Origin: an uncultured Bacteroidales bacterium
GTDB lineage: Bacteria > Bacteroidota > Bacteroidia > Bacteroidales > UBA932
Length of the DNA: 64,000 nt
Direction of reading: 5' to 3'
Assembly: GCA_949300335.1 (NCBI GenBank)
Contig: CASGDV010000067.1
Location: 44,761 to 108,760, forward strand
Below the pieces are notes generated by a model. It worked only from the letters and a program-made list of their open reading frames with translations, made no database searches and was not told the DNA's origin. Positions 1-64,000 of this stretch are shown piece by piece. Both the position numbers and the translations under genes were made by a program. Position 1 is the stretch's first letter. Every line of letters begins with the position of its first letter.

Positions 1-1
1 C

Positions 2-205
2 AGCCCGCATTTTTCTACGACGGACGATGAGTTGTGCTCGAAAGTTCATGACAAAGGAATGAAAATTGTTCCGTGGACGGTGGACAGGGCGGAAGACATC
101 AGCAGGATGATAGAGCTCGGAGTCGATGCCATCATCTCGAATTACCCTGACAGGGTTCTCATGCAGACCCGCGGGTATTTCGACTTCCCGTCGTGGAACA
201 AGTGA
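2..205 (+). CDS. Glycerophosphodiester phosphodiesterase family protein, 3' end (partial)
   Basis: Manual translation ...HDKGMKIVPWTVDRAEDISRMIELGVDAIISNYPD...; the WTVD/GVDAIISNYP C-terminal motif is typical of GDPD; TGA at 203-205. Confidence 0.85.
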   Translation, partial: SPHFSTTDDELCSKVHDKGMKIVPWTVDRAEDISRMIELGVDAIISNYPDRVLMQTRGYFDFPSWNK

Positions 206-229
206 TAATAACAAAGTAAACGATCGGTT

Positions 230-1375
230 ATGCAAAATTTTGTTTTTCAGAATCCCGTAAAGCTCATAATGGGCAAAGGTATGATTTCGTCTTTGAAAGA
301 TGAGATTCCGTCGGACAGACGTATAATGATTACTTTCGGAGGCGGAAGTGTAAAAAGAAACGGTGTTTATGACCAGGTAAAGGATGCCCTGAAAGGTCAT
401 TATACCGTTGAGTTCTGGGGTATCGAACCGAATCCTTCCGTGGAAACGTTGAGAAAGGCTGTTGAACTCGGCAAGAAAGAGAAGATAGATTATCTTCTTG
501 CTGTCGGCGGAGGTTCGGTCATTGACGGAACAAAACTTATTTCTGCGGCATTGCTGTATGACGGTGATCCGTGGGATCTGGTTCTTGCAGGCAGGCGTAT
601 CACGGAAACCGTTCCTCTTGCGACGGTTCTTACATTGCCGGCTACCGGATCGGAAATGAACAACGGTGCTGTCATTTCGAGAACGGAAACAAAGGAAAAA
701 TTTGCGTTCTATTCGAACTATCCAGTATTCTCAATTCTTGACCCACAGGTTACCTATACCCTTCCTCCGCATCAGGTTGCCTGCGGCATATCCGATACAT
801 TCGTCCATGTGATGGAACAGTATCTTACTGTCACGGGGCAGAGCCGTGTCATGGACAGATGGGCAGAAGGTATATGCCAGACTCTTGTTGAAATAGCTCC
901 GAAAATCAGGGAGAACCAGCATGATTATGATGTTATGGCGGACTTCATGATGTCCGCAACGATGGGACTCAACGGTTTCATAGCTCTTGGAGTATCCCAG
1001 GACTGGGCTACCCACATGATAGGACATGAACTGACAGCCATCCACGGACTCACTCACGGGCATACGCTTGCAATAGTTTTCCCGGGAACGATGAATATCC
1101 TTAGAAAATCCAAGGGAGAGAAGATAATCCAGATGGGAGAGCGCGTGTTCGGAATCACTTCCGGAACACCTGATGAAAGAATTGATGCAACGATTGCCAG
1201 GACAGATGAATTCTTCAGGTCTCTCGGATTGACTACAAGGTTGTCCGAAGAAGGAATCGGGGAGAGCACCATAGTTGAAATCGAACGCAGGTTCAGGGAA
1301 AGGAATGTCCATTTCGGCGAGAACGGCGATGTGGATGGAGTAGTTGCAGGGAAAATACTCAGGGACAGAATCTGA
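230..1375 (+). CDS. Iron-containing alcohol dehydrogenase (NADH-dependent butanol dehydrogenase/YqhD-like)
   Basis: AVGGGSVIDG, LPATGSEMN, His ligands in DWATHMIGHEL and HGHTL. Confidence 0.93.
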   Translation: MQNFVFQNPVKLIMGKGMISSLKDEIPSDRRIMITFGGGSVKRNGVYDQVKDALKGHYTVEFWGIEPNPSVETLRKAVELGKKEKIDYLLAVGGGSVIDGTKLISAALLYDGDPWDLVLAGRRITETVPLATVLTLPATGSEMNNGAVISRTETKEKFAFYSNYPVFSILDPQVTYTLPPHQVACGISDTFVHVMEQYLTVTGQSRVMDRWAEGICQTLVEIAPKIRENQHDYDVMADFMMSATMGLNGFIALGVSQDWATHMIGHELTAIHGLTHGHTLAIVFPGTMNILRKSKGEKIIQMGERVFGITSGTPDERIDATIARTDEFFRSLGLTTRLSEEGIGESTIVEIERRFRERNVHFGENGDVDGVVAGKILRDRI

Positions 1376-1435
1376 CTTTCCCGGTATGATTGAATTCAGG
1401 ATAATATGTAGGATGGACAAACAATTTGATACGGA

Positions 1436-2041
1436 ATGGATAAAAACAGTTATGCCTTGGGCATGAGCATTGCCCATAACATGAAATCTTCGGGAATAGG
1501 GGAGATATCATTTGACGATTTTGCAGCCGGACTCAAGGCTGTTTTGAACGGAGAAGAACCGGAAGTGCCTTTCGATGAAGCTGGAAAGCTTCTTGACAAA
1601 TATTTCGCTGAAATTGAGGCCAGACAGCAGGAGGAAAGACAGGCTCAGGGAGCTGCCATGAGGCAGGCCGGGGAAAAGTTCCTTGAGGAGAACTCCCATA
1701 AGGATGGTGTAAGAGTACTTCAGAGCGGCCTTCAATACAAGGTTGTCAAGAAAGGAGAAGGAAAGAAACCGAAGGCGACGGACAAGGTAAAATGCCATTA
1801 TGAAGGTACGCTTCCGGACGGTACGAAATTCGACAGTTCGTATGACAGGAACCAGCCTGCGGTATTCGGACTGGATCAGGTGATCAAAGGATGGACAGAG
1901 GGATTGCAGCTCATGTCAGAGGGGGCGGTTTACGAACTGTATATACCATACCATCTCGGATATGGCGAATACGGTTCACCGGGCGCCATCCCTCCTTACA
2001 GCGCACTCATATTCAAGGTAGAATTGCTCGAAGTGCTTTAA
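1436..2041 (+). CDS. FKBP-type peptidyl-prolyl cis-trans isomerase (FklB/Mip-like)
   Basis: N-terminal SYALG dimerisation domain; SGLQYKV, HYEGTL, FDSSYDR, VIKGWTEGL. Confidence 0.95.
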   Translation: MDKNSYALGMSIAHNMKSSGIGEISFDDFAAGLKAVLNGEEPEVPFDEAGKLLDKYFAEIEARQQEERQAQGAAMRQAGEKFLEENSHKDGVRVLQSGLQYKVVKKGEGKKPKATDKVKCHYEGTLPDGTKFDSSYDRNQPAVFGLDQVIKGWTEGLQLMSEGAVYELYIPYHLGYGEYGSPGAIPPYSALIFKVELLEVL

Positions 2042-2054
2042 CTGCCTTACCGGA

Positions 2055-2164
2055 TTTTCAACCCACGCGCATCTTGGTTTTCGGCAACTTATTTACTATT
2101 AAGTATTTATGGGAAATCGCGACGCGCGTGGGTTGAAAAATGGGTGTTTCTGGGTTGAAAAATG
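2055..2164. repeat. Intergenic inverted/direct repeat element (REP-like) between convergent genes
   Basis: Perfect 16-bp IR TTTTCAACCCACGCGC (2055-2070) / GCGCGTGGGTTGAAAA (2124-2139); TGGGTTGAAAAATG occurs at 2129-2142 and 2151-2164. Confidence 0.7.
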
Positions 2165-2180
2165 ACCGGGCCCGGAGGAG

Positions 2181-2759
2181 TTACAGCAGTTTGTTCAGGG
2201 CAAAGTATTTCCACAGGGGAACTGCCATGAGGGACTGCTTGAACTGGTCATCCAGAAGCAGGCTGCGCACCTGGTCTCTGTCCATGAGACATACGGACAG
2301 GTCTTCCGTCTTGTCAAGATTCTGTCCGGCAATCTTTTTGACACCTTCGGCAAGCCAGCAATGGGTAAGGTTGTCTGTCGTGCTGCAATTTCCTGATATC
2401 ACGGTGAGAAGAGACCATTCTCCTTCTCCATATCCAGTTTCTTCAAGAAGCTCCCTTTTGGCAGCCTCCAAAGGAGTCTCTCCTTTTTCCATCACACCTG
2501 CCGCTATCTCGTAGCAGGTCTTGCCGAGTCCGTGACGGTACTGGCGCTCCATAACAAACATACCGTCTTCGGTTATGGCGGTGATATTTACCCAGTCCGG
2601 ATATTCAAGAACATAGAACTCCGGATTTATCCTGCCGTCCGGAAGCCTTACCTCATCATGCCGTACCGTCAGCCACGGTCTGTGGAACAGCTCCCGGCTG
2701 GAGACAATTTCCCATTTGCCGTCCTCGTTTATCGGTTCGTACCTTTTCTTCTCTGCCAT
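2181..2759 (-). CDS. Nudix hydrolase (ADP-ribose pyrophosphatase-like)
   Basis: Nudix box GVMEKGETPLEAAKRELLEETGY; QYRHG motif. Confidence 0.9.
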   Translation of the reverse strand: MAEKKRYEPINEDGKWEIVSSRELFHRPWLTVRHDEVRLPDGRINPEFYVLEYPDWVNITAITEDGMFVMERQYRHGLGKTCYEIAAGVMEKGETPLEAAKRELLEETGYGEGEWSLLTVISGNCSTTDNLTHCWLAEGVKKIAGQNLDKTEDLSVCLMDRDQVRSLLLDDQFKQSLMAVPLWKYFALNKLL

Positions 2760-2769
2760 AATTCCCTGT

Positions 2770-5310
2770 CTATTTTCCCTTTTCTATCTTCATTCTCAAA
2801 ACAGTTACCGAATTAGCCTCGAAAGAGTATGTGAACGAAGACGAAAATCTGTCGTAATGTAATGTTTCCGGAACAATGTATTCAGGATTTGCAAACGAAT
2901 TCTCATCTGTCTGATTCAAGGCTTTCAATACGGTAATCTCACCGGAGCTGGCTATGCTGACATCATTTATCCTGATTTTTCCGGTAGTCCTGGTGTCGAA
3001 TGCATTGACTACCTTGAGAATCACTTCTCCGGTATTCCTGTCGACTCCGGCCGTATGGAAGAATTTCGGAACCGGTTTGTTCTCAAAACGGAGAATCTCT
3101 TTTCCGTCAAAACTGTAAACGGCTCCTGTTTCGTTCACTGCAATACGTACCTTGTGCCATCCGTTGTCATCGATTCTGTCTCCGACCATCTCGGATACGA
3201 CACCGGAACCGCTATCCGAAAGCTTTTCCATTGCAGTTGAACTGTTTCCCCATCCGAAGGAGTTGAGCATATATCCGGAATGGACGCCGGTATCCTTTAT
3301 ATCCAGATAGGTAAGGAAACCCTCGCTTCCTCCGTCTTTCCTCGCTTCGAATTCTATTACTGTACCGGGACAGATATTTATCTTGTTCCACATCATTACC
3401 GTCCTGTTTTCATTTCCGGTCTGTGACAACACTCCGTTTTCCGTCTTCCAGTCTCCAAGTCCCATGTTCCATTCTGATGCATTGTCAATGTCTGCTTCTA
3501 CCCAGTCCCCTTCAGCGGTTTTTGCTCTCAGGTTCCTGAATGAAGCCTGTGTGCTCCATGTCCCGAAACCGATATGTCCTCCATTGCTGATGAACGGAAC
3601 AACAGGATCGCTTTTCATTACTGCAGACTGTGAGGAAACCACGTGGGTAGGCCTGTTGTGGGAGAACATTTTCTGGACGTAGTATGATGTCCTTCCAACA
3701 ACCTGGTCGGGACTTATCCATATCAGATTCGTCGGCCAGGTCCTGTCATTCCTGTTTTCGAACAGCGGGGCGTACGAAGCCATCTTCACTATGTCGCAGT
3801 TGCGTTCCATGCCGGTGAGGAATGCCGCTTCGCTCAAGGCTGCAAGCATATTCCCTGCTCCAACCCCCTGATTGCAGGCATATTCTCCGACATATATGGT
3901 ATGTTTCCCGCGTTCAAGATTGTCGAAAATACCGGCATTCTCAAAGAAAAAGTCCGGACTGACATACCAGTGCGGATCCACCATATCAGTCTTTGTAGCA
4001 TTGCCTATTCCTCCTATCCCATGGTTCGATATGAGGACAAGTTCCGGATACTTTTCCTTGATAGCGGCATAGAACATATCGAATCTCCTGTCATAGACAG
4101 GGCCGGAGTTCTCGTTTCCTATTTCTACATATTTCAACGGATAAGGTTCCGGGTGTCCTTCTTCCGCACGTACAGAACCCCATTTCGTTGAAATATCACC
4201 TATGGCATATTCAATAGCATCCAGGGCATCCTGAAGATAATATTCAGCTTCCTTGTCACTGCATGCCTCACCGGATCTTGCCTGGCATGATATTCCAACA
4301 TTGCATACGTACATTCCTCCGGCATCCAGATCTTCGCAAAGTTCAAGGAATTCCCTGTATCCGAAACCGTATGTGTTTCTGTATCCCCAAGTGTCGTATT
4401 GGCCGGGTCTTGCCGCGGGATCTCCCAGTGTCTTTTTCCATTCGACCCTGTTTGTCAGCGTAATTCCTTCCACAATACATCCGCCGGGCCACCTTATGAA
4501 TTCAGGATTCAGTCCCTCGAGCATTTCGGCAACATCTTTCCTCATTCCGTTCTCCCTTCCCTTATACGTGTTTTCCGGAAACAGTGATACATAATCGAAT
4601 GAGATTGTAGCATTGTCGGTTATCTCGAAACAGAACTTGCCGGTCTTGCAGTCTTCAAGAGCTTCGATATCCGCAGTGAATTCATGCCATTTGTTGTCGC
4701 CTTCAAGGAATATTTTTTTCTGACCCAACTCCTTGCCGTTGCTGTCCGTAAGCATGGCTGTTATAGCGCATTCCATGTTGCTCTTGATGAAAGTACGGAG
4801 TTTGTAGAAATTACCTTTTACATAGTTTATGCCCCAATATCCGGAATTCTCCAGATATACTCCTTCGCCTGCATTTGATACGGTCAGTACCAAAGACGAG
4901 GGTGCCGTCTTGAAATTAGGACTTGCAGTAGTTATCCTTGCTGAAGCCGATGCTCCTCCTTCCTTGCGTATATCCCATCCCGGATAAGGACTTTCGTGCC
5001 ATCTGTATCTTCCCGGTGTAGGCTCTCCTTTAAGATGATTGATGACCGGTGGAGCAACCAGTTCATTGTTTTCAATCCTGTATCCTCCCTCCGGAATAAC
5101 CTTTTCCTCGAAACTTCTGTTCATTAGCAGTTCGGCATAGAGACCTCCGTCTCCGGCATGGTTGATTTCTTCGAAGAAAATGCCGTACATCGATTCCGGA
5201 AATTCCGCTATGGCATTATCCGGTGTGACATTGATTTCAAAATCTCCGCTTCCCATGCAGCCTGCTGCCAGGAGTGAGGCGGCCATTGTCAGTATCAAAG
5301 ATGGTTTCAT
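2770..5310 (-). CDS. GH51 alpha-L-arabinofuranosidase, lipoprotein, with extra beta-sandwich insert
   Basis: YGIFFEEINHAGDGGLYAE, RWPGGC, EIGNEN (acid/base), YVGEYA (nucleophile), MASYAPLF; lipobox LAAGC. Confidence 0.92.
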   Translation of the reverse strand: MKPSLILTMAASLLAAGCMGSGDFEINVTPDNAIAEFPESMYGIFFEEINHAGDGGLYAELLMNRSFEEKVIPEGGYRIENNELVAPPVINHLKGEPTPGRYRWHESPYPGWDIRKEGGASASARITTASPNFKTAPSSLVLTVSNAGEGVYLENSGYWGINYVKGNFYKLRTFIKSNMECAITAMLTDSNGKELGQKKIFLEGDNKWHEFTADIEALEDCKTGKFCFEITDNATISFDYVSLFPENTYKGRENGMRKDVAEMLEGLNPEFIRWPGGCIVEGITLTNRVEWKKTLGDPAARPGQYDTWGYRNTYGFGYREFLELCEDLDAGGMYVCNVGISCQARSGEACSDKEAEYYLQDALDAIEYAIGDISTKWGSVRAEEGHPEPYPLKYVEIGNENSGPVYDRRFDMFYAAIKEKYPELVLISNHGIGGIGNATKTDMVDPHWYVSPDFFFENAGIFDNLERGKHTIYVGEYACNQGVGAGNMLAALSEAAFLTGMERNCDIVKMASYAPLFENRNDRTWPTNLIWISPDQVVGRTSYYVQKMFSHNRPTHVVSSQSAVMKSDPVVPFISNGGHIGFGTWSTQASFRNLRAKTAEGDWVEADIDNASEWNMGLGDWKTENGVLSQTGNENRTVMMWNKINICPGTVIEFEARKDGGSEGFLTYLDIKDTGVHSGYMLNSFGWGNSSTAMEKLSDSGSGVVSEMVGDRIDDNGWHKVRIAVNETGAVYSFDGKEILRFENKPVPKFFHTAGVDRNTGEVILKVVNAFDTRTTGKIRINDVSIASSGEITVLKALNQTDENSFANPEYIVPETLHYDRFSSSFTYSFEANSVTVLRMKIEKGK

Positions 5311-5344
5311 AGTATAAAAAATTAGGACTTATTTTTCCGGATTA

Positions 5345-6376
5345 TTATTTCAATTTTCTTGCAGCAATTCCTTCCTTTGTTATCTTGACAGGTTTTATAT
5401 ATCCGTTTTCGTCAAATTCCATCTTGTCGATACATACCTGTCTGTGATTTGCTTCGGTATCTCCCAATGGTCTCCTGTGGTATACTATATAGCATTCCCC
5501 GTCAGGTAATGTAAATACAGAGTGGTGGCCTGCACCGGTAGCGACATCCGGATCCTGCTGGAGAATCTTTCCTATTCTGTTGAACGGACCGAAAGGAGAA
5601 TCCGCTATCGCATAGGCGACACTGTAATCCGGACCGCCCCATCCTCCTTCAGACCACATGAAATAATATTTCCCGTTTCTTTTCATCATGAAAGGTCCTT
5701 CCACATACTGGTCAGGAGTTACGGATTTGTACATTTCCCCGTCTTCAAAAGGTATTATACTGAGCAGATCGTCGCTCAGTCTGACCATATTGCAGTTTCT
5801 CCATCCGCCGTAGTACATGTAATATGAACCGTCATCGTCCTTGAACACGAACTGGTCGATAGGCTGGGCTCCGTTGATGATACTGCTTATCAGAGGTTTT
5901 CCCAAAGCATCCTTGTACGGGCCTTCCGGTTTGTCGGAAACGGCTACCCCTATTCCGCCGTATTCATTGTCGTTCTGAATGTCGTTCGCTCCGAAAAACA
6001 GATAGTACTTGCCGTTAGCATGAATAACGGACGGAGCCCACAATGCATACTCCAGCCATGAGATGTTTTCTATTGACAGCACTTTGGAATGCTTTGTCCA
6101 GTTTACAAGATCTTTCGATGAAAAAGCATCCATATATGTCTGTGCATTGTAGGACTTGTTTATTGCCTTGGTTTCCCTGTCCGGGATATATGCTTTCCCG
6201 TCCGGTCCCGTGACTTCCGATGTCGTAGGGAAGATCCAGTATTCATCACCGTATATGATGGCTTCCGGATCGGCATACCATCCTTCAAAAACAGGATTTC
6301 CGGACATCTGCGCCGATTTCTGGCTGCAGGACATTGCAATGGAAATCAAAAGGAGAATAAAAAGATAACGTTTCAT
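5345..6376 (-). CDS. GH43 glycoside hydrolase (arabinofuranosidase/xylosidase-like), lipoprotein
   Basis: WYADP, LWAPS, PIDQFVF, YVEGP, GHHS five-blade propeller motifs; start reassigned to ATG 6376 (MKRYLFIL...SC). Confidence 0.88.
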   Translation of the reverse strand: MKRYLFILLLISIAMSCSQKSAQMSGNPVFEGWYADPEAIIYGDEYWIFPTTSEVTGPDGKAYIPDRETKAINKSYNAQTYMDAFSSKDLVNWTKHSKVLSIENISWLEYALWAPSVIHANGKYYLFFGANDIQNDNEYGGIGVAVSDKPEGPYKDALGKPLISSIINGAQPIDQFVFKDDDGSYYMYYGGWRNCNMVRLSDDLLSIIPFEDGEMYKSVTPDQYVEGPFMMKRNGKYYFMWSEGGWGGPDYSVAYAIADSPFGPFNRIGKILQQDPDVATGAGHHSVFTLPDGECYIVYHRRPLGDTEANHRQVCIDKMEFDENGYIKPVKITKEGIAARKLK

Positions 6377-6415
6377 AAAGTTGATCGAATTATGGTTAAA
6401 AAATATATATGTCAT

Positions 6416-7096
6416 CTACAATATCTTGAATTCCGGTTCCTTGTCATATTCTTCTTTGATGAATCTGTATAGCACAGCTCCTTTCCTGGAACCAGTCTTG
6501 TCTTTTTCGCCTGTGGTACCGATAAATTTCATAGATGCTACCTTCTTCCTGAAATTCCTTTTGTCCATGGCGGAACCGGATATTGCTTCATACAGACTTT
6601 GCAATTGAGACAATGTGAATTTCTCGGGAAGCAGATTGAAACCTATCGGCGATACTGATGCCTTTTCCCTCATGCGTCTTTTAGCGGCCGCAACCATATC
6701 ATCATGATCGAAAATAAGTTTGGGGACATTGTCCATGTCCATCCAACAGGCATTATGGTTCCTGATATTTCCCGTATCATATTTTTCGGGAGCGATAAGG
6801 GCATAATATGCAACGGATATGACTCTTTCTCCTGGGTCTCTTCCTATTTCTCCAAATGTTCCCACCTGCTCCATATACAAGTCTGCAAGACCGGTGAGTT
6901 CAAAGAGAATCCTGTGTGCAGCCTCGTCAATGCTTTCATCTTTACGGACAAACCCTCCCATAAGGGACCATTGCCCTTTGGCCGGCTCGAATGACCTTTT
7001 CTGTACAAGCAGGCTCAGCTTGCCTCCGGTAAAACCGAATATTATGCAGTCAATGGCGACATGAAATTTAGAATATTCACAGTAAAAGTTCTTCAT
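6416..7096 (-). CDS. araR: NrtR-family (Nudix + wHTH) transcriptional regulator, AraR-like
   Basis: Degenerate Nudix box, RDPGERVISVAY, FTLSQLQSLYE..DKRNFRKK wHTH; adjacent arabinofuranosidases. Confidence 0.8.
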   Translation of the reverse strand: MKNFYCEYSKFHVAIDCIIFGFTGGKLSLLVQKRSFEPAKGQWSLMGGFVRKDESIDEAAHRILFELTGLADLYMEQVGTFGEIGRDPGERVISVAYYALIAPEKYDTGNIRNHNACWMDMDNVPKLIFDHDDMVAAAKRRMREKASVSPIGFNLLPEKFTLSQLQSLYEAISGSAMDKRNFRKKVASMKFIGTTGEKDKTGSRKGAVLYRFIKEEYDKEPEFKIL

Positions 7097-7116
7097 TTGG
7101 CAGGATATATTCGCTA

Positions 7117-7178
7117 CAAATATAAAATAAAAAGTGTAAAAACTACACTTATTTCAAATGAATGTAGTCCTTACACTT
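7117..7178 (-). promoter_or_regulatory. araR operon promoter (-7 TATATTTG) with two NrtR/AraR-type palindromic operators
   Basis: AAGTGTA-N5-TACACTT at 7132-7150; degenerate copy GAATGTA-N5-TACACTT at 7160-7178; CAAATATA at 7117-7124 reads TATATTTG on the minus strand. Confidence 0.75.
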
Positions 7179-7203
7179 TAAAACATAGTATTTCCGTAGA
7201 AAA

Positions 7204-8205
7204 CTATCCTATCACTATTGTATTGATGGAATTTCCGGCGATCGTGTTGCGGTATTCCTTTCCGGCCCACTGGAATCCCACAGCCTTGACATATTTTGAA
7301 GCATCAGGGTCGCAGAGAATAGTGTCCACCAAAGCTGCATTCGCCCTTTCCATTGTTCCGAACATGATTCCCGTCCCGCAGGCCTCCATCTCAGGTCCAA
7401 GATACTTTCCCACGAACTCGGCCAGTGTGGATGCCTTCCAGCAGCAGCTCGGGAAAATCTGGTCGGAGTTGAATTCGTTCTGCGGCATCACGGCGAAAAT
7501 GTCTATTCCTTCCGCACGGTAAGCCTCGATGAATTTTCTGAAATACAACGCATAAGCCTTCATATATTCAGGCTTGGCTATGAACATGTCGGCTCCTTCC
7601 TTCCCGGTCTTGTCCGCAGGAAGGCCGTTTCTGTACTGTTCCGGAGTTTCTTCACCGGTATATTTCATTGCATAGTGCCTGTTGTACTTCATCCATGTCG
7701 GAGGGCACCAGGGAGATGCCCAGATTTTCAGGTTCTCTCTGACCGAAAGTGCTTTCTTTATGAATGGAATCAGGGTCTGGTAGTCGTTGGCGATGGAAAA
7801 GTTCTTCATTTCAAAATCACCGTCCGTTTCGTTGTATGAATACCAGTCGCGTGAAAAGTCATTAGCTGCTACAGGCATTCTGCATATGTTGAAATTGGCT
7901 CCTCCATTTTCGGCAAAAAGTTCATTGAAGATAAGATTTCTTTCCTGTTCTGTAAGAAGGCTCAGGGCATCCCATCCAAGTTCATTGAAGCATGCGCCGA
8001 AACCATCTATGACTTGCCCGGTTTCTCCGGTAACTATATTGACGGAACATTTGCCGTCTGTCTTCAAGCCGGAAACATCCTGTGCCCAAGGAACAGTTTC
8101 CGTAGTGGTGATGTTTTCCCTGATTGAAGGCTGGCAGCATGAACTTAATGCGGCAAGTGAAGCTGCAATTAGATTCAGTTTGATAAGTAGTTTACTCATA
8201 TCCAT
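7204..8205 (-). pseudogene. GH30 glycoside hydrolase with large in-frame internal deletion
   Basis: GFGACFNE, ASPWCPPTWMK and QNE acid/base are present; the sequence jumps from GFQWAGK directly to the terminal strand ..GNSINTIVI, so the nucleophile region is missing; ~333 aa. Confidence 0.75.
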
Positions 8206-8206
8206 G

Positions 8207-8932
8207 TTATTTTTTATGATTGTTCTGTTTGTAAAGCCTGTTCTTGTAACAATCTTCCTTTTGGCAGATGGCACAGCCATAAGGACGTTTTTCCACCTTC
8301 TCCCCGATACCTGCCAATGCGCTTACCGATTTTATCGGAAGCATCAGTCCTGATTCGCATATTGATATCCCGCAGAAATTCTCCGGAAGGAGGCTGAAAA
8401 ACTTATGCTGTTCCGATATATGCCATCCGCAGTGTCCCGGACAATATGAATTCGTAACCTTCAATCCCTTTTCAGCGAGAAGAGATGACACTTCCTTCAT
8501 TCCCCATTCAACAGTACTTTCGGCGATAACCGAACCCCATGAGTCCGCAATGAAACCAAGCATTATATCAGCCCTCAAACCATCTGATTCCAGCCATTCC
8601 GACATTTCATGTCCTACGGAACCTGTCATCAGCACAAAACGGCTGCTGTATTCAAGTCCGTTGACAATATCTTCAGCCGGATTGAACATGATGTTTTCCG
8701 CAAGAATATGCGTCTTGTCCGGAATATTGCCAGTGACAATCCTGAAACCGAATCTCGGCTTGCATATTTCACGGATATGTCCGAGCGTATTGTCAATCAT
8801 GTCCTCAATGTCTTGGGGAGGTACGCTTCCCTGAAATCTCAAGGTACTCAGAAGCGTCTTTCTTTTCAACGGAAGTTTTTCAAAAGCGAGCGGAAGTTCA
8901 ATCGCTTCTCCGTTCAGAATATCATATGTCAT
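8207..8932 (-). CDS. Stand-alone methionine synthase (MetH) activation-domain-like protein
   Basis: SYCPGHCGW (variant of SPGYxxW), GLMLPIKSVSAL, C-terminal CxxCxxxxC; ATGA overlap with upstream cobW-like gene. Confidence 0.75.
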   Translation of the reverse strand: MTYDILNGEAIELPLAFEKLPLKRKTLLSTLRFQGSVPPQDIEDMIDNTLGHIREICKPRFGFRIVTGNIPDKTHILAENIMFNPAEDIVNGLEYSSRFVLMTGSVGHEMSEWLESDGLRADIMLGFIADSWGSVIAESTVEWGMKEVSSLLAEKGLKVTNSYCPGHCGWHISEQHKFFSLLPENFCGISICESGLMLPIKSVSALAGIGEKVEKRPYGCAICQKEDCYKNRLYKQNNHKK

Positions 8933-9816
8933 ATATGCAGCAGTTGTCTGATTGTGTTTTCTGTTCTTTTCCTGTCCTCCATGCTTTTCCAGCAAACGAA
9001 AAGACTGCAGTCCGTATGCGGACCCGTTGTTTCGTTAATTGAAATTTCCTGGCCGGCATTGTCCAGTGTAAAGGTACTGTTTCCTGTGGAAATATTCCCC
9101 TTGATTCTCAGGAACGATGCAATGTTGTCTGAAAGATAATCGGCCAGTTTACGCAAATCATCTTCACCAAGAACTTTGAAACCGAAAGTTTCCATTTCAT
9201 ATTCCGGAATCCCGGCGCCGGCATTCATGATGAAGTTATGGAACCCGGAACAGAATGCGCACATATCATCTATATCGTATTTCTCCAAAAGTTCATCCCC
9301 GGAAAAAGCGGTCATTGCCCGCGGATTAAGACCGGATATATCATTCTTTACGGATTCCCTTACTTCAGGTGCCGCTATGTCGGTCTTTGTCAGTATGATT
9401 ACCGGAGACAAAGCAAACTGTTTCCGGTAAAAATTCCTGTTGATTTTCATCAGCAGGTCCCATTTCGTGACATCGGCCAATGCAATCGTTGCATCAATAT
9501 GGATTCCCGGTACCGTAAACAACTCGTCAAGGGCGGCAATCCCCGAAGGTTCTATAATCAGATAATCCGGAGCAATTTCCTTTTCGACATATCTGAATTT
9601 TTCGTTAAGGTCACCGCGCAGCGTGCAGCATACGCAGCCGGACCTGAGGTCTATGACCCGTGAACCCGTACCGTCCAGCCTCTCTGAATCGATATTATGG
9701 TTTCCGGCCTCATTTTCCAGAATTACGGCATTGCATATCCACCCGCTTTCAAGCATTTTTTCAATCAGCGTTGTCTTTCCGCTTCCCAGGAAGCCGTATA
9801 CAAGAATGCACTTCAT
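8929..9816 (-). CDS. COG0523/CobW-family G3E metallochaperone GTPase
   Basis: Walker A GFLGSGKTT, GCVCC metal motif, IEPSG, LTKTD, C-terminal RIKG. Confidence 0.88.
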   Translation of the reverse strand: MKCILVYGFLGSGKTTLIEKMLESGWICNAVILENEAGNHNIDSERLDGTGSRVIDLRSGCVCCTLRGDLNEKFRYVEKEIAPDYLIIEPSGIAALDELFTVPGIHIDATIALADVTKWDLLMKINRNFYRKQFALSPVIILTKTDIAAPEVRESVKNDISGLNPRAMTAFSGDELLEKYDIDDMCAFCSGFHNFIMNAGAGIPEYEMETFGFKVLGEDDLRKLADYLSDNIASFLRIKGNISTGNSTFTLDNAGQEISINETTGPHTDCSLFVCWKSMEDRKRTENTIRQLLHI

Positions 9817-9847
9817 CAGCTTGTCCGTTGATTTCCTTCAGTTTTTT

Positions 9848-12800
9848 TTATTCGTAAACGACCTTGACTGCCTTTGACGGTTCCGACATGTTGTCGTTTT
9901 CATCTATCGCGACAACCCTGTAGTAGTATGTTCCTTTGAGAGGCTTTCCTTCATAGTCCGCATTGAAATCCGCATATCTTGTCGAATTCCGTCCGGCGAT
10001 GGTCAGATAATTCGTGTTGTCCGGCCTGAATCCGGCACTGGTACTTCTGTATATCCTGTATATTGTCGCCCCTTCAACCTTGTCCCACACGATGCTTCCG
10101 TCTCCGGGATTACGTGCTTTCACCACTGTATCGAAATTTCCATTACCGTCGTATACCGAAACTGTCATGCACCTTCCGCAGTCACTTACCGGATATCTCG
10201 AAGAATTGGTTCCGTCCGATGCCATAATGTAATATTCCAAACCTTCCGAAGTTACATCCTTTCCCGGAATTTCGGCTGCAAATGCCGAACGTGCCTTCCT
10301 CTTGAAGCCGATCTTTTTCCAGGCCCCGCCTGTCCCTGTTTCCCTGTAGTATACAGCGGCATTCATGACATGACCTGCCCTGTTGTCCACAAGGGCTATC
10401 TCAAGAGGCAGCGGATGTCCTTCTGCAGATGATGAAAGCGGAGATACGCATATGATTACCGGTGCTTCGCAGTCTGCATTTCCGGCTTCGCATGATGAAG
10501 GTATGCTCATCGGACTTTCCTTCCCGTCTGAACTGACCGCACTTACCCTGTACTCTGCATGACCGTCCCATATGTCTGTGAACGAATTTTTGTCTGACAA
10601 TACTGTCCCGGCCAGTTTGCCGTTCCTGTATATCCTGAATGAAGCCGCGGACGGCTCGTTGTTTCTCCATGTTATAATGGCGCCGTTCTCCAGACCCCGT
10701 GCATATATGAAAGTCGGAGACTTCACCTCCTGTGTCGCCACGATATCGTTTATTCTCCTGATGTAGTTCAGCTGCACGAAACGGTTCTGTGTACTCATTA
10801 TGTTTCCCTTTGAGGAAATGTCGTCAATCCTGTAGAGGAATGATTTTGCCCAAGGCTCGAGCCTTCCCGGGAAATCCTCCCATGTATAGTTCTTGAAATC
10901 CCTGTTCAGAATGAGATGGTCGAGAGATGCCGACAGTCTCTGTTTCAGATGGCCTAGACGGTATCTCTGCTCGTCGGAATCGTTTTCTCCGATGACGGTT
11001 TCCACTGTCTCAAGCTGTTCCCCGGCCAGACCGATCCATTTGTATGAATCATCGATTACGGAAAAACACAGATACACATCATGTACACCTTCTATTCCGC
11101 TTACATCTATCCCACCGTCAATCCAGGCAGCCCAACCTCCGGTACCGGTTGTTTCTATGCTGCCTACCGGTTCTGATTCCATGCTGTCGATGAATGCAGA
11201 GACCTTTCCTCCGGCAGATGCCGAAGACAGTCTTATGGAAAGCTTCTTCGCATCATTGAAATCCATGCCGGAATACTTAAGCGTACATCCGCGGGTAATG
11301 TAGCCGATGCATTTGCCGTAGTCTTCGCTGTCGCATACTTTCGCACCCTTGACTTCGCTGAAATCCTCCGCTGCCACGGTCACCGGTGAATTGCCGTCTA
11401 TCGACATGCTTCTGATGTTCATTATATAATGGTTGCTCGCGTTGTACTCGAACGGAGGAGTCCCTTTACATTCTCCGAAATTCGAAGAGCAGGCCTCATT
11501 CTCGTCTATGATATCTATCACGGCTTCGGCCGAAGATTTCCCATAGTTCTTTTCCGCGAAATCAAGATATACCTTCCTTGACGAGTCAAGTTCCGTGTCG
11601 CCGTACCACGGTGCCTTGCTGACGTACCACAGTTTCGGTGAAACAGCATCGGTAAGCCTCCATGTAAGGGTATAGAAACCTTTCATGTTGCCTGCCCTGT
11701 TCCTGTAGCTGTCTATCGTTTCTGAAAGGTGGATATTGAAAGGGTAGTAATATTCGGAACTGTTGAAATCCCTTTCAAGCCACGGACATCCCCAGTATTC
11801 ACGCTCACCGTAAATCTCGCCGGTTTCACATGAGGCAGTATAAGGGGCTATGGGAGCGCAGATAACGTCTTCCGGCAGGGTCTTTACCGATTCCGCCGTA
11901 AGCCCCCATCCGGAAACGGCTATCCTGGTGTCGGGTGACAGACGTTTCATCTCGTCATAGAATATGTCGAATATTTCCCTCCACCTTGCATAGAATACCG
12001 GGTCTTTCGGAGATTCCGACTGGAAACACAGTACATAGTCCAGTTCGCCGTACTGCCCGGCTACATTCCTTACCTGTGCCTTGACGACTTCTGGATCGGC
12101 AGCGTCTGCTCCATAGGCCTTGTAATCCTGAGGAATCAGGTCTATGTCCAGTCCGAGACCGATTTTCACACCTCTTGTATGCGCATATCTGATGATTTTC
12201 CTGAACATCGACGAGCCCTTGTCGGCAATCTGCCTGTTGCTTAGAGTCTCGTTGTGCATGCCGTAGTCTGCACCGAAATCATAGTCGTCATATATCTCGG
12301 ATGCGCCGAACTGATAGTCGTTGATATCCCATCCGGGACACTGCCATCCGTGTCCTGACTTTACAGTAGGCATCCAGTTCCTTGACAGAAATCCCCTGTA
12401 TTCGAAATTCTGGAACATTTCGTTGTGTCCGCATGTGCCGTTATAATTGTGGTACATGATGAAGTTCATCCTCATTCTTGCGCACTGGTCGATGATGAAT
12501 TTCCAGTCCTCATATGAGTATACTGTTGCAGACTGGGGAAAATTCGTCCACGGGAGGATTCCCCTTATATACATCTCCGGTTCCTTCCTCTCATTGACTT
12601 CCGGAACGGATGCTGTCCTGCCGTTTTCAGGGTATACGTCACCGCTCATGTAGAACCTCATTCCCATATGGTCCTCCAGAAGACCGTACACTCCATAAAG
12701 AAGTCCGACAGGGGAGTCTCCGGTTATCCTTGTGACCTGTTTCCCGTTCTCTGTTACCGTACTTATACTGTATCCCTGGGCATTGCTGTCATTTCCCGAA

Positions 12801-12997
12801 GTCTCCAGAATGAAACTCGCATCATTGCCTGAATCAGTGACAGCGTGTTTAGTACCTGTGAGCTGGTAGATATACCTCTGAAGTTCGGAAGCTGCATATT
12901 TCTCCATATCTCCGGCATTGGCGCCGATTCTGATCCGTGCCGAGGAAAAACCGGCTCCGATGATTAATGATAAAGTCAGGACAAAAATCTTTTTCAT
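9848..12997 (-). CDS. Secreted multidomain putative glycoside hydrolase (GH20b/GH67N-like N-domain, unclassified catalytic barrel, CBM6-like, FN3-like repeats)
   Basis: Signal peptide; YAASELQRYI...GLLYGVYGLLE N-domain; CBM6-like segment (GTGGWAAW, GVHDVYLCF); FN3-like FRIYRNG and YYYRVVAID. Confidence 0.65.
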   Translation of the reverse strand: MKKIFVLTLSLIIGAGFSSARIRIGANAGDMEKYAASELQRYIYQLTGTKHAVTDSGNDASFILETSGNDSNAQGYSISTVTENGKQVTRITGDSPVGLLYGVYGLLEDHMGMRFYMSGDVYPENGRTASVPEVNERKEPEMYIRGILPWTNFPQSATVYSYEDWKFIIDQCARMRMNFIMYHNYNGTCGHNEMFQNFEYRGFLSRNWMPTVKSGHGWQCPGWDINDYQFGASEIYDDYDFGADYGMHNETLSNRQIADKGSSMFRKIIRYAHTRGVKIGLGLDIDLIPQDYKAYGADAADPEVVKAQVRNVAGQYGELDYVLCFQSESPKDPVFYARWREIFDIFYDEMKRLSPDTRIAVSGWGLTAESVKTLPEDVICAPIAPYTASCETGEIYGEREYWGCPWLERDFNSSEYYYPFNIHLSETIDSYRNRAGNMKGFYTLTWRLTDAVSPKLWYVSKAPWYGDTELDSSRKVYLDFAEKNYGKSSAEAVIDIIDENEACSSNFGECKGTPPFEYNASNHYIMNIRSMSIDGNSPVTVAAEDFSEVKGAKVCDSEDYGKCIGYITRGCTLKYSGMDFNDAKKLSIRLSSASAGGKVSAFIDSMESEPVGSIETTGTGGWAAWIDGGIDVSGIEGVHDVYLCFSVIDDSYKWIGLAGEQLETVETVIGENDSDEQRYRLGHLKQRLSASLDHLILNRDFKNYTWEDFPGRLEPWAKSFLYRIDDISSKGNIMSTQNRFVQLNYIRRINDIVATQEVKSPTFIYARGLENGAIITWRNNEPSAASFRIYRNGKLAGTVLSDKNSFTDIWDGHAEYRVSAVSSDGKESPMSIPSSCEAGNADCEAPVIICVSPLSSSAEGHPLPLEIALVDNRAGHVMNAAVYYRETGTGGAWKKIGFKRKARSAFAAEIPGKDVTSEGLEYYIMASDGTNSSRYPVSDCGRCMTVSVYDGNGNFDTVVKARNPGDGSIVWDKVEGATIYRIYRSTSAGFRPDNTNYLTIAGRNSTRYADFNADYEGKPLKGTYYYRVVAIDENDNMSEPSKAVKVVYE

Positions 12998-13032
12998 GTT
13001 CAAGTGTAATTTCTATATGGTTGATATACAAT

Positions 13033-13064
13033 CAAAAATAACCATTATGCGAAACAATAGCAAA
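13033..13064 (-). promoter_or_regulatory. Bacteroidetes sigma-A promoter for the 12997 gene and downstream cobW/activation/GH30 genes
   Basis: Minus strand TTTG (13061-13064), N20, TATTTTTG (13033-13040). Confidence 0.55.
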
Positions 13065-13179
13065 TTTTCCGTGGCATGCAAATCGTTCATTATACGCTAA
13101 GTCCCGTGAAATAATTAATGGCCAACTCCTTATATGTGTCCATAAAAAGGAGCCGGCCACTAAGTGTTCCCGGAACCGT

Positions 13180-13593
13180 CTATGCTATGGCTTCAGCAAT
13201 AAGCCTGTCGACTGTTTTCTTCTCTTCCGGTGTGAGCATCCTGTGTTCTCCGTCGTTGTTATGGGTATTGGATTTTTCCACGATTATTATCTTCGCTTTT
13301 TCATCCATGGAAATGTTGTGCCATACACCTGCCGGAATGTTGTATGTGACTCCGTTTTCCATGAGTAAGGCCTTGATTTCAGCCGTTTCTCCGGAATAGT
13401 CTGCCGTAAGGAGTATTCCCTTGCCTTCCAGACATATGAATACTTCATCTGTCTCTTTGTGTACCTCCATATCGATTAAATCGTCGAGTCTGTGTTCATC
13501 GACACATGTCAGATATGCTACCTGCCATCCGTCGGAAATAAGGAAAGGATCATAACCTTCCTTTGTCCAGTTGTATTTCTCTATATCTTTCAT
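13180..13593 (-). CDS. Cupin-fold protein
   Basis: H-x3-DE (HKETDEVF) and YNIPAGVWH cupin motifs; 4-nt overlap with upstream methyltransferase. Confidence 0.7.
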   Translation of the reverse strand: MKDIEKYNWTKEGYDPFLISDGWQVAYLTCVDEHRLDDLIDMEVHKETDEVFICLEGKGILLTADYSGETAEIKALLMENGVTYNIPAGVWHNISMDEKAKIIIVEKSNTHNNDGEHRMLTPEEKKTVDRLIAEAIA

Positions 13594-14600
13594 TTTTTTC
13601 TGTCATTAAAGTCTGCCAAAGCTTTGTAGAATGAATCGATGTTGGCAAAAGGAAGTTCCGGAGGAGTGTCGCATCCTGTCGAGAGGACAAAATTTGCATA
13701 GCCTTCCGTCTGTTCGAGCAGTCCGTATGTCTTTGCGTATACCTCTTCCGCCGACGCCGTCTTCATTACGGATACCGGGTCGATGTTACCCATGACAAGC
13801 GTGTCCGAAGGGCATTTGTCAAGAGCATCCTTCATGTTTATCGCATTTCCGAAATGGTATCCGAATGCTCCGGTTTCCACCATTGCTTCCGTACACTGTC
13901 CCGTGTTACCGCAATTGTGGAGGAAAATGCCGAAGTTTTCGTCCTGTACTTTTTCCACTATCTTCTTTACGAAAGCTGATGAAAATTCCGAGCATGCTTC
14001 ATTCGAAAGAAGACCGGCAGCAGGCTCGGCCATCAAGACTCCGTTTGCTCCGGCTTCTTTCAGCGCCATGCAATAGGATGTGATGAATTCCGTACATTTT
14101 TCAAGCAGAATCTTCATTGAATCCGGCTCGATATATATGCCCATCATTATTTCGGACATGTCGTACAGCCTTCCTGCGAGGGAATATGGCCCGATACAGC
14201 CGGCAAGCACCGGCCTGTCAGCTTTAGACGCAATTGTCCTGCAGGCCTTGAGATATTCCGGCATCCTGCCTTTGTCCAGACCCGGAACAGCAAGCTTTTC
14301 TATCGTTTCCCTGTCACATACAAGCCTTCCCGTAACGCTGGGCACTTCGTGATCGGAAAAACTGATTTCCGCACCGAATGCTTCAGCCTCTACCGTAAGG
14401 TCCATTATTACGCTCGTGGCTGCTGACGGATACCTGCTTGCCAGGGTCTCTACGGCCATTGCATGCACGCTGCCGTCAGTGACGGCATCCCTGACAGTCT
14501 TTCCGAGAATTTCTATCCCGGAATGTGTCATGATAGGTATCGCAATCCTTTTGTCCGAAGCAATCACGCTGCCTATCCATTCTTTTATGTTTAGTCTCAT
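13590..14600 (-). CDS. MtaA/CmuA (UroD-fold) methylcobamide methyltransferase
   Basis: MDLTVEAEAFG, GPYSLA, Zn motif LHNCG...STGCD, GNIDP. Confidence 0.85.
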   Translation of the reverse strand: MRLNIKEWIGSVIASDKRIAIPIMTHSGIEILGKTVRDAVTDGSVHAMAVETLASRYPSAATSVIMDLTVEAEAFGAEISFSDHEVPSVTGRLVCDRETIEKLAVPGLDKGRMPEYLKACRTIASKADRPVLAGCIGPYSLAGRLYDMSEIMMGIYIEPDSMKILLEKCTEFITSYCMALKEAGANGVLMAEPAAGLLSNEACSEFSSAFVKKIVEKVQDENFGIFLHNCGNTGQCTEAMVETGAFGYHFGNAINMKDALDKCPSDTLVMGNIDPVSVMKTASAEEVYAKTYGLLEQTEGYANFVLSTGCDTPPELPFANIDSFYKALADFNDRKK

Positions 14601-14633
14601 ACTGGCAAAAATTTAATGTTCAAATCAATGTTG

Positions 14634-15272
14634 TCAGTTCGCTGCAACAAGCTGCTTTGCAACGATGACTGCCGAATTTGCATTGTCTGTATATGCGTCA
14701 GCTCCGATTTCCATTGCGAATTTCTCGTTTACCGGAGCACCGCCTACCATGACTTTCACCTTGTCGCGGAGGCCTGCAGCTTTCAGCGCATCAATCACGG
14801 TTCTCATGTAATTCATGGTTGTCGTCAGCAATGCAGACAGACATATTATGTCTACTTTCTCTTTTTCTACTGTCTCGACAAACTTGTCCGCACTGACATT
14901 GACGCCAAGATTTATCACCTCGAAGCCGCATCCTTCGAACATCGATGCAACGAGATTCTTTCCGATATCATGAAGGTCGCCGGAAACTGTTCCGATTGCA
15001 ATCTTTCCTATTGTGGCTGGCTTGTCTCCCGCAAGAAGAGGCTTTATGATTTCAAGAGCACCCTTCATTGCCCTGGCAGCCATCAGGAGTTCCGGCACAT
15101 ATGCCTTTCCTTCCTGGAAACGCGCTCCGATTTCCTCCATGGCCTTGATCATGCTGTTCGATATTATGTCCTGCGGATTGATACCTTCCGCAACAGCCGC
15201 CCTGGTAGCTTCTATTGCAGGCTCCATTTTTCCGCCGACTATGGAATCATGTATGATTTCAAGATTATTCAT
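14634..15272 (-). CDS. Corrinoid (B12-binding) protein, MtaC/MttC-like
   Basis: Cap domain YVPELLMAARAM; DxHxxG motif GDLHDIGKNLV; SALLTTTM; VMVGGAP. Confidence 0.93.
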   Translation of the reverse strand: MNNLEIIHDSIVGGKMEPAIEATRAAVAEGINPQDIISNSMIKAMEEIGARFQEGKAYVPELLMAARAMKGALEIIKPLLAGDKPATIGKIAIGTVSGDLHDIGKNLVASMFEGCGFEVINLGVNVSADKFVETVEKEKVDIICLSALLTTTMNYMRTVIDALKAAGLRDKVKVMVGGAPVNEKFAMEIGADAYTDNANSAVIVAKQLVAAN

Positions 15273-16348
15273 GACATTGTTGGTTTTTTGTTCAACTTCA
15301 TTATTTCCTCGTAGGAACCGTACTTCCTTGCAGCAGCTATGAACGCCTTGAAGTTCTCTTCAGGAGTATTTCTTCCCATGGCACATCCTGAGCTGATGAT
15401 ATGGCTGCGTCCCTTCGTCTTCTGGATTAGCTGTTTTACAGCTTCGTCGATCTCGGCCGGAGTTCCGGTTACGAGCGGATAGCTCGGGTCGATATTTCCC
15501 ATGAGCACAGTCGATTCAGGAACGAGCGCCCTTGCCTCTTCCATGTCGAGCTTCCAGTCTACTTCAAGAATCTTGGCTCCGGTTGTTCCCATGTCCTTGA
15601 TTATGCCGTTGGTGTTTCCGCAGATGTGTATTGAGAAAGGTATTCCGTATGCCTGCACCTCTTCTGTAAGGCGTTTTTCCGGCTCGAGGGCAAATTCACG
15701 GTACATTTCAGGTGAAATCAGATTCGGACCTGCGAATGCGTCTCCGATTGATGTCGCATGGGCACCGGCATCTTTCTGTGCCTTTGCAAATACGGCGCTG
15801 ATTTTGCGGCAGTACTCGAGAACATCATCTATGAGCTTCTTGTCTTCGGTAAGAAGGTCCATCATGAACTGTGTCGTGCCGCGGAGGAGACAGGCGATGC
15901 TGAAAGGTCCCTGATCTGCCCTTCCCATGATGAATACATGGTCTCCGATTTTCTCTTTCAGATAGCGTGTGGCCTCAAGCCATTCATTGAGTCTGCCTGA
16001 TGTGGCAGGATCCGGAATCGGCATGTCGTAAACGTCGCGGAGATCTTTGAGTACGGGCTGGTTTTCATCCACGATGGCAGGTTCGTCGTCCCTGTAGATT
16101 ACCTTAGCCCCGACTGCTTCTGCAATCGTCGCGTCATCGAAGTCGATAACGCATCCGTCGTATCCGTATTTTTCCTGTGAGATTATGTGGCACTCCGCCA
16201 TCGTTTTACCGCATCTGTTGACCTCGCCGATCTTTCTGCCTGCAGTTTCCACTGCAAACATGAAACTCTGTGGAATAACCGGCAGGGTATCTGGAGTCTG
16301 GCCGTTCAGTACTGCCATGCAACGCTCCAATGAAGTCATTTCTTTCAT
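15269..16348 (-). CDS. Second MtaA/UroD-fold corrinoid methyltransferase
   Basis: MTSLER start, QGPFSIA, ISPEMYREF, Zn motif IHICG...SSGCA, GNIDP. Confidence 0.85.
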   Translation of the reverse strand: MKEMTSLERCMAVLNGQTPDTLPVIPQSFMFAVETAGRKIGEVNRCGKTMAECHIISQEKYGYDGCVIDFDDATIAEAVGAKVIYRDDEPAIVDENQPVLKDLRDVYDMPIPDPATSGRLNEWLEATRYLKEKIGDHVFIMGRADQGPFSIACLLRGTTQFMMDLLTEDKKLIDDVLEYCRKISAVFAKAQKDAGAHATSIGDAFAGPNLISPEMYREFALEPEKRLTEEVQAYGIPFSIHICGNTNGIIKDMGTTGAKILEVDWKLDMEEARALVPESTVLMGNIDPSYPLVTGTPAEIDEAVKQLIQKTKGRSHIISSGCAMGRNTPEENFKAFIAAARKYGSYEEIMKLNKKPTMS

Positions 16349-16360
16349 ATATGTATTTTT

Positions 16361-17506
16361 TTAATGTTGTTTTTTCAATTTGAACGATACCGCAAGTATA
16401 TATACCAGGGCTGCAAGAGGTATGACGAGACTTGCCGCCTGATTCCATGAATCGGCTATGATTCCCATAATCGGAGGTATCAGGGCACCGCCTGCCACTC
16501 CCGTAATCATGAGTGCGGAGATTTCATTAGCCTGTGAAGGCTTGTAGTTCATGGCTTCCCCGAAGATTGCGGCGAATACATTCGCACAAGTCAGTCCGAT
16601 GAGGAACAATGCCGTGAATATCATCCAGCTTTCATTGAAAAGCATGAAGCCGATGAAACTGAGCACCGCAACCGAAAGTGTGATTATCTGGAATTTCCTG
16701 ACCGGAATCCTTGAAAGCAGGAATGAACCCGCGAATGTTCCGGTAGTCCTTGCAATATAATACAGGCTGCATGCGAATCCTCCCTGCTCTAATGTCATGG
16801 AGAACCTTTCGGTGAGATATTTAGGCACTGCCGTCATGAGTCCGATCTCAAAACCGACGATAAGTATTATCACGGAGAACAGCATCATGATATAGCCGTC
16901 CTTGAACAATGAGCCTATAGAGTTCTGCTGCTGCACCTGAGGCTCCTCCTCTATCTTTGTGAATGACAGCCATATCCATGATATGACCGTGATTATGCAG
17001 TATGCCGGGAATATGTATTGCCAGTTTCCGAAGACTCCTGCGGCAAGTCCGATGAGAATAGGTGCGAGGGTTGACGAAATTGCCTTGATGAACTGGCCGA
17101 GTGCAAGCATTCCTGTAACCTTTTCTGCCGGCACAATGTCCGTCAGCAGCGGGTTCAGGGAAACCTGAAGTATGGTGTTTCCTATACCGAGAAGCGCAAA
17201 TGCCGCCAGAGCTACGGGAAACGAATAGCTTATGTAAGGCATTATCATTGCCACCGCTGTCACTACTGCACTGAAAAGAACGGTCTTCTTTCTTCCGAAT
17301 TTTCCCATAAGACGTCCGGTCGGAAGCGAGAATATCGCAAACCACAGGAAGACCATCATCGGTATCAGGTTGGCCAGTTTGTCATTGAGACCGAAATCGT
17401 TTTTGACATAGCTCACCGATATGCCCACCATGTCAACGAATCCCATTACAAAGAAACTGAAAAGTACCGGAATCAGTGCATTCAGTTGTATTTTACCGGT
17501 TTTCAT
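16361..17506 (-). CDS. MFS sugar transporter (FucP/GluP-like)
   Basis: ~12 hydrophobic segments; FFVMGFVD, LQVSLNP, GVAGGALIP. Confidence 0.85.
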   Translation of the reverse strand: MKTGKIQLNALIPVLFSFFVMGFVDMVGISVSYVKNDFGLNDKLANLIPMMVFLWFAIFSLPTGRLMGKFGRKKTVLFSAVVTAVAMIMPYISYSFPVALAAFALLGIGNTILQVSLNPLLTDIVPAEKVTGMLALGQFIKAISSTLAPILIGLAAGVFGNWQYIFPAYCIITVISWIWLSFTKIEEEPQVQQQNSIGSLFKDGYIMMLFSVIILIVGFEIGLMTAVPKYLTERFSMTLEQGGFACSLYYIARTTGTFAGSFLLSRIPVRKFQIITLSVAVLSFIGFMLFNESWMIFTALFLIGLTCANVFAAIFGEAMNYKPSQANEISALMITGVAGGALIPPIMGIIADSWNQAASLVIPLAALVYILAVSFKLKKQH

Positions 17507-17536
17507 TTTACTGTCACTATTGTTCTGTTAATGTGT

Positions 17537-19855
17537 TTATTCTGTCTTGAAATCATGCAGTGAGGCAATATCGTCCCTTTCGCACATCTCGAATTCAAGC
17601 GTGCCGCCGGCCATGATATCTTCATAAGATATCGATATACCTTCATATTCCTTGCCGTCAAGTCTGACGCTCTTCACGAATCTTGCCTTGTCGGAGTATC
17701 CGTTTGCCTTTATCTCGAAGACTTTGCCGTTCTCCAGATTGAGCCTGCATGAAGGTACCTGTGGAGCACCAAGGATGAATTCCCCTCCGCACGGGTCGAC
17801 AGGATAGAATCCGAGCACGGTAAAGAGGTACCATGCGGACATCTGGCCACAGTCATCGTTGCCTTTCAGACCGTCCGGAGCATTCTTGCTGAAATTGTCC
17901 GTCAGATAGCTGAGGATTGCATCCGTCTTGTAACCGTCATCGGTATACTTGTACAGGTAGGGGACATGATGGCATGGCTCGTTCCCGTGCCAGTATTGGC
18001 CGAGAGTACCGTATATGTTCCAGACAAGTTCCTTCACATATGGTTTCGGAGCCTTTGAATAGAACATGGAATCAAGGTTTCTGCTGAATGTATCCTTCCC
18101 TCCCATGAGCTCAATGAGTCCGGGCACGTCATGCTGCACATGAAAGCGGTAGTGCCATGCATTGCCTTCAGTGAAATCCGACTGCGGAACCCATTCTCCT
18201 ACGACCTGGTTTACATCGATTCCTGTCTTGAATTCTCCTGCCGCATTCCTGCCCCTCATGAAGCCGCTTTCGCTGTCATAGACATTATGATAATCGGCAG
18301 CCCTTTTCCTGAAATATGCGGCATCCTCGTTATGGCCGAGTCTTTCTGCAAGAATGGATGCGCAATGGAAATCGTAGGCTCCTTCGAGCAGACGTGCCAC
18401 CATTTCCCTGCTGTCATCTACAGGAGTCATGGTCACATCGTAAGGAATGTAACCGTATTTGTCAATGAGTTCGATGTGGTTTCTGTAATGTGTCTTTCTC
18501 AATGTCGTGGAGATTGCTTCATAAACCTCCTCCATATTCATGTCCGGACACAATCCTTTGAGATATGCATCAACGAGTACGGGAACGGCATGGTTTCCTA
18601 TCATCGTATTCGTCTCCTTGCCCCACAAAGCCCATCTCGGGAGATATCTGTTCGCATTTGCCGGATTGTCACTTGTCACCGGTCTAGTTCTGTAATGATC
18701 CATTATCGATTCGCACATCTGCGGAACGAGAGACGGAGTGAGAATCGTATACATAGGATGCGCTGCACGGTATGTGTCCCAAAGCGACAGCGTGCTCATG
18801 AACTTTCCGCTTTCCGCTTCAGCTACAGCACCTTCGGCTGTCATGTATTTCCCGTCTACATCTGCAATGTTGTTCGGCTGGATGTAAAGATGGTATATTG
18901 CGGTATATATCATCGTCAGTCTGTCGGCATCTCCTGTCGCCTCAACTCTGCCGAGGATATCGTTCCATTTTTTTCTGGCCTTTTCTCTGATTGCATCAAA
19001 ACTGTCATTCTCCCCGATTTCAGCATCGAGATTGGCTGCAGCTGCTTCCACCGATGTCGTGGACAGGCCGACATGCACATCAAGTTTTTCCGGATTGTCC
19101 TTGAAACGTACGATGTATCTCGGAGCTTTTTCATCCGCATTTTCCGGAGGGACAAGCTTTTCGATTCCGCTTATTTCCGAACTGAACCTTATTGTATAGT
19201 AAAGGTCCCTTTCGGCCCATTCCCTGGCCTTCCTGTATCCTGATATGCTGTTCTTTCCTTTTTCATCCCATGCTTCCAGAACATTTCCCTTGATTCTTTC
19301 CATGTCCCATGCCACGCCGTACTGCAGGTCTATGAGGACCGCCGCGCTTTCCGGTTTGTCGAACGTATACCGGTGCCATGCCGCATGCTCGGTAGCGGTC
19401 AGTTCTACCAGGGTATTGTTGTCCGTCATTCTGACAGTATAATATCCCGGTGTTGCGTATTCGCTTTCCTTGTCATATCCGGATTCGAAGTTCTTTCTCG
19501 CCGACGGGTCTATATCCCTGCCGCAGTAAGGCATGATCAGTATGTCGGACAGGGTTGGGCAGCCCGCACCGTTGACATGCGTCTGGGCAAATCCGGACAG
19601 TCTCGGGTCATTGTACTGATAGCCGGCAACATGATCCATGCAATAGCCGCTGTGGAAATCGGTGGTGGATTCAGGACTTACCTGAACCATTCCCATTGGA
19701 ACAGCAGCTCCCGGAAAACAATGTCCCTCATGCAAGGTACCGACAAAAGGATTGACATACTTTGTATAGTCCGTCTCCTGTCCGCTACATCCGGACAGGA
19801 GCAGACCGGCCAAAGCAGATATCGTGATAAATCTTTTCATCTGATTATTCCGCAA
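17537..19855 (-). CDS. GH92 alpha-mannosidase, lipoprotein
   Basis: YVNPFVGT, FPGA, SLWDTYRA, TEGNAWHY, HGNEP, GNDDCGQMSAW. Confidence 0.93.
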   Translation of the reverse strand: MRNNQMKRFITISALAGLLLSGCSGQETDYTKYVNPFVGTLHEGHCFPGAAVPMGMVQVSPESTTDFHSGYCMDHVAGYQYNDPRLSGFAQTHVNGAGCPTLSDILIMPYCGRDIDPSARKNFESGYDKESEYATPGYYTVRMTDNNTLVELTATEHAAWHRYTFDKPESAAVLIDLQYGVAWDMERIKGNVLEAWDEKGKNSISGYRKAREWAERDLYYTIRFSSEISGIEKLVPPENADEKAPRYIVRFKDNPEKLDVHVGLSTTSVEAAAANLDAEIGENDSFDAIREKARKKWNDILGRVEATGDADRLTMIYTAIYHLYIQPNNIADVDGKYMTAEGAVAEAESGKFMSTLSLWDTYRAAHPMYTILTPSLVPQMCESIMDHYRTRPVTSDNPANANRYLPRWALWGKETNTMIGNHAVPVLVDAYLKGLCPDMNMEEVYEAISTTLRKTHYRNHIELIDKYGYIPYDVTMTPVDDSREMVARLLEGAYDFHCASILAERLGHNEDAAYFRKRAADYHNVYDSESGFMRGRNAAGEFKTGIDVNQVVGEWVPQSDFTEGNAWHYRFHVQHDVPGLIELMGGKDTFSRNLDSMFYSKAPKPYVKELVWNIYGTLGQYWHGNEPCHHVPYLYKYTDDGYKTDAILSYLTDNFSKNAPDGLKGNDDCGQMSAWYLFTVLGFYPVDPCGGEFILGAPQVPSCRLNLENGKVFEIKANGYSDKARFVKSVRLDGKEYEGISISYEDIMAGGTLEFEMCERDDIASLHDFKTE

Positions 19856-22709
19856 TGATTCTGTAAGTGTCGATTGAATGGTGACCGACAGGAAGAGTAA
19901 TCTTGTCTCCTTTCACTGCCACTGTTTCCTGATCTTCCTCAATCATGCTGCATTTCACGACTTTCGCAGCCTTGAAAGGAAGTTCGATGGTAACGTTCTT
20001 GTCCTTTCCTTCCATTTCCGTGATTCTTAGGATGATACCGTTTCCGTCATCGGCTTTCTTGAATGCATTTACGGAAACGAACGGATCCGAAACCTTCACG
20101 AAACTCATGCTCTCAGGCAGCGTTCCCTCACCAGCTTCCCTGATTTCAACTCTGAGCGGCCTGTTTGCTTCGATACCGAACTTGTAGCCGTTCTTCCAGC
20201 CTTCCGGATGTGACATCACCGAGAAGTTGAACTCATGAGTTCCGGTCTGATGGTACCAGTTGCCTTCACCGTGGCAGCTCTTGTGTGATGAAAGCAGTAT
20301 ACCCTGCATAACAGGATAGTCTGCCTGCTCCCTTGACGGATCAATCCAGTCTCCTACCGCAACGCATGATGACATTGTGAATCCTATTCCGTTGCCGCTT
20401 GCGGACATGAAGTTCTGTACCTCTCTAGGGTGAGAATCTTCAGGATGGAAAACATATGTACCGCCCCAGCTCCATCCCATCGGAATTGTCTTCATTTCGT
20501 CTCTTCCGACACGGAGCACTCCCATAGGAACCTCATAGTCTATTTCGGCCTCTTCCTGTTTCATGTCAAGAGGGAAGGCTATGCGGTACTGGCGGTTGTG
20601 CGCACCGTTGAAGTTGATAAGGGTTACGTCGAAATCTATCTTCTTGCTTTCATGATAGATAGTTATCACCTGGCGGATGTCTGCGTTGGTTGTCTTCTGG
20701 ATATTCTCATATATGGCGCAGACAGGACCGTTGCCAACCAGTTTCCATGAAGCTTTCATATTCCTCAGGGATGTGATGTCACCAGCCACAGGATCTGTGA
20801 TTCTGTTGAACTCTCCTGCACCGTTGCCGGTATATCCCACTTCAATCACATCTCCGAAAGAGAACTTCTCCTTCTGTACGAGATCTTTTCCCAGTTCCTT
20901 GTCGATTATGGATTCTATACCGCCGTTCCCGAAGAGAATCTTGTAGTAATTATTCTCATACCAGTTGCTGCCGGATTTAACGGTTGACGGAACTTCGAAT
21001 GATTTTTCTTTCTTTGCCGCCTTATATGAGTAGCTCTTGTATCCTGCCGAAGGGATGCCCTTTGCGACGAATGCGTAGAACTCACTTCCTTTTCTCGATA
21101 TCTTCTGTACCGGAATTTCCTTTCCGTTTTCATCATAAATTGAAACCGGACCGTTCTCGCAGCTTACATAAGCCAGACCGTCACGTTCCCATGTGAGATC
21201 ATTGAACACAACAATGCTGTTCTTCTTAAGGGAAATATTGTCAGAGATGGCGGAAACCGCATTGCCTAGAAGTTCTGCACCTATCTTCTGCGCAGTAACG
21301 AGACTGTCTGTGAATATCGAGTCAGTTATGTCTCCATGCTTTCCTCCGAGGCCGTGGTCAGGATAGATTGAAGCCATCCATCCTCTGTCAAGAAGTTCTC
21401 TCGGATACCTGTTCTCTGCATCCAGCTGCTCGGCTACGACGGAGAACATCTCCGCAGACGGAAGTGTCACTGCAGCTTCCCTCTTTGCCACTGTCTGCTG
21501 GTAGTGTGCAGGACCGTGGATATAGAGCCACAGGTCAGGACGTTCTCCCGACACTTTCTCGAATTCAGGCGTTCCCTCCTTCACGATGTTGAAGTAATGC
21601 TCCGATGTGGAACTTGTCAGGTGAGGAATCTGTCCTTCCGCCATATCGGCTATCTTGTTCCATTCATCTATCACAGGTGTGAAATCTATTGGTTTAGTTG
21701 CATCGCAGCTGATGAGGACTGCGTAATGAGGAGGAATATTCCTTGTCCTGAAATAATTGTCCCACAATGCAAGTCTTATCTGGAGTTTTTCCATGGCAGG
21801 TACGGCCCCGTTGTCGAAGAATTTCCACATGAGGGTTGCCCAGCCGTAGTTTCCCGGCGAGAATGTGAATACTTTCGAACCGTCCGGACTGTACCAGTCA
21901 TACAGACCTTCTCCCATACGGCTTATGAACAGGTTCTCTATTCCGCTCTTGGACAGAATCTGGGCCATCTGGAGAGTCCTGCCGGGTACATCTATGTTGT
22001 TTGCAGTCCTGTCATCGCATCCCGGAAGATTGTCCTTTATCCATTTCCTTCCGAAATATGCCTGGCGGACAAGCTGTTCTCCCGAAGAAAGACCCTCATA
22101 CGGCTGGTTATATGTGGCACCCCAGTAGAAACGGCCTTCCTTGTATCTCTGAATCACCTCATCCTTTCTTTCAGGATGTGCTTCCAGAAACTCCATCAGA
22201 TTCAATGTCTGCTCCATCTCGAATGTGAAGTCCGGATTTTCCTTCATTATCTCCAGTGCTGGAATGATGATGTCATTTATCCTTTCCGTACGGCAGTATT
22301 CCGGAGTGTTCATCCATGCTATGTCCTGATGAGATGACTGGATGATATGTATTGTTCCGTCTGCGAAATACCCCCAGTCCGACGTAATCGGTGCCTGGAT
22401 TATGTATGAGGAAATCTCGTTCTTTCCGGACACCACGCTGAGGCGGTTTTCAGTCCCTATCAGAGGCAGCCATGCATAAAGGCTGTCGCCGGCGGCATTT
22501 GTCTCGTATGAAATAGGCTGGCCGTCAATCTTTACCGCATCTTTCTTTCCGAGAGGTTTGTCCAGCCTTATCCATGAACGGATTTTAAGGCTGCCGTCCT
22601 TCTTCTCATAGCTGAGAGGAGTCGTCTTTCCGTGTTCTACTATCTGCTGCGCAGAAACGCTTGTCGATACCAGGGCAAGAGCCACTGCTGTAAATAGTGT
22701 CTTTTTCAT
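19845..22709 (-). CDS. GH38-like alpha-mannosidase (divergent)
   Basis: SHQDIAW, GEQLVRQ, DVPG at the nucleophile position, C-terminal KKADDGNGIILR. Confidence 0.82.
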   Translation of the reverse strand: MKKTLFTAVALALVSTSVSAQQIVEHGKTTPLSYEKKDGSLKIRSWIRLDKPLGKKDAVKIDGQPISYETNAAGDSLYAWLPLIGTENRLSVVSGKNEISSYIIQAPITSDWGYFADGTIHIIQSSHQDIAWMNTPEYCRTERINDIIIPALEIMKENPDFTFEMEQTLNLMEFLEAHPERKDEVIQRYKEGRFYWGATYNQPYEGLSSGEQLVRQAYFGRKWIKDNLPGCDDRTANNIDVPGRTLQMAQILSKSGIENLFISRMGEGLYDWYSPDGSKVFTFSPGNYGWATLMWKFFDNGAVPAMEKLQIRLALWDNYFRTRNIPPHYAVLISCDATKPIDFTPVIDEWNKIADMAEGQIPHLTSSTSEHYFNIVKEGTPEFEKVSGERPDLWLYIHGPAHYQQTVAKREAAVTLPSAEMFSVVAEQLDAENRYPRELLDRGWMASIYPDHGLGGKHGDITDSIFTDSLVTAQKIGAELLGNAVSAISDNISLKKNSIVVFNDLTWERDGLAYVSCENGPVSIYDENGKEIPVQKISRKGSEFYAFVAKGIPSAGYKSYSYKAAKKEKSFEVPSTVKSGSNWYENNYYKILFGNGGIESIIDKELGKDLVQKEKFSFGDVIEVGYTGNGAGEFNRITDPVAGDITSLRNMKASWKLVGNGPVCAIYENIQKTTNADIRQVITIYHESKKIDFDVTLINFNGAHNRQYRIAFPLDMKQEEAEIDYEVPMGVLRVGRDEMKTIPMGWSWGGTYVFHPEDSHPREVQNFMSASGNGIGFTMSSCVAVGDWIDPSREQADYPVMQGILLSSHKSCHGEGNWYHQTGTHEFNFSVMSHPEGWKNGYKFGIEANRPLRVEIREAGEGTLPESMSFVKVSDPFVSVNAFKKADDGNGIILRITEMEGKDKNVTIELPFKAAKVVKCSMIEEDQETVAVKGDKITLPVGHHSIDTYRIIAE

Positions 22710-22724
22710 TTTGATCTTATTGTG

Positions 22725-24452
22725 TTATTGGTTGTTCAGTAATGCCTTAGTCTGCTCGGGACGGTATTTCATCCTTACCCTCCACAGCAGTTCGTTGATT
22801 GATACGGTATGTATTCCGTCCATCAGCAGATCCTTTGCCGCTTTCGTAGGATTGTAACCTACGGCCGGATTTCCGCTTATCCTGCTGGTCTCAGCAAAGT
22901 TGGACCATGCATGTACGATTGTCCATGACAGAACGTCTTCATCATCCTCGGCAGCTGCAGTCACATCCCTGTTTATGAGTGATGCAACAAATTCAGGGAC
23001 ACCGGCTCTCGGCCTGAAATCTGTGACTTCATTCCAGATACTGTATCTTGAAGTCATGACAGGTATGTCGATTCCTGCCTTGTTCTTCACCCAGTAGATT
23101 TCTCCGTCAAGCTCATACGGTGCGTATTGCACGGCCAGCATGCCTGTGATGCCCGGCATCTCTTCAGCATATATCTGATAGGCTTCAAGAGCTTCGGGGC
23201 TGTCTACGTCGCGGCAGATGAATCCGAATACTTTCACGCCTGTCTTTTCCATCTGCGCGTTCACTCTCCTTGCAAATTCCCTGAGAAGCTCCGGACGGTT
23301 TTCCCTTTCAATGGCGAAGAGATCCGGATACTGGTATCCTCCTCCATATTCTATGAAAGTCGTTTCATTTGCGTTCTGGTATTCCGCGAATGCGTTCCAT
23401 GTCACAGGAGTAAGTATGGACAGATTTGTAGGGCTGCTTGTCCAGCTCATGCCGGCATCGGCAGCTTTTCCGCCTCCCATGTAACAGTCTGATGACAGGT
23501 AATTGTTCATTGACCATTGTATGTTGTCACCGTCACTCATTACGAAGGCATGGAATGAACCTTCCCTGCTGAAATCTATGTCGGACAATTCCACTTCCTT
23601 CACCTTCTTGAGTTCTATGTTTTCACCTACAGAAGAAATGAACGGGAGATTGTAACACCAGTTGGTCGCGGAATTGTAATGTCCCCATCTGGCGATGACG
23701 CTCGTGAAGTCGAATTCGTCTCCGCATCCCCATCCGAGGATAGGGGAGAGAGGCTCGACCCATTCAAGAACCTTGTCTATCAGGTCTCTTCTGTCATCGT
23801 ACAGCATAATTTTGTGGGCAATCGCATAATCCCTGAGGTTGTGTACCGAAGGCGGTATGCTGAGTGCGGTGTGATTGTTCAGCTTCGACTTGTTTTTCGC
23901 GAAACATTCTTCCAGGCTTTCATTTCTGGCATCCTTAAGGCATTTGAGACCGGCTTTTTCAGCCTTCTCCTTGTTCCCGAGGTCTATGAGTGCGCCTTTG
24001 AGCAGACCGGCATATACAGTGGCCGTATTTGCCGAGTATTCCGTGCCGGGGTTGGTCGCGTATGGATTTGCGTGCACTTTGTCGAGTTCGTAGAGGACAT
24101 AGCCTTTCACCACGCCTTGCTTTTTCAGGTATGAGAGGAGACTCCATGTGTCCATAATCCGGATGTCGGTGATGTTCAGGGCACAGATTGATTTTTCAAG
24201 AACATCATCGTAGGCCGGTACATCCACTTTCATCCATACCATAGTGTCGAATTTGCCTTCATTGACAGCTTGTGCGGCCAGACCGGAAAGTGATTCCTGA
24301 AGCATGGTTTCCGCCAGATCGGCAGGCTGTGTGCAGATTATGAGTTTTGCAGGAGCCTTCTGTTCAGGCCAGCCGTGCCTGTTTGCAACATTCTCCGCCA
24401 GAAGCATCACGCTGCTCATGACGAACAGGATAATAGTGCAGAATTTTTTCAT
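22725..24452 (-). CDS. GxGYxYP-domain putative glycoside hydrolase
   Basis: MSDGDNIQW and GGGYQYP motifs; signal peptide. Confidence 0.8.
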   Translation of the reverse strand: MKKFCTIILFVMSSVMLLAENVANRHGWPEQKAPAKLIICTQPADLAETMLQESLSGLAAQAVNEGKFDTMVWMKVDVPAYDDVLEKSICALNITDIRIMDTWSLLSYLKKQGVVKGYVLYELDKVHANPYATNPGTEYSANTATVYAGLLKGALIDLGNKEKAEKAGLKCLKDARNESLEECFAKNKSKLNNHTALSIPPSVHNLRDYAIAHKIMLYDDRRDLIDKVLEWVEPLSPILGWGCGDEFDFTSVIARWGHYNSATNWCYNLPFISSVGENIELKKVKEVELSDIDFSREGSFHAFVMSDGDNIQWSMNNYLSSDCYMGGGKAADAGMSWTSSPTNLSILTPVTWNAFAEYQNANETTFIEYGGGYQYPDLFAIERENRPELLREFARRVNAQMEKTGVKVFGFICRDVDSPEALEAYQIYAEEMPGITGMLAVQYAPYELDGEIYWVKNKAGIDIPVMTSRYSIWNEVTDFRPRAGVPEFVASLINRDVTAAAEDDEDVLSWTIVHAWSNFAETSRISGNPAVGYNPTKAAKDLLMDGIHTVSINELLWRVRMKYRPEQTKALLNNQ

Positions 24453-24497
24453 CGTTGTCTGTTTGAGTTTGTTTTTGAGTTAATCCGTATGTCTATA

Positions 24498-24505
24498 CAA
24501 AGTTA
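24498..24505 (-). promoter_or_regulatory. Internal -7 promoter element for the GxGYxYP-GH38-GH92-MFS-methyltransferase sub-operon
   Basis: CAAAGTTA reads TAACTTTG on the minus strand, just downstream of a terminator. Confidence 0.55.
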
Positions 24506-24525
24506 CTTTTTTGTTCCGTATTATC

Positions 24526-24567
24526 AAAAAATACAAGGTCCGGCATCGGCCGATGCCGGGACCTTGT
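24526..24567 (-). terminator. Rho-independent terminator ending the lamG-susC-susD-GxGYxYP transcript
   Basis: ACAAGGTCCGGCATCG / CGATGCCGGGACCTTGT stem followed by a T-run on the minus strand. Confidence 0.75.
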
Positions 24568-24575
24568 GAGGGATT

Positions 24576-26486
24576 CTAGAAATATTCGGATAGATATTTC
24601 TGTGTCTGCTCCGGCCTGTATTCCATTCTGATACGCCAGATCAGTTCCTGTATGTTCACGACATTGATATTGTCATCCAGCCTGTCTGCACATTTCCTGG
24701 CAGCGGATGAACCTCTGATGGTACCTCCTGCAGCATTCTCGGCGAGCTCGTCATCAGAATCTCCTATATCCGTGAAATTGCTCCATGCATGGACAATTAC
24801 GGATGAGAACTTGGATGATTCAGGCTCTGAATTCAGTTTGTGCGCAACATATGCAGGCGTTCCGTCCCTTTCCTGGTTTACTGCTCCGAAATTCCAGATA
24901 GAATAGCGGACAGTGATTACCGGGATGTCATATCCTGCCTTGTTGGTTACCCAGAGGATATCACCGCTTCCGGCAGCATATGAAGGAGCATACTGTATGG
25001 CTATGATACCCTCGAGCTGGTCGTTTGCATCAACGAATGCCTGATATGCTTCTATAGCTTCGGCCGATTTCGGGTCGTGCGCAATCTGCTCGAGTACCTT
25101 CACCCTGTGCTGACGCATGTGTGCCGCAACTTTTTCTGCAAGTGATTTCAGTAATTCAGGACGGTTCTTTGCCTTTCCGAAATCATCGCTGTACCAGTAT
25201 CCGCCTCCGAAACTTTCGATATAGGTAGAATTCTTAGGCTGGCTGTTCATGATGAACTCAAACTGGGTAGGGTCCATCTGGCAAAGGTTCGACATTGTCA
25301 CACCGAAACTCATCTTGACGGTATCGGTATTCGCGTCGCTGATGTAGTTCTCATACAGACCGTTCATCGCCCAGCCGAGGTGCGGACCGTCCGAAAGGTA
25401 GAATGAAACGAACTTGCCCGGTTTCGAATAATCGATGTCCTGAGGATTGATTACATTGGCAAGCAGCTGCTTCTGCTTGTTCTTGTAGTTGTTTGAGAAA
25501 TAAGGAATGTTGAAGTCGGCAGTAGCCACCATCATGTTTCCGCTCTCGGATACAGGTTTCACGAATACATCTTCTCCGACACCCGGCTCCCATCCGTATA
25601 CAGGCGAGTTCGGTTTCAGCCATGCGAGGACTTCCTTGAACAGTTCCGTATTCTGACCGCCTTCGGCAGTATTGTATTTCTTGTTGAGGTTGATAACGAA
25701 CAGGCCGTTGGCTATAGCAAAGTCAGCAAGCTCTCCTGTATGCACAGGCATCACTACAAGTGCGCTGTTGTCACATTTGTCCTTGAACTCGTTCCATGAA
25801 TCCCGGGTGGTCTTCTTGGTCGCATCGTAAATCATTGTATAACCCCTGTCCTCGAAATACTGTCTGTCTCTTACGTCTACGATTACAGATTCATAAACAT
25901 GCGAGGCAACGACAGCCACGATTCCGCTTTCAGGATTGTTTACCACATCGGTAAGGACGAATGTCTTGTTTATCTGGTCCATCATGCCTCCGTCAAGAGG
26001 AAGATAGCCCGGATTAGTCATAGGGTCGAATGTCCACACAATCCAGTTCGGAGCTATCTTCAGTTCGTTTCTCTTGTTCTTGTAGGAATTCACTCCGTTT
26101 GCTGCATCCATCCATGCACCTGCAATTATTTTTCCTTCAGCTACAGCACGGTCGTTTATTCCGGCAAATGACTGGCAGAGCAGGTGATACTGCAGTCCGA
26201 ATCCTCCGCCTGCCGTGATGCTTCCGTTCGGTACATTCGGATCATTTCTGTTTGCCAGTGAAGTCGCATACAGTTCATAGTACAACTGAGGCAGGTTGGC
26301 CATTCTGTCAGGATGCCAGAACTGCCCTTTGTCTGCGATAGGATCATACTGCTCCAAATAGTATTTGGGCTCAACGTCATTTATGCCGGCGTTGAAACGG
26401 TCATCGTCCAGCGGTGTGTCATACCACCTGTCGCATGAGATGAATGAGATGACAGCTGCCGCTAAAAATATTAATGTCTTTTTCAT
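24576..26486 (-). CDS. GxGYxYP-family surface lipoprotein (degenerate motif)
   Basis: Lipobox FISC; LSDGPH and GGGYWYS; clear similarity to the 22725-24452 protein (AIQYAP, IPVITVRYSIWN, VHAWSNF, WRIRMEYRPEQT). Confidence 0.75.
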   Translation of the reverse strand: MKKTLIFLAAAVISFISCDRWYDTPLDDDRFNAGINDVEPKYYLEQYDPIADKGQFWHPDRMANLPQLYYELYATSLANRNDPNVPNGSITAGGGFGLQYHLLCQSFAGINDRAVAEGKIIAGAWMDAANGVNSYKNKRNELKIAPNWIVWTFDPMTNPGYLPLDGGMMDQINKTFVLTDVVNNPESGIVAVVASHVYESVIVDVRDRQYFEDRGYTMIYDATKKTTRDSWNEFKDKCDNSALVVMPVHTGELADFAIANGLFVINLNKKYNTAEGGQNTELFKEVLAWLKPNSPVYGWEPGVGEDVFVKPVSESGNMMVATADFNIPYFSNNYKNKQKQLLANVINPQDIDYSKPGKFVSFYLSDGPHLGWAMNGLYENYISDANTDTVKMSFGVTMSNLCQMDPTQFEFIMNSQPKNSTYIESFGGGYWYSDDFGKAKNRPELLKSLAEKVAAHMRQHRVKVLEQIAHDPKSAEAIEAYQAFVDANDQLEGIIAIQYAPSYAAGSGDILWVTNKAGYDIPVITVRYSIWNFGAVNQERDGTPAYVAHKLNSEPESSKFSSVIVHAWSNFTDIGDSDDELAENAAGGTIRGSSAARKCADRLDDNINVVNIQELIWRIRMEYRPEQTQKYLSEYF

Positions 26487-26499
26487 GTTCCGATTCATT

Positions 26500-28140
26500 T
26501 TAGTTTCTGTAACCTTCATTCTGCTCCAGTCCTTTAAGTTTTATCCTTTCGTTATAAGGTATAGGACGCACCAAATGTATTTTCTGGAGATTGTCGTAAT
26601 GTGCTACAAGCGGATTGAGATATCCTCTTGTCAAAAGAGTCTGTGTACGTTTCAAATCGAACCAGCGGTCATGTTCTCCGAACATTTCGCAACCTTTTTC
26701 CTCGAGCAGCCTGTCCATGGTCATTTCTGAAACGTTGTTGAGTTTCAGGAGTGCATAAATCTCCGGATCATAGCTTGCAGCTCTTTCAAGGATGCTGTTC
26801 ACTTTCTTCATTGCCTCATCAGGCTGGTTATTCATGAGATAGGCCTCAGCTGCAAGGAAGTAGGCGTCAGCCATACGGAAGACAATATCTTCACGGGTAC
26901 CTTTTTCGCCCCATTTGATTTTAGTTTCCTGGAACTTGCGGCACATAGGCATGCAGTCTGTAGTCCATCCCATCATAGGAAGGGCCGGGACCCAGTTGTA
27001 GTTGCCGTCTGCATCATAGAAAGGATAGTAATATTCCGCCCCCTTGCTGTCACCGGACTCATCGTTCCACAACGGCATATATATACCGAGTTCACCGTAG
27101 TTTTCATTTGTAGGATCATTTATATAGAACTCGCGTTTGAACGTCACGTCATATCTCGGATCCTTGTCCGGATGTCTGAACCACTGATGAACAATCGGAT
27201 TTACCCAGATGTTCCTCTGCATTGCAGCATACTCGGTTTGATCCTGTATGAAAAGTCCCGGATAAAGCCCCAGAAGGTTGAAGCCGAACTGAGTATGCAT
27301 CCAGTTGCCTCCGCCGTCGAAGTTCTTGTCCGATCCATACTGGATTGACCATATTATCTCCTTATTACCCTGGTTGCTCTCATCGAACACTTCGGCAAAA
27401 GTAGGAAGAAGTTTGTAGTCGGATGAAGAAATTACGGATTCAAACATTTTTATTGAATTGTCAAGGTCTTTTTCTTCCGCATAGTCACGGTAAGATCTTG
27501 TAAGATAAACCTTTCCGAGCAGCATCCTGACTGCTGCATCATTTACCCTTCCTGTCTGGTATGATGTCTCCGGCAGTAGTCCCTTGATTGCTTCGAGTTC
27601 GGTTACAAGGAAATCATAGATATCTTTTTCAGGAGTTCTGGTTACTTCTGTTATGATTTCTTTTTCCTCTTTTGTCAGAAGAGGTACTGGACCGAATGTT
27701 TCAACCATATAGTAATAGGACAGTGCCCTGAAGAATCTTGCTTCGGCAGTCATCCTTTCATAGTCGGAACCTGCAAGTTCCGGTGTACACCTGTTCATAA
27801 GTATATTCACTTCCTGTATTACCCTGTAATGCAGTTTCCAATATCCGTCAAGTCCGGAAAGACCTGAGAGATCTTGATTGTATCCGTTGAACTGTGCAGA
27901 AGTAGGACTCTCATCGCATGACATGTACATGTCGGTTCCGAGATATTGAAGAGTATAATTTGAATATACGGATCTGTACCTGCCGTATAGGTTCACAATC
28001 AGTCTTTCCTGGCCTTCTTTCGTGTCGTAGTACTCGGTCGTTACTGCAGACGGATCATAAATGTCCAGGAAGTCACAGCTCGTTGCCGAAAATATCGTTG
28101 CTGCAGAAATTGCAGTCATTATAATATGTTTTGCTTTCAT
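26500..28140 (-). CDS. susD: SusD/RagB family glycan-binding lipoprotein
   Basis: Lipobox TSCD; AEARFFRA, FGPVP, FRMADAYFLAAEA, GEHDRWFDLKR, QNEGY. Confidence 0.93.
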   Translation of the reverse strand: MKAKHIIMTAISAATIFSATSCDFLDIYDPSAVTTEYYDTKEGQERLIVNLYGRYRSVYSNYTLQYLGTDMYMSCDESPTSAQFNGYNQDLSGLSGLDGYWKLHYRVIQEVNILMNRCTPELAGSDYERMTAEARFFRALSYYYMVETFGPVPLLTKEEKEIITEVTRTPEKDIYDFLVTELEAIKGLLPETSYQTGRVNDAAVRMLLGKVYLTRSYRDYAEEKDLDNSIKMFESVISSSDYKLLPTFAEVFDESNQGNKEIIWSIQYGSDKNFDGGGNWMHTQFGFNLLGLYPGLFIQDQTEYAAMQRNIWVNPIVHQWFRHPDKDPRYDVTFKREFYINDPTNENYGELGIYMPLWNDESGDSKGAEYYYPFYDADGNYNWVPALPMMGWTTDCMPMCRKFQETKIKWGEKGTREDIVFRMADAYFLAAEAYLMNNQPDEAMKKVNSILERAASYDPEIYALLKLNNVSEMTMDRLLEEKGCEMFGEHDRWFDLKRTQTLLTRGYLNPLVAHYDNLQKIHLVRPIPYNERIKLKGLEQNEGYRN

Positions 28141-28152
28141 TTCCGTTGCATG

Positions 28153-31143
28153 TTAGAATTTGAAATTAACTCCAAAGGTGTAGGTCAAAGGATAAAGTGA
28201 CAACTGGGTTGACAGGTTTTCACCTATGATCTGCGGGTCGGCTCCGAGATATGAACTGAATGTGAACGGATTCTGAACGGCAGCATAAAGCCTTACGCCT
28301 TTCAGATGAGCTTTCTTCATGAGCTTTTCACTGAAGTTATATCCGAGAGTGATGTTCTGTATCTTGAGGAATGTACCGGAAACCTTTGCAAGAACCTGGG
28401 TCCACAGACAGTCGAGACCGATTCCCGGATACTGGTTGTTCTGGTTTTCCGGTGTCCAGTACGGTACGTCGAGCTTGTTCCAGTCCTGATTGTTCATGCC
28501 GAGGAACCAGAATGTGAAATTGTCTGCATAAACTCCTCCTATCTGGGTGTACATATATACCGACAAATCCCAGTTCTTGTACATGAATGTATTTGTCATA
28601 CCGGCAGTCCAGTCCGGAGACGGAGTACCCTGAATATGGTAGTCATTTGTGTCGATTATACCGTCTTCCTTGTAATCCATTATTTTCGGCCATCCGGGTG
28701 CGAAACCGAATTCTGCAGCCTCTTCTTTTTCCCATTCCTGCCAGATTCCTATCTGTTCTACATCATAATAAACATTCATAGGATAACCGATGAATCTTCT
28801 GTTGGCGAGGTCGTCTGTTTTGGTTCCGTCAAGGTCGAGAATCTTGTTCCTGTTAAGGGAGAAGGTCAGACTCGTAGACCATGAAAAATTCTTTTTGGAA
28901 ATGTTGACCGTGTTGAGCGAGAATTCGATACCTCTGTTCTGAGTAGTACCTATATTCTGCATTATACTGCTGTAACCGTTTACGTCAGCTATCTGTCTCT
29001 GGAATATCAGGTCGGTAGTCTTTCTTGAATAGATGTCGATACTACCTTTGATTCTGTTGCCGAGGAAACCGTAATCGAGACCGAGGTTGTATTCTGCTGT
29101 CATTTCCCAGCGCAGATCTTCGTTTCCCAGCACGTCCGTAAGTCCGAATCCCTTTATTCCTTCTTCTCCGAAGCTGTAAGGATTGAGTGCTATCTGGGTA
29201 AGTGTGATGTTGTGCCCGATATTGTTGTTACCTGTCTTTCCCCAACTGGCCCTTAGCTTGAGAGCGTCCACCCAGCCGACATTCTTCATGAAATTTTCGT
29301 CTTTGATAGACCAGCCGACAGCTACTGAAGGAAGAAGACCCCAGCGGTTTTTCTGCGCCAGCCTTGAAGTACCGTCATAACGTGCAGCTGCCGTGAAAAG
29401 ATATCTGTCCTTGAACACGTAGTTCACCCTTCCCATGAATGACATCATCTTTGCCTCCCAGTATGAACTGTTCACGTTGGTAATCTGCTCGGCAGTCTGG
29501 ATTGCATGCCAGTCAGAGTCGTAAGGCAAACCCTCACCGGTCATTCCTGAAGCCTGATGCATTTCTTTCTGCATGCTGAACAGGCCGAGGATATTGAGTT
29601 TGTGCCCGCCTTTGAATTCCTTGTCATATTCGACAGTGTTGTCCCAAACGAAATTCTTGTTGTATCCTTCCGACCTGTTGGCATAAGGATCTCTTACTCC
29701 GAGACCGTACTGGCTCATGGTTCCTGTCCAGTATCCGTTTACCGCACCATCATACTGAGCGGCAACCTGGCTCTTTATCTTCAGATCCTTGATAGGATTG
29801 TAGGAGAGGTGAGTCACTACATTGAAAGACCATCCGTCACTCTCGTTTTTAGTATTTGCTTCCTGAACAAATGGATTGACGCGGCCGTCTGGTCTGTGGG
29901 TGAATGTTTCCGTTCCGTCGGGTTCGTACCGGCCTACGATAGGAGTGATGAGATAAGCATTGTAAAGTGCATCGGAGCTGCCATGGTTGATATAGCTCTG
30001 TGCCATGTATGCCTGCATACCCATGGTAACCTTGTCTTTCATCCTGTATTCGAGGCCCATATTTGCAGTAAGTCTTTCAAAATTCTGAGGACCTGCGAGA
30101 CCTCCGTCATTGAGGTATCCTACTCCGAATGTATAGGAAATCTTGTCGTTTCCTCCGGCCGCACTTATCGTATGGTTGTTAGTAAGACCGTCATGAGCAT
30201 ATTCCCTCAACCAGTCATAATATTCCCCATATTTTACGTGTCTGCGTTCGTTGTCTGTAAGGAATGAAGGAGTAGACAATGATGATGCACCGAATTTAGT
30301 TGTCCACTGTGCGATACGGAAATTAACATATTCCATACCATTACCTTTGCTTCCGAGCATGTCAGGCATCCTGGTAGGGGTCTTGTAACCGATTGAACCG
30401 CTGTATTCAATCGAGAATCCGTCTTTCTTGCCGGCACCTTTTGTTGTCACGATGATGACACCGTTCGCACCTCTGGAACCGTAAATTGCACATGATGATG
30501 CATCTTTCAGAATGTCAAGGGATTCGATGTCTTCTGCATTTATGTGCCTGAGTCCAGACTGTGACGGAACACCGTCAATCACATACAGAGGCTCGTTGGA
30601 ATAGTTGAACGAGTTCTTACCACGAATCTGCACGCTCATATCTGCACCCGGCTTGTTGGAAGCCTTGGTTACCAGAACACCGCTTATACGTCCGTTGAGG
30701 GATTCCGTCGCATTTACGTTCATTGATTTAACGATGTCATCTCCGGAAATGGATTCGATGGAACCTGTCAGGTCCTTCTTCTCTATCTTGCTGTAACCGA
30801 TTACAACCACTTCTTCAAGAAGTTCCTTGTCTTCCTGCATGATTATTTCAAAATAGCTTCTGGAAGAAGGTGTAATTTCGATGGTCTGGGTCTCGTAGCC
30901 CATCAGGGATATGGTTACAGTTTCGCCGTCTGTAACATTGAGGTTGAACAATCCGTCGATATCGGTGCTTGTTCCGTTTGTGGTACCGTCTACGAAAACA
31001 GTTACCCCTATGAGAGGATTGTTGTTTGCGTCCGTTATTTTTCCTTTTATTTCATGCATGCTTTGGGCAAAGGCTGCTGCCGATATGCAGAGCATCAGTG
31101 TCAAGGCTGCAAATTGTTTGAAGTATTTGCTAATCTTATTCAT
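28153..31143 (-). CDS. susC: SusC/RagA TonB-dependent transporter
   Basis: EEVVVIGY, PLYVIDG, LKDASSCAIYGSRGANGVIIVTTK, LKLRASWG, terminal Phe. Confidence 0.95.
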   Translation of the reverse strand: MNKISKYFKQFAALTLMLCISAAAFAQSMHEIKGKITDANNNPLIGVTVFVDGTTNGTSTDIDGLFNLNVTDGETVTISLMGYETQTIEITPSSRSYFEIIMQEDKELLEEVVVIGYSKIEKKDLTGSIESISGDDIVKSMNVNATESLNGRISGVLVTKASNKPGADMSVQIRGKNSFNYSNEPLYVIDGVPSQSGLRHINAEDIESLDILKDASSCAIYGSRGANGVIIVTTKGAGKKDGFSIEYSGSIGYKTPTRMPDMLGSKGNGMEYVNFRIAQWTTKFGASSLSTPSFLTDNERRHVKYGEYYDWLREYAHDGLTNNHTISAAGGNDKISYTFGVGYLNDGGLAGPQNFERLTANMGLEYRMKDKVTMGMQAYMAQSYINHGSSDALYNAYLITPIVGRYEPDGTETFTHRPDGRVNPFVQEANTKNESDGWSFNVVTHLSYNPIKDLKIKSQVAAQYDGAVNGYWTGTMSQYGLGVRDPYANRSEGYNKNFVWDNTVEYDKEFKGGHKLNILGLFSMQKEMHQASGMTGEGLPYDSDWHAIQTAEQITNVNSSYWEAKMMSFMGRVNYVFKDRYLFTAAARYDGTSRLAQKNRWGLLPSVAVGWSIKDENFMKNVGWVDALKLRASWGKTGNNNIGHNITLTQIALNPYSFGEEGIKGFGLTDVLGNEDLRWEMTAEYNLGLDYGFLGNRIKGSIDIYSRKTTDLIFQRQIADVNGYSSIMQNIGTTQNRGIEFSLNTVNISKKNFSWSTSLTFSLNRNKILDLDGTKTDDLANRRFIGYPMNVYYDVEQIGIWQEWEKEEAAEFGFAPGWPKIMDYKEDGIIDTNDYHIQGTPSPDWTAGMTNTFMYKNWDLSVYMYTQIGGVYADNFTFWFLGMNNQDWNKLDVPYWTPENQNNQYPGIGLDCLWTQVLAKVSGTFLKIQNITLGYNFSEKLMKKAHLKGVRLYAAVQNPFTFSSYLGADPQIIGENLSTQLSLYPLTYTFGVNFKF

Positions 31144-31153
31144 GATGAATGTC

Positions 31154-32188
31154 TTATTCGGTTAGTTCAGTCCATTTGTATATACCTTCAATTTTGGCGG
31201 TATGCTTGCCTGTTTTGTCAGGGATATTCTTGTCATCTTCAGGTTTGATGCTGAAATCCCATGCGCAGACAAGCTTATCTTCTTCTCCGGTAACTTCGGA
31301 ATTCATCATCGTCTTTATTTCATCTTGAGTCAGAGCCTTGCTCCATATCCTGAAGTTCTTGATATATCCTGCCATACATCTTGAATGATCCTTAGGCTCC
31401 ACGAAAGCCCACATCCTCTGGTCATCGGTGTTTATCACTATGTTATCTTTGACTTCCTGAGATGTCTTGAGTTCACCGTTGATGTAAAGTCCCATGAAAT
31501 CTTTTTGTGAATCAAATACTGCAGCATAGTGAATCCATTCACCCCATGTCTGAGGAGCTCCCGTAAAAATTGTCGGCAAAGTCAGGTCCGGATTGGCATT
31601 GTCGGTTCCAATTGAGAAGCGGATAGCGCTGTTTGCGGTACCCCAGTAATGTAGCGTCCATCCTTCATAAGGAATAGGACTTACAAAAGTGGAAATGAAT
31701 GAACCGAATCCGAATTCAATGAAACCTTCGTTATACTTCGTCCAGACTTCTACAGTGAATGCCGGTCCTCCGCAATATTCCGGTGAAGAACCGAAGTCTA
31801 TCCATCCCTGTGCATCGATACCGTTCACGAAAAGTTCCGCCGGCCTGCCAGGTTCCACCGTCTTGATGAGGGAATCATCGAAGTTCTTTATGGCCTTCTG
31901 TGCTGCAAGAATGTAGTTGTCCACTTCGAACTGAAGGACGAATGCTCCCGCGCGTGCTTTTGAAATACCTTCATTGATTTCTATAAGAGCATTTTCCAAA
32001 GCATCGAAACTTGCCTGCGGATATGTCCCGTCAACAATCCCGACCGGACAATTGTCAAGTCTCTGCTGGATTTCCTCCCTGAGCGAAAACAATTGATCAT
32101 AAGTCAATTGGGGGGGGGTAGTGTCAACCTTACCGGTGCATGAGAACAAAAGCATCATTCCGGTAATGAAATACAAAACTTTCCTCAT
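31154..32188 (-). CDS. LamG/concanavalin-like domain surface lipoprotein (first gene of PUL operon)
   Basis: Lipobox LFSC; FTVEVW, WIHYAAVF, LYINGE, GYIKNFRIWSKAL. Confidence 0.78.
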   Translation of the reverse strand: MRKVLYFITGMMLLFSCTGKVDTTPPQLTYDQLFSLREEIQQRLDNCPVGIVDGTYPQASFDALENALIEINEGISKARAGAFVLQFEVDNYILAAQKAIKNFDDSLIKTVEPGRPAELFVNGIDAQGWIDFGSSPEYCGGPAFTVEVWTKYNEGFIEFGFGSFISTFVSPIPYEGWTLHYWGTANSAIRFSIGTDNANPDLTLPTIFTGAPQTWGEWIHYAAVFDSQKDFMGLYINGELKTSQEVKDNIVINTDDQRMWAFVEPKDHSRCMAGYIKNFRIWSKALTQDEIKTMMNSEVTGEEDKLVCAWDFSIKPEDDKNIPDKTGKHTAKIEGIYKWTELTE

Positions 32189-32240
32189 AATCTGTTAGAG
32201 TGATTTAAAGATGTTGTTAATAGTGCTTAGTGTTTTTTAC

Positions 32241-32485
32241 AACCGGTTAAACAATAGGGCAACTCGAAACCCTGAGCCAACATAAAGTCGATTATTAGTC
32301 CTGATGTGTCGTTGCGGAATCTTTTAAACCGGTTAAAACACTGCAAATTTACATAATCTTTTTAAACCGGCAAATTTTTGACAATATATTTGCTTTTAAT
32401 TTATTAATCGGTTAAATTTGTTGATACAATCATCGGTTTTTGTTTGGACAATAAATTCGAGACTGATAACCGCAACTTATATTTG
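32241..32485. promoter_or_regulatory. Divergent PUL promoter region with four AACCGGTT-core palindromes (candidate LacI operators)
   Basis: AACCGGTTAA 32241-32250; TTTTAAACCGGTTAAAA 32322-32338; TTTAAACCGGCAAA 32361-32374; TTAATCGGTTAA ~32404-32415; -7 boxes at 32344-32351 (minus) and 32413-32420/32478-32485 (plus). Confidence 0.7.
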
Positions 32486-32501
32486 AAAATATATCCGAAT
32501 C

Positions 32502-35204
32502 ATGAAAATCATCAAGAACCTGATGCTGTTCTTACTGGCGCTGCTCCCCGTGGCAGCACATGCGCAGTTCGATGGCAATGTGCTGAAGTGCAATGACGAA
32601 ACTTTCGGCAAACTTAAAGCCATGTCTTCTTCAAGACTTTCGGGAGGAGACATCATGCTGTTTACAACCACCCATCAGGACCTCGGGTGGCTGAACAATA
32701 TCGAAGCCTGTGTCATTGACAGGGACACCCTGTGGCTCACTCCTTTCCTTCAGAGACTGGAGGATGATCCCACTTTCAGAATGGATATAGAGCAGAGTTC
32801 CATCCTCTTCGAATATCTTCACAGGCATCCTGACAAGAAAGAGCTGATAAACAATTATATGAAAGAAGGAAGAATCTGTGTGGGAGGAACATATATCCAG
32901 CCATATGAAGAAATGTACTCGGGAGAATCTCTCGCAAGGCAGTTCTATTTCGGAACAAGGTGGCTCAAGAACACTTTCGACGGCTACACGACGTCTTCAT
33001 ATTTCAATGTGGATGTTCCTGGAAGGACGTTGCAGATGCCCCAGATAATGAAAAAGGCCGGTGTGGAAAATCTGATAATAAGCCGCCACGGGCGCGGTCT
33101 GTTCTACTGGCAGGCCCCGGACGGTTCCAAGGTCAGAACCTATACTCCGGGACACTATATCTTCTTTTACGACATGATGGGAAAACCAGATTCCACCATA
33201 GTGTCCATGCTTGCGGACGAATCCGTACTATGGCAGGAAAAATACAACGACCGTCTGAAAAAGGGCGGAGTTATGCCTGCCATGCTTAACTATGAATTCA
33301 TATGGAACATGGCTCCTGTCGAGAATACTCCTGTATTCAAGGAAAAATGGAATGCCGTCGAATATATTGAAAATACCGAAACAGGTGAAAGAATCAAGGT
33401 TAACCTGCCGAAATTCAGGTACTCGATAGCCGACGAGTTTTTCAGCGAACTGGATAAATCCACGAAGTCCCTTCCTGTAATCAGTGGAGAACGTCCTGAC
33501 GTGTGGCTCTATATACACGGTCCTTCCCACGAACGTGCAATAACGGCAAGCCGGGAGGGAGACAGGCTTCTTCCTCAGGCGGAGATGCTGTCATCATATG
33601 TTTCCATGATATACGGTGATTTCAACCGTTATCCGGAAAGCGAACTTAATTCGGCATGGATGAATAAGATTTATCCTGATCACGGTTGGGGTGGAAACGG
33701 CGGCGAGATAACCGACAATATTTTCAGGAGAAAACTGGAATCATCCGTAACCGCAGCTTCTTCTATTCTGACGGAACAGGGAATGTATCTTGCTTCCATG
33801 GTCAATGCTGACAATTCCAAGGGACGTCCTGCAATTGTTTTCAACAACCTGTCCTATGAACGCGATGCTCCGGTGACAGTGAAAACAAGATTTCCCGAAG
33901 GTACTGCAAGCGTGTCCGTACTTTCGTCCGGAGGACAGAACGTGGAATCGCAACTCAAGGTTCTGTCAAGGCATGCAGACGGCTCGGTGAAAGAGGCTGA
34001 GGTCGTATTTGTTGCTGCGTCCCTGCCTCCTATGGGATATGAGACCTACTACATTGACGGAAAAAGCGTCAAACCATCGGAATCCGCTGCAGGAGAAGAG
34101 ACGATAGATACCGATTTCTACAGGATAGAATTGTCGGACGGCTGTTTGGAAAGCATATTCGACAAGGAACTCGGACGGGAAATAATCGACAACCGCACTC
34201 TGAAGGCTGGCGAAGTCTTCACCATGCGCTCCGTCGGGAACGGGGCCGGTGAATTCGACGCGGTTCAGCAACCGGATATGGAAGGCTTCGACAGGACTTC
34301 CGGAAAGGGAATTGCATGGGAAAAGGTGGAAGACGGTCCTGTATATGTAACTTACAAAACCAGGATTCCTGTAAAGCATGCCGTGGTTGAACAGCATATG
34401 AAAGTATTCCGTCATATGAAACGCATTGAATTCGAAGTGTCACTCCTGAACTGGGAGGCAAAACTGTACCGCGAATTCAGGCTTGCATTCCCTATGGCCG
34501 AAGGTTTTTCCACCGTAAGATATGAGGTGCCTTATGCAACTCTCCAGGTGGGACGTGACGAGATGCCGGGTGCTGCAGGAGAGAGATATTATGTAGAAAA
34601 CAGCGAACTCCATCCGAGAGGCATAGGAAACTGGATTTCAGCAAGTGACGGAGAATGTGCGGTGACGATAAGTTCTTCAGTTGCCGTAGTTGACTACATG
34701 GATCCGACTGACAAAGACAACAGCCAGACTATAATACAGCCGGTTCTTCTTGCATCGAGAAAAAGCTGTCATTGGCTCGGAAATGAATATCTGCAGCCGG
34801 GAGACCATCATTACCGTTTTGTTCTTACGTCCCATCGTGACGTTCCCGGAGCAGCGGAGGAAAACGGAGTTTCCGGGAATTTCTGGCCGGTTGTTGTCAA
34901 GGATTTCATGGAGTCCGCCGAAGCCTCCCTTCCGGAGAGGCATTCATTCCTGTCCGTAGACAATCCGTCCCTGAAAATAACGGCTCTGAAAAAATGTGAG
35001 GATGACGATACATTCATCGTAAGGGTCTGCAATATGACAGGTGAAGAAGCCGTTTCCGGCATAAACTTCAACGGAAAGGACATTTCAATCATCCGCACCA
35101 ATCTGATAGAGGAGGAACAGGAGAAGGCCGGCAAGCTTGTCGTGGGACCGTATGCGATAGAAACATACAAGATTGTCCCGAAAAATGAAATCCATAGGAA
35201 ATAA
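32502..35204 (+). CDS. GH38-like alpha-mannosidase (paralog of 19845-22709)
   Basis: THQDLGW, GESLARQ, NVDVPGRTLQ, ERPDVWLYIHGP, IYPDHG. Confidence 0.82.
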   Translation: MKIIKNLMLFLLALLPVAAHAQFDGNVLKCNDETFGKLKAMSSSRLSGGDIMLFTTTHQDLGWLNNIEACVIDRDTLWLTPFLQRLEDDPTFRMDIEQSSILFEYLHRHPDKKELINNYMKEGRICVGGTYIQPYEEMYSGESLARQFYFGTRWLKNTFDGYTTSSYFNVDVPGRTLQMPQIMKKAGVENLIISRHGRGLFYWQAPDGSKVRTYTPGHYIFFYDMMGKPDSTIVSMLADESVLWQEKYNDRLKKGGVMPAMLNYEFIWNMAPVENTPVFKEKWNAVEYIENTETGERIKVNLPKFRYSIADEFFSELDKSTKSLPVISGERPDVWLYIHGPSHERAITASREGDRLLPQAEMLSSYVSMIYGDFNRYPESELNSAWMNKIYPDHGWGGNGGEITDNIFRRKLESSVTAASSILTEQGMYLASMVNADNSKGRPAIVFNNLSYERDAPVTVKTRFPEGTASVSVLSSGGQNVESQLKVLSRHADGSVKEAEVVFVAASLPPMGYETYYIDGKSVKPSESAAGEETIDTDFYRIELSDGCLESIFDKELGREIIDNRTLKAGEVFTMRSVGNGAGEFDAVQQPDMEGFDRTSGKGIAWEKVEDGPVYVTYKTRIPVKHAVVEQHMKVFRHMKRIEFEVSLLNWEAKLYREFRLAFPMAEGFSTVRYEVPYATLQVGRDEMPGAAGERYYVENSELHPRGIGNWISASDGECAVTISSSVAVVDYMDPTDKDNSQTIIQPVLLASRKSCHWLGNEYLQPGDHHYRFVLTSHRDVPGAAEENGVSGNFWPVVVKDFMESAEASLPERHSFLSVDNPSLKITALKKCEDDDTFIVRVCNMTGEEAVSGINFNGKDISIIRTNLIEEEQEKAGKLVVGPYAIETYKIVPKNEIHRK

Positions 35205-35244
35205 TTATGAATACCGGAAATATACATTTAAAAACATTGATACC

Positions 35245-37599
35245 ATGAGACATTACAGATTGGCCGGAATGGCAGCGGCTCTGCTGTCAGGAATGGCGCT
35301 TGTTTCCTGTTCGGGAACTGCAGATGAAGTATCCCTTACAGACTATGTGGAACCGAGGATAGGGACGGCACATTGCCGCTGGTTTCATTTCGCACCGGGT
35401 GCGCTTCCGTTCGGGCTTGCCAAACCGGGCCCGGCAACCAATGCCAGCCTGGGCAATCCTTCCGGATGGGAGGCTACAGGATATGACTACAGGGACGATT
35501 CCATCGAAGGTTTTCCCTGCCTGCATGAATTCCAGGTGGGAGGTATCGTCCTCATGCCTACCGTAGGAGAACTGAAGACAGTTCCGGGCAAACCCGGTAC
35601 GAAAGGGGAGGGCTACCGTTCATCCTTCAGCCATGACAATGAAGTGGCGACCGCAGGTTATTATTCGGTATTGCTTGACGATTACGACATCAAGGCGGAA
35701 GTGACTGCGACCGAAAGGGTGGCATACCAGCGCTTCACATTCCCCGAGTCAGAGCACTCCCACATCCTTTTCGATATAGGAAACCGTCAGGGCGAGAGCG
35801 GTCCTGCGCGTGATGCACATGTGCGGATCAATGAGGACGGAACAGTGGAGGGTTGGGTTACCACCCTTCCTGCATACAGCAACAAATATCAGGACGGTGC
35901 CACAGTGACAATGTTCTTCTCGGCAAGCCTCAACAGAAAACCGGCTTCTTTCGGAACATTTGTCGGAAGCACAGTGTATGAAGGTGCGAGGGAATCGAAA
36001 GGAGTCGGTGCAGGAGCATACCTCGATTTCAAGACGATGGAAGGTGAACAGATAACCGCCCAGATAGGTCTTTCATATACATCCGTTGAAAACGCCCGTC
36101 TCAACAGGGAGACCGAGACCCGTAACGGACGCCTCGGTTTCGACAAGGTGAGAAAGGCTTCTAAGGAGACCTGGGAATCATACCTCGGCAAGATACGTGT
36201 CGAGGGCGGATCGCGCGAGGATATGGTCAAATTCTATACCGGACTGTATCATGCCCTTCTCGGACGCGGCCTTGCGGGCGACGTGAACGGCGCTTATCCG
36301 AAGAATGACGGCACAATAGGCATGCTGCCCCTCGAAGACGGCAAGCCTGCGTTCCGTTTCGTGAATACCGACGGAATCTGGGGCGGACAGTGGAATCTTG
36401 TCCAGGTCTGGGCCCTGGCTTATCCGGAGTATCTGTCAGATTATGTCCAGACCCATCTCCAGGTCTATAAGGATGCAGGATGGATGGGGGACGGCATTGC
36501 ATGCAGCCGTTATGTATCCGGAGTCGGAACCAACCAGCTCAGCCTTGTCATTGCTGCCGCCTATCTGAACGGAATCCGCGATTATGACGTGGAACTTGCT
36601 TATGAGGCTGCCAGAAAAAACGAACTTGAAGGACGCGACCGCCCTCGTGGAGCCGGCCGCGTGGATACCGACCAGTTCGTGAAATACGGTTATGTCCCTC
36701 ATCAGGACAGCGGCGATCCGGGAATGGCCGAAGGATGGCAGTTTTCAGCTTCCCATACTCTCGAATATGCATTCAGCTGTCACGCTGTGGCCGAGATGGC
36801 CAGGGAAATGGGAAAGATGGACGACTATGTGATTCTTGACAGCCTTTCCCGCGCATGGGACAGGATATATGACGATGAACTCGATCTTGTACGTCCGAAG
36901 ACCGCCGACGGCAAATTCATAGAAGATTTCAACCCTATGCAGGTATGGAGAGGCTTCCAGGAAGGCAATGCATGGCAGTATACTTTCTATGTGCCTCATG
37001 ATGTGAAGGCGCTGGTCGGAAAGATGGGCGAGGATGCTTTTGTAAGCCGCCTGGATGACATCTTCGAGAAATCCCGCAGCATGATATTCAGCGGAGGAAC
37101 GACAATCAACGCATTCGCCGGACTCGAGACATACTACAATCAGGGCAACCAGCCTTGCCTGCATATCTCATGGCTGTTCAACGATGCCGGAGCTCCTTAC
37201 CTTACACAGAAGTGGACGAGCGCCATACTCGACGAGTTCTACGGAACAGACGGTATTCACGGTTACGGCTACGGTCAGGACGAGGATCAGGGACAGCTCG
37301 GTGCATGGTATGTTATTTCCTCCCTCGGAATCTTCGATGTCGCCGGTCTTGCGGAGAATGATGCGGATATGGCCATAGGCTCTCCGAAGTTCGACAAGGC
37401 TGTCATCAGCCTCGACAAAAACTATTACAAGGGCGACAGATTCGTGATTACCGCAGAGAACAATGCTCCGGGCAATGTATATGTCTCATCCATGAAACTG
37501 GACGGTGCCGAGCTTGAAACACCTTACATCAGATTCTCCGATGTCGTGAAAGGAGGTGAACTCACTGTTACAAAGTCTTCCGAACCCATTGTCAGGTAA
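35245..37599 (+). CDS. GH92 alpha-mannosidase, lipoprotein
   Basis: YVEPRIGT, QEGNAWQY, QGNQP, GQDEDQGQLGAW; start reassigned to ATG 35245 (lipobox LVSC). Confidence 0.92.
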   Translation: MRHYRLAGMAAALLSGMALVSCSGTADEVSLTDYVEPRIGTAHCRWFHFAPGALPFGLAKPGPATNASLGNPSGWEATGYDYRDDSIEGFPCLHEFQVGGIVLMPTVGELKTVPGKPGTKGEGYRSSFSHDNEVATAGYYSVLLDDYDIKAEVTATERVAYQRFTFPESEHSHILFDIGNRQGESGPARDAHVRINEDGTVEGWVTTLPAYSNKYQDGATVTMFFSASLNRKPASFGTFVGSTVYEGARESKGVGAGAYLDFKTMEGEQITAQIGLSYTSVENARLNRETETRNGRLGFDKVRKASKETWESYLGKIRVEGGSREDMVKFYTGLYHALLGRGLAGDVNGAYPKNDGTIGMLPLEDGKPAFRFVNTDGIWGGQWNLVQVWALAYPEYLSDYVQTHLQVYKDAGWMGDGIACSRYVSGVGTNQLSLVIAAAYLNGIRDYDVELAYEAARKNELEGRDRPRGAGRVDTDQFVKYGYVPHQDSGDPGMAEGWQFSASHTLEYAFSCHAVAEMAREMGKMDDYVILDSLSRAWDRIYDDELDLVRPKTADGKFIEDFNPMQVWRGFQEGNAWQYTFYVPHDVKALVGKMGEDAFVSRLDDIFEKSRSMIFSGGTTINAFAGLETYYNQGNQPCLHISWLFNDAGAPYLTQKWTSAILDEFYGTDGIHGYGYGQDEDQGQLGAWYVISSLGIFDVAGLAENDADMAIGSPKFDKAVISLDKNYYKGDRFVITAENNAPGNVYVSSMKLDGAELETPYIRFSDVVKGGELTVTKSSEPIVR

Positions 37600-37653
37600 A
37601 TCGAAATATGTAACTTTGCATTTCATCGAAAAGACGTGTATTAAACTGAAAAT

Positions 37654-38661
37654 ATGGGAATATCATTGAAAAGTATTGCCGATGACCTGAGCCTTTCCAA
37701 AGCAACGGTTTCATGGATTCTGTCCGGAAAAGGCGAAGAGAAGGGCTTCAGCGCGGCAACTATAAAGCAGGTTACCGATTATGCAAGAAAAGTCGGTTAC
37801 ACACCTAATCTTATAGCCAGAAGTCTGTCGATGGGGTATACGAAGACCATAGGTCTGATAATACCTTCGATAAGCGATACTTTCTATTCCCAGATGGCCC
37901 AGTCGGTCGAGGCTTCGGTGTCCTCCTACGGCTATGTGCTAATCCTCGGGTCTTCCGAAGGAGATGAAACGAAGGAACAGCAGCTGATCAGGTCGTTGAG
38001 GTCCCAGCAGGTCGCCGGCCTGATCATTGCTCCGACGAACAAGTCCGACAAGGCCATATCCATGATGCTTCATGACAATTTTCCTTTCGTGCTCATAGAC
38101 AGGTATATTCCCGAGTTGAGGAGCAACTACGTGATAGTGGATAATGAAAACAGCAGCTACTCCCTTGTGCGGCATCTGTATTCTTCAGGATGCCGCAGGG
38201 TGGCTGTAATAACGACTGACATGCATCTTTATGTCATGGGCAAGCGTATTTCCGGATACCGCAAGGCAGTCCTCGACAGCGGTCTTCCCTTAGAGGACAG
38301 ACTGTGTGTTGAAATCGACAGGAATACCTACATAGAAGATGTCAAGGACAAGATGAACCGGCTTCTGGATGAAGTGCCTGATGTCGACGGCTTCTTCTTC
38401 ACTACACACTATCTTGCCGAAGAGGTAATGAGATATTTCATAATGCACGGAACCGATTACAGACACAAGTTCCGGTTCGCCTGCATCCATTCCACAAGGG
38501 CACTGGACATCCTTTCCCCGGAAATGGCGCGTGCCATGATGCCTATTACGGACATGGGACGCAAATCCGTTGACATCCTCATCGAGAACATCTCCTCGCG
38601 TGACGATTTCGACCAGAAGGAACTCATCCTCGACAACACCCTCCTGATGGAAGGGATCTGA
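37654..38661 (+). CDS. LacI-family transcriptional regulator
   Basis: HTH SLKSIADDLSLSKATVS, YTPNLIARSL hinge, periplasmic-binding-type sugar domain. Confidence 0.93.
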   Translation: MGISLKSIADDLSLSKATVSWILSGKGEEKGFSAATIKQVTDYARKVGYTPNLIARSLSMGYTKTIGLIIPSISDTFYSQMAQSVEASVSSYGYVLILGSSEGDETKEQQLIRSLRSQQVAGLIIAPTNKSDKAISMMLHDNFPFVLIDRYIPELRSNYVIVDNENSSYSLVRHLYSSGCRRVAVITTDMHLYVMGKRISGYRKAVLDSGLPLEDRLCVEIDRNTYIEDVKDKMNRLLDEVPDVDGFFFTTHYLAEEVMRYFIMHGTDYRHKFRFACIHSTRALDILSPEMARAMMPITDMGRKSVDILIENISSRDDFDQKELILDNTLLMEGI

Positions 38662-38663
38662 AT
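38616..38663 (+). repeat. 48-bp direct repeat, copy 1 (3' end of lacI)
   Basis: GAAGGAACTCATCCTCGACAACACCCTCCTGATGGAAGGGATCTGAAT; 47/48 identical to 39460-39507. Confidence 0.95.
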
Positions 38664-38704
38664 ACATGTTTATTCTTTAAATTCTGAAGCTTTCATAGAA
38701 AGTC

Positions 38705-38746
38705 AAGTGAACATCTGTACAAGTGAAGCGGATGTTCACTTTTTTT
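38705..38746 (+). terminator. Terminator downstream of lacI
   Basis: AAGTGAACATC...GATGTTCACTT stem followed by a T-run. Confidence 0.7.
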
Positions 38747-38789
38747 GCGAATTATGGAAGATTGGTTATCTTTGCATAAAAACACCGTA

Positions 38790-39104
38790 ATGGAAATTTA
38801 TTTTAAAGAGGAATATTTGAAGTTGTTGTATACAAATGGCGTATCAGACAAAAAACACAGATATCAGCCACATATTATACGCAAATATATTCGTATAATT
38901 GATCTTATGACAGAATTGCCGAATGTTCTGTCATTATTGAAATACAACTCTTTGAATTATGAGAGACTTCGAGGTGATAAGGCTGGGCTTTCCTCCGTGC
39001 GGGTAAATGACCAATACAGAATTGAATTTGAAGAGATAACGACAGATGGAGAGGTCATTGCAACGATATGTAATATAACTGAATTATCAAACCATTATAA
39101 GTGA
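38790..39104 (+). CDS. higB: HigB-like (RelE/ParE superfamily) toxin
   Basis: LNYERLRGD..GLSSVRVNDQYRIEF, terminal SNHY; promoter TTTG-N19-TATCTTTG at 38744-38774 supports ATG 38790. Confidence 0.88.
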   Translation: MEIYFKEEYLKLLYTNGVSDKKHRYQPHIIRKYIRIIDLMTELPNVLSLLKYNSLNYERLRGDKAGLSSVRVNDQYRIEFEEITTDGEVIATICNITELSNHYK

Positions 39105-39454
39105 ATGATATGAATAAAGAAATAGATATGGATGAAAGTAAATGTGCGAATAAAATGGCACCTGCATATCCTACCCATCCGGGTGAAATCATAAAAGATG
39201 AAATAGAATTCAGAGGTATTTCTCAACGCAAACTGGCAGACAATATGGGGCTGCAGTATTCTGTGCTTAACGAAATTCTTAACGCTCATCGACCTTTGAC
39301 TGAAAAAACAGCATTGATGTTTGAAGCTGCTCTTGGAATTGAAGCGGAACCACTTATGCGCCTCCAACTGAAATATAATATGCAGACTACTAAAAAAGAT
39401 AAGACATTCATGGAAAGATTGTCCCAAATAAGAAAAGTAGCTGCAGTGTTGTAA
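39101..39454 (+). CDS. higA: HigA antitoxin (HTH-XRE)
   Basis: PTHPGEIIKDEIE, ISQRKLA, EAALGI, LMRLQ; downstream of toxin. Confidence 0.9.
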   Translation: MNDMNKEIDMDESKCANKMAPAYPTHPGEIIKDEIEFRGISQRKLADNMGLQYSVLNEILNAHRPLTEKTALMFEAALGIEAEPLMRLQLKYNMQTTKKDKTFMERLSQIRKVAAVL

Positions 39455-39459
39455 AACCC

Positions 39460-39507
39460 GAAGGAACTAATCCTCGACAACACCCTCCTGATGGAAGGGA
39501 TCTGAAT
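39460..39507 (+). repeat. 48-bp direct repeat, copy 2
   Basis: GAAGGAACTAATCCTCGACAACACCCTCCTGATGGAAGGGATCTGAAT immediately after the higA stop. Confidence 0.95.
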
Positions 39508-39791
39508 TCATATTGATTCCTTTTTCCAAGGTACTATTCTGCATATTCTCCAATAGTGATGCCATTCCAGTCCGATAGATGTATTTTTGCCTCATCTTTT
39601 AAATGGCTTGTATCTGAACTTTTTGAAATCAAATGAATTACTCATAAATAAAGTGTGTCTGTAAAGTTGATAATTTCTTTTCCTTTACTTGACACACTTT
39701 AATTTGCAATCCTTTTTATCAGGAACATCTATTTATGACTTTTTCCAGAAGAAATAATGCATTGCAGATTGAAGGAATCTGAATCATGCAT

Positions 39792-42700
39792 TTACTGGAC
39801 ATCCTGGACAGGACGGATCCATCCAGTTTCTTTCTTGTTATTCTGGAGGTAAAAAGCCCCGTTGGTATTCCAAAGGAATCCCTGGCGTGTTATGAGGGTC
39901 CCTTCATCATTAGTGTAATCTTTGTAAATACCGTCGTTCCACATAGAAAATGCTGTCTGGCATATATACTGGTCCGGACGCAGATTCGGGAATTCCCTTT
40001 GGTATTCCTCCCACTTAGGGTTCCACCAACCTTCCTTCACATAATATTTGGCATAAACAGTATATGTCGGCCATTGCTCAAGCGTCAGACGCGAAGTCAT
40101 GATCAGAAGCTCCCTCTGGTTCGGGATCCGGTAGCCTTCTGGACTTGGGTCATGGGTTTGATAATATTCCCATGAATAACGATTTATCCATTGATATCCG
40201 GCTTCATTGTAAGAATTGTCGTTTTTGCCCCCGTCTCTTGTTTGTAACGGACTTGCAAAGCAGTCTTTATGAACGCGGAATTTTGCATAGGGACGGTTTA
40301 TGTCGCTCCGTTCGTCATGATTCGGCAATTCCGTCACATACGAAGTGCGCCTTGCCTTGACATTCATGTTAGTCATGTCTATAAGATAAAATCCGTTTCC
40401 TTCATCTGTTATTTCAACCAGATCTTCAGGAACAGTTTCAGGATGGTCCAGACTGAGTCCCAGATTCCTTACGCACCGGTATGAAAATTTCGTGTTTTTT
40501 ACTCCATTGTCATCTATGGAACCGCCCGAGCCACCGCGGGAAGCTCCTTCTTCCGCCCACAGAATCCATGAATTTTCGCCTCCGGCAGATGACGAACTTG
40601 TATAGTGCCAGCGGGTTTGCTCCTCGCGTTCCGAAGGATTTGCCGGGTACAGATATGACTGTGCATCCAGGGCATATTCTCCTATGTAGATATCTGTCAG
40701 CTGGTCGATGCTGGCAAGATACCATCTGACCTCGTTGGCATCTATTTCATTGTTTCCATTAAGGTCTCGGTTGCGGAGCAGGCAGGCATATGCTGCATTG
40801 TTATAGTCACCCTTGAGCTGGTACTGATTCCCGCTTACGTTCACAATGTCTGTCCATTTTTTGCCAACCAGCCATTTTAGGCAGTTTGCACGTCCGTTCC
40901 TTGTATCGGAACCTTGTGAAACATCACCCGGAGCCAGTCTCTCGGTCTCCATGACGGACTCGAGACCCCATGCCGTTTCGAGCTCCGGCTTGTCCACGTT
41001 GAATATCGTCCTGATGCTTCGCTGCCTGAAAGAGTACTGGGCCACAAGCGTGCTGGAATTATCGTCATGGCTGTACATAGGTCTTTCGACAATGAGGTAA
41101 ATTATACGGTCCTGCTTGTCTGACGTCAATTTCCACAATGACTTTTTTTTGTTGTCTTCCTCTCCGGTTATCGGATTCTTGAAATACAGATACTCGTCCA
41201 CGAAAACGGAAATTGTAAGTTCTTCATCGACTCCGTCTGCTTTTGCCTTTTTCAGATATTGCATGAGCTGGTTTATGTCCAGAAGACGTGCGTTCGGATA
41301 TCCGGTATAATATGGTGATAGTGCATCGTAATCTATTCCATGAGTCATACCTGTCATAGGATACGGGTCGTTGTAGTTCTGGTCGCCGGGATATTTTACA
41401 AACTGACCTTCGGGTTCACCATATTCCCTGTTGACGGCGAACTTGATCCATCTGTAGTCCCGGAGACTTTCTTCGACTTCTGTATCTCCGGTTGCCGGTA
41501 TTTCGTAAGTTCCCCTGCTGAAAGGGGTATTGATACTCCAGTATATTTTCTCACCTACGGTCGAAGGGTTGATTGTTATGAGGCATCTGTCATAATGGGA
41601 ATCGAATACATAGGCTACCTTGTCGGTAGTGACCACATCGCCTTCGTATCCCGGACGGTCTTCCTGTCCCTTTTCAACTTCCACGATTATATCTTTGACA
41701 CCACGAATCTTCACATTATAAGTGTAGAAAGTATTCCTGTCGGTGTCATAGTTGTTCATGTCAGTACCGTCAGTGCCGGTATTTCCCAAATGGATGATGA
41801 ACCTTACGTCACCGTTCATGTTTTTCCATTCGTTGTCCGGTACTGAATAGTAATTGTAAGACAGAAGTCCGGTGATTTCAGCATATGTGCTGTTCTCATC
41901 GGCATTTGTGAATATCCTGTCACCAAGGGCATCTTTCCCGTTCCATGCGTCCCTGTCTCCGTATTCCGTGACCTGATTCTTTGGCGTTTTTCTGTTTTCA
42001 GGCATGTAGAATACAAAACTGCCTCCCGTATTCAGCTTGCTGTTGCCGGGGTCGGTTGTCAGTGTTTCGAAAGGACGTTCATAAGATGTGAAATATTCCG
42101 CTCCGTCTCCGTCATAGTCTCCTGATTCGCGCTCAAGAAGATAGGTCTGCCTTGGGACACGCCTGATGCACCATGTCTTTGGAGTGAAAGAAAAATTCTG
42201 CCATGCAGGGTCTAACGGATCAGTTGTCACAATGAATTTTACCTTTGCATCCGTTCTTTTAAGCATAAGACTGCAATCCAGGTTCGATGTTCCGCCTTCC
42301 GTGCCGGGTATATTGATTGTCGTATTCCCATTTTCATCTTCAGCCAGTCCGGCCATCATGAAAATCGCATACCTTTCCACTGAATTTTCCTTCATGCGCA
42401 TGACGGTATTTTCAAGTTCAGTAAAACTGTTTATGGCATCAAGATCATCTTTTGTGATGGAATATGCTGTGGAAGTCACTCCAGGCACGGTTACGTTGGC
42501 TATTCCGAAAATCTTTACCTTGTTCAATGAAAGAGTCTCGATGTACAGACGTCCTTCTCTGGTAGAGTTGTTCAAGTAAGTGAGACCGTAACCAGGCGTA
42601 CAGAATTTGCGCGAGTGTACATTTCCCTGACTGTCGAAAATGAAAAGATAGACATTGTTCACTCTGTTTTCTGATACCGAATCACGTTCGGCTCTTGTGA

Positions 42701-42860
42701 CTATTGTATTTTCCTGAGACTTGAATGACAGTTCTATGTTGGCGGGAAGTCCCTCTTCAACAACCATGTCTTCTTTGTGAAAAAAATCTTCTTTTATGCA
42801 TGATGTCATTGCAATAATGAACATCATGGAAAGGGCGATTATGGTATTCTTGTGTTTCAT
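39792..42860 (-). CDS. Large type V pilus tip adhesin-like lipoprotein (DUF4906-like)
   Basis: Lipobox MTSC; pilin N-domain (ENRVNNVYLFIFD, LKRTDAKV, FYMPEN, RNTFYTYNV); C-terminal lectin-like motifs. Confidence 0.75.
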   Translation of the reverse strand: MKHKNTIIALSMMFIIAMTSCIKEDFFHKEDMVVEEGLPANIELSFKSQENTIVTRAERDSVSENRVNNVYLFIFDSQGNVHSRKFCTPGYGLTYLNNSTREGRLYIETLSLNKVKIFGIANVTVPGVTSTAYSITKDDLDAINSFTELENTVMRMKENSVERYAIFMMAGLAEDENGNTTINIPGTEGGTSNLDCSLMLKRTDAKVKFIVTTDPLDPAWQNFSFTPKTWCIRRVPRQTYLLERESGDYDGDGAEYFTSYERPFETLTTDPGNSKLNTGGSFVFYMPENRKTPKNQVTEYGDRDAWNGKDALGDRIFTNADENSTYAEITGLLSYNYYSVPDNEWKNMNGDVRFIIHLGNTGTDGTDMNNYDTDRNTFYTYNVKIRGVKDIIVEVEKGQEDRPGYEGDVVTTDKVAYVFDSHYDRCLITINPSTVGEKIYWSINTPFSRGTYEIPATGDTEVEESLRDYRWIKFAVNREYGEPEGQFVKYPGDQNYNDPYPMTGMTHGIDYDALSPYYTGYPNARLLDINQLMQYLKKAKADGVDEELTISVFVDEYLYFKNPITGEEDNKKKSLWKLTSDKQDRIIYLIVERPMYSHDDNSSTLVAQYSFRQRSIRTIFNVDKPELETAWGLESVMETERLAPGDVSQGSDTRNGRANCLKWLVGKKWTDIVNVSGNQYQLKGDYNNAAYACLLRNRDLNGNNEIDANEVRWYLASIDQLTDIYIGEYALDAQSYLYPANPSEREEQTRWHYTSSSSAGGENSWILWAEEGASRGGSGGSIDDNGVKNTKFSYRCVRNLGLSLDHPETVPEDLVEITDEGNGFYLIDMTNMNVKARRTSYVTELPNHDERSDINRPYAKFRVHKDCFASPLQTRDGGKNDNSYNEAGYQWINRYSWEYYQTHDPSPEGYRIPNQRELLIMTSRLTLEQWPTYTVYAKYYVKEGWWNPKWEEYQREFPNLRPDQYICQTAFSMWNDGIYKDYTNDEGTLITRQGFLWNTNGAFYLQNNKKETGWIRPVQDVQ

Positions 42861-42878
42861 GGCTTTGGAAAATTATTG

Positions 42879-43889
42879 TCAATTGAACGGAGGAACGTCC
42901 ACTGTCACTTCATTCCAGTCTGTGACTTCGAATTTCAGGTTTATATTTGCCGGCTTGCTCAACTTTGCGGAAATGTTTATCTGGGTATTCCTGGCAATCG
43001 AGTTGAGTGCACCATGGTCGTTTACAAAAGGCTGCGGATCATAAGTTATGCCGGCTTCCGTCTTGAATCCTATTGTGTAAGGAGACGGGTCAGCTGATTT
43101 TTTCCATGCATAGGACGGATATATGTAACAGATCAAACTATCTTCTCCGTTTTTCGGTATGGTTATGTTCAGCTTGTCGAATGTCTTCCCCGAATAGGTC
43201 GTATTATCAGGTATATCCAAAGATTCTTCCCTGAACAGATAGAGCATGTTTCCGAAAAATTCCCCGAAATTTATTTCGTTTATTGTAATGTCTTCTGAAA
43301 GTGTGCTCTGCATTATTATTTTCATTTTTGCGACGCTTCTTTCCAGCGTAACTCTGACTGTCTGCGGAGCTCCGGTTGGAGGATTTATCGTCAGACTCTT
43401 GTTCATCCAGCTCATCGGCAGGCCGCTTTCGGGAAATTCCGACCCTCTTTTAGGAAAATAAATACGCGATTCATCTTTTATCAGGACCTTTCTTGTTTTG
43501 TTGCCGGCATCAACAACATCGTTTTGCAGATTGCTTAGTTTGTCGTAGTCTTTTCCCAAACTTGCTTCATTGGCAATAGCGTACATCTGAATCAGCCCCA
43601 CCGGTACATTGTCAATGATGATTGTACCGCCGCTATTGTCCAGTTCCGTTTTTGTAAAAGTCCGGTTTATGCTTTTAGCACTCTGTGACAATATAATGAT
43701 ACGAAGATTGTTTATAGCATTCTCATCACCATTGACAGGTACTTTCGTAGTGGCCTCAAGCATCGGGATATTCAATGCAATCGATGTCGTCTGTCCTGTT
43801 GTACCTACGTCTTCCTCTTTTGAGCAGGAGGTAACGCACAGGCAGAACGCAAGCATCAAGGCCGTGATTATGTTGAACAAATGTCTCAT
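42879..43889 (-). CDS. Type V pilin (FimA/Mfa-like minor fimbrillin)
   Basis: Lipobox TSCS; ENAINNLRIII, YAIANE, LERSVAK, IARNT, terminal W..V.V.VPPF. Confidence 0.78.
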   Translation of the reverse strand: MRHLFNIITALMLAFCLCVTSCSKEEDVGTTGQTTSIALNIPMLEATTKVPVNGDENAINNLRIIILSQSAKSINRTFTKTELDNSGGTIIIDNVPVGLIQMYAIANEASLGKDYDKLSNLQNDVVDAGNKTRKVLIKDESRIYFPKRGSEFPESGLPMSWMNKSLTINPPTGAPQTVRVTLERSVAKMKIIMQSTLSEDITINEINFGEFFGNMLYLFREESLDIPDNTTYSGKTFDKLNITIPKNGEDSLICYIYPSYAWKKSADPSPYTIGFKTEAGITYDPQPFVNDHGALNSIARNTQINISAKLSKPANINLKFEVTDWNEVTVDVPPFN

Positions 43890-43902
43890 AACTGTCCTTC
43901 GT

Positions 43903-44874
43903 TTATTGCCATGATATGGATGTGTTTTCTTCATCCCAAGGATCAATGCTCACATTAACCGTAAGTTGTCCTCCTTTGACCGTCAGGATGTATCTGTAGC
44001 TTTTCCCGGCTTCCCATTTTGAGGTCGTGGATGTATTTAGGCTTATTGTGGAACTCTGTGATGTTGATTCTCCCAGATATCTGTATTTTATATACATTTC
44101 AGCATCAGTCAGCTCATTGCCCGGAATGACAAGAATGTCGCCGAATACATCCTTTTCCATGCCTGCCGTCCTGTTCAATTCGAAAGAAGGTACTTCAAAA
44201 GGGGTGGCTGTTTCAGAAGATACTGATGTCACATCCCAGTTTGCAATAGTTCCGGAACCTACCTGTTTGCTAAGATTACCTTTGTATCCGAAACCGTAAA
44301 CCTTGAAATTCTCTACAGTTACTGAGGTATTTTCTGACTTGACAATGAATTTCAGTCTTGCAAGTTCATGCGAAAATTCAAGACTGACAGGTTGGGGCCG
44401 ATTATTTTCATCGTACTGTATTCCATTGCTGCATGCCGTCATCAGATCTATCGCGTCCTCTCCTGTCCCGGAGCAGTCGAAACCGGTGACGGAAAGATTT
44501 CCTTCCCGGTCATAGGATACGGTACCGCCGGTGATGGCCGGATGCAGGGCATAGAAATCATAAGTTTCTCCCAATATCCAGAATCTTGTGCCGTCCGTAT
44601 AGTCCCATCCGGCATCCTTGTGGATTTCGGTTGCATCGAATATCTGGGATGCACCTGAGCCGCCGACAGTGTGCCAGCCCCATACATTGAAATTAGTCAG
44701 ATCATCTTTAGTGTCTACGGCAGCCTTTGTTTCAGCTTCGGGTGCCATGAAACTGATTGCATTTTCTTTTCCTCCAGACTCGCCGCTAATGACTCTGCTG
44801 CAGGAAATAGAAAACATCATTGCCGACAAACAAAGAATAATCCTGATCATCATCATTATCCTTCTCATGATCAT
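43903..44874 (-). CDS. Fimbrillin (Mfa-like) family lipoprotein
   Basis: Lipobox ISC; TKAA, YDFYALHP, VSLEFSHELARL, WEAGKSYRYIL. Confidence 0.82.
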   Translation of the reverse strand: MIMRRIMMMIRIILCLSAMMFSISCSRVISGESGGKENAISFMAPEAETKAAVDTKDDLTNFNVWGWHTVGGSGASQIFDATEIHKDAGWDYTDGTRFWILGETYDFYALHPAITGGTVSYDREGNLSVTGFDCSGTGEDAIDLMTACSNGIQYDENNRPQPVSLEFSHELARLKFIVKSENTSVTVENFKVYGFGYKGNLSKQVGSGTIANWDVTSVSSETATPFEVPSFELNRTAGMEKDVFGDILVIPGNELTDAEMYIKYRYLGESTSQSSTISLNTSTTSKWEAGKSYRYILTVKGGQLTVNVSIDPWDEENTSISWQ

Positions 44875-44943
44875 TCAACTCCTTTTAACATTTTGACAAG
44901 TTGTCTTGCTGATGCGGATATCCTGTACCGCATCGCATCGTGG

Positions 44944-44978
44944 TGGCTGCAGGGGGAACATTCAACCCCCTGCAGCCA
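44944..44978. terminator. 13-bp perfect GC stem-loop 3' of the putative major pilin gene
   Basis: TGGCTGCAGGGGG (44944-44956) / CCCCCTGCAGCCA (44966-44978); no T-run. Confidence 0.6.
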
Positions 44979-44999
44979 GTATTCTCTGTAGCCGGATGA

Positions 45000-45980
45000 C
45001 TATGGAGCAGGTGTAGTAGGTGTCGTGTCTACATTTCCGGCATCTTCCCAGATTTCCACTGTAGGAGTGAATTCGATTTTGACTTCATCGCCAGTACTAT
45101 CAATGACTTCTTTCAATGGAACATTGGCTATATAGTTGTATCTATATCCTGGGGTCCAGGTGTTGGCAGTCAAACCGGAATCCGAAATGTTATGTTCTAA
45201 TGTTGCTTCGAAGTTAGCTGTTCCTGTGGATTCACCGTGTATGGTTGCCGTGAAAGTTACTTTCAAAGCGTCAGTACTTTTTTGAGGAATGACAAGTTTT
45301 ACCTGATCGGATGAAACTCCTGAGGATATTACTCCTGAATTCGATAGTTCGCTATAAGAATATCCCTCGTTAGCACTTCCTGTCCATGTGGCAGTTCCGT
45401 TATATTCCGCAGTTGCCGTGGAAACAGCTCCGTTTATCTTGACATCTGTTATTGTCATTTTGTACACTTCCGCTGCATCGGTGGTAAATGTAAGCTTTAC
45501 CTGGCTGAGCAGATGCTTGAAGTTTAAAGATACTGGGTCTTTTGAACCGATATATGTATCGGCATCAACTCCGTCAATTACTGCCGCAACAAGGTCTTTA
45601 GAGTCGTCCGGTGTATATTCTTCGAATGTCAATGTTTTTGTGGCCGGGTCAAATTGAGCATTGGCGATTTCACCGTTTGCACCGTCTGCATATGCTCCGA
45701 AAGCGTAGGTCATGCCCGGCTTCCAATAATAAGCAGTAGTGCTTATTTCATTATTAAAAGCTGTTCCCTCCCATGCAGCGGTGCCGTCATCATACTTGCC
45801 GAAAACATAGAATCCGGTACCGAGAGTGCTTGTATTAACTTCGGTTACAGCCTTTGTCGGTTTGCCGACAAACGGACTGAAGCCGATTGCCCTGTCCTGT
45901 GATACATCGACAATCTGTGTCTTTGTACATCCTGCCATTGCCAGACATGCAACGGCGATTCCTAAAATACTCTTTTTCAT
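45000..45980 (-). CDS. Fimbrillin (Mfa-like) family lipoprotein, probable major pilin
   Basis: Lipobox MAGC; AIGFSPFVGKPTKA, VSLNFKHLLSQV, WTPGYRYNY. Confidence 0.82.
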   Translation of the reverse strand: MKKSILGIAVACLAMAGCTKTQIVDVSQDRAIGFSPFVGKPTKAVTEVNTSTLGTGFYVFGKYDDGTAAWEGTAFNNEISTTAYYWKPGMTYAFGAYADGANGEIANAQFDPATKTLTFEEYTPDDSKDLVAAVIDGVDADTYIGSKDPVSLNFKHLLSQVKLTFTTDAAEVYKMTITDVKINGAVSTATAEYNGTATWTGSANEGYSYSELSNSGVISSGVSSDQVKLVIPQKSTDALKVTFTATIHGESTGTANFEATLEHNISDSGLTANTWTPGYRYNYIANVPLKEVIDSTGDEVKIEFTPTVEIWEDAGNVDTTPTTPAP

Positions 45981-46027
45981 AAATTTATTATAATTGAGTT
46001 AAACATAATATGTTGTTATTGTAAAAA

Positions 46028-47056
46028 TCAGTTCAGAGGCAGTTCGATGTCCTCGAATTCGCCCCAGCCGTCGACATTCACGTCAAAGCCTCCCGAGCCT
46101 TCCATGCCGTCCTCGTCATCGATTACTATGTCCTGTATCACGATGACTCCTCCCCTCGGCTGGACCTTGACCTGGTCCGTGACGTCATAGTCGAACGTCA
46201 GTATCTTTCCATTGTTGAGCCTTACTTCGAGATTCAGGTTGAATCTGTGATTGTCCCGGGCCTGTTCCGGTATAGGGTCTGCATCCGGAACTCCGAATGA
46301 GAGCACCTGAGTATGGATTCCGAGTTTCTGGTCGACTATACAATCGTCAAAAAGGATTGTGGCGATATCTTCCGTCGTCCGTCCAGTCTGAAGGTATACG
46401 CTTCCCGCCATCCCTGACAGTGCTCCGCGGGCAAGGGCAACATAATTCAGTCCGCTCTTGAACATGAAATGTATGATATAGTTGTATGTCAATGGTCTCA
46501 TGAAAGCGGAAATCTCCGTTTCTGTAAGTGACTCCTCGGCCTGATGTTCCGCTATGAAGCATCCGAACAATTGGTCCGGTGCATTTACAGTCGTTTCCTC
46601 GCTGAAACGGGTATTGTATGTGGAACGAGTTCTTGTCCTGGTGCCGGCAACGGCTGTAGCCAGCAAACCTTCATTTTCAAATACGATGTATTCAGTATCG
46701 TTGTTGTAGAACAGTATGTCGTGAGTTCCCGGACGCATGTGGAGGCGTCCACCATCGGTTTCAAGATTTGATTCGTTGTCAAGAATACCGTCTGTAAATA
46801 CCTGGGCGCGTATACCGGTCGCAGGCTCCGGACGAAGGTCGTCATAACTGAATCCGAGTACTCCGCGCCATCTTTCTTCCCAGTTTTTGGATACATTCCT
46901 TTCCCATTCACGTTCCCATTCTGCCTTTGTCACGGCACGTACCTTAAGGGAATGGGCGTCATGATTGTAGCATAATTCCTTTCTGCAACTGCCTGTGACT
47001 GCTGCAAGACTGAGAATTATAAAGACTGTTTTGATGGCCGGCATGAGTCTTTTCAT
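46028..47056 (-). CDS. DUF5119-like pilus anchor/assembly lipoprotein
   Basis: GSCRKELCYNH, LFYNNDTEYI, DVTDQV, GGFDVNVDGW. Confidence 0.8.
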   Translation of the reverse strand: MKRLMPAIKTVFIILSLAAVTGSCRKELCYNHDAHSLKVRAVTKAEWEREWERNVSKNWEERWRGVLGFSYDDLRPEPATGIRAQVFTDGILDNESNLETDGGRLHMRPGTHDILFYNNDTEYIVFENEGLLATAVAGTRTRTRSTYNTRFSEETTVNAPDQLFGCFIAEHQAEESLTETEISAFMRPLTYNYIIHFMFKSGLNYVALARGALSGMAGSVYLQTGRTTEDIATILFDDCIVDQKLGIHTQVLSFGVPDADPIPEQARDNHRFNLNLEVRLNNGKILTFDYDVTDQVKVQPRGGVIVIQDIVIDDEDGMEGSGGFDVNVDGWGEFEDIELPLN

Positions 47057-48324
47057 CTCGCACCTCCTTTTTTATACCCTATGCGCCATGCCAGAGCAAG
47101 TTTCAGTTTCAACGGACCGAAATAGTTCAGTGCCGATGTCTGCTGGTAAACATAGCATTGGTCAATAGGGATATATTCCCTGTATCTTGTATACATGTAT
47201 CCGACACCGACTCCCGCTTCCAGAGAAAGCACCTTGCCGATAGGGAAAACATATCCGTAGCTTATACCTGCATATCCGCCTTCTCCCTGATAGCCTCTGT
47301 AACCGTTTTCAAGGTCATACAGTCCTCCGCCTATAAAGGCTCCGAGATAATGCCCGTGGTACGGTTCGCTTGTCTTGAACCAGTATCTTGCCTCCGGACT
47401 GACATTAGCCAGCTGATAGTATTTATGCTTGCTGTCGCGTGACCACCAGGATACGTTTCCTTCCAGGGCAACTGACCATTTTTCGTTTATTCGGTATTCT
47501 ATTTCAAGTGACGGAGAAAGCAGACAGTCATATAGGAGATTCGTCTTCAGTACCCAGGGACTTTCCACATAGATTTTAGTCACCTCTGTATTAGCCACTA
47601 CCTCTGTTTTAGCCGTTTCGGGTTCTGCAGCGATTGTTCCCGTTGCATCAGGGGCTTCATTTTCAGCTGCCGCATCCTGAACAATTTTCTCTTCAGATTC
47701 TCCGGTGCCGGTCTCATTTTCTACCGTCATATCGGTTTCGCCGGTATCCTCCTCCATAAGCTCTTCTGTATTTTCAATATCGGCTTCCTCTGCATCCTCT
47801 TCAATAGTTTCCGGGGTCAAGGTTTCGTCTGCCGAGGTTTCTGCAGGGATGCTTTCCGGAACGGTAATGTCCTCCGGTTCATATCCTTCGACATATTCCA
47901 GACCTATTATGGCAACAATATCTTTTTGTCCTTTGTATGCAGTCGTGTAGTTTTTTGTCCTGTAATAGTCCTCCTTCATGCCGTGAAGGGTGATGAAGTA
48001 TGATTTGACCTGGTTCGTGCGGTTTTTTGCTGCGGCCCTGTTCGCTTCTTCCGTAGGGTAGGAACTGCAGTATCCTCTTATAACTATATATGCCTTTCCG
48101 GAACAAATTTCGTCCCGGTGACTGTCAATAAAATCCACAGCTTCCCTGATCGCCGGTTCATTGTCAAGAAACGGAGAGTAGAACATGAGTCTTTCAGGAA
48201 CGAACCGGAATATTATCGCGGTGTCCCTCTCATGAATAACCGATTTGTAGTCATTGCCAAATATCTGTTGTGTTATGAGTACAGAAAACAGCAATGTTAT
48301 CATACATTTACAATGTTTTACCAT
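47053..48324 (-). CDS. DUF3575 beta-barrel protein with OmpA-like N-domain and acidic linker
   Basis: LKTNLLYD, PEARYW, GISYGY, LEAGVGVGY, YFGPLK; E/T/A-rich linker. Confidence 0.82.
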   Translation of the reverse strand: MVKHCKCMITLLFSVLITQQIFGNDYKSVIHERDTAIIFRFVPERLMFYSPFLDNEPAIREAVDFIDSHRDEICSGKAYIVIRGYCSSYPTEEANRAAAKNRTNQVKSYFITLHGMKEDYYRTKNYTTAYKGQKDIVAIIGLEYVEGYEPEDITVPESIPAETSADETLTPETIEEDAEEADIENTEELMEEDTGETDMTVENETGTGESEEKIVQDAAAENEAPDATGTIAAEPETAKTEVVANTEVTKIYVESPWVLKTNLLYDCLLSPSLEIEYRINEKWSVALEGNVSWWSRDSKHKYYQLANVSPEARYWFKTSEPYHGHYLGAFIGGGLYDLENGYRGYQGEGGYAGISYGYVFPIGKVLSLEAGVGVGYMYTRYREYIPIDQCYVYQQTSALNYFGPLKLKLALAWRIGYKKGGAR

Positions 48325-48629
48325 TATAGATGAATTTACGTGTGTTACTGGATTCTTAACAAACAGTTTTTTGTAAGGTGTTTTAAAAACAAATGGTTAC
48401 AGGATTTTCAGTACACATTCTTTCGGTTAATGATTTCTGTCAAAAAGTTATTATTTTCTTTCATCACTCTTGTGCAAATTTATATTTTAATTTTTCCAAA
48501 AGCAAACATAATTTTGAATTTTTCAAATATTTTATGGGGGGGGGTGTTCATTATCAATTACTTACGCTAAAATCAGAAAACCGCTGATTTTGAATTTTTA
48601 TAAAACGAAGCCAACTTTACTTATCTTTG

Positions 48630-48679
48630 TTCAACCGGTTGAAATTAGTTTGGAGTTTCATATTTTATTTTTAAATTTG
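48630..48679 (+). promoter_or_regulatory. btu operon promoter preceded by 14-bp palindrome
   Basis: TTTG (48649-48652), N19, TAAATTTG (48672-48679); TTCAACCGGTTGAA at 48630-48643. Confidence 0.7.
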
Positions 48680-48684
48680 CTGCC

Positions 48685-48856
48685 GCGAAACGGTGACGGC
48701 CCAAGGTCCGTTTAAAAGGGAATCCGGTCGGAATCCGGAACAATACCCGTTGCTGTATTTCCATTGCCCGGTTTCGGGAGTCCGTGCATTAGATGTCACT
48801 GCCGCAAGGCGGGAAGACGTGCGGATGGATAAGTCAGAAAACCTGCCGTTTCCGCG
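48685..48856 (+). ncRNA. Cobalamin riboswitch
   Basis: AAAAGGGAATCCGGT..AATCCGGAACA.TACCCG.TGCTGTA, TCACTG...GGGAAG, B12 box AAGTCAGAAAACCTGCC, directly upstream of B12 transport genes; ends approximate. Confidence 0.9.
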
Positions 48857-48965
48857 ATAACAGAAGCACTGCGGGATTACGGTTGCTGTCCTTTTCTGCC
48901 GCCCCGGTCCGGGCGGCGGTCGGATGCATGGCAAACCTGTCCCCGGAAAACAGGAATGGTTTGGC

Positions 48966-50036
48966 ATGAACGTTTCAATTCGGAAATATTTCATCCTTGC
49001 AGCCCTGCCGTTGTTGGCGGGGTGCATGTCATGGGATTATGAACCGGATTCGGATTTTTCCGTGAATCCTGCTCCCGGCCGCGGACTGTTCATTGTGAAC
49101 GAGGGAAATTTCCAGTATGGAAATGCGACACTTTCCTATTATGATACGGAAACGCATGAGGTCGAGAATGAAGTGTTTGTGCGTGCAAATTCACAGAAAC
49201 TCGGCGATGTGGCCCAGTCGATGATAATGCATGACGGGACAGCCTGGATAGTAGTGAACAATTCGCATGTGCTTTTCGCCATAGATCCGGTCACATTCGT
49301 GGAGAAGGGACGGATTACGGGGCTTACTTCTCCGAGATACATGCATTTCATTTCCGATGAGAAAGCCTATGTGACACAGCTGTGGGACAGCCGTATTTTC
49401 ATAGTAAACCCTAAAACAAGGTCGGTGACCGGATATATTGAAACCGGTATGGATGACGCCGTGGCTTCCACGGAGCGGATTGTGGAGTATGGAGACCATG
49501 TATTTGTAAACTGCCATTCATATCAGAGGACCATACTGAAGATAGATACCGGCTCGGATGAAATAGCGGGACGTCTTGAGGTGGGCTTGCAGCCGAATTC
49601 GATGGCCATCGACAAGAACGGCAAACTCTGGGTGCTTACGGACGGCGGATATCCGGGAAGTGCGGCCGGGTATGAACCGGCAACTCTAAGCAGGATAGAC
49701 CCGGACACCTTCAGGATAGAAAAGACATTCACGTTCTACGGTGATTCGGATCCTTCGGAACTGAATCTCAATGTGGACCGTGACACTCTTTATTTCATAA
49801 ATGATGATGTGTGGAAGATGCCGGTGGATGCGGAGACACTTCCTTCGGTCCCTTTCATCGGGAGCAGGAATACGAAATATTATTCGATGACGGTATGCCC
49901 GTGGAATTCCGATGTCTATGTCGCCGATGCAATCGATTATCAGCAGAAAGGCATTATATACAGATATTCTGCCGCGGGAAAACTTCTTGACGAGTTCCGC
50001 GCCGGCATTATTCCCGGATTTTTTTGCTGGTATTGA
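48966..50036 (+). CDS. btuG: BtuG-like B12-binding surface beta-propeller lipoprotein
   Basis: Lipobox LAGC; NEGNFQYGNATLSYY, LGDVAQSM, LTSPRY, DAIDYQQ, GIIPG. Confidence 0.85.
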   Translation: MNVSIRKYFILAALPLLAGCMSWDYEPDSDFSVNPAPGRGLFIVNEGNFQYGNATLSYYDTETHEVENEVFVRANSQKLGDVAQSMIMHDGTAWIVVNNSHVLFAIDPVTFVEKGRITGLTSPRYMHFISDEKAYVTQLWDSRIFIVNPKTRSVTGYIETGMDDAVASTERIVEYGDHVFVNCHSYQRTILKIDTGSDEIAGRLEVGLQPNSMAIDKNGKLWVLTDGGYPGSAAGYEPATLSRIDPDTFRIEKTFTFYGDSDPSELNLNVDRDTLYFINDDVWKMPVDAETLPSVPFIGSRNTKYYSMTVCPWNSDVYVADAIDYQQKGIIYRYSAAGKLLDEFRAGIIPGFFCWY

Positions 50037-50038
50037 TT

Positions 50039-52099
50039 ATGGAACTGCTCGCATGCATACTGGCTTTTCTGACGATGGGACTCCATCAGTCCGATTCCCT
50101 GGAAATGAGGGACCGGATAACGGAGTCTGTAGTTACCGGATACAGGCCTCTCAAGGATGCAGGGGTAAACAGAACAGAATTCGATACTCTGGCTCTCAGG
50201 GAGAACATTTCCCTTTCGCTTGCAAACATTCTTGAGTACAACTCATCCTTGTTCGTGAAACAGTACGGCAGGACATCGGTTTCCACCGTTTCGTTCCGCG
50301 GTACATCTGCATCTCATACCCAAGTGCTTTGGAACGGGATGAAGATAAATTCTCCGATGCTGGGAATGACTGATTTTTCCATGATTCCGTCATATCTCGT
50401 GGATCAGGCTTCTCTGCTTCACGGGTCTTCTTCACTTCAGGCAGTTTCCGGAGGACTGGGAGGAGCCGTCCTTCTCAATACCGGAGCTCCGGAAACCAAG
50501 GGGCTGGGACTGCAGTATGTACAGGGGCTCGGTTCGTTCTGGACTGCGGATGAGTTCCTGAGACTGACATATGGGGGAGAGCGTTTCAGTTCTTCGACAA
50601 GGCTGATACTGGCTTCTTCGGAGAACAGGTTCAAGTTCAGGAACATGGACAAGAAGGAAAATATTTATGACGACCGGATGAACATCATCGGTTCATATCA
50701 TCCGGTGGAGGAATATGAAAGCGGGGCATATACGGACTTTCATGTACTTCAGGAATTTTTCTACGATGCCGGAAACGGGAATGACTTGTCGCTTTCGGCA
50801 TGGTACATGAGGTCTTACAGGGAACTTCCCGAGATTTCCGTCGATTACGGGGATGCTTCCGATTTCCTGAACGAGCAGAGGGACAATACATTGAGGTCTG
50901 TAGCTTCATGGACCAGGACATGGCCGGATGCGAGGTTGAAGACGTCCGCCGGTTATTCAGGTACATTCCTGTCCTATGACTATGCCAGGGACAGGGGGAA
51001 TGGAGAACTGGCATATATGACAAAGTCGAGAAGCCGTGTGAATACGGTATACGGTGATGTTTCTTTCGAAAAGTATTTCGGGGACAAGTTCCTTATCGAT
51101 GCAGACCTTTCCGTGCATCAGCATTTCGTGAACTCAGCCGATGAGAGCATTCTTGTTCAGGGAAGCGACGGGGACAATGCGGGCTATGATGCATCGAGAC
51201 TCGAAGTATCCGGGTTCGTTACGGCGAAATGGAAGCCTGTGGACAGGGTAGGCCTTTCCATGACTCTGCGTGAGGAACTTTACGGACAGGAATTTTCTCC
51301 GGTCATTCCCGCATTCAACATGGATGTGCTTTTGTCGGAAAAAGGAATGGTTTACCTGAAAGGCTCGGTATCGAGAAATTACAGGTACCCGACTTTGAAT
51401 GACCTGTACTTCATGCCCGGGGGCAATCCTGACCTGAAACCGGAATCAGGCTTTTCTTATGATGCGGGATATTCGTTCGATATCGGTTTTTCGGGAAGGC
51501 TCGGGATTTCCGGAGAGGGAAACTGGTTCGATTCATATATAGATGATTGGATTCTGTGGGTTCCCAACGGAGCGAAAAAGGATTTCTATACTCCGATGAA
51601 TATAATGAGGGTACATGCATACGGTATGGAACAGAAACTGTCGGGATACTGGCATTTCGGCAGGCACTGGAAACTTTCGCTTGACGGAAATTTCACATGG
51701 TCCCCGTCCATCAATTGCGGAGAACCGAGGTCTTCCGGCGACGAGTCCGTAGGAAAACAGCTTGTGTATATTCCTGAATATTCATCCTCGGTTGTCGGGT
51801 CTCTCGCTTACCGTACGTGGACATTCATGTACAAATGGTGCTATTACAGTACAAGATATACAATGACAAGCAATGATTATACGATTTCCGGACAAGTGCC
51901 GCCTTATTTCATGAGTGATGTCACATTGTCGAAGACTCTCGATATGCCATGGGCGGGTCTGTCGTTTTCATTGTCCGTAAGGAATCTGTTTGACGAGGAA
52001 TACCTTTCGGTGCTGGCTCGGCCTATGCCCGGGATAAATTTCGAGTTCTTTGTCGGCATATCCCCGAAGTTTGATTTAAAAAGGAAGAAAAGATCATGA
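50039..52099 (+). CDS. btuB: TonB-dependent cobalamin receptor
   Basis: Plug motif SFRGTSASHTQVLWNG, RYPTLNDLY, GNPDLKPE, RPMPG; riboswitch context. Confidence 0.85.
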   Translation: MELLACILAFLTMGLHQSDSLEMRDRITESVVTGYRPLKDAGVNRTEFDTLALRENISLSLANILEYNSSLFVKQYGRTSVSTVSFRGTSASHTQVLWNGMKINSPMLGMTDFSMIPSYLVDQASLLHGSSSLQAVSGGLGGAVLLNTGAPETKGLGLQYVQGLGSFWTADEFLRLTYGGERFSSSTRLILASSENRFKFRNMDKKENIYDDRMNIIGSYHPVEEYESGAYTDFHVLQEFFYDAGNGNDLSLSAWYMRSYRELPEISVDYGDASDFLNEQRDNTLRSVASWTRTWPDARLKTSAGYSGTFLSYDYARDRGNGELAYMTKSRSRVNTVYGDVSFEKYFGDKFLIDADLSVHQHFVNSADESILVQGSDGDNAGYDASRLEVSGFVTAKWKPVDRVGLSMTLREELYGQEFSPVIPAFNMDVLLSEKGMVYLKGSVSRNYRYPTLNDLYFMPGGNPDLKPESGFSYDAGYSFDIGFSGRLGISGEGNWFDSYIDDWILWVPNGAKKDFYTPMNIMRVHAYGMEQKLSGYWHFGRHWKLSLDGNFTWSPSINCGEPRSSGDESVGKQLVYIPEYSSSVVGSLAYRTWTFMYKWCYYSTRYTMTSNDYTISGQVPPYFMSDVTLSKTLDMPWAGLSFSLSVRNLFDEEYLSVLARPMPGINFEFFVGISPKFDLKRKKRS

Positions 52100-53238
52100 A
52101 TAAACATTTGATTGAGTTGTTGTTATTGGTTGCAATCCCTATATGCACGTGCATTTCCTGTGACAGGACATGCGGCGGCCCCGATTTTCCGGAAACCTAC
52201 TATAAACCTGAGTATGCTTCCGGATTTGAGATTGTAGGGATGAAGGACAGTCTGAGCAGGGTAATCAGGGTCACCGCTCCTTGGCAGGATGCTGATTCCT
52301 CTGCTCTTGAACTGTTCATTTCACGTGGCGGAGAATGTCCTCCGGAAGGCTTCAGGGGACAGGTAATAGATTCGGAGGCTTCCCGTATCGTTGCCATGTC
52401 TTCATCATATGTGGCTATGCTCGATCTGATAGGTGAGACGCCGAGGACAGCGGCCGTTTCAGGAATTGATTTCATAACGAATACATATGTCAGGGAGCAT
52501 CGCGACAGTATTGCCGACGTTGGCAGTGAATCGTCCGTGGATTATGAAAAACTGGTTTCCGTCAGGCCGGACCTGGTGCTTCTTTACGGCATATCGTCGT
52601 CAAGTCCGATGGAAAACATGCTTGAATCTCTCGGGATTCCTTATATGTATATGGGAGAATATCTTGAGCCTTCTCCATTGGGCCGGGTGGAATGGCTGGT
52701 GGCGATGGCTGAAATAGCAGGGAAGGCGGAGACCGGGATAAGCCGCTTTCGTGAAATAAGGGATAGTTATGAAAGTCTTAAGGCAAAGGCTTCGGCGGCC
52801 GGCTCGAAACCGTCTGTGATGTTGAATGTACCATATGGCGATATCTGGTTCATGGCTTCTTGCGGTAGCTCGATGGCAAGGATGATAGCTGATGCCGGAG
52901 GAGACTATATATATAAGAAGAACAGTACGAACAAGTCCCTGCCCATTGACATGGAAACGGCATACGTATATGTGTCCGATTCGGATTTCTGGCTTAATGT
53001 AGGTCAGATGACATCCGTGCGGGAACTGGTTTCGTCCTATCCGCAGTTTGCAGGTGCGGAAGTCGTTTCATCAGGAAATATATATAATTGTGACAAATTG
53101 AGAAATCCAGGCGGAGGAAATGATTTCTGGGAAATGGGGCAGTTGCGCCCGGATCTGATTCTTTCGGATCTTATCACGATTTTTCATCCTGAAATATACC
53201 GTGCCGATTCTCTCTATTATTACAGGAGGCTGAGATGA
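52096..53238 (+). CDS. btuF: B12 ABC transporter substrate-binding lipoprotein
   Basis: YASGF, RIVAMSSS, EYLEPSPLGRVEW, GGNDFWE, RPDLILSDL..IFHP. Confidence 0.85.
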   Translation: MNKHLIELLLLVAIPICTCISCDRTCGGPDFPETYYKPEYASGFEIVGMKDSLSRVIRVTAPWQDADSSALELFISRGGECPPEGFRGQVIDSEASRIVAMSSSYVAMLDLIGETPRTAAVSGIDFITNTYVREHRDSIADVGSESSVDYEKLVSVRPDLVLLYGISSSSPMENMLESLGIPYMYMGEYLEPSPLGRVEWLVAMAEIAGKAETGISRFREIRDSYESLKAKASAAGSKPSVMLNVPYGDIWFMASCGSSMARMIADAGGDYIYKKNSTNKSLPIDMETAYVYVSDSDFWLNVGQMTSVRELVSSYPQFAGAEVVSSGNIYNCDKLRNPGGGNDFWEMGQLRPDLILSDLITIFHPEIYRADSLYYYRRLR

Positions 53239-54260
53239 TTAAAGGGGCTGTAATTAAAAGGCGGTGTCTGGTTTTCTGGCCGCTGATGACGATATTGCTG
53301 ATTGCCGTATTCATTGCCGACATGATGGTAGGCGGTGTCGGTGTTTCCCTGTCCGATATGTTCAGGACTTTTACGGGTGGGGATGTTTCGGAACAGACTC
53401 GCACCATACTTCTTGAAATCAGATGGGTCAAGGCTGTGGTTGCAGTGTTTGCCGGTATTGCGGTGTCGGTAAGCGGACTTCTTATGCAGACTTTGTTCCG
53501 CAATCCTCTTGCCGGTCCATATGTACTTGGTGTCAGTTCCGGAGCATCCCTCGGTGCCGCCCTTTTTGTTTTGGGCACTCCTCTTATGTTTTCATCGCTT
53601 CCTTCTTTCTGGGGAATGTCCGGTCTGGCTTTGTCTTCATGGGCAGGTGCATCTCTGATTCTTCTGGCAATTGCGGCAGTAAGCCGGCGCATGAAGGATA
53701 TAATGGTGGTTCTCATTCTCGGTATGATGTTCAGTTCAGGTATTGATGCCGTGGTGCAGATCCTCCAGTTCTTCAGTGACGAAATGTCATTGAAGTCGTT
53801 CGTGATATGGACGATGGGATCGTTGGGAACGGTTACTTCCGGGCAGTTGAAGATTCTGGCATCCGTGGTTTCCGCGGGGACGCTGATAGCCTTGTTTTCC
53901 GTGAAACCTCTCAATATGCTGCTGCTCGGGGAACAATATGCCGTCACCATGGGAACCGATATAAGGAAAGCCAGGGGTGTGATATATCTGTCCACAGTCC
54001 TTCTTGCCGGGACGGTTACAGCTTTCTGCGGACCGATAGGATTTCTGGGATTAGCCGTGCCGCATCTTACAAGGTTCATGACTCATGAGGCGGATCACCG
54101 GGTTCTGGTACCTGCGACAGCCCTGACGGGGGCCGTAATGATGCTTGTATGCGACATGTTTTCGAAAATGACTTCGCTTCCTGTGAATGTAATGACTTCG
54201 CTGCTGGGAATACCGGTGGTGATTTGGGTAGTACTGAAAAACAAGAATATCCTGAAATGA
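53235..54260 (+). CDS. btuC: B12 ABC transporter permease (FecCD family)
   Basis: MQTLFRNPLAGPYVLGVSSGA, GPIGFLGLAVPH. Confidence 0.88.
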   Translation: MIKGAVIKRRCLVFWPLMTILLIAVFIADMMVGGVGVSLSDMFRTFTGGDVSEQTRTILLEIRWVKAVVAVFAGIAVSVSGLLMQTLFRNPLAGPYVLGVSSGASLGAALFVLGTPLMFSSLPSFWGMSGLALSSWAGASLILLAIAAVSRRMKDIMVVLILGMMFSSGIDAVVQILQFFSDEMSLKSFVIWTMGSLGTVTSGQLKILASVVSAGTLIALFSVKPLNMLLLGEQYAVTMGTDIRKARGVIYLSTVLLAGTVTAFCGPIGFLGLAVPHLTRFMTHEADHRVLVPATALTGAVMMLVCDMFSKMTSLPVNVMTSLLGIPVVIWVVLKNKNILK

Positions 54261-55036
54261 TAGCTTTACGGAATCTTACCATAGAATATGACAATAGTCC
54301 GCTGCTGCGGAATCTGAATATGTCTTTTCCCGAGAACAGGCTTGTCGCCATGCTCGGATGCAACGGAGCAGGCAAAAGTACTCTGCTGAGGGTAATGGCG
54401 GGGCTTCAGTCTGCCGCTTCAGGTGCGGTGCTGTATGATGGCGTCCCGATAAATGAGATGAGTGCGGAAAACAGGGCGAAGACTGTATCTTTCGTAAACA
54501 CGGAGCGGGTAAGGATTGCCAATCTCAGATGTTCCGATCTTGTGGCTCTCGGGCGTGCTCCTTATACCGACTGGCTCGGCAATATGCGCGGTTCCGACAG
54601 AAAGGCCGTTGAGGATGCTCTTGAAGCCGTTGATATGGCGGATTATGCATCTCGTACAATGGATACGATGTCTGACGGGGAGTGCCAGAGGATAATGGTC
54701 GCCAGGGCATTGGCGCAGGATACTCCCGTGATGCTGCTCGATGAGCCGGCAGCTTTTCTGGACCTTCCGAACAAGTACCGTCTTGCAAAACTGCTCCATC
54801 GTCTTGCGTCCGAAAAAGGAAAGACGGTGATTTTTTCGACCCATGACCTTGACGTTGCAATTGAAGAGAGCGACGAGATTGTGCTCGTGACTTCGTCCGG
54901 GCTTATGTCGGGAACTCCGTCGGAGATGCTGTCTTCCGGCTTGATAGGGAAGGTTTTCGGTCTGGAAAAATACATGACTGCCAGTGTATGCGGGATGAGA
55001 CACCCGTGCCGCAAGGCTGGTTCAAGTACGGAATGA
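54257..55036 (+). CDS. btuD: B12 ABC transporter ATP-binding protein
   Basis: GCNGAGKST, MSDGECQR, LLDEP, STHD; ATGA overlap with btuC. Confidence 0.88.
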   Translation: MIALRNLTIEYDNSPLLRNLNMSFPENRLVAMLGCNGAGKSTLLRVMAGLQSAASGAVLYDGVPINEMSAENRAKTVSFVNTERVRIANLRCSDLVALGRAPYTDWLGNMRGSDRKAVEDALEAVDMADYASRTMDTMSDGECQRIMVARALAQDTPVMLLDEPAAFLDLPNKYRLAKLLHRLASEKGKTVIFSTHDLDVAIEESDEIVLVTSSGLMSGTPSEMLSSGLIGKVFGLEKYMTASVCGMRHPCRKAGSSTE

Positions 55037-55131
55037 ATCATAAGCAATCTGCGAGGTCATAATGGGACAGGGTATCTTAATGGATTTATATATAATGTGA
55101 TATGGAAAAATACCGGATAATGGATAACGTT

Positions 55132-55965
55132 ATGAAGTGCATCTGCATGGCTGCCGCCATATTGTCGGCTGCATGTGCATGCAACAAGGTCGAGAAAATC
55201 GTAGTGACGGAGAACAAGGCGGTTGTGGTGGAATATTCTCCGGCACCGGGGCAGTTCATCAATGACGGTTTTGATTGCACGACAATGGCTGAGGCCGTAG
55301 CGTGGGCCCAGAGCCGAATCGATGACGGATTTTTTGTTTCATTGGGCGCATTCGGCGGTTATATCGTCGTGGAGATGTCTTCGGAAATCTTAAATGAAGA
55401 GGGGTATGATTTTTCCGTAGCCGGGAATCCTTTTGACCAGAGCTCCGAACCAGGCGTTGTCTGGGTTTCGCAGGATGGCATTTCATGGTTCCAGCTTGAA
55501 GGCAAGGACCGCGAATTCAGAAACCGGTCGGTGACATATTATCGTCCGGAGGGCGGGGAACCGGCTGATGTGAAATGGAAAGATTCGGAAGGTAATGAAG
55601 GCATCGTGCAATATCTTCCGCAGTTCCACAGGAATTCCTGTTTCCCCGCATGGGTCGATTCGGATGAATATACCTTGACCGGGACGCGTCTCGAGGCCAG
55701 GGACATGATTGACGGGAACGGGATATGGAAATCCGGTACATACATGTCAGGATATGTGGACAACTGGGCTTCGGACATGGAGGAGAAGGCGGCCGGACAG
55801 CCTAACAGGTTCGATATCGATGATGCCGTGGATTCAGACGGCAATCCCGTATCCCTTCCTTCCATAAAGTTCATCAAGGTGCAGACAGCCGTCATTTCAA
55901 TGAATCCTTCTCCTGCAGTAGGTGAAATGTCTACCGAGGTGGTTTCCTTCAAGGCATTGCATTGA
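55132..55965 (+). CDS. Cell-surface lipoprotein of Bacteroidales B12-uptake loci (BtuH-like)
   Basis: EYSPAPGQFIN, SLGAFGGYIV, SSEPGVVWVSQD, GEMSTE; last gene of the btu operon. Confidence 0.65.
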   Translation: MKCICMAAAILSAACACNKVEKIVVTENKAVVVEYSPAPGQFINDGFDCTTMAEAVAWAQSRIDDGFFVSLGAFGGYIVVEMSSEILNEEGYDFSVAGNPFDQSSEPGVVWVSQDGISWFQLEGKDREFRNRSVTYYRPEGGEPADVKWKDSEGNEGIVQYLPQFHRNSCFPAWVDSDEYTLTGTRLEARDMIDGNGIWKSGTYMSGYVDNWASDMEEKAAGQPNRFDIDDAVDSDGNPVSLPSIKFIKVQTAVISMNPSPAVGEMSTEVVSFKALH

Positions 55966-56095
55966 AAAATGTTTTAATTCCGGCTTCATTTTCTATATAA
56001 TAAAATGTATATTTGCAATCGCTCGGATTTGCTTTCTCTGAAGTGTCTCCCTTGCTGATATAATTTACGGAGGCATTGTAAAGTCCCAATACGCG

Positions 56096-56947
56096 ATGAT
56101 GAATAATGAAACTGGAATGAAAAAGAAATGTATCCGGACAGCAGGTATGATATCTGCCGTCCTGTTTGTTATTATTGTATCTGTAAGGTGTGCGGGTGCT
56201 CCGGAATCTTTTGTATTCGTCCAGCTTACCGATCCGCAGCTGGGTTTTGCCTCATCCAATGCCGGGTTCGGGGACGAAACGGATAATATGGAGAAGGCGG
56301 TCGCGATGATAAACGGCATGAAGCCGGATTTCGTCGTTATTACCGGTGATCTTGTGAACAAATATGATGACGTGGCCCAGCTGGATGAATTCGAACGTCT
56401 TCTGGACATGTTCAATGATTCTATTCCCGTATATCTGTTGCCGGGAAATCATGATACTCCGAAGGTGGAAGGTCCTTCTTCACTTGAATCATATATCGGC
56501 AGATACGGTTATGACAGGTTCTCGTTCAAGCACAAGTCCTGCCTTTTTACAGGAATCAATTCTAATATAATCAAGGACGGATGCGGTCAGCTGGAAGAGG
56601 AGCAGTATGCATGGCTCGATTCGCTTTTGTCTGTTGACGGTGTCAAGGCAAGGCATGCTTTTGTCTTCATGCATTGTCCTCCGTTTGCCCGAAGTGAATC
56701 GGAGAATGAGACATATTCCAACTTTTCTTCGGAGGACAGGAAAAAGTATATGGAACTTTTCGTGGAAAAGGGTGTGGATGCCGTGTTCGCCGGTCATCTT
56801 CATCATGCATTCGATGCCGTATACAAGGATTGCAGGATAGTGACATCCGCTCCCGTGAGTATGCATCTCGGTGAAGGGGGTTACTCGGGAATGACTGTCG
56901 TAAGGGTTTCCGGGGATGGTTTTGAGTATGAAAACGTCAGATTATAA
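56096..56947 (+). CDS. Calcineurin-like metallophosphoesterase (CPPED1/CpdA-like), exported
   Basis: TDPQ, TGDL, PGNHD, FMHCP, AGHLH. Confidence 0.88.
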   Translation: MMNNETGMKKKCIRTAGMISAVLFVIIVSVRCAGAPESFVFVQLTDPQLGFASSNAGFGDETDNMEKAVAMINGMKPDFVVITGDLVNKYDDVAQLDEFERLLDMFNDSIPVYLLPGNHDTPKVEGPSSLESYIGRYGYDRFSFKHKSCLFTGINSNIIKDGCGQLEEEQYAWLDSLLSVDGVKARHAFVFMHCPPFARSESENETYSNFSSEDRKKYMELFVEKGVDAVFAGHLHHAFDAVYKDCRIVTSAPVSMHLGEGGYSGMTVVRVSGDGFEYENVRL

Positions 56948-56990
56948 TCAGAAAGTGTGTAATTTCATCAATATCAAAAAATCATAAGTC

Positions 56991-59114
56991 ATGAAGATCG
57001 GAAAGTTGTCGACGTTGCTGATTATTTCTATCGGTGCCGTTTGCGTCTGCAGCTGCAACAGCGGACTCAGACACGAAAACAAGTTTGAATCCTGGCCTGT
57101 ATGTGAGACTCTGGACCGGGGAATGTTCTGGCCGGAACATCAGGTGGTTCCCCGTTTTGCTGATCCGGCGGATACTCTTGATGCGATGTTTGTGGATAAG
57201 GAAGGACGGGATGGCGATGAACTCATAACTCTTGCCACACTTCAGGGTATCGTGAACAGGGAAAAGCCGAGAATATTTTTCCTGAAAGAGAACAGGGGAG
57301 GACGCAGCGAGTGGGTGGACAGAATCGGCATTTCCATCAGGGAGATACCTTATGAAAGCAGATGGGACCTTGTCAGGAAGTATTCTTCGGAGCTGAAGGG
57401 AGTTGTGCTGTATGATGCGTCCAGCAGCATTCATTACAGGAACCTTGCCAGTACCGTTGCAGGAATAACAGGATGCATAGCAGCCGTGGACAGTGTTTAC
57501 AATGTTCTTTCCAACCATGGTATCAATCTTGAGGTTGTCGCGGACCTGAGGAATCTTCAGTTTACGGACAAATGCGACATATATAATTATATGTATGAGA
57601 AATATTGGCCTCAATGCAACAAGAGGCTCCTTTTGAGCCACAGTCCGTCAACACCTTGCGATATCAGGGACATAGCTGTCGCTACCGGCGGCGCCATATT
57701 CTGGCTTGACCCGCGCAAGGAAGAGGAAAAGGCAGTGGCATCCCGATTCATTGCAGACATGGTTCCGGGAGACGGGATTGTTCTCGGATGGTGGCCTGAA
57801 GAGCGTTCCGGTATAGGTCTGGTGACTTCTTACGGATTGTCTACTATCCCTTCGGATTTTTATGACAATGCGACTGTGTTTGCCGGCGGGAATCATGTCA
57901 TCCATCATGCCAGGATACCTCAAATGCCGGAACTGGAGAATAAGATATACATAGCCTTGTTCTTGAGCGACGGTGACAATGTACAGTATTGCCAGCATAC
58001 AATGTCCAGATTGTGGGACAGCAGCAACAGGGGTCTTGTGCCTATCAACTGGACGGCAAGTCCGGGGTTGGCCGATATCGGACCGGATATCCTGAACTAT
58101 TATTATGCAACTGCAACGGATAATGACTGTATCTCTTCCGGACCTTCCGGAATAGGGTATGCTCTTATTTATGATGCACACAACAAGAGATGGTTCACCG
58201 AGGGGCGTGACCGTATCACTCCTTATACCAGGCTTACGAATCAGTATCTGGAAAAGAGCGGGATGCGTGTGATTACATTGTGGGATGAGGTCAGCGAGGA
58301 GCAGATTGATGCGTATGCCGAGAACTGCCGCTATCTCTACGGTATGACCGAACAGGACTGGATGATGGGAGAGAAGGTGACGACGGTACATTCAAGAGGA
58401 CGCCTTGCCGTTCTTCCTAACAGACCTTGTTATGTTGGAAGGATCGATGACATTGTCCGTCACTGGAAGGATACGCTGTCTGCGTACAAGGCAGACAAAC
58501 CTGTATTCCTGACTGCTCAGGGCGTGTCATGGGTGATGGGACCGGATGAAATGCTGAATCTCAAGGAGACTCTGGAAGCCATGTCTCCGGGAAATATCGT
58601 ATTGTGCAGGGGAGACCATTTCTTTGCGCTGTACAATCAGGCGAACGGTCTTGATTTCAATCTTGCTTTACTGCCTTCAGCCGAGGTGAGCTCATCATCT
58701 TCAGGATATGACTGTTTTGTAGCCGACGGTTCTTCCGCACCGGAATATCAGTGGGTGGATTCTCAAAATGGAGAGAAATGGATAGCTTTCGATTTTGGAA
58801 AGCCTTATCTGATTGACAGATATGTCGTGAGGCATGCCGGTTATGCCGGAGTTCCCGAGGCTATGAATACGAGGAGTTTCGATGTAGAGGTCAGTCTGGA
58901 CGGAGAGAACTGGACTTTGGCTGATGTCCAGAAAGGAAACCGCAAGGCTGTTTCCGATGTCGATTTTCCTGCAGTGGAGGCAAGGTTCGTGCGCTTCAAT
59001 ATCAGGAAAGCAGCTTCAAGGTCATATTTTGATTCCGGCTTATATCCGGGAACCGAAGATATTGCCGTCATAGGTGATATCGAGGTTTACGGAAGGGAAC
59101 TTCCTGGCAGATAG
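56991..59114 (+). CDS. GxGYxYP-domain lipoprotein with C-terminal F5/8 type C (CBM32-like) domain
   Basis: TLQGIVN, LSDGDNVQY, PINWT, SGPSGIGY; C-terminal WIAFDFG..EVSLDGENW..ARFVR. Confidence 0.8.
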   Translation: MKIGKLSTLLIISIGAVCVCSCNSGLRHENKFESWPVCETLDRGMFWPEHQVVPRFADPADTLDAMFVDKEGRDGDELITLATLQGIVNREKPRIFFLKENRGGRSEWVDRIGISIREIPYESRWDLVRKYSSELKGVVLYDASSSIHYRNLASTVAGITGCIAAVDSVYNVLSNHGINLEVVADLRNLQFTDKCDIYNYMYEKYWPQCNKRLLLSHSPSTPCDIRDIAVATGGAIFWLDPRKEEEKAVASRFIADMVPGDGIVLGWWPEERSGIGLVTSYGLSTIPSDFYDNATVFAGGNHVIHHARIPQMPELENKIYIALFLSDGDNVQYCQHTMSRLWDSSNRGLVPINWTASPGLADIGPDILNYYYATATDNDCISSGPSGIGYALIYDAHNKRWFTEGRDRITPYTRLTNQYLEKSGMRVITLWDEVSEEQIDAYAENCRYLYGMTEQDWMMGEKVTTVHSRGRLAVLPNRPCYVGRIDDIVRHWKDTLSAYKADKPVFLTAQGVSWVMGPDEMLNLKETLEAMSPGNIVLCRGDHFFALYNQANGLDFNLALLPSAEVSSSSSGYDCFVADGSSAPEYQWVDSQNGEKWIAFDFGKPYLIDRYVVRHAGYAGVPEAMNTRSFDVEVSLDGENWTLADVQKGNRKAVSDVDFPAVEARFVRFNIRKAASRSYFDSGLYPGTEDIAVIGDIEVYGRELPGR

Positions 59115-59214
59115 CCGCCGGTACCGTTCTCGGGCGCCCGGCCAGGCGTCGCCGGGAAAATATGTTTTTGTGTCGGGGTATGTCCGTGAGCAGGGGGAGA
59201 TGATAAAAATGTTA

Positions 59215-59259
59215 TGAGCGGAAAACGGGATTCGAACCCGCAACCCTCAGCTTGGAAAG
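59215..59259 (-). repeat. Duplicated 3' half of tRNA-Gly (att-like site)
   Basis: TGAGCGGAAAACGGGATTCGAACCCGCAACCCTCAGCTTGGAAAG; 43/45 identical to 60821-60865. Confidence 0.92.
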
Positions 59260-59461
59260 TAATGTCTCAAAATTTCTCAAACAGTTCTTTTTACCTGTTT
59301 TGTGCCCGTCTAATCCACAGTTTACATCCTATGTAAAACTATGTTTGGTTAAACTTAAATCTTCAAAAATCTGTTGTAAATATAGCTGTTTCCTGTGATA
59401 AAGTTCTGCCTTTGAAATAATATCGTACCATAATGGATAAAATAACCAGCAAGAGTGCCTG

Positions 59462-59734
59462 TTATCTGAACAGTTCAGAATGAGTGCCCAATCTTACTAA
59501 CTTGATAAGATTTTCTGTCTCGTCAAGCCAAATAAGCAAGGTGTCATTCTCTATATGGCACTCCAGATGACCGCTATATTCCCCAATCAGCATATGTGCT
59601 TTGTAGTGCTTTGGAAGACTTTCCCCTCTTTCCAATATACCCACGACCTCATATAATTTTTCCAATGTTTCGGGCTTATGCCTATATCTCTTCAAATCCT
59701 TCTTGAATTTGCCCGAAGCTACTACAACTTTCAT
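59462..59734 (-). CDS. yafQ: YafQ-family mRNA interferase toxin
   Basis: FKKDLKR, YKAHMLIG, ECHIEND.LLIW, RLGTHSELF. Confidence 0.9.
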   Translation of the reverse strand: MKVVVASGKFKKDLKRYRHKPETLEKLYEVVGILERGESLPKHYKAHMLIGEYSGHLECHIENDTLLIWLDETENLIKLVRLGTHSELFR

Positions 59735-59982
59735 TCAAGAGATTTTAAAAATGATTCAAGACTTGATGTATCCACCTTTGTGAGATTTTTTCCTTCCCTG
59801 GCTTCTTTCATTGCCGCCAATGTTTCCTCATTTGGTTCTCTGTAAACTGCATCCAAAAGGACGCTCTCCACATAGTTATTTAGGCTTCTGTTTTCCTTTC
59901 TTGCCTCTATCTTCAGCCTTTCAAGCAGGTCTTTTCTGAGCCTGAAAGCAGTCTGTTTTCTGTCTAATGCTATTGTATCCAT
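59731..59982 (-). CDS. Ribbon-helix-helix antitoxin
   Basis: RKQTAFRL..LLERLK..ARKENRSLNNYVE, PNEETLAAMKEA; 4-nt overlap with toxin. Confidence 0.82.
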   Translation of the reverse strand: MDTIALDRKQTAFRLRKDLLERLKIEARKENRSLNNYVESVLLDAVYREPNEETLAAMKEAREGKNLTKVDTSSLESFLKSLE

Positions 59983-60139
59983 ATTTCTGCCATATTAAAT
60001 ATCACAAATATATAATATTAGTATAACAAATCAAAATTTGACCTATCTGGAAACAAAAGATGTATCCACTTCTCCTTTATAGATTCATCCAAAGAGAATA
60101 CATCTTCAAATCTATCGGCACATTACATCAAACTCAGAA

Positions 60140-60480
60140 TACCCCAACATAATGACTTCTCCAACTAATGCCACATCAGCAAGGAGATAATGCCTTTTGT
60201 TTTTGCTTGAAATAGTAGTACGTACCAGCCATTCCCGCAGTCTCAAGCAGTTTTCTGCTCAATTTATCATCATTGAAATAAGTTGCATTTCCAGCGGCAA
60301 AGGCTGTCTCTGAAGATCTTGAATTGAAGATTATCGGGCCGGCATCTATGTCCACTCCAACCTGGCAGCTTCTGTCACTGTACTCCTTGAGGCCGGTGGA
60401 AGGAAATTTTTTGAGGACTGTCTTTTAAGCCTCTCATATTGTCCTTTGGCAAATTCTTCATCCTGAAATGTCAGGTTGCA
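60140..60480 (-). pseudogene. Frameshifted C-terminal relic of a hypothetical protein
   Basis: Protein-like segments in shifting minus frames: DEEFAKGQYERLK / GLKEYSDRSCQVGVDIDAGPIIF / TAFAAGNATYFND / KRHYLLADVALVGEVIMLG; bounds approximate. Confidence 0.5.
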
Positions 60481-60822
60481 CATATCTGAATTTCATACCA
60501 TAATGAAGTAATTTATATGTTTCCGAAGTTAATGCAAACCTTATCTTCTCCGACATTGCATCAACAGAAAGATAATTTACCTGACTGTTCGGCTATTTGA
60601 CGGATATCCTTCCTTTTGCCAACCACTTCCATGTACTTCGGCAAAGGAGTCTATTTTTAATAAAAAACTGCCTTTTCTCATGCTCCTCGCCGGGGAGGCA
60701 CTTTCAAGCAGACCGCTGTCGGGCTGACGCCCTTGCCGCCCTTTCACTTCTAGTCATTGAAAACAAGCTTTCTTCCTTGAAATGAAAGACCGCCATAGCC
60801 AGTGGCTACAGCGGTCTGCTTG

Positions 60823-60895
60823 AGCGGAAAACGGGATTCGAACCCGCGACCCTCAGCTTGGGAAGCTGATGCTCTACCAACTGAGCTATTTCCGC
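60823..60895 (-). tRNA. tRNA-Gly (CCC)
   Basis: GCGGAAATAGCTCAGTTGGTAGAGCATCAGCTTCCCAAGCTGAGGGTCGCGGGTTCGAATCCCGTTTTCCGCT; full cloverleaf, CCA not encoded. Confidence 0.96.
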
Positions 60896-61108
60896 AATGG
60901 GATTGCAAATGTACTAATTAATCTCAAAAAGACCAACAGATTGATGAATATTTAACTTTTTTTGTCTTGGACACCATTCGGCGAATTCTGGCTATTTCCT
61001 CCGAAAATGATTTTTATTGTTGAAAATAACGTACATTTGCACGTTTCTCCGGGGCGGGGAAATCAGCATACGTGTTATTCGCCCTATGTCATTTATCCGG
61101 TTTCTGTT

Positions 61109-61437
61109 ATGAACAATATCAAAGGATATGTATTCGGAATAGTTACATCTGTCACTTTCGGTCTCATCCCGTTGTTTACTTTGCCTCTGATGCATAAGGG
61201 GATGAATTATGATTCCATTCTTTTTTACAGATTCCTTTAGATAAACGTGATATCCCTGTCCTGCTTCTCCTCGGTGTATTCTACACGGCCTCAGCAATGT
61301 TCCTTTTGATGGGATACAAATACATGGGAGCCGGAGTAGCCACGGCTATTCATTTTACTTATCCAGTATTTGTCACTCTTTTTATGGCGGCAGCGCTTCT
61401 GACGCTGAGCATAAAGAGTTTTCGTAAAAGACTTTAA
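61109..61437 (+). pseudogene. Broken EamA/DMT transporter 5' part fused to an ABC-2 permease-like C-terminal tail
   Basis: MNNIKGY..TFGLIPLFTLP..SILFYRFL*, then in another frame ..GVATAIHFTYPVFVTLF|MAAALLTLSIKSFRKRL*. Confidence 0.72.
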
Positions 61438-61449
61438 TTTTTTCGGGCT

Positions 61450-62559
61450 ATGTTCAAGTACTTGTTGGAAAAAGAATTCAAGCAGTTTTTCAGGGATCCC
61501 GGACTGCCCAAGATGGCAATCGCATTCCCTGTTCTGATGATGCTTGTATTCCCGTTTGCTGTAAGCATGGAAATCAGGAATATAAATCTTGTTGTCGTGG
61601 ACAGCGACAGATCATCCGATTCAAGGAATCTGATAGAAAAATGTACGGCATCCGGCTACTTCATTCTGAAGGATATCTGCGATGATCCGGAAAAGGCGCA
61701 GTCAATGATGGATGCCGGCAAGGCCGACGCGATACTTACAATCGACGGGACCTTTTCCAGGGAGTTGGGAAAGGGGACCGGTCTTCCGCTGGGTATAAAG
61801 GTAAATACGGTGAACGGTACAAAGGGAAGCATCGGCGCCCAGTATCTGATGGCCTGCATAATGGATTTCGTAGCCGACGGGAGCATGGCGGAAGGCATGC
61901 AGGCAGTTTCTTCCGCGCCTTCAATAAGCGTTTCCGAAAAATATGATTACAATCCGTACATGGATTACAAGGTATTCATGGTCCCGGCCCTTATCGTGAT
62001 AGCGATAACGATGGTTACCGGGTTTTTCCCTGCGCAGAATATCGTAGGAGAGAAGGAAAACGGTACCATAGAGCAGATCAACGTTACTCCGGTAAAGCCT
62101 GCGGCATTCATAATATGCAAGCTCATTCCATACTGGTGTATAGCGTTTTTCATTCTGTCCGCCTGCCTGTTCATTGCCTGGATACTCTTCGGATATACAT
62201 GTTCCGGAAATCTTGCCGTTCTGTATCTTTTCACCACCCTCCAGATTTTCGTCACTTCCGGACTGGGACTTCTTATTTCGAATTATAGCGACAATGCCCA
62301 GCAGGCAATGTTCATCATCTGGTTTTTCATGATGATATTCATGCTTATGAGCGGTATATTCACGCCGATAGCCTCCATGCCGGACTGGGCCAAGGCCATA
62401 ACCTTCCTGAATCCGCTAAGATATTATGCCGATGCAATGAGAGCAGTGTTCCTTAAGGGAAGTACATTTTTCGATGTATGGTACGATGCCGCAGGACTGG
62501 CCGCAATAGGCTGTGCAAATCTCACTCTTGCCGTATTCACTTACAGGAAAGTCAACTGA
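61450..62559 (+). CDS. ABC-2 type transporter permease (YbhR/YbhS-like)
   Basis: KEFKQFFRD, VVDSDRS, EKENGTIEQINVTP, SGIFTPIASMP, NPLRYY. Confidence 0.9.
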   Translation: MFKYLLEKEFKQFFRDPGLPKMAIAFPVLMMLVFPFAVSMEIRNINLVVVDSDRSSDSRNLIEKCTASGYFILKDICDDPEKAQSMMDAGKADAILTIDGTFSRELGKGTGLPLGIKVNTVNGTKGSIGAQYLMACIMDFVADGSMAEGMQAVSSAPSISVSEKYDYNPYMDYKVFMVPALIVIAITMVTGFFPAQNIVGEKENGTIEQINVTPVKPAAFIICKLIPYWCIAFFILSACLFIAWILFGYTCSGNLAVLYLFTTLQIFVTSGLGLLISNYSDNAQQAMFIIWFFMMIFMLMSGIFTPIASMPDWAKAITFLNPLRYYADAMRAVFLKGSTFFDVWYDAAGLAAIGCANLTLAVFTYRKVN

Positions 62560-62628
62560 TTTCTTTCATTTTTGAAAAATAAAATTGTAACTTTATAGGC
62601 ACGAAATTACAAATAGACTTTTCAGAAT

Positions 62629-63099
62629 ATGAAATTACGCAAGGCTGATGTCGGCGATGTCGACGGAATCATGGCCCTGTTGCATCAGGTAGCCGCAATT
62701 CACCATGACGGAAGACCGGATCTTTTCCGGGAAGGTGCTTCCAAATATACTGCAGACGAGTTGGCAGAAATACTTGATGACAGTTCGAGGCCCGTCCTCG
62801 TGGCTGTCGATGACGGTAATAATGTCAGGGGATACGCATTCTGCGTTCTCAAGGAAACTATCGGTGACAACATATTGACGGATATCCGCACTTTGTATCT
62901 GGATGATCTCTGTATAGACGGAAATTTCCGGGGGAAGGGTATCGGTACCATGCTGTTCGAGTCAGTAAAAAATCTGGCCAGGGAGAAAGGATGCTATAAC
63001 GTCACGCTCAATGTATGGAGCTGCAATGGAACAGCTATGGAATTTTACCGCAAGTGCGGTCTGGTTCCGCAGAAGACCATGCTTGAAACCATACTTTGA
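62629..63099 (+). CDS. GNAT family N-acetyltransferase
   Basis: LDDLCID..FRGKGIG, LNVW..N..AMEFYRKCG. Confidence 0.9.
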   Translation: MKLRKADVGDVDGIMALLHQVAAIHHDGRPDLFREGASKYTADELAEILDDSSRPVLVAVDDGNNVRGYAFCVLKETIGDNILTDIRTLYLDDLCIDGNFRGKGIGTMLFESVKNLAREKGCYNVTLNVWSCNGTAMEFYRKCGLVPQKTMLETIL

Positions 63100-63125
63100 T
63101 AATGTGCTGCAAATGATTCCAGTGT

Positions 63126-63896
63126 ATGAAGATAGCATTGTTACAAAGGGATATTGTCTGGGCGGATCCGGATTCGAACAGACAGCGCAATGAAGATGTG
63201 ATTGCAGGATATGGCGGTGCCGATCTCCTGGTATTTCCGGAAATGTTTTCTACCGGTTTCTGTACCGTTCCCGACGGAATTGCGGAAAAGTCGCCTTCCG
63301 GAACGCTTTCCTGGATGAAGGAAAAGGCAGCCGGGTGCGGTTGTGCCGTTGCCGGAAGCATCGCGGTGGAAGAATACGGAAGATTTTACAACAGATTCTA
63401 TTTCGTCCATCCGGATTCGCGGGTTGAATATTATGACAAAAGACATCTTTTTACTTACGGTGGCGAGGACAGGCATTTTACTCCCGGAAACAAAAGGACT
63501 GTTGTAGAACATAGCGGGGTCCGCATTCTTCTGCAGGTATGTTATGATTTGAGATTTCCGGTATGGTCACGTAATTTAGGAGACTATGATATGGCCGTCT
63601 ATGTGGCCAGCTGGCCGGAATCCAGGATAGAGGCATGGAAAAGTCTTCTTCGCGCGAGGGCAATTGAAAACCAGTGTTATGTCGCCGGGGTGAACAGGTG
63701 CGGGGATGACCCCTCCAACCATTATACCGGTGCGACCATGCTTGTCGATCCGTACGGCAATGTGGTGGCCGGATGTCCGGATGGAACGGAGAGCGGGATC
63801 ATTGCTGATGTGGATATGGAACTCCTGCGTGATTTTAGGAGGAAGTTCCCGGTTCTGGATGATGCAGACAAGGGAATAGAAAGAATAATCGGATGA
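63126..63896 (+). CDS. Nitrilase-family amidohydrolase (omega-amidase/YafV-like)
   Basis: Catalytic triad in FPEMF, YDKRHLF, VCYDLRFP; ARAIENQ. Confidence 0.92.
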   Translation: MKIALLQRDIVWADPDSNRQRNEDVIAGYGGADLLVFPEMFSTGFCTVPDGIAEKSPSGTLSWMKEKAAGCGCAVAGSIAVEEYGRFYNRFYFVHPDSRVEYYDKRHLFTYGGEDRHFTPGNKRTVVEHSGVRILLQVCYDLRFPVWSRNLGDYDMAVYVASWPESRIEAWKSLLRARAIENQCYVAGVNRCGDDPSNHYTGATMLVDPYGNVVAGCPDGTESGIIADVDMELLRDFRRKFPVLDDADKGIERIIG

Positions 63897-64000
63897 CGGT
63901 TTTGGAGAATATAATTTCGATATCATGAAACACCCATGACGAATAATCGTCACCCATGATAATGAAAATCTAGGGTGCAGTGCGAGAGTTAGTGGTTTAA

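Follow-up and report, generated by a model that had tools for sequence, protein, structure and literature searches.

A putative cobalamin-dependent sugar O-demethylation cassette in an alpha-mannosidase locus of a Bacteroidales bacterium

Described demethylation systems and the cassette

The methylcobamide:coenzyme M methyltransferases MtaA, MtbA, and MtsA of Methanosarcina (PDB 4AY7/4AY8) have the UroD TIM-barrel fold in common with two proteins of the cassette described here (UroD1 and UroD2), match them residue for residue at the HxC...C zinc site, and likewise partner a small DxHxxG corrinoid protein. However, the cassette UroDs are only ~30% identical to these enzymes (183 and 137 bits against an NCBIfam cut-off of 235), the coenzyme M pathway is not expected in Bacteroidota, and the cassette lacks an MtaB- or MttB-type MT1; it lies in a glycan locus by a sugar importer, with its two UroDs flanking the corrinoid protein. 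The Type 1 mlp clusters of Kountz and Balskus also combine several MtaA-like UroDs with a corrinoid protein (PMC10418091). These orphan clusters contain no folate methyltransferase and come from anaerobes that are not methanogens, gut species among them; a role in methyl-sulfur or methyl-selenide metabolism was proposed for them (PMC10418091). Unlike the cassette, they occur mainly in Firmicutes and always with a RACE activase, and that paper gives no glycan context and mentions neither Bacteroidota, glycoside hydrolases, nor sugars.

The anaerobic aryl O-demethylases (MtvABC of Moorella, OdmABCD/VdmB of Acetobacterium, and those of Desulfitobacterium) are three-component systems with the logic we propose, in which an ether methyl passes to a Co(I) corrinoid protein and then to an acceptor, aided by an activator. 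Their MT1 is also a UroD-superfamily protein (see also PMC10418091); no direct sequence comparison with OdmB/VdmB was made. They act on phenyl methyl ethers, where phenolate is a good leaving group, whereas the presumed donor here is an alkyl (sugar) ether, and they employ a pterin-binding MT2 delivering to tetrahydrofolate and a RACE activase, whereas the cassette has a putative UroD MT2 and a MetH-like local activator. The corrinoid protein itself corresponds to MetH's cap and cobalamin modules, and a 241-aa protein of the cassette is a reactivation domain of the TM0269 type, with the PGY motif, known from the split Thermotoga system (TM0268/TM0269, PDB 1J6R). In contrast to these systems, the cassette has a UroD barrel in place of the folate-binding module, and its reactivation protein, which is either fused or coupled to a COG0523 GTPase, has four additional invariant cysteines; a stand-alone homocysteine-binding domain is added in sister loci.

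For sugars, a described route is that of the cytochrome P450 demethylases of aerobic marine bacteria, which act on 6-O-methyl-D-galactose (PMC6292453, PMC10033563). They perform the same task within a polysaccharide-utilization locus, ridding the sugar of a methyl ether that stands in the way of its catabolism, but the P450 route uses unrelated proteins, needs oxygen, and yields formaldehyde, whereas the cassette would be oxygen-independent and would retain the methyl group. A 2025 paper regards anaerobic sugar demethylation as still undiscovered, and our literature search found no paper describing corrinoid-dependent sugar O-demethylation or an enzyme for it. If our reading is true, B12-dependent methyl removal from sugars without oxygen is encoded inside an alpha-mannan-degrading cluster of an uncultured gut Bacteroidales bacterium.

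Gene content and conservation of the locus

The window, the whole 64,000-nucleotide stretch analyzed, carries on its minus strand SusC/SusD, two GxGYxYP proteins, GH38, GH92, an MFS transporter, UroD1, the corrinoid protein, UroD2, and a cupin, followed by an inserted CBM6 protein, a CobW GTPase, and the MetH-reactivation-like protein (Table 1). GH38 and GH92 are directly upstream of the MFS/UroD cassette, and intergenic gaps or overlaps run from −4 to 33 nt from GxGYxYP through the cupin. The glycosidases have signal peptides but UroD1, the corrinoid protein, UroD2, and the cupin do not, a topology consistent with the demethylation model. The second GxGYxYP gene, with a TAACTTTG box upstream, is likely the first gene of an enzyme unit; a hairpin (24559-24540) lies 3' of the preceding GxGYxYP lipoprotein gene. 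GH30 likely starts at ~8205, immediately after the MetH-like gene. A LacI gene flanks the Parabacteroides cassette as well.

Table 1. Coordinates of the features in the window
Feature	Position	Strand	Evidence
Laminin_G_3/ConA-like lipoprotein, first gene of SusCD unit	31154..32188	-	Pfam PF13385, 8.7e-18
SusC-like TonB-dependent transporter	28153..31143	-	CarbopepD_reg_2 + Plug
SusD-like protein	26500..28140	-	SusD_RagB 3.8e-28, SusD-like_3
GxGYxYP-family lipoprotein	24576..26519	-	Pfam
GxGYxYP putative glycoside hydrolase	22725..24452	-	Pfam
Secreted GH38 alpha-mannosidase	19845..22709	-	GH38N 8.8e-27 + C-terminal domains; signal peptide
GH92 alpha-mannosidase lipoprotein	17537..19855	-	GH92 4.1e-151
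MFS sugar importer (gluP/fucP-like)	16361..17506	-	MFS_1 1.4e-41
UroD1, MtaA-like Zn enzyme, proposed MT1	15269..16348	-	URO-D 1.9e-69; IHICGN...SGC
Corrinoid protein, cap + Rossmann domain	14634..15272	-	B12-binding_2 + B12-binding; GDLHDIG (DxHxxG)
UroD2, second MtaA-like Zn enzyme, proposed MT2	13590..14600	-	URO-D 2.4e-53; LHNCGN...TGC
Small metal-binding cupin	13180..13593	-	AF2 model; Pfam match below cut-off
Secreted CBM6 protein, 1051 aa, GH family unassigned	9848..13003	-	domain match
COG0523/CobW G3E GTPase	8929..9816	-	4.4e-32; GSGKT + GCVCC motifs
MetH reactivation-domain homologue, TM0269 type	8207..8932	-	12-sequence profile
GH30, beta-1,6-glucanase-like	7204..8280	-	domain match
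Second GH38, divergently transcribed	32502..35204	+	
Second GH92	35173..37599	+	
LacI-family regulator	37654..38661	+	

A preliminary description of positions 8,207 to 17,506 had listed a tightly packed, co-directional set of genes, and this held, as every gene it named was found in place on the minus strand. Its list was incomplete, leaving out the CBM6 gene, and its second transcript with CobW and MetH-like genes held only in part, as the CBM6 gene heads the proposed unit and GH30 follows. The CBM6 gene is preceded by a 176-nt gap, its insertion junctions are spanned by contigs, and no such gene lies between cupin and CobW in the homologous UroD1 cassettes examined. The CobW and MetH-like genes are joined by an ATGA overlap, are split in the same way in locus L027, and are covered without differences by contigs of two independent studies, so a frameshift was rejected and the split is natural; in Parabacteroides the two are fused in one protein.

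The order GH38-MFS-UroD1-corrinoid protein-UroD2-cupin-CobW/MetH-like beside SusCD recurs in P. distasonis, a Bacteroidaceae MAG, and two further lineages. Among the 21 Bacteroidota UroD1 loci of at least 8 kb, 18 contain GH38, GH92, or GH47 and 19 a sugar transporter, with the MFS conserved next to UroD1 (neighbors were labeled by BLAST against our own reference set, not Pfam). Of the 19 GH38 genes in five genomes, 11 are found no more than 14 kb from UroD1, against a chance expectation of ~0.1, so the linkage is not due to chance. The genome to which the window belongs holds two further UroD/mannosidase cassettes, GH38-UroD-GH38-UroD-corrinoid protein-UroD-GH38 and GH47-UroD-cupin. UroD1 also has orthologues (56-68% identity) in Bacillota, Verrucomicrobiota, Planctomycetota, Lentisphaerota, and Chloroflexota, where the neighboring genes encode Sugar_tr or ABC sugar importers, PfkB/ROK kinases, PMI, DUF4432, and class II aldolase; none of the 26 loci from other phyla has a corrinoid protein within 10 kb. 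The closest relatives (90% identity) retain UroD1, cupin, and CobW at this locus without a corrinoid protein, UroD2, or MetH-like gene, and the cassette is absent from 24 genomes of the same genus, which makes it accessory. Its presence in culturable Parabacteroides species makes the proposal experimentally testable.

Assignment of roles and the proposed pathway

The zinc ligands H241/C243/C322 are unvarying across 12 homologues and align with the MtaA HxC...C motif. UroD1 is closer to MtaA than UroD2 is (4.7e-32 versus 3.4e-18), scores better with MtaA than with HemE by ~14 orders of magnitude, and keeps an acidic residue (D264) that UroD2 lacks at the counterpart position. UroD1 and corrinoid protein genes overlap by 4 nt, and the model of their complex reached an ipSAE of 0.73 (best control, 0.39), passing a mark met by 58 of 80 solved complexes and 2 of 110 mismatched pairs; runs agreed in at least 57% of contacts, with partner pLDDT of at least 78. 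This pass may partly reflect likeness to solved corrinoid complexes.

In the 23 Bacteroidota loci, the corrinoid protein and UroD2 occur together in 13, each alone in 1, and neither in 8. In a quick tree UroD2 forms one tight clade, 14 of its 16 rows adjoining a corrinoid protein, and UroD1-type genes form separate clades adjoining transporters; this genome has two copies of the UroD2/corrinoid-protein part, with 82% and 76% identity. UroD2 and the corrinoid protein thus make up the constant module, and it is the UroD1-type genes that vary and are linked to sugars. At the UroD2 slot, sister loci have a stand-alone homocysteine S-methyltransferase domain (PF02574), which adjoins the corrinoid protein in genomes G139 and G033 and an Opitutae genome. 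As MT2 is unambiguous there, the UroD genes remain as MT1 candidates, and from comparative genomics only we infer that UroD1 is MT1 and UroD2 is MT2. The assembled genome encodes no pterin-binding methyltransferase beyond FolP and MetH, which, with the PF02574 substitution, fits a thiol acceptor. Its only two free corrinoid proteins lie within mannosidase loci, and a RACE-type activase is encoded elsewhere.

The cupin (AF2 pLDDT 93, cupin fold; unvarying H45, D49, E50, H92, H111) is a conserved partner of UroD1 of unknown function, possibly sugar isomerase-like. CobW, inferred to be a likely metallochaperone, follows UroD1 and cupin rather than the corrinoid protein, being present without the latter in loci L024 and L064. 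The MetH-like gene is confined to loci with a corrinoid protein; as a single sequence its product scored only 22 bits, but a 12-sequence profile matched TM0269 (1J6R) at 1.9e-15, and its extra cysteines are C168, C220, C223, and C228. The MFS shows weak NCBIfam likeness to gluP/fucP/TsgA.

With a probability of roughly 0.6, we favor the reading that a methylated hexose, probably methyl-mannose, is imported and then O-demethylated in a cobalamin-dependent way; this is inferred from sequence alone, without expression, growth, or enzyme evidence. As part of this explanation, the locus would be a polysaccharide-utilization locus for alpha-mannan bearing methyl ethers. SusC/D, GxGYxYP, GH38, and GH92 at the surface and periplasm would free monosaccharides including a methylated hexose, most likely O-methyl-mannose, to be taken up by the MFS transporter. 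Cytoplasmic UroD1 would bind the sugar at its His-Cys-Cys zinc site, and the Co(I) corrinoid protein would take the methyl, leaving free hexose for kinase and PMI. UroD2 would move the methyl group off methyl-Co(III) and onto an acceptor; this is probably a zinc-activated thiol, with homocysteine the leading candidate. The cupin would be a sugar-handling accessory to UroD1, CobW would probably put metal into the zinc enzymes, and oxidized Co(II) would be returned to the cycle by the MetH-reactivation-like protein and/or the RACE activase.

The methyl-sugar demethylation put forward in the preliminary description is supported in every part testable by sequence; what is inferred rather than shown is the identity of the sugar, the direction in which the methyl moves, and co-transcription. 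Its claims that both transferases keep the zinc motif and that the absence of a pterin-binding methyltransferase suggests a thiol acceptor held. Lack of linkage to CAZymes in other genomes had been set beforehand as a refuting test; when checked, the cassette was strongly linked to alpha-mannosidases and sugar import. Several points count against our reading: the loci of other phyla have no nearby corrinoid protein, the closest relatives retain only part of the cassette, the cassette is accessory within its genus, cleavage of an alkyl (sugar) methyl ether has no known corrinoid methyltransferase precedent, no specific methylated mannan in animal guts was identified as substrate, and the His-Cys-Cys(+acid) site is of the kind with which MtaA and MetE activate thiols. 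Because of this site and the greater MtaA likeness of UroD1, the MT1/MT2 roles may be reversed or the donor may be an S-methyl compound.

Alternative explanations

First, the chemistry may be the same but the donor different: a sugar carrying an S- or N-methyl group (such as a methylthio-pentose), or a small aglycone that is methylated and freed with the mannoside. UroD1 would then work on a thioether like MtsA or MtpA. The thiol-type zinc site and the closeness of UroD1 to MtaA speak for this, and thioether-to-corrinoid transfer has precedent in the family (MtsA, MtpA). We consider it unlikely: the conserved neighbors are of hexose type (GH38/GH92/GH47, PMI, PfkB/ROK, sugar porters), and the loci examined showed no genes for sulfur salvage.

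Second, UroD1 and cupin might form a corrinoid-independent pair (a Zn-dependent decarboxylase, isomerase, or direct methyltransferase), the corrinoid protein, UroD2, and MetH-like protein being a separate module merely sharing an operon in some Bacteroidota. In support, UroD1 plus cupin is the most widespread unit, a local corrinoid protein is missing from 8 of 23 Bacteroidota loci, all 26 loci of other phyla, and the closest relatives, and the UroD fold includes cofactor-free decarboxylases. This too appears unlikely, as UroD1 retains the methyltransferase zinc motif and favors MtaA far over HemE, a local corrinoid protein always immediately adjoins UroD1, the complex model passes its controls, each of the five tested genomes that lack a corrinoid protein at the locus carries a free one elsewhere, and those of this genome lie only in mannosidase loci.

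Third, the roles could be reversed, with UroD2 the substrate-specific MT1 and UroD1 an MtaA-like MT2 methylating a thiol. UroD2 always sits beside the corrinoid protein as MtaB does beside MtaC, and UroD1 is the more MtaA-similar and keeps D264; in methanogens MT1 adjoins the corrinoid protein and MT2 is often elsewhere. Reversal is nevertheless improbable, since across phyla it is the UroD1-type genes that accompany sugar transporters, and these differ in number and type, whereas UroD2 and the corrinoid protein are constant and similar between copies, and a homocysteine methyltransferase domain fills the UroD2 slot in sister loci.

Finally, an ordinary methylamine/methanol ("Mta") system unrelated to the glycan locus is suggested by the resemblance of the corrinoid protein to MtgC and MtbC in NCBIfam, which stays below threshold, and by the annotation of BT_0340/0342/0343 of Bacteroides thetaiotaomicron as "Mta" corrinoid methyltransferase proteins (PMC8941943; this supports the protein annotations of the BT_0340-0343 cassette mentioned in the preliminary description). 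It is very unlikely, as the cassette contains no MttB-, MtbB-, MtmB-, or MtaB-type MT1 (every NCBIfam score is under cut-off) and such a system would not explain why synteny with mannosidases and sugar importers recurs in phylum after phylum.

Components and layout of the proposed methyl-transfer module

The source of the window is a Bacteroidales MAG (G000; 2.37 Mb, 81% complete) that is present in animal gut metagenomes. Adjacent SusC and SusD genes, two GH38, two GH92 and two GxGYxYP genes, and a LacI regulator together meet the criteria for a polysaccharide utilisation locus (PUL). Across the run of genes from GxGYxYP to cupin, the intergenic spacing ranges from -4 to 33 nt, with 4-nt overlaps at the UroD1/CP and UroD2/cupin junctions (CP, corrinoid protein). 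Signal peptides were found on the glycosidases and on none of the methyl-transfer proteins.

Positions of the mannosidase locus, neighbouring features and related cassettes. Positions without a contig or genome refer to the window.
Feature	Position	Strand	Genes in order or content
Mannosidase locus, ORF run	32188 down to 7204	-	
Block 1		-	ConA-like lipoprotein, SusC, SusD, GxGYxYP lipoprotein
Block 2		-	second GxGYxYP protein, GH38, GH92
Block 3		-	MFS transporter, UroD1, corrinoid protein, UroD2, cupin
Block 4		-	1051-aa CBM6 protein, CobW GTPase, MetH-activation-like protein, GH30
Opposite unit		divergently transcribed	second GH38, second GH92, LacI regulator
UroD1	15269-16348	-	
Corrinoid protein (CP)	14634-15272	-	
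UroD2	13590-14600	-	
Cupin	13180-13593	-	
CBM6 protein	9848-13003	-	secreted, no assignable GH family
CobW GTPase	8929-9816	-	
MetH-like protein	8207-8932	-	
GH30	7204-8280	-	beta-1,6-glucanase-like
Arabinan-type group	2770-7096	-	NUDIX/NrtR (AraR-type) regulator, GH43, GH51-type arabinofuranosidase
Mfa-type fimbrial cluster	42879-48324	-	Mfa2, two fimbrillin-like genes, DUF5119, DUF3575/OmpA
Riboswitch and B12-uptake operon	48674-55036	+	DUF5074 protein, TonB-dependent receptor, BtuF-like binding protein, FecCD permease, ABC ATPase
Third GxGYxYP-family protein	56991-59114	+	
L022 (G000 contig C31)	1614-18074		GH38-UroD-GH38-UroD-CP-UroD-GH38, with GH92 and AraC
L023 (G000 contig C143)	3238-9260		AraC, glycyl-radical enzyme and radical-SAM activase, cupin paralogue, GH47, UroD1 paralogue, GH38-like gene
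RACo/RACE-type activase (G000 contig C107)	28354-29856	-	
L151 (G139)	2456-6014		UroD, corrinoid protein, PF02574 domain; MetH-reactivation-like gene; GH130, GH18, SSF symporter, GH38 alongside
L152 (G033)	8920-11661		UroD, corrinoid protein, stand-alone PF02574 domain
L149 (Opitutae)			UroD, corrinoid protein, stand-alone PF02574 domain

Hairpins accompanied by TAACTTTG 5' of the GxGYxYP gene and by TATTTTTG 5' of the CBM6 gene were found by eye and rest on consensus match only. A sigma-70 promoter scan, which is unsuited to Bacteroidota, gave counts no higher than the shuffled level. The LacI-type palindrome TWAACCGGTTWA is confined to the divergent region at 32.2-32.4 kb and absent 5' of the inner units, a distribution that is evidence neither for nor against co-regulation.

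The best match of both UroD proteins was Methanosarcina MtaA (4AY7; 4.7e-32 for UroD1 and 3.4e-18 for UroD2), with true uroporphyrinogen decarboxylases ranking behind. Both proteins keep the HxC...C zinc motif in alignment with that of MtaA, and H241, C243 and C322 are invariant across 12 homologues. A HemE function for these genes was rejected on the basis of the zinc motif, the closer MtaA match and the genomic context. Neither protein meets the MtaA/CmuA family TIGR01463 (183.2 bits for UroD1 and 136.9 bits for UroD2 against a cut-off of 235.4 bits); they are related to this curated family but are not members of it.

The corrinoid protein combines a helical cap (PF02607, 2.4e-18) with a Rossmann B12-binding domain (PF02310, 1.4e-29), and its motifs GDLHDIG, SALLTT and GGAP are invariant in 18 homologues. 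MtaA-like UroD genes lie on both sides of its gene (n = 2). When UroD1 and the corrinoid protein were modeled as a complex, the score was 0.73 versus 0.39 for the best control. Among solved complexes, 58 of 80 attained this mark; among mismatched pairs, 2 of 110 did. The predicted contacts fall on two parts of the corrinoid protein, its cap helix and its His loop. There are no activity data behind this model, and its score may in part reflect likeness to solved complexes.

Association of the cassette with alpha-mannosidases

Orthologues 82-85% identical to UroD1 occur in P. distasonis (on at least 1000 contigs) and in other Bacteroidales. The P. distasonis order is LacI, GH38, MFS, UroD1, CP, UroD2, cupin, a CobW-MetH-like fusion, SusC, SusD and GH38, and a Bacteroidaceae MAG cassette has GH63-like genes and a third UroD in addition. 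For the UroD1 survey, species-representative genomes were scanned, giving 80 loci, and neighbours were labelled by BLAST against our own reference set. An alpha-mannosidase was present in 18 of the 21 Bacteroidota loci of at least 8 kb, a sugar transporter in 19/21, a cupin in 15/21, and the corrinoid protein and UroD2 each in 12/21. In five cassette-bearing genomes with 2-7 GH38 genes each, 11 of 19 GH38 genes lay within 14 kb of UroD1, where about 0.1 would be expected by chance. The preliminary description had placed a B12 methyltransferase module in an alpha-mannosidase PUL, which is confirmed, and had named absence of a link to CAZymes in other genomes as a refutation; that test was not triggered.

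The same MAG carries two further UroD/mannosidase cassettes, on C31 and C143. In the first (L022), three GH38 genes alternate singly with the three UroD genes; a second corrinoid protein is also encoded there. The glycyl-radical enzyme of the second (L023) suggests that the same sugar, or a related one, undergoes an additional anaerobic step.

The cassette is an accessory feature: a search of 24 congeners of the window's genome found no copy, and in a set of 401 Bacteroidales genomes, G000 and just two others have a UroD1 orthologue at 68% identity or more. The closest relatives, three loci on Logan contigs (L024-L026) with UroD1 90% identical, keep both GxGYxYP genes, GH38, GH92, MFS, UroD1, cupin and CobW and are without the corrinoid protein, UroD2 and the MetH-like gene; LacI and mannose-6-phosphate isomerase come next. 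More distant UroD paralogues (35-38% identity) in other Bacteroidales stand in strings of GH38, AGE-epimerase, sugar-porter and UroD genes.

Beyond the Bacteroidota, UroD1 orthologues at 56-68% identity were found in Neomoorella, Christensenella, Akkermansiaceae, Opitutaceae, Lentisphaerota, Phycisphaerales and others. The Neomoorella carbonis gene is surrounded by LacI, two PfkB kinases, PMI, a sugar ABC importer, DUF4432 and a class II aldolase, and the Verrucomicrobiota gene by AraC, a cupin, a Sugar_tr porter, another UroD and GH38. No corrinoid protein was found within 10 kb of the UroD1 orthologue in any of 26 non-Bacteroidota loci; a free corrinoid protein was present elsewhere in the genome in all five of the genomes tested.

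Proposed division of labour and corrinoid activation

The corrinoid protein and UroD2 occur together in 13 loci, each alone in 1 and neither in 8. The two CP/UroD2 pairs within G000 share 76% and 82% identity, and the other UroD genes differ. A quick maximum-likelihood tree placed UroD2 in a single tight clade, 14 of whose 16 rows adjoin a corrinoid protein, and UroD1, UroD1b, UroD3, UroD4 and UroD5 in separate clades. Since the CP/UroD2 pair is constant, the UroD1-type genes are variable and the clades separate, we read the UroD1-type enzymes as probable substrate-specific methyltransferases to the corrinoid (MT1s), and CP with UroD2 as the likely shared methyl-handling core, both inferred from sequence alone. 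The reverse assignment, in which UroD2 would be MT1 and UroD1 would pass the methyl group to the acceptor (MT2), is still possible, since UroD1 resembles MtaA more closely than UroD2 does; the pattern of a constant pair and variable UroD1-type genes supports our assignment of UroD1 as MT1.

The MetH-like protein was found only in loci with the corrinoid protein (11/14), while CobW also occurs in L024 and in a further locus, L064, with UroD1 and the cupin alone. A profile of 12 MetH-like homologues matched the Thermotoga MetH reactivation protein TM0269 (1J6R; E 1.9e-15, profile positions 11-213); the single sequence reached 22 bits against a cut-off of 25 (PF02965). In the family's PGY motif, P165-G166 is invariant and Y167 nearly so, the window's own protein having PGH, and the family has four added invariant cysteines. 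By homology over the whole domain, the protein belongs with the TM0269-type MetH reactivation domains. We infer that it probably acts as the corrinoid reactivator. CobW meets the COG0523 G3E GTPase criteria (PF02492 4.4e-32, P-loop GSGKT, GCVCC metal motif) and is likely, by inference, a metallochaperone that serves the zinc or cupin proteins.

In Parabacteroides, CobW and the MetH-like protein form one fused protein of 525-532 aa. In the window, the start codon of the MetH-like gene is the ATG at 8932, which overlaps the stop codon of CobW as ATGA. A frameshift as the source of this split is ruled out, because another locus (L027) shares the split form and contigs of two studies read the same across the junction.

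The cupin was modeled with a confident fold (pLDDT 93), and its His, Asp and Glu residues are invariant. Sequence and fold searches gave one specific likeness, the uncharacterised Clostridium structural-genomics protein 3D0J, the rest being generic cupins; language-model neighbours (FdtA, WxcM, WbuC-like) are a lead only.

No RACE/RamA-type activase (RACE, ATP-dependent corrinoid activase) is encoded in the window. A RACo-type gene was present in 1 of 5 other cassette genomes, that of P. faecalis, whose cassette locus is without a MetH-like gene, and none was found in the B. thetaiotaomicron control genome. Given the scarcity of RACo in cassette genomes and the P. faecalis exception, the MetH-like protein is therefore the probable activator in most hosts. 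G000 has only two free corrinoid proteins, both in mannosidase loci. It also encodes, on C107, an intact 500-aa RACo/RACE-type activase with a 2Fe-2S ferredoxin-like N-terminus (CGGKGVCGNC), among housekeeping genes.

Proposed methyl acceptor and substrate, and neighbouring genes

The assembled G000 contains no pterin-binding methyltransferase beyond FolP and full-length MetH. In genomes of two other Bacteroidales families (G139 and G033) and in an Opitutae genome, the corrinoid protein has a UroD gene on one side and, on the other, a stand-alone homocysteine S-methyltransferase domain (PF02574). As inferred, this variant module resembles MetH in pieces, with the UroD barrel replacing the folate module. 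The PF02574 domain occupies the slot that UroD2 has in the window, and therefore a thiol acceptor is indicated. Homocysteine may be that thiol, though only by inference; sulfide, another thiol and even folate are not excluded.

Sugar methyl ethers stop ordinary glycolytic processing. To our knowledge, their removal is not known other than by the O2-requiring P450 enzymes of marine aerobes, and a 2025 study of a gut porphyran system (PMC12316285) describes anaerobic 6-O-methyl-galactose demethylation as still to be discovered. No description of a corrinoid sugar demethylase was found in the full-text literature searched. The nearest described orphan systems, the type 1 mlp clusters of Firmicutes, include RACE and lack a glycan context, whereas the window's cluster has no RACE and a different context.

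We consider it likely, from sequence inference, that this is a B12-dependent methyl-transfer system functionally tied to mannoside use. That it specifically O-demethylates an imported methyl hexose is less secure, and we put this reading at a probability of about 0.6. The preliminary description had proposed cobalamin-dependent O-demethylation of a methyl sugar, and this survives every sequence-based test; its suggestion of a thiol acceptor is consistent with the absence of a further pterin-binding methyltransferase and with the sister loci and stays an inference. The similar cassette that it places near BT_0340-0343 of B. thetaiotaomicron is supported in part: PMC8941943 assigns BT_0340, BT_0342 and BT_0343 to the corrinoid methyltransferase 'Mta'. 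In the B12-probe screen of that study, the four other known B12-binding proteins or complexes were bound in at least one replicate, and Mta was not reported among those bound. In our protein search seeded with a Bacteroides homologue, no named B. thetaiotaomicron protein was among the 120 matches inspected.

If the reading is true, what is new is the substrate class and the activation module, the kind of system being already known: sugar methyl ethers would join the substrates of corrinoid methyltransferases, the orphan 'Mta' B12 proteins of model gut Bacteroides would be explained, gut competition for vitamin B12 would be tied to access to particular glycans, and a methyl source for methionine or acetogenesis would be revealed. 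A bolder and less likely possibility is that the cassette is a dismantled and re-tooled MetH, with a methyl-sugar-binding UroD barrel instead of the folate module. Gut Bacteroidota would then take methyl groups for methionine/SAM or energy straight from O-methylated glycans, other acceptors would serve in acetogens, aquatic Verrucomicrobiota and Planctomycetota, and the MetH-like protein, with its four added cysteines and coupled or fused to a COG0523 GTPase, would be a new corrinoid reactivator instead of the ATP-dependent RACE. B12 supply would decide who can eat O-methylated glycans. The hypothesis is directly testable in cultured gut bacteria. The window is useful in that it holds the full kit inside a classical SusC/D locus and in that near-identical cassettes occur in the culturable, partly genetically tractable P. 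distasonis, P. gordonii, P. segnis, P. faecalis, Phocaeicola acetigenes, Christensenella hongkongensis and Neomoorella.

Several neighbouring genes deserve mention. No CBM6-type gene stands between cupin and CobW in the homologous UroD1 cassettes examined; two other Bacteroidales genomes (L049 and L054) encode distant homologues of the CBM6 protein (24% identity) at a distance of 4-7 kb from UroD1b genes. The GH30 gene begins directly 3' of the MetH-like gene, and its product of about 333-358 aa is on the short side for this family. Taken with the mannosidases, it offers a tentative hint of a fungal cell-wall target. The adjoining arabinan-type group lies beyond the locus and is likely a separate unit. 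The fimbrial cluster separates the glycan locus from the B12-uptake operon, which is preceded by a cobalamin riboswitch (Rfam 88.8 bits) and is separated by about 16 kb from the B12-dependent locus, with no functional link shown. Downstream of this operon, the third GxGYxYP-family protein is fused to an F5/8 type C domain.
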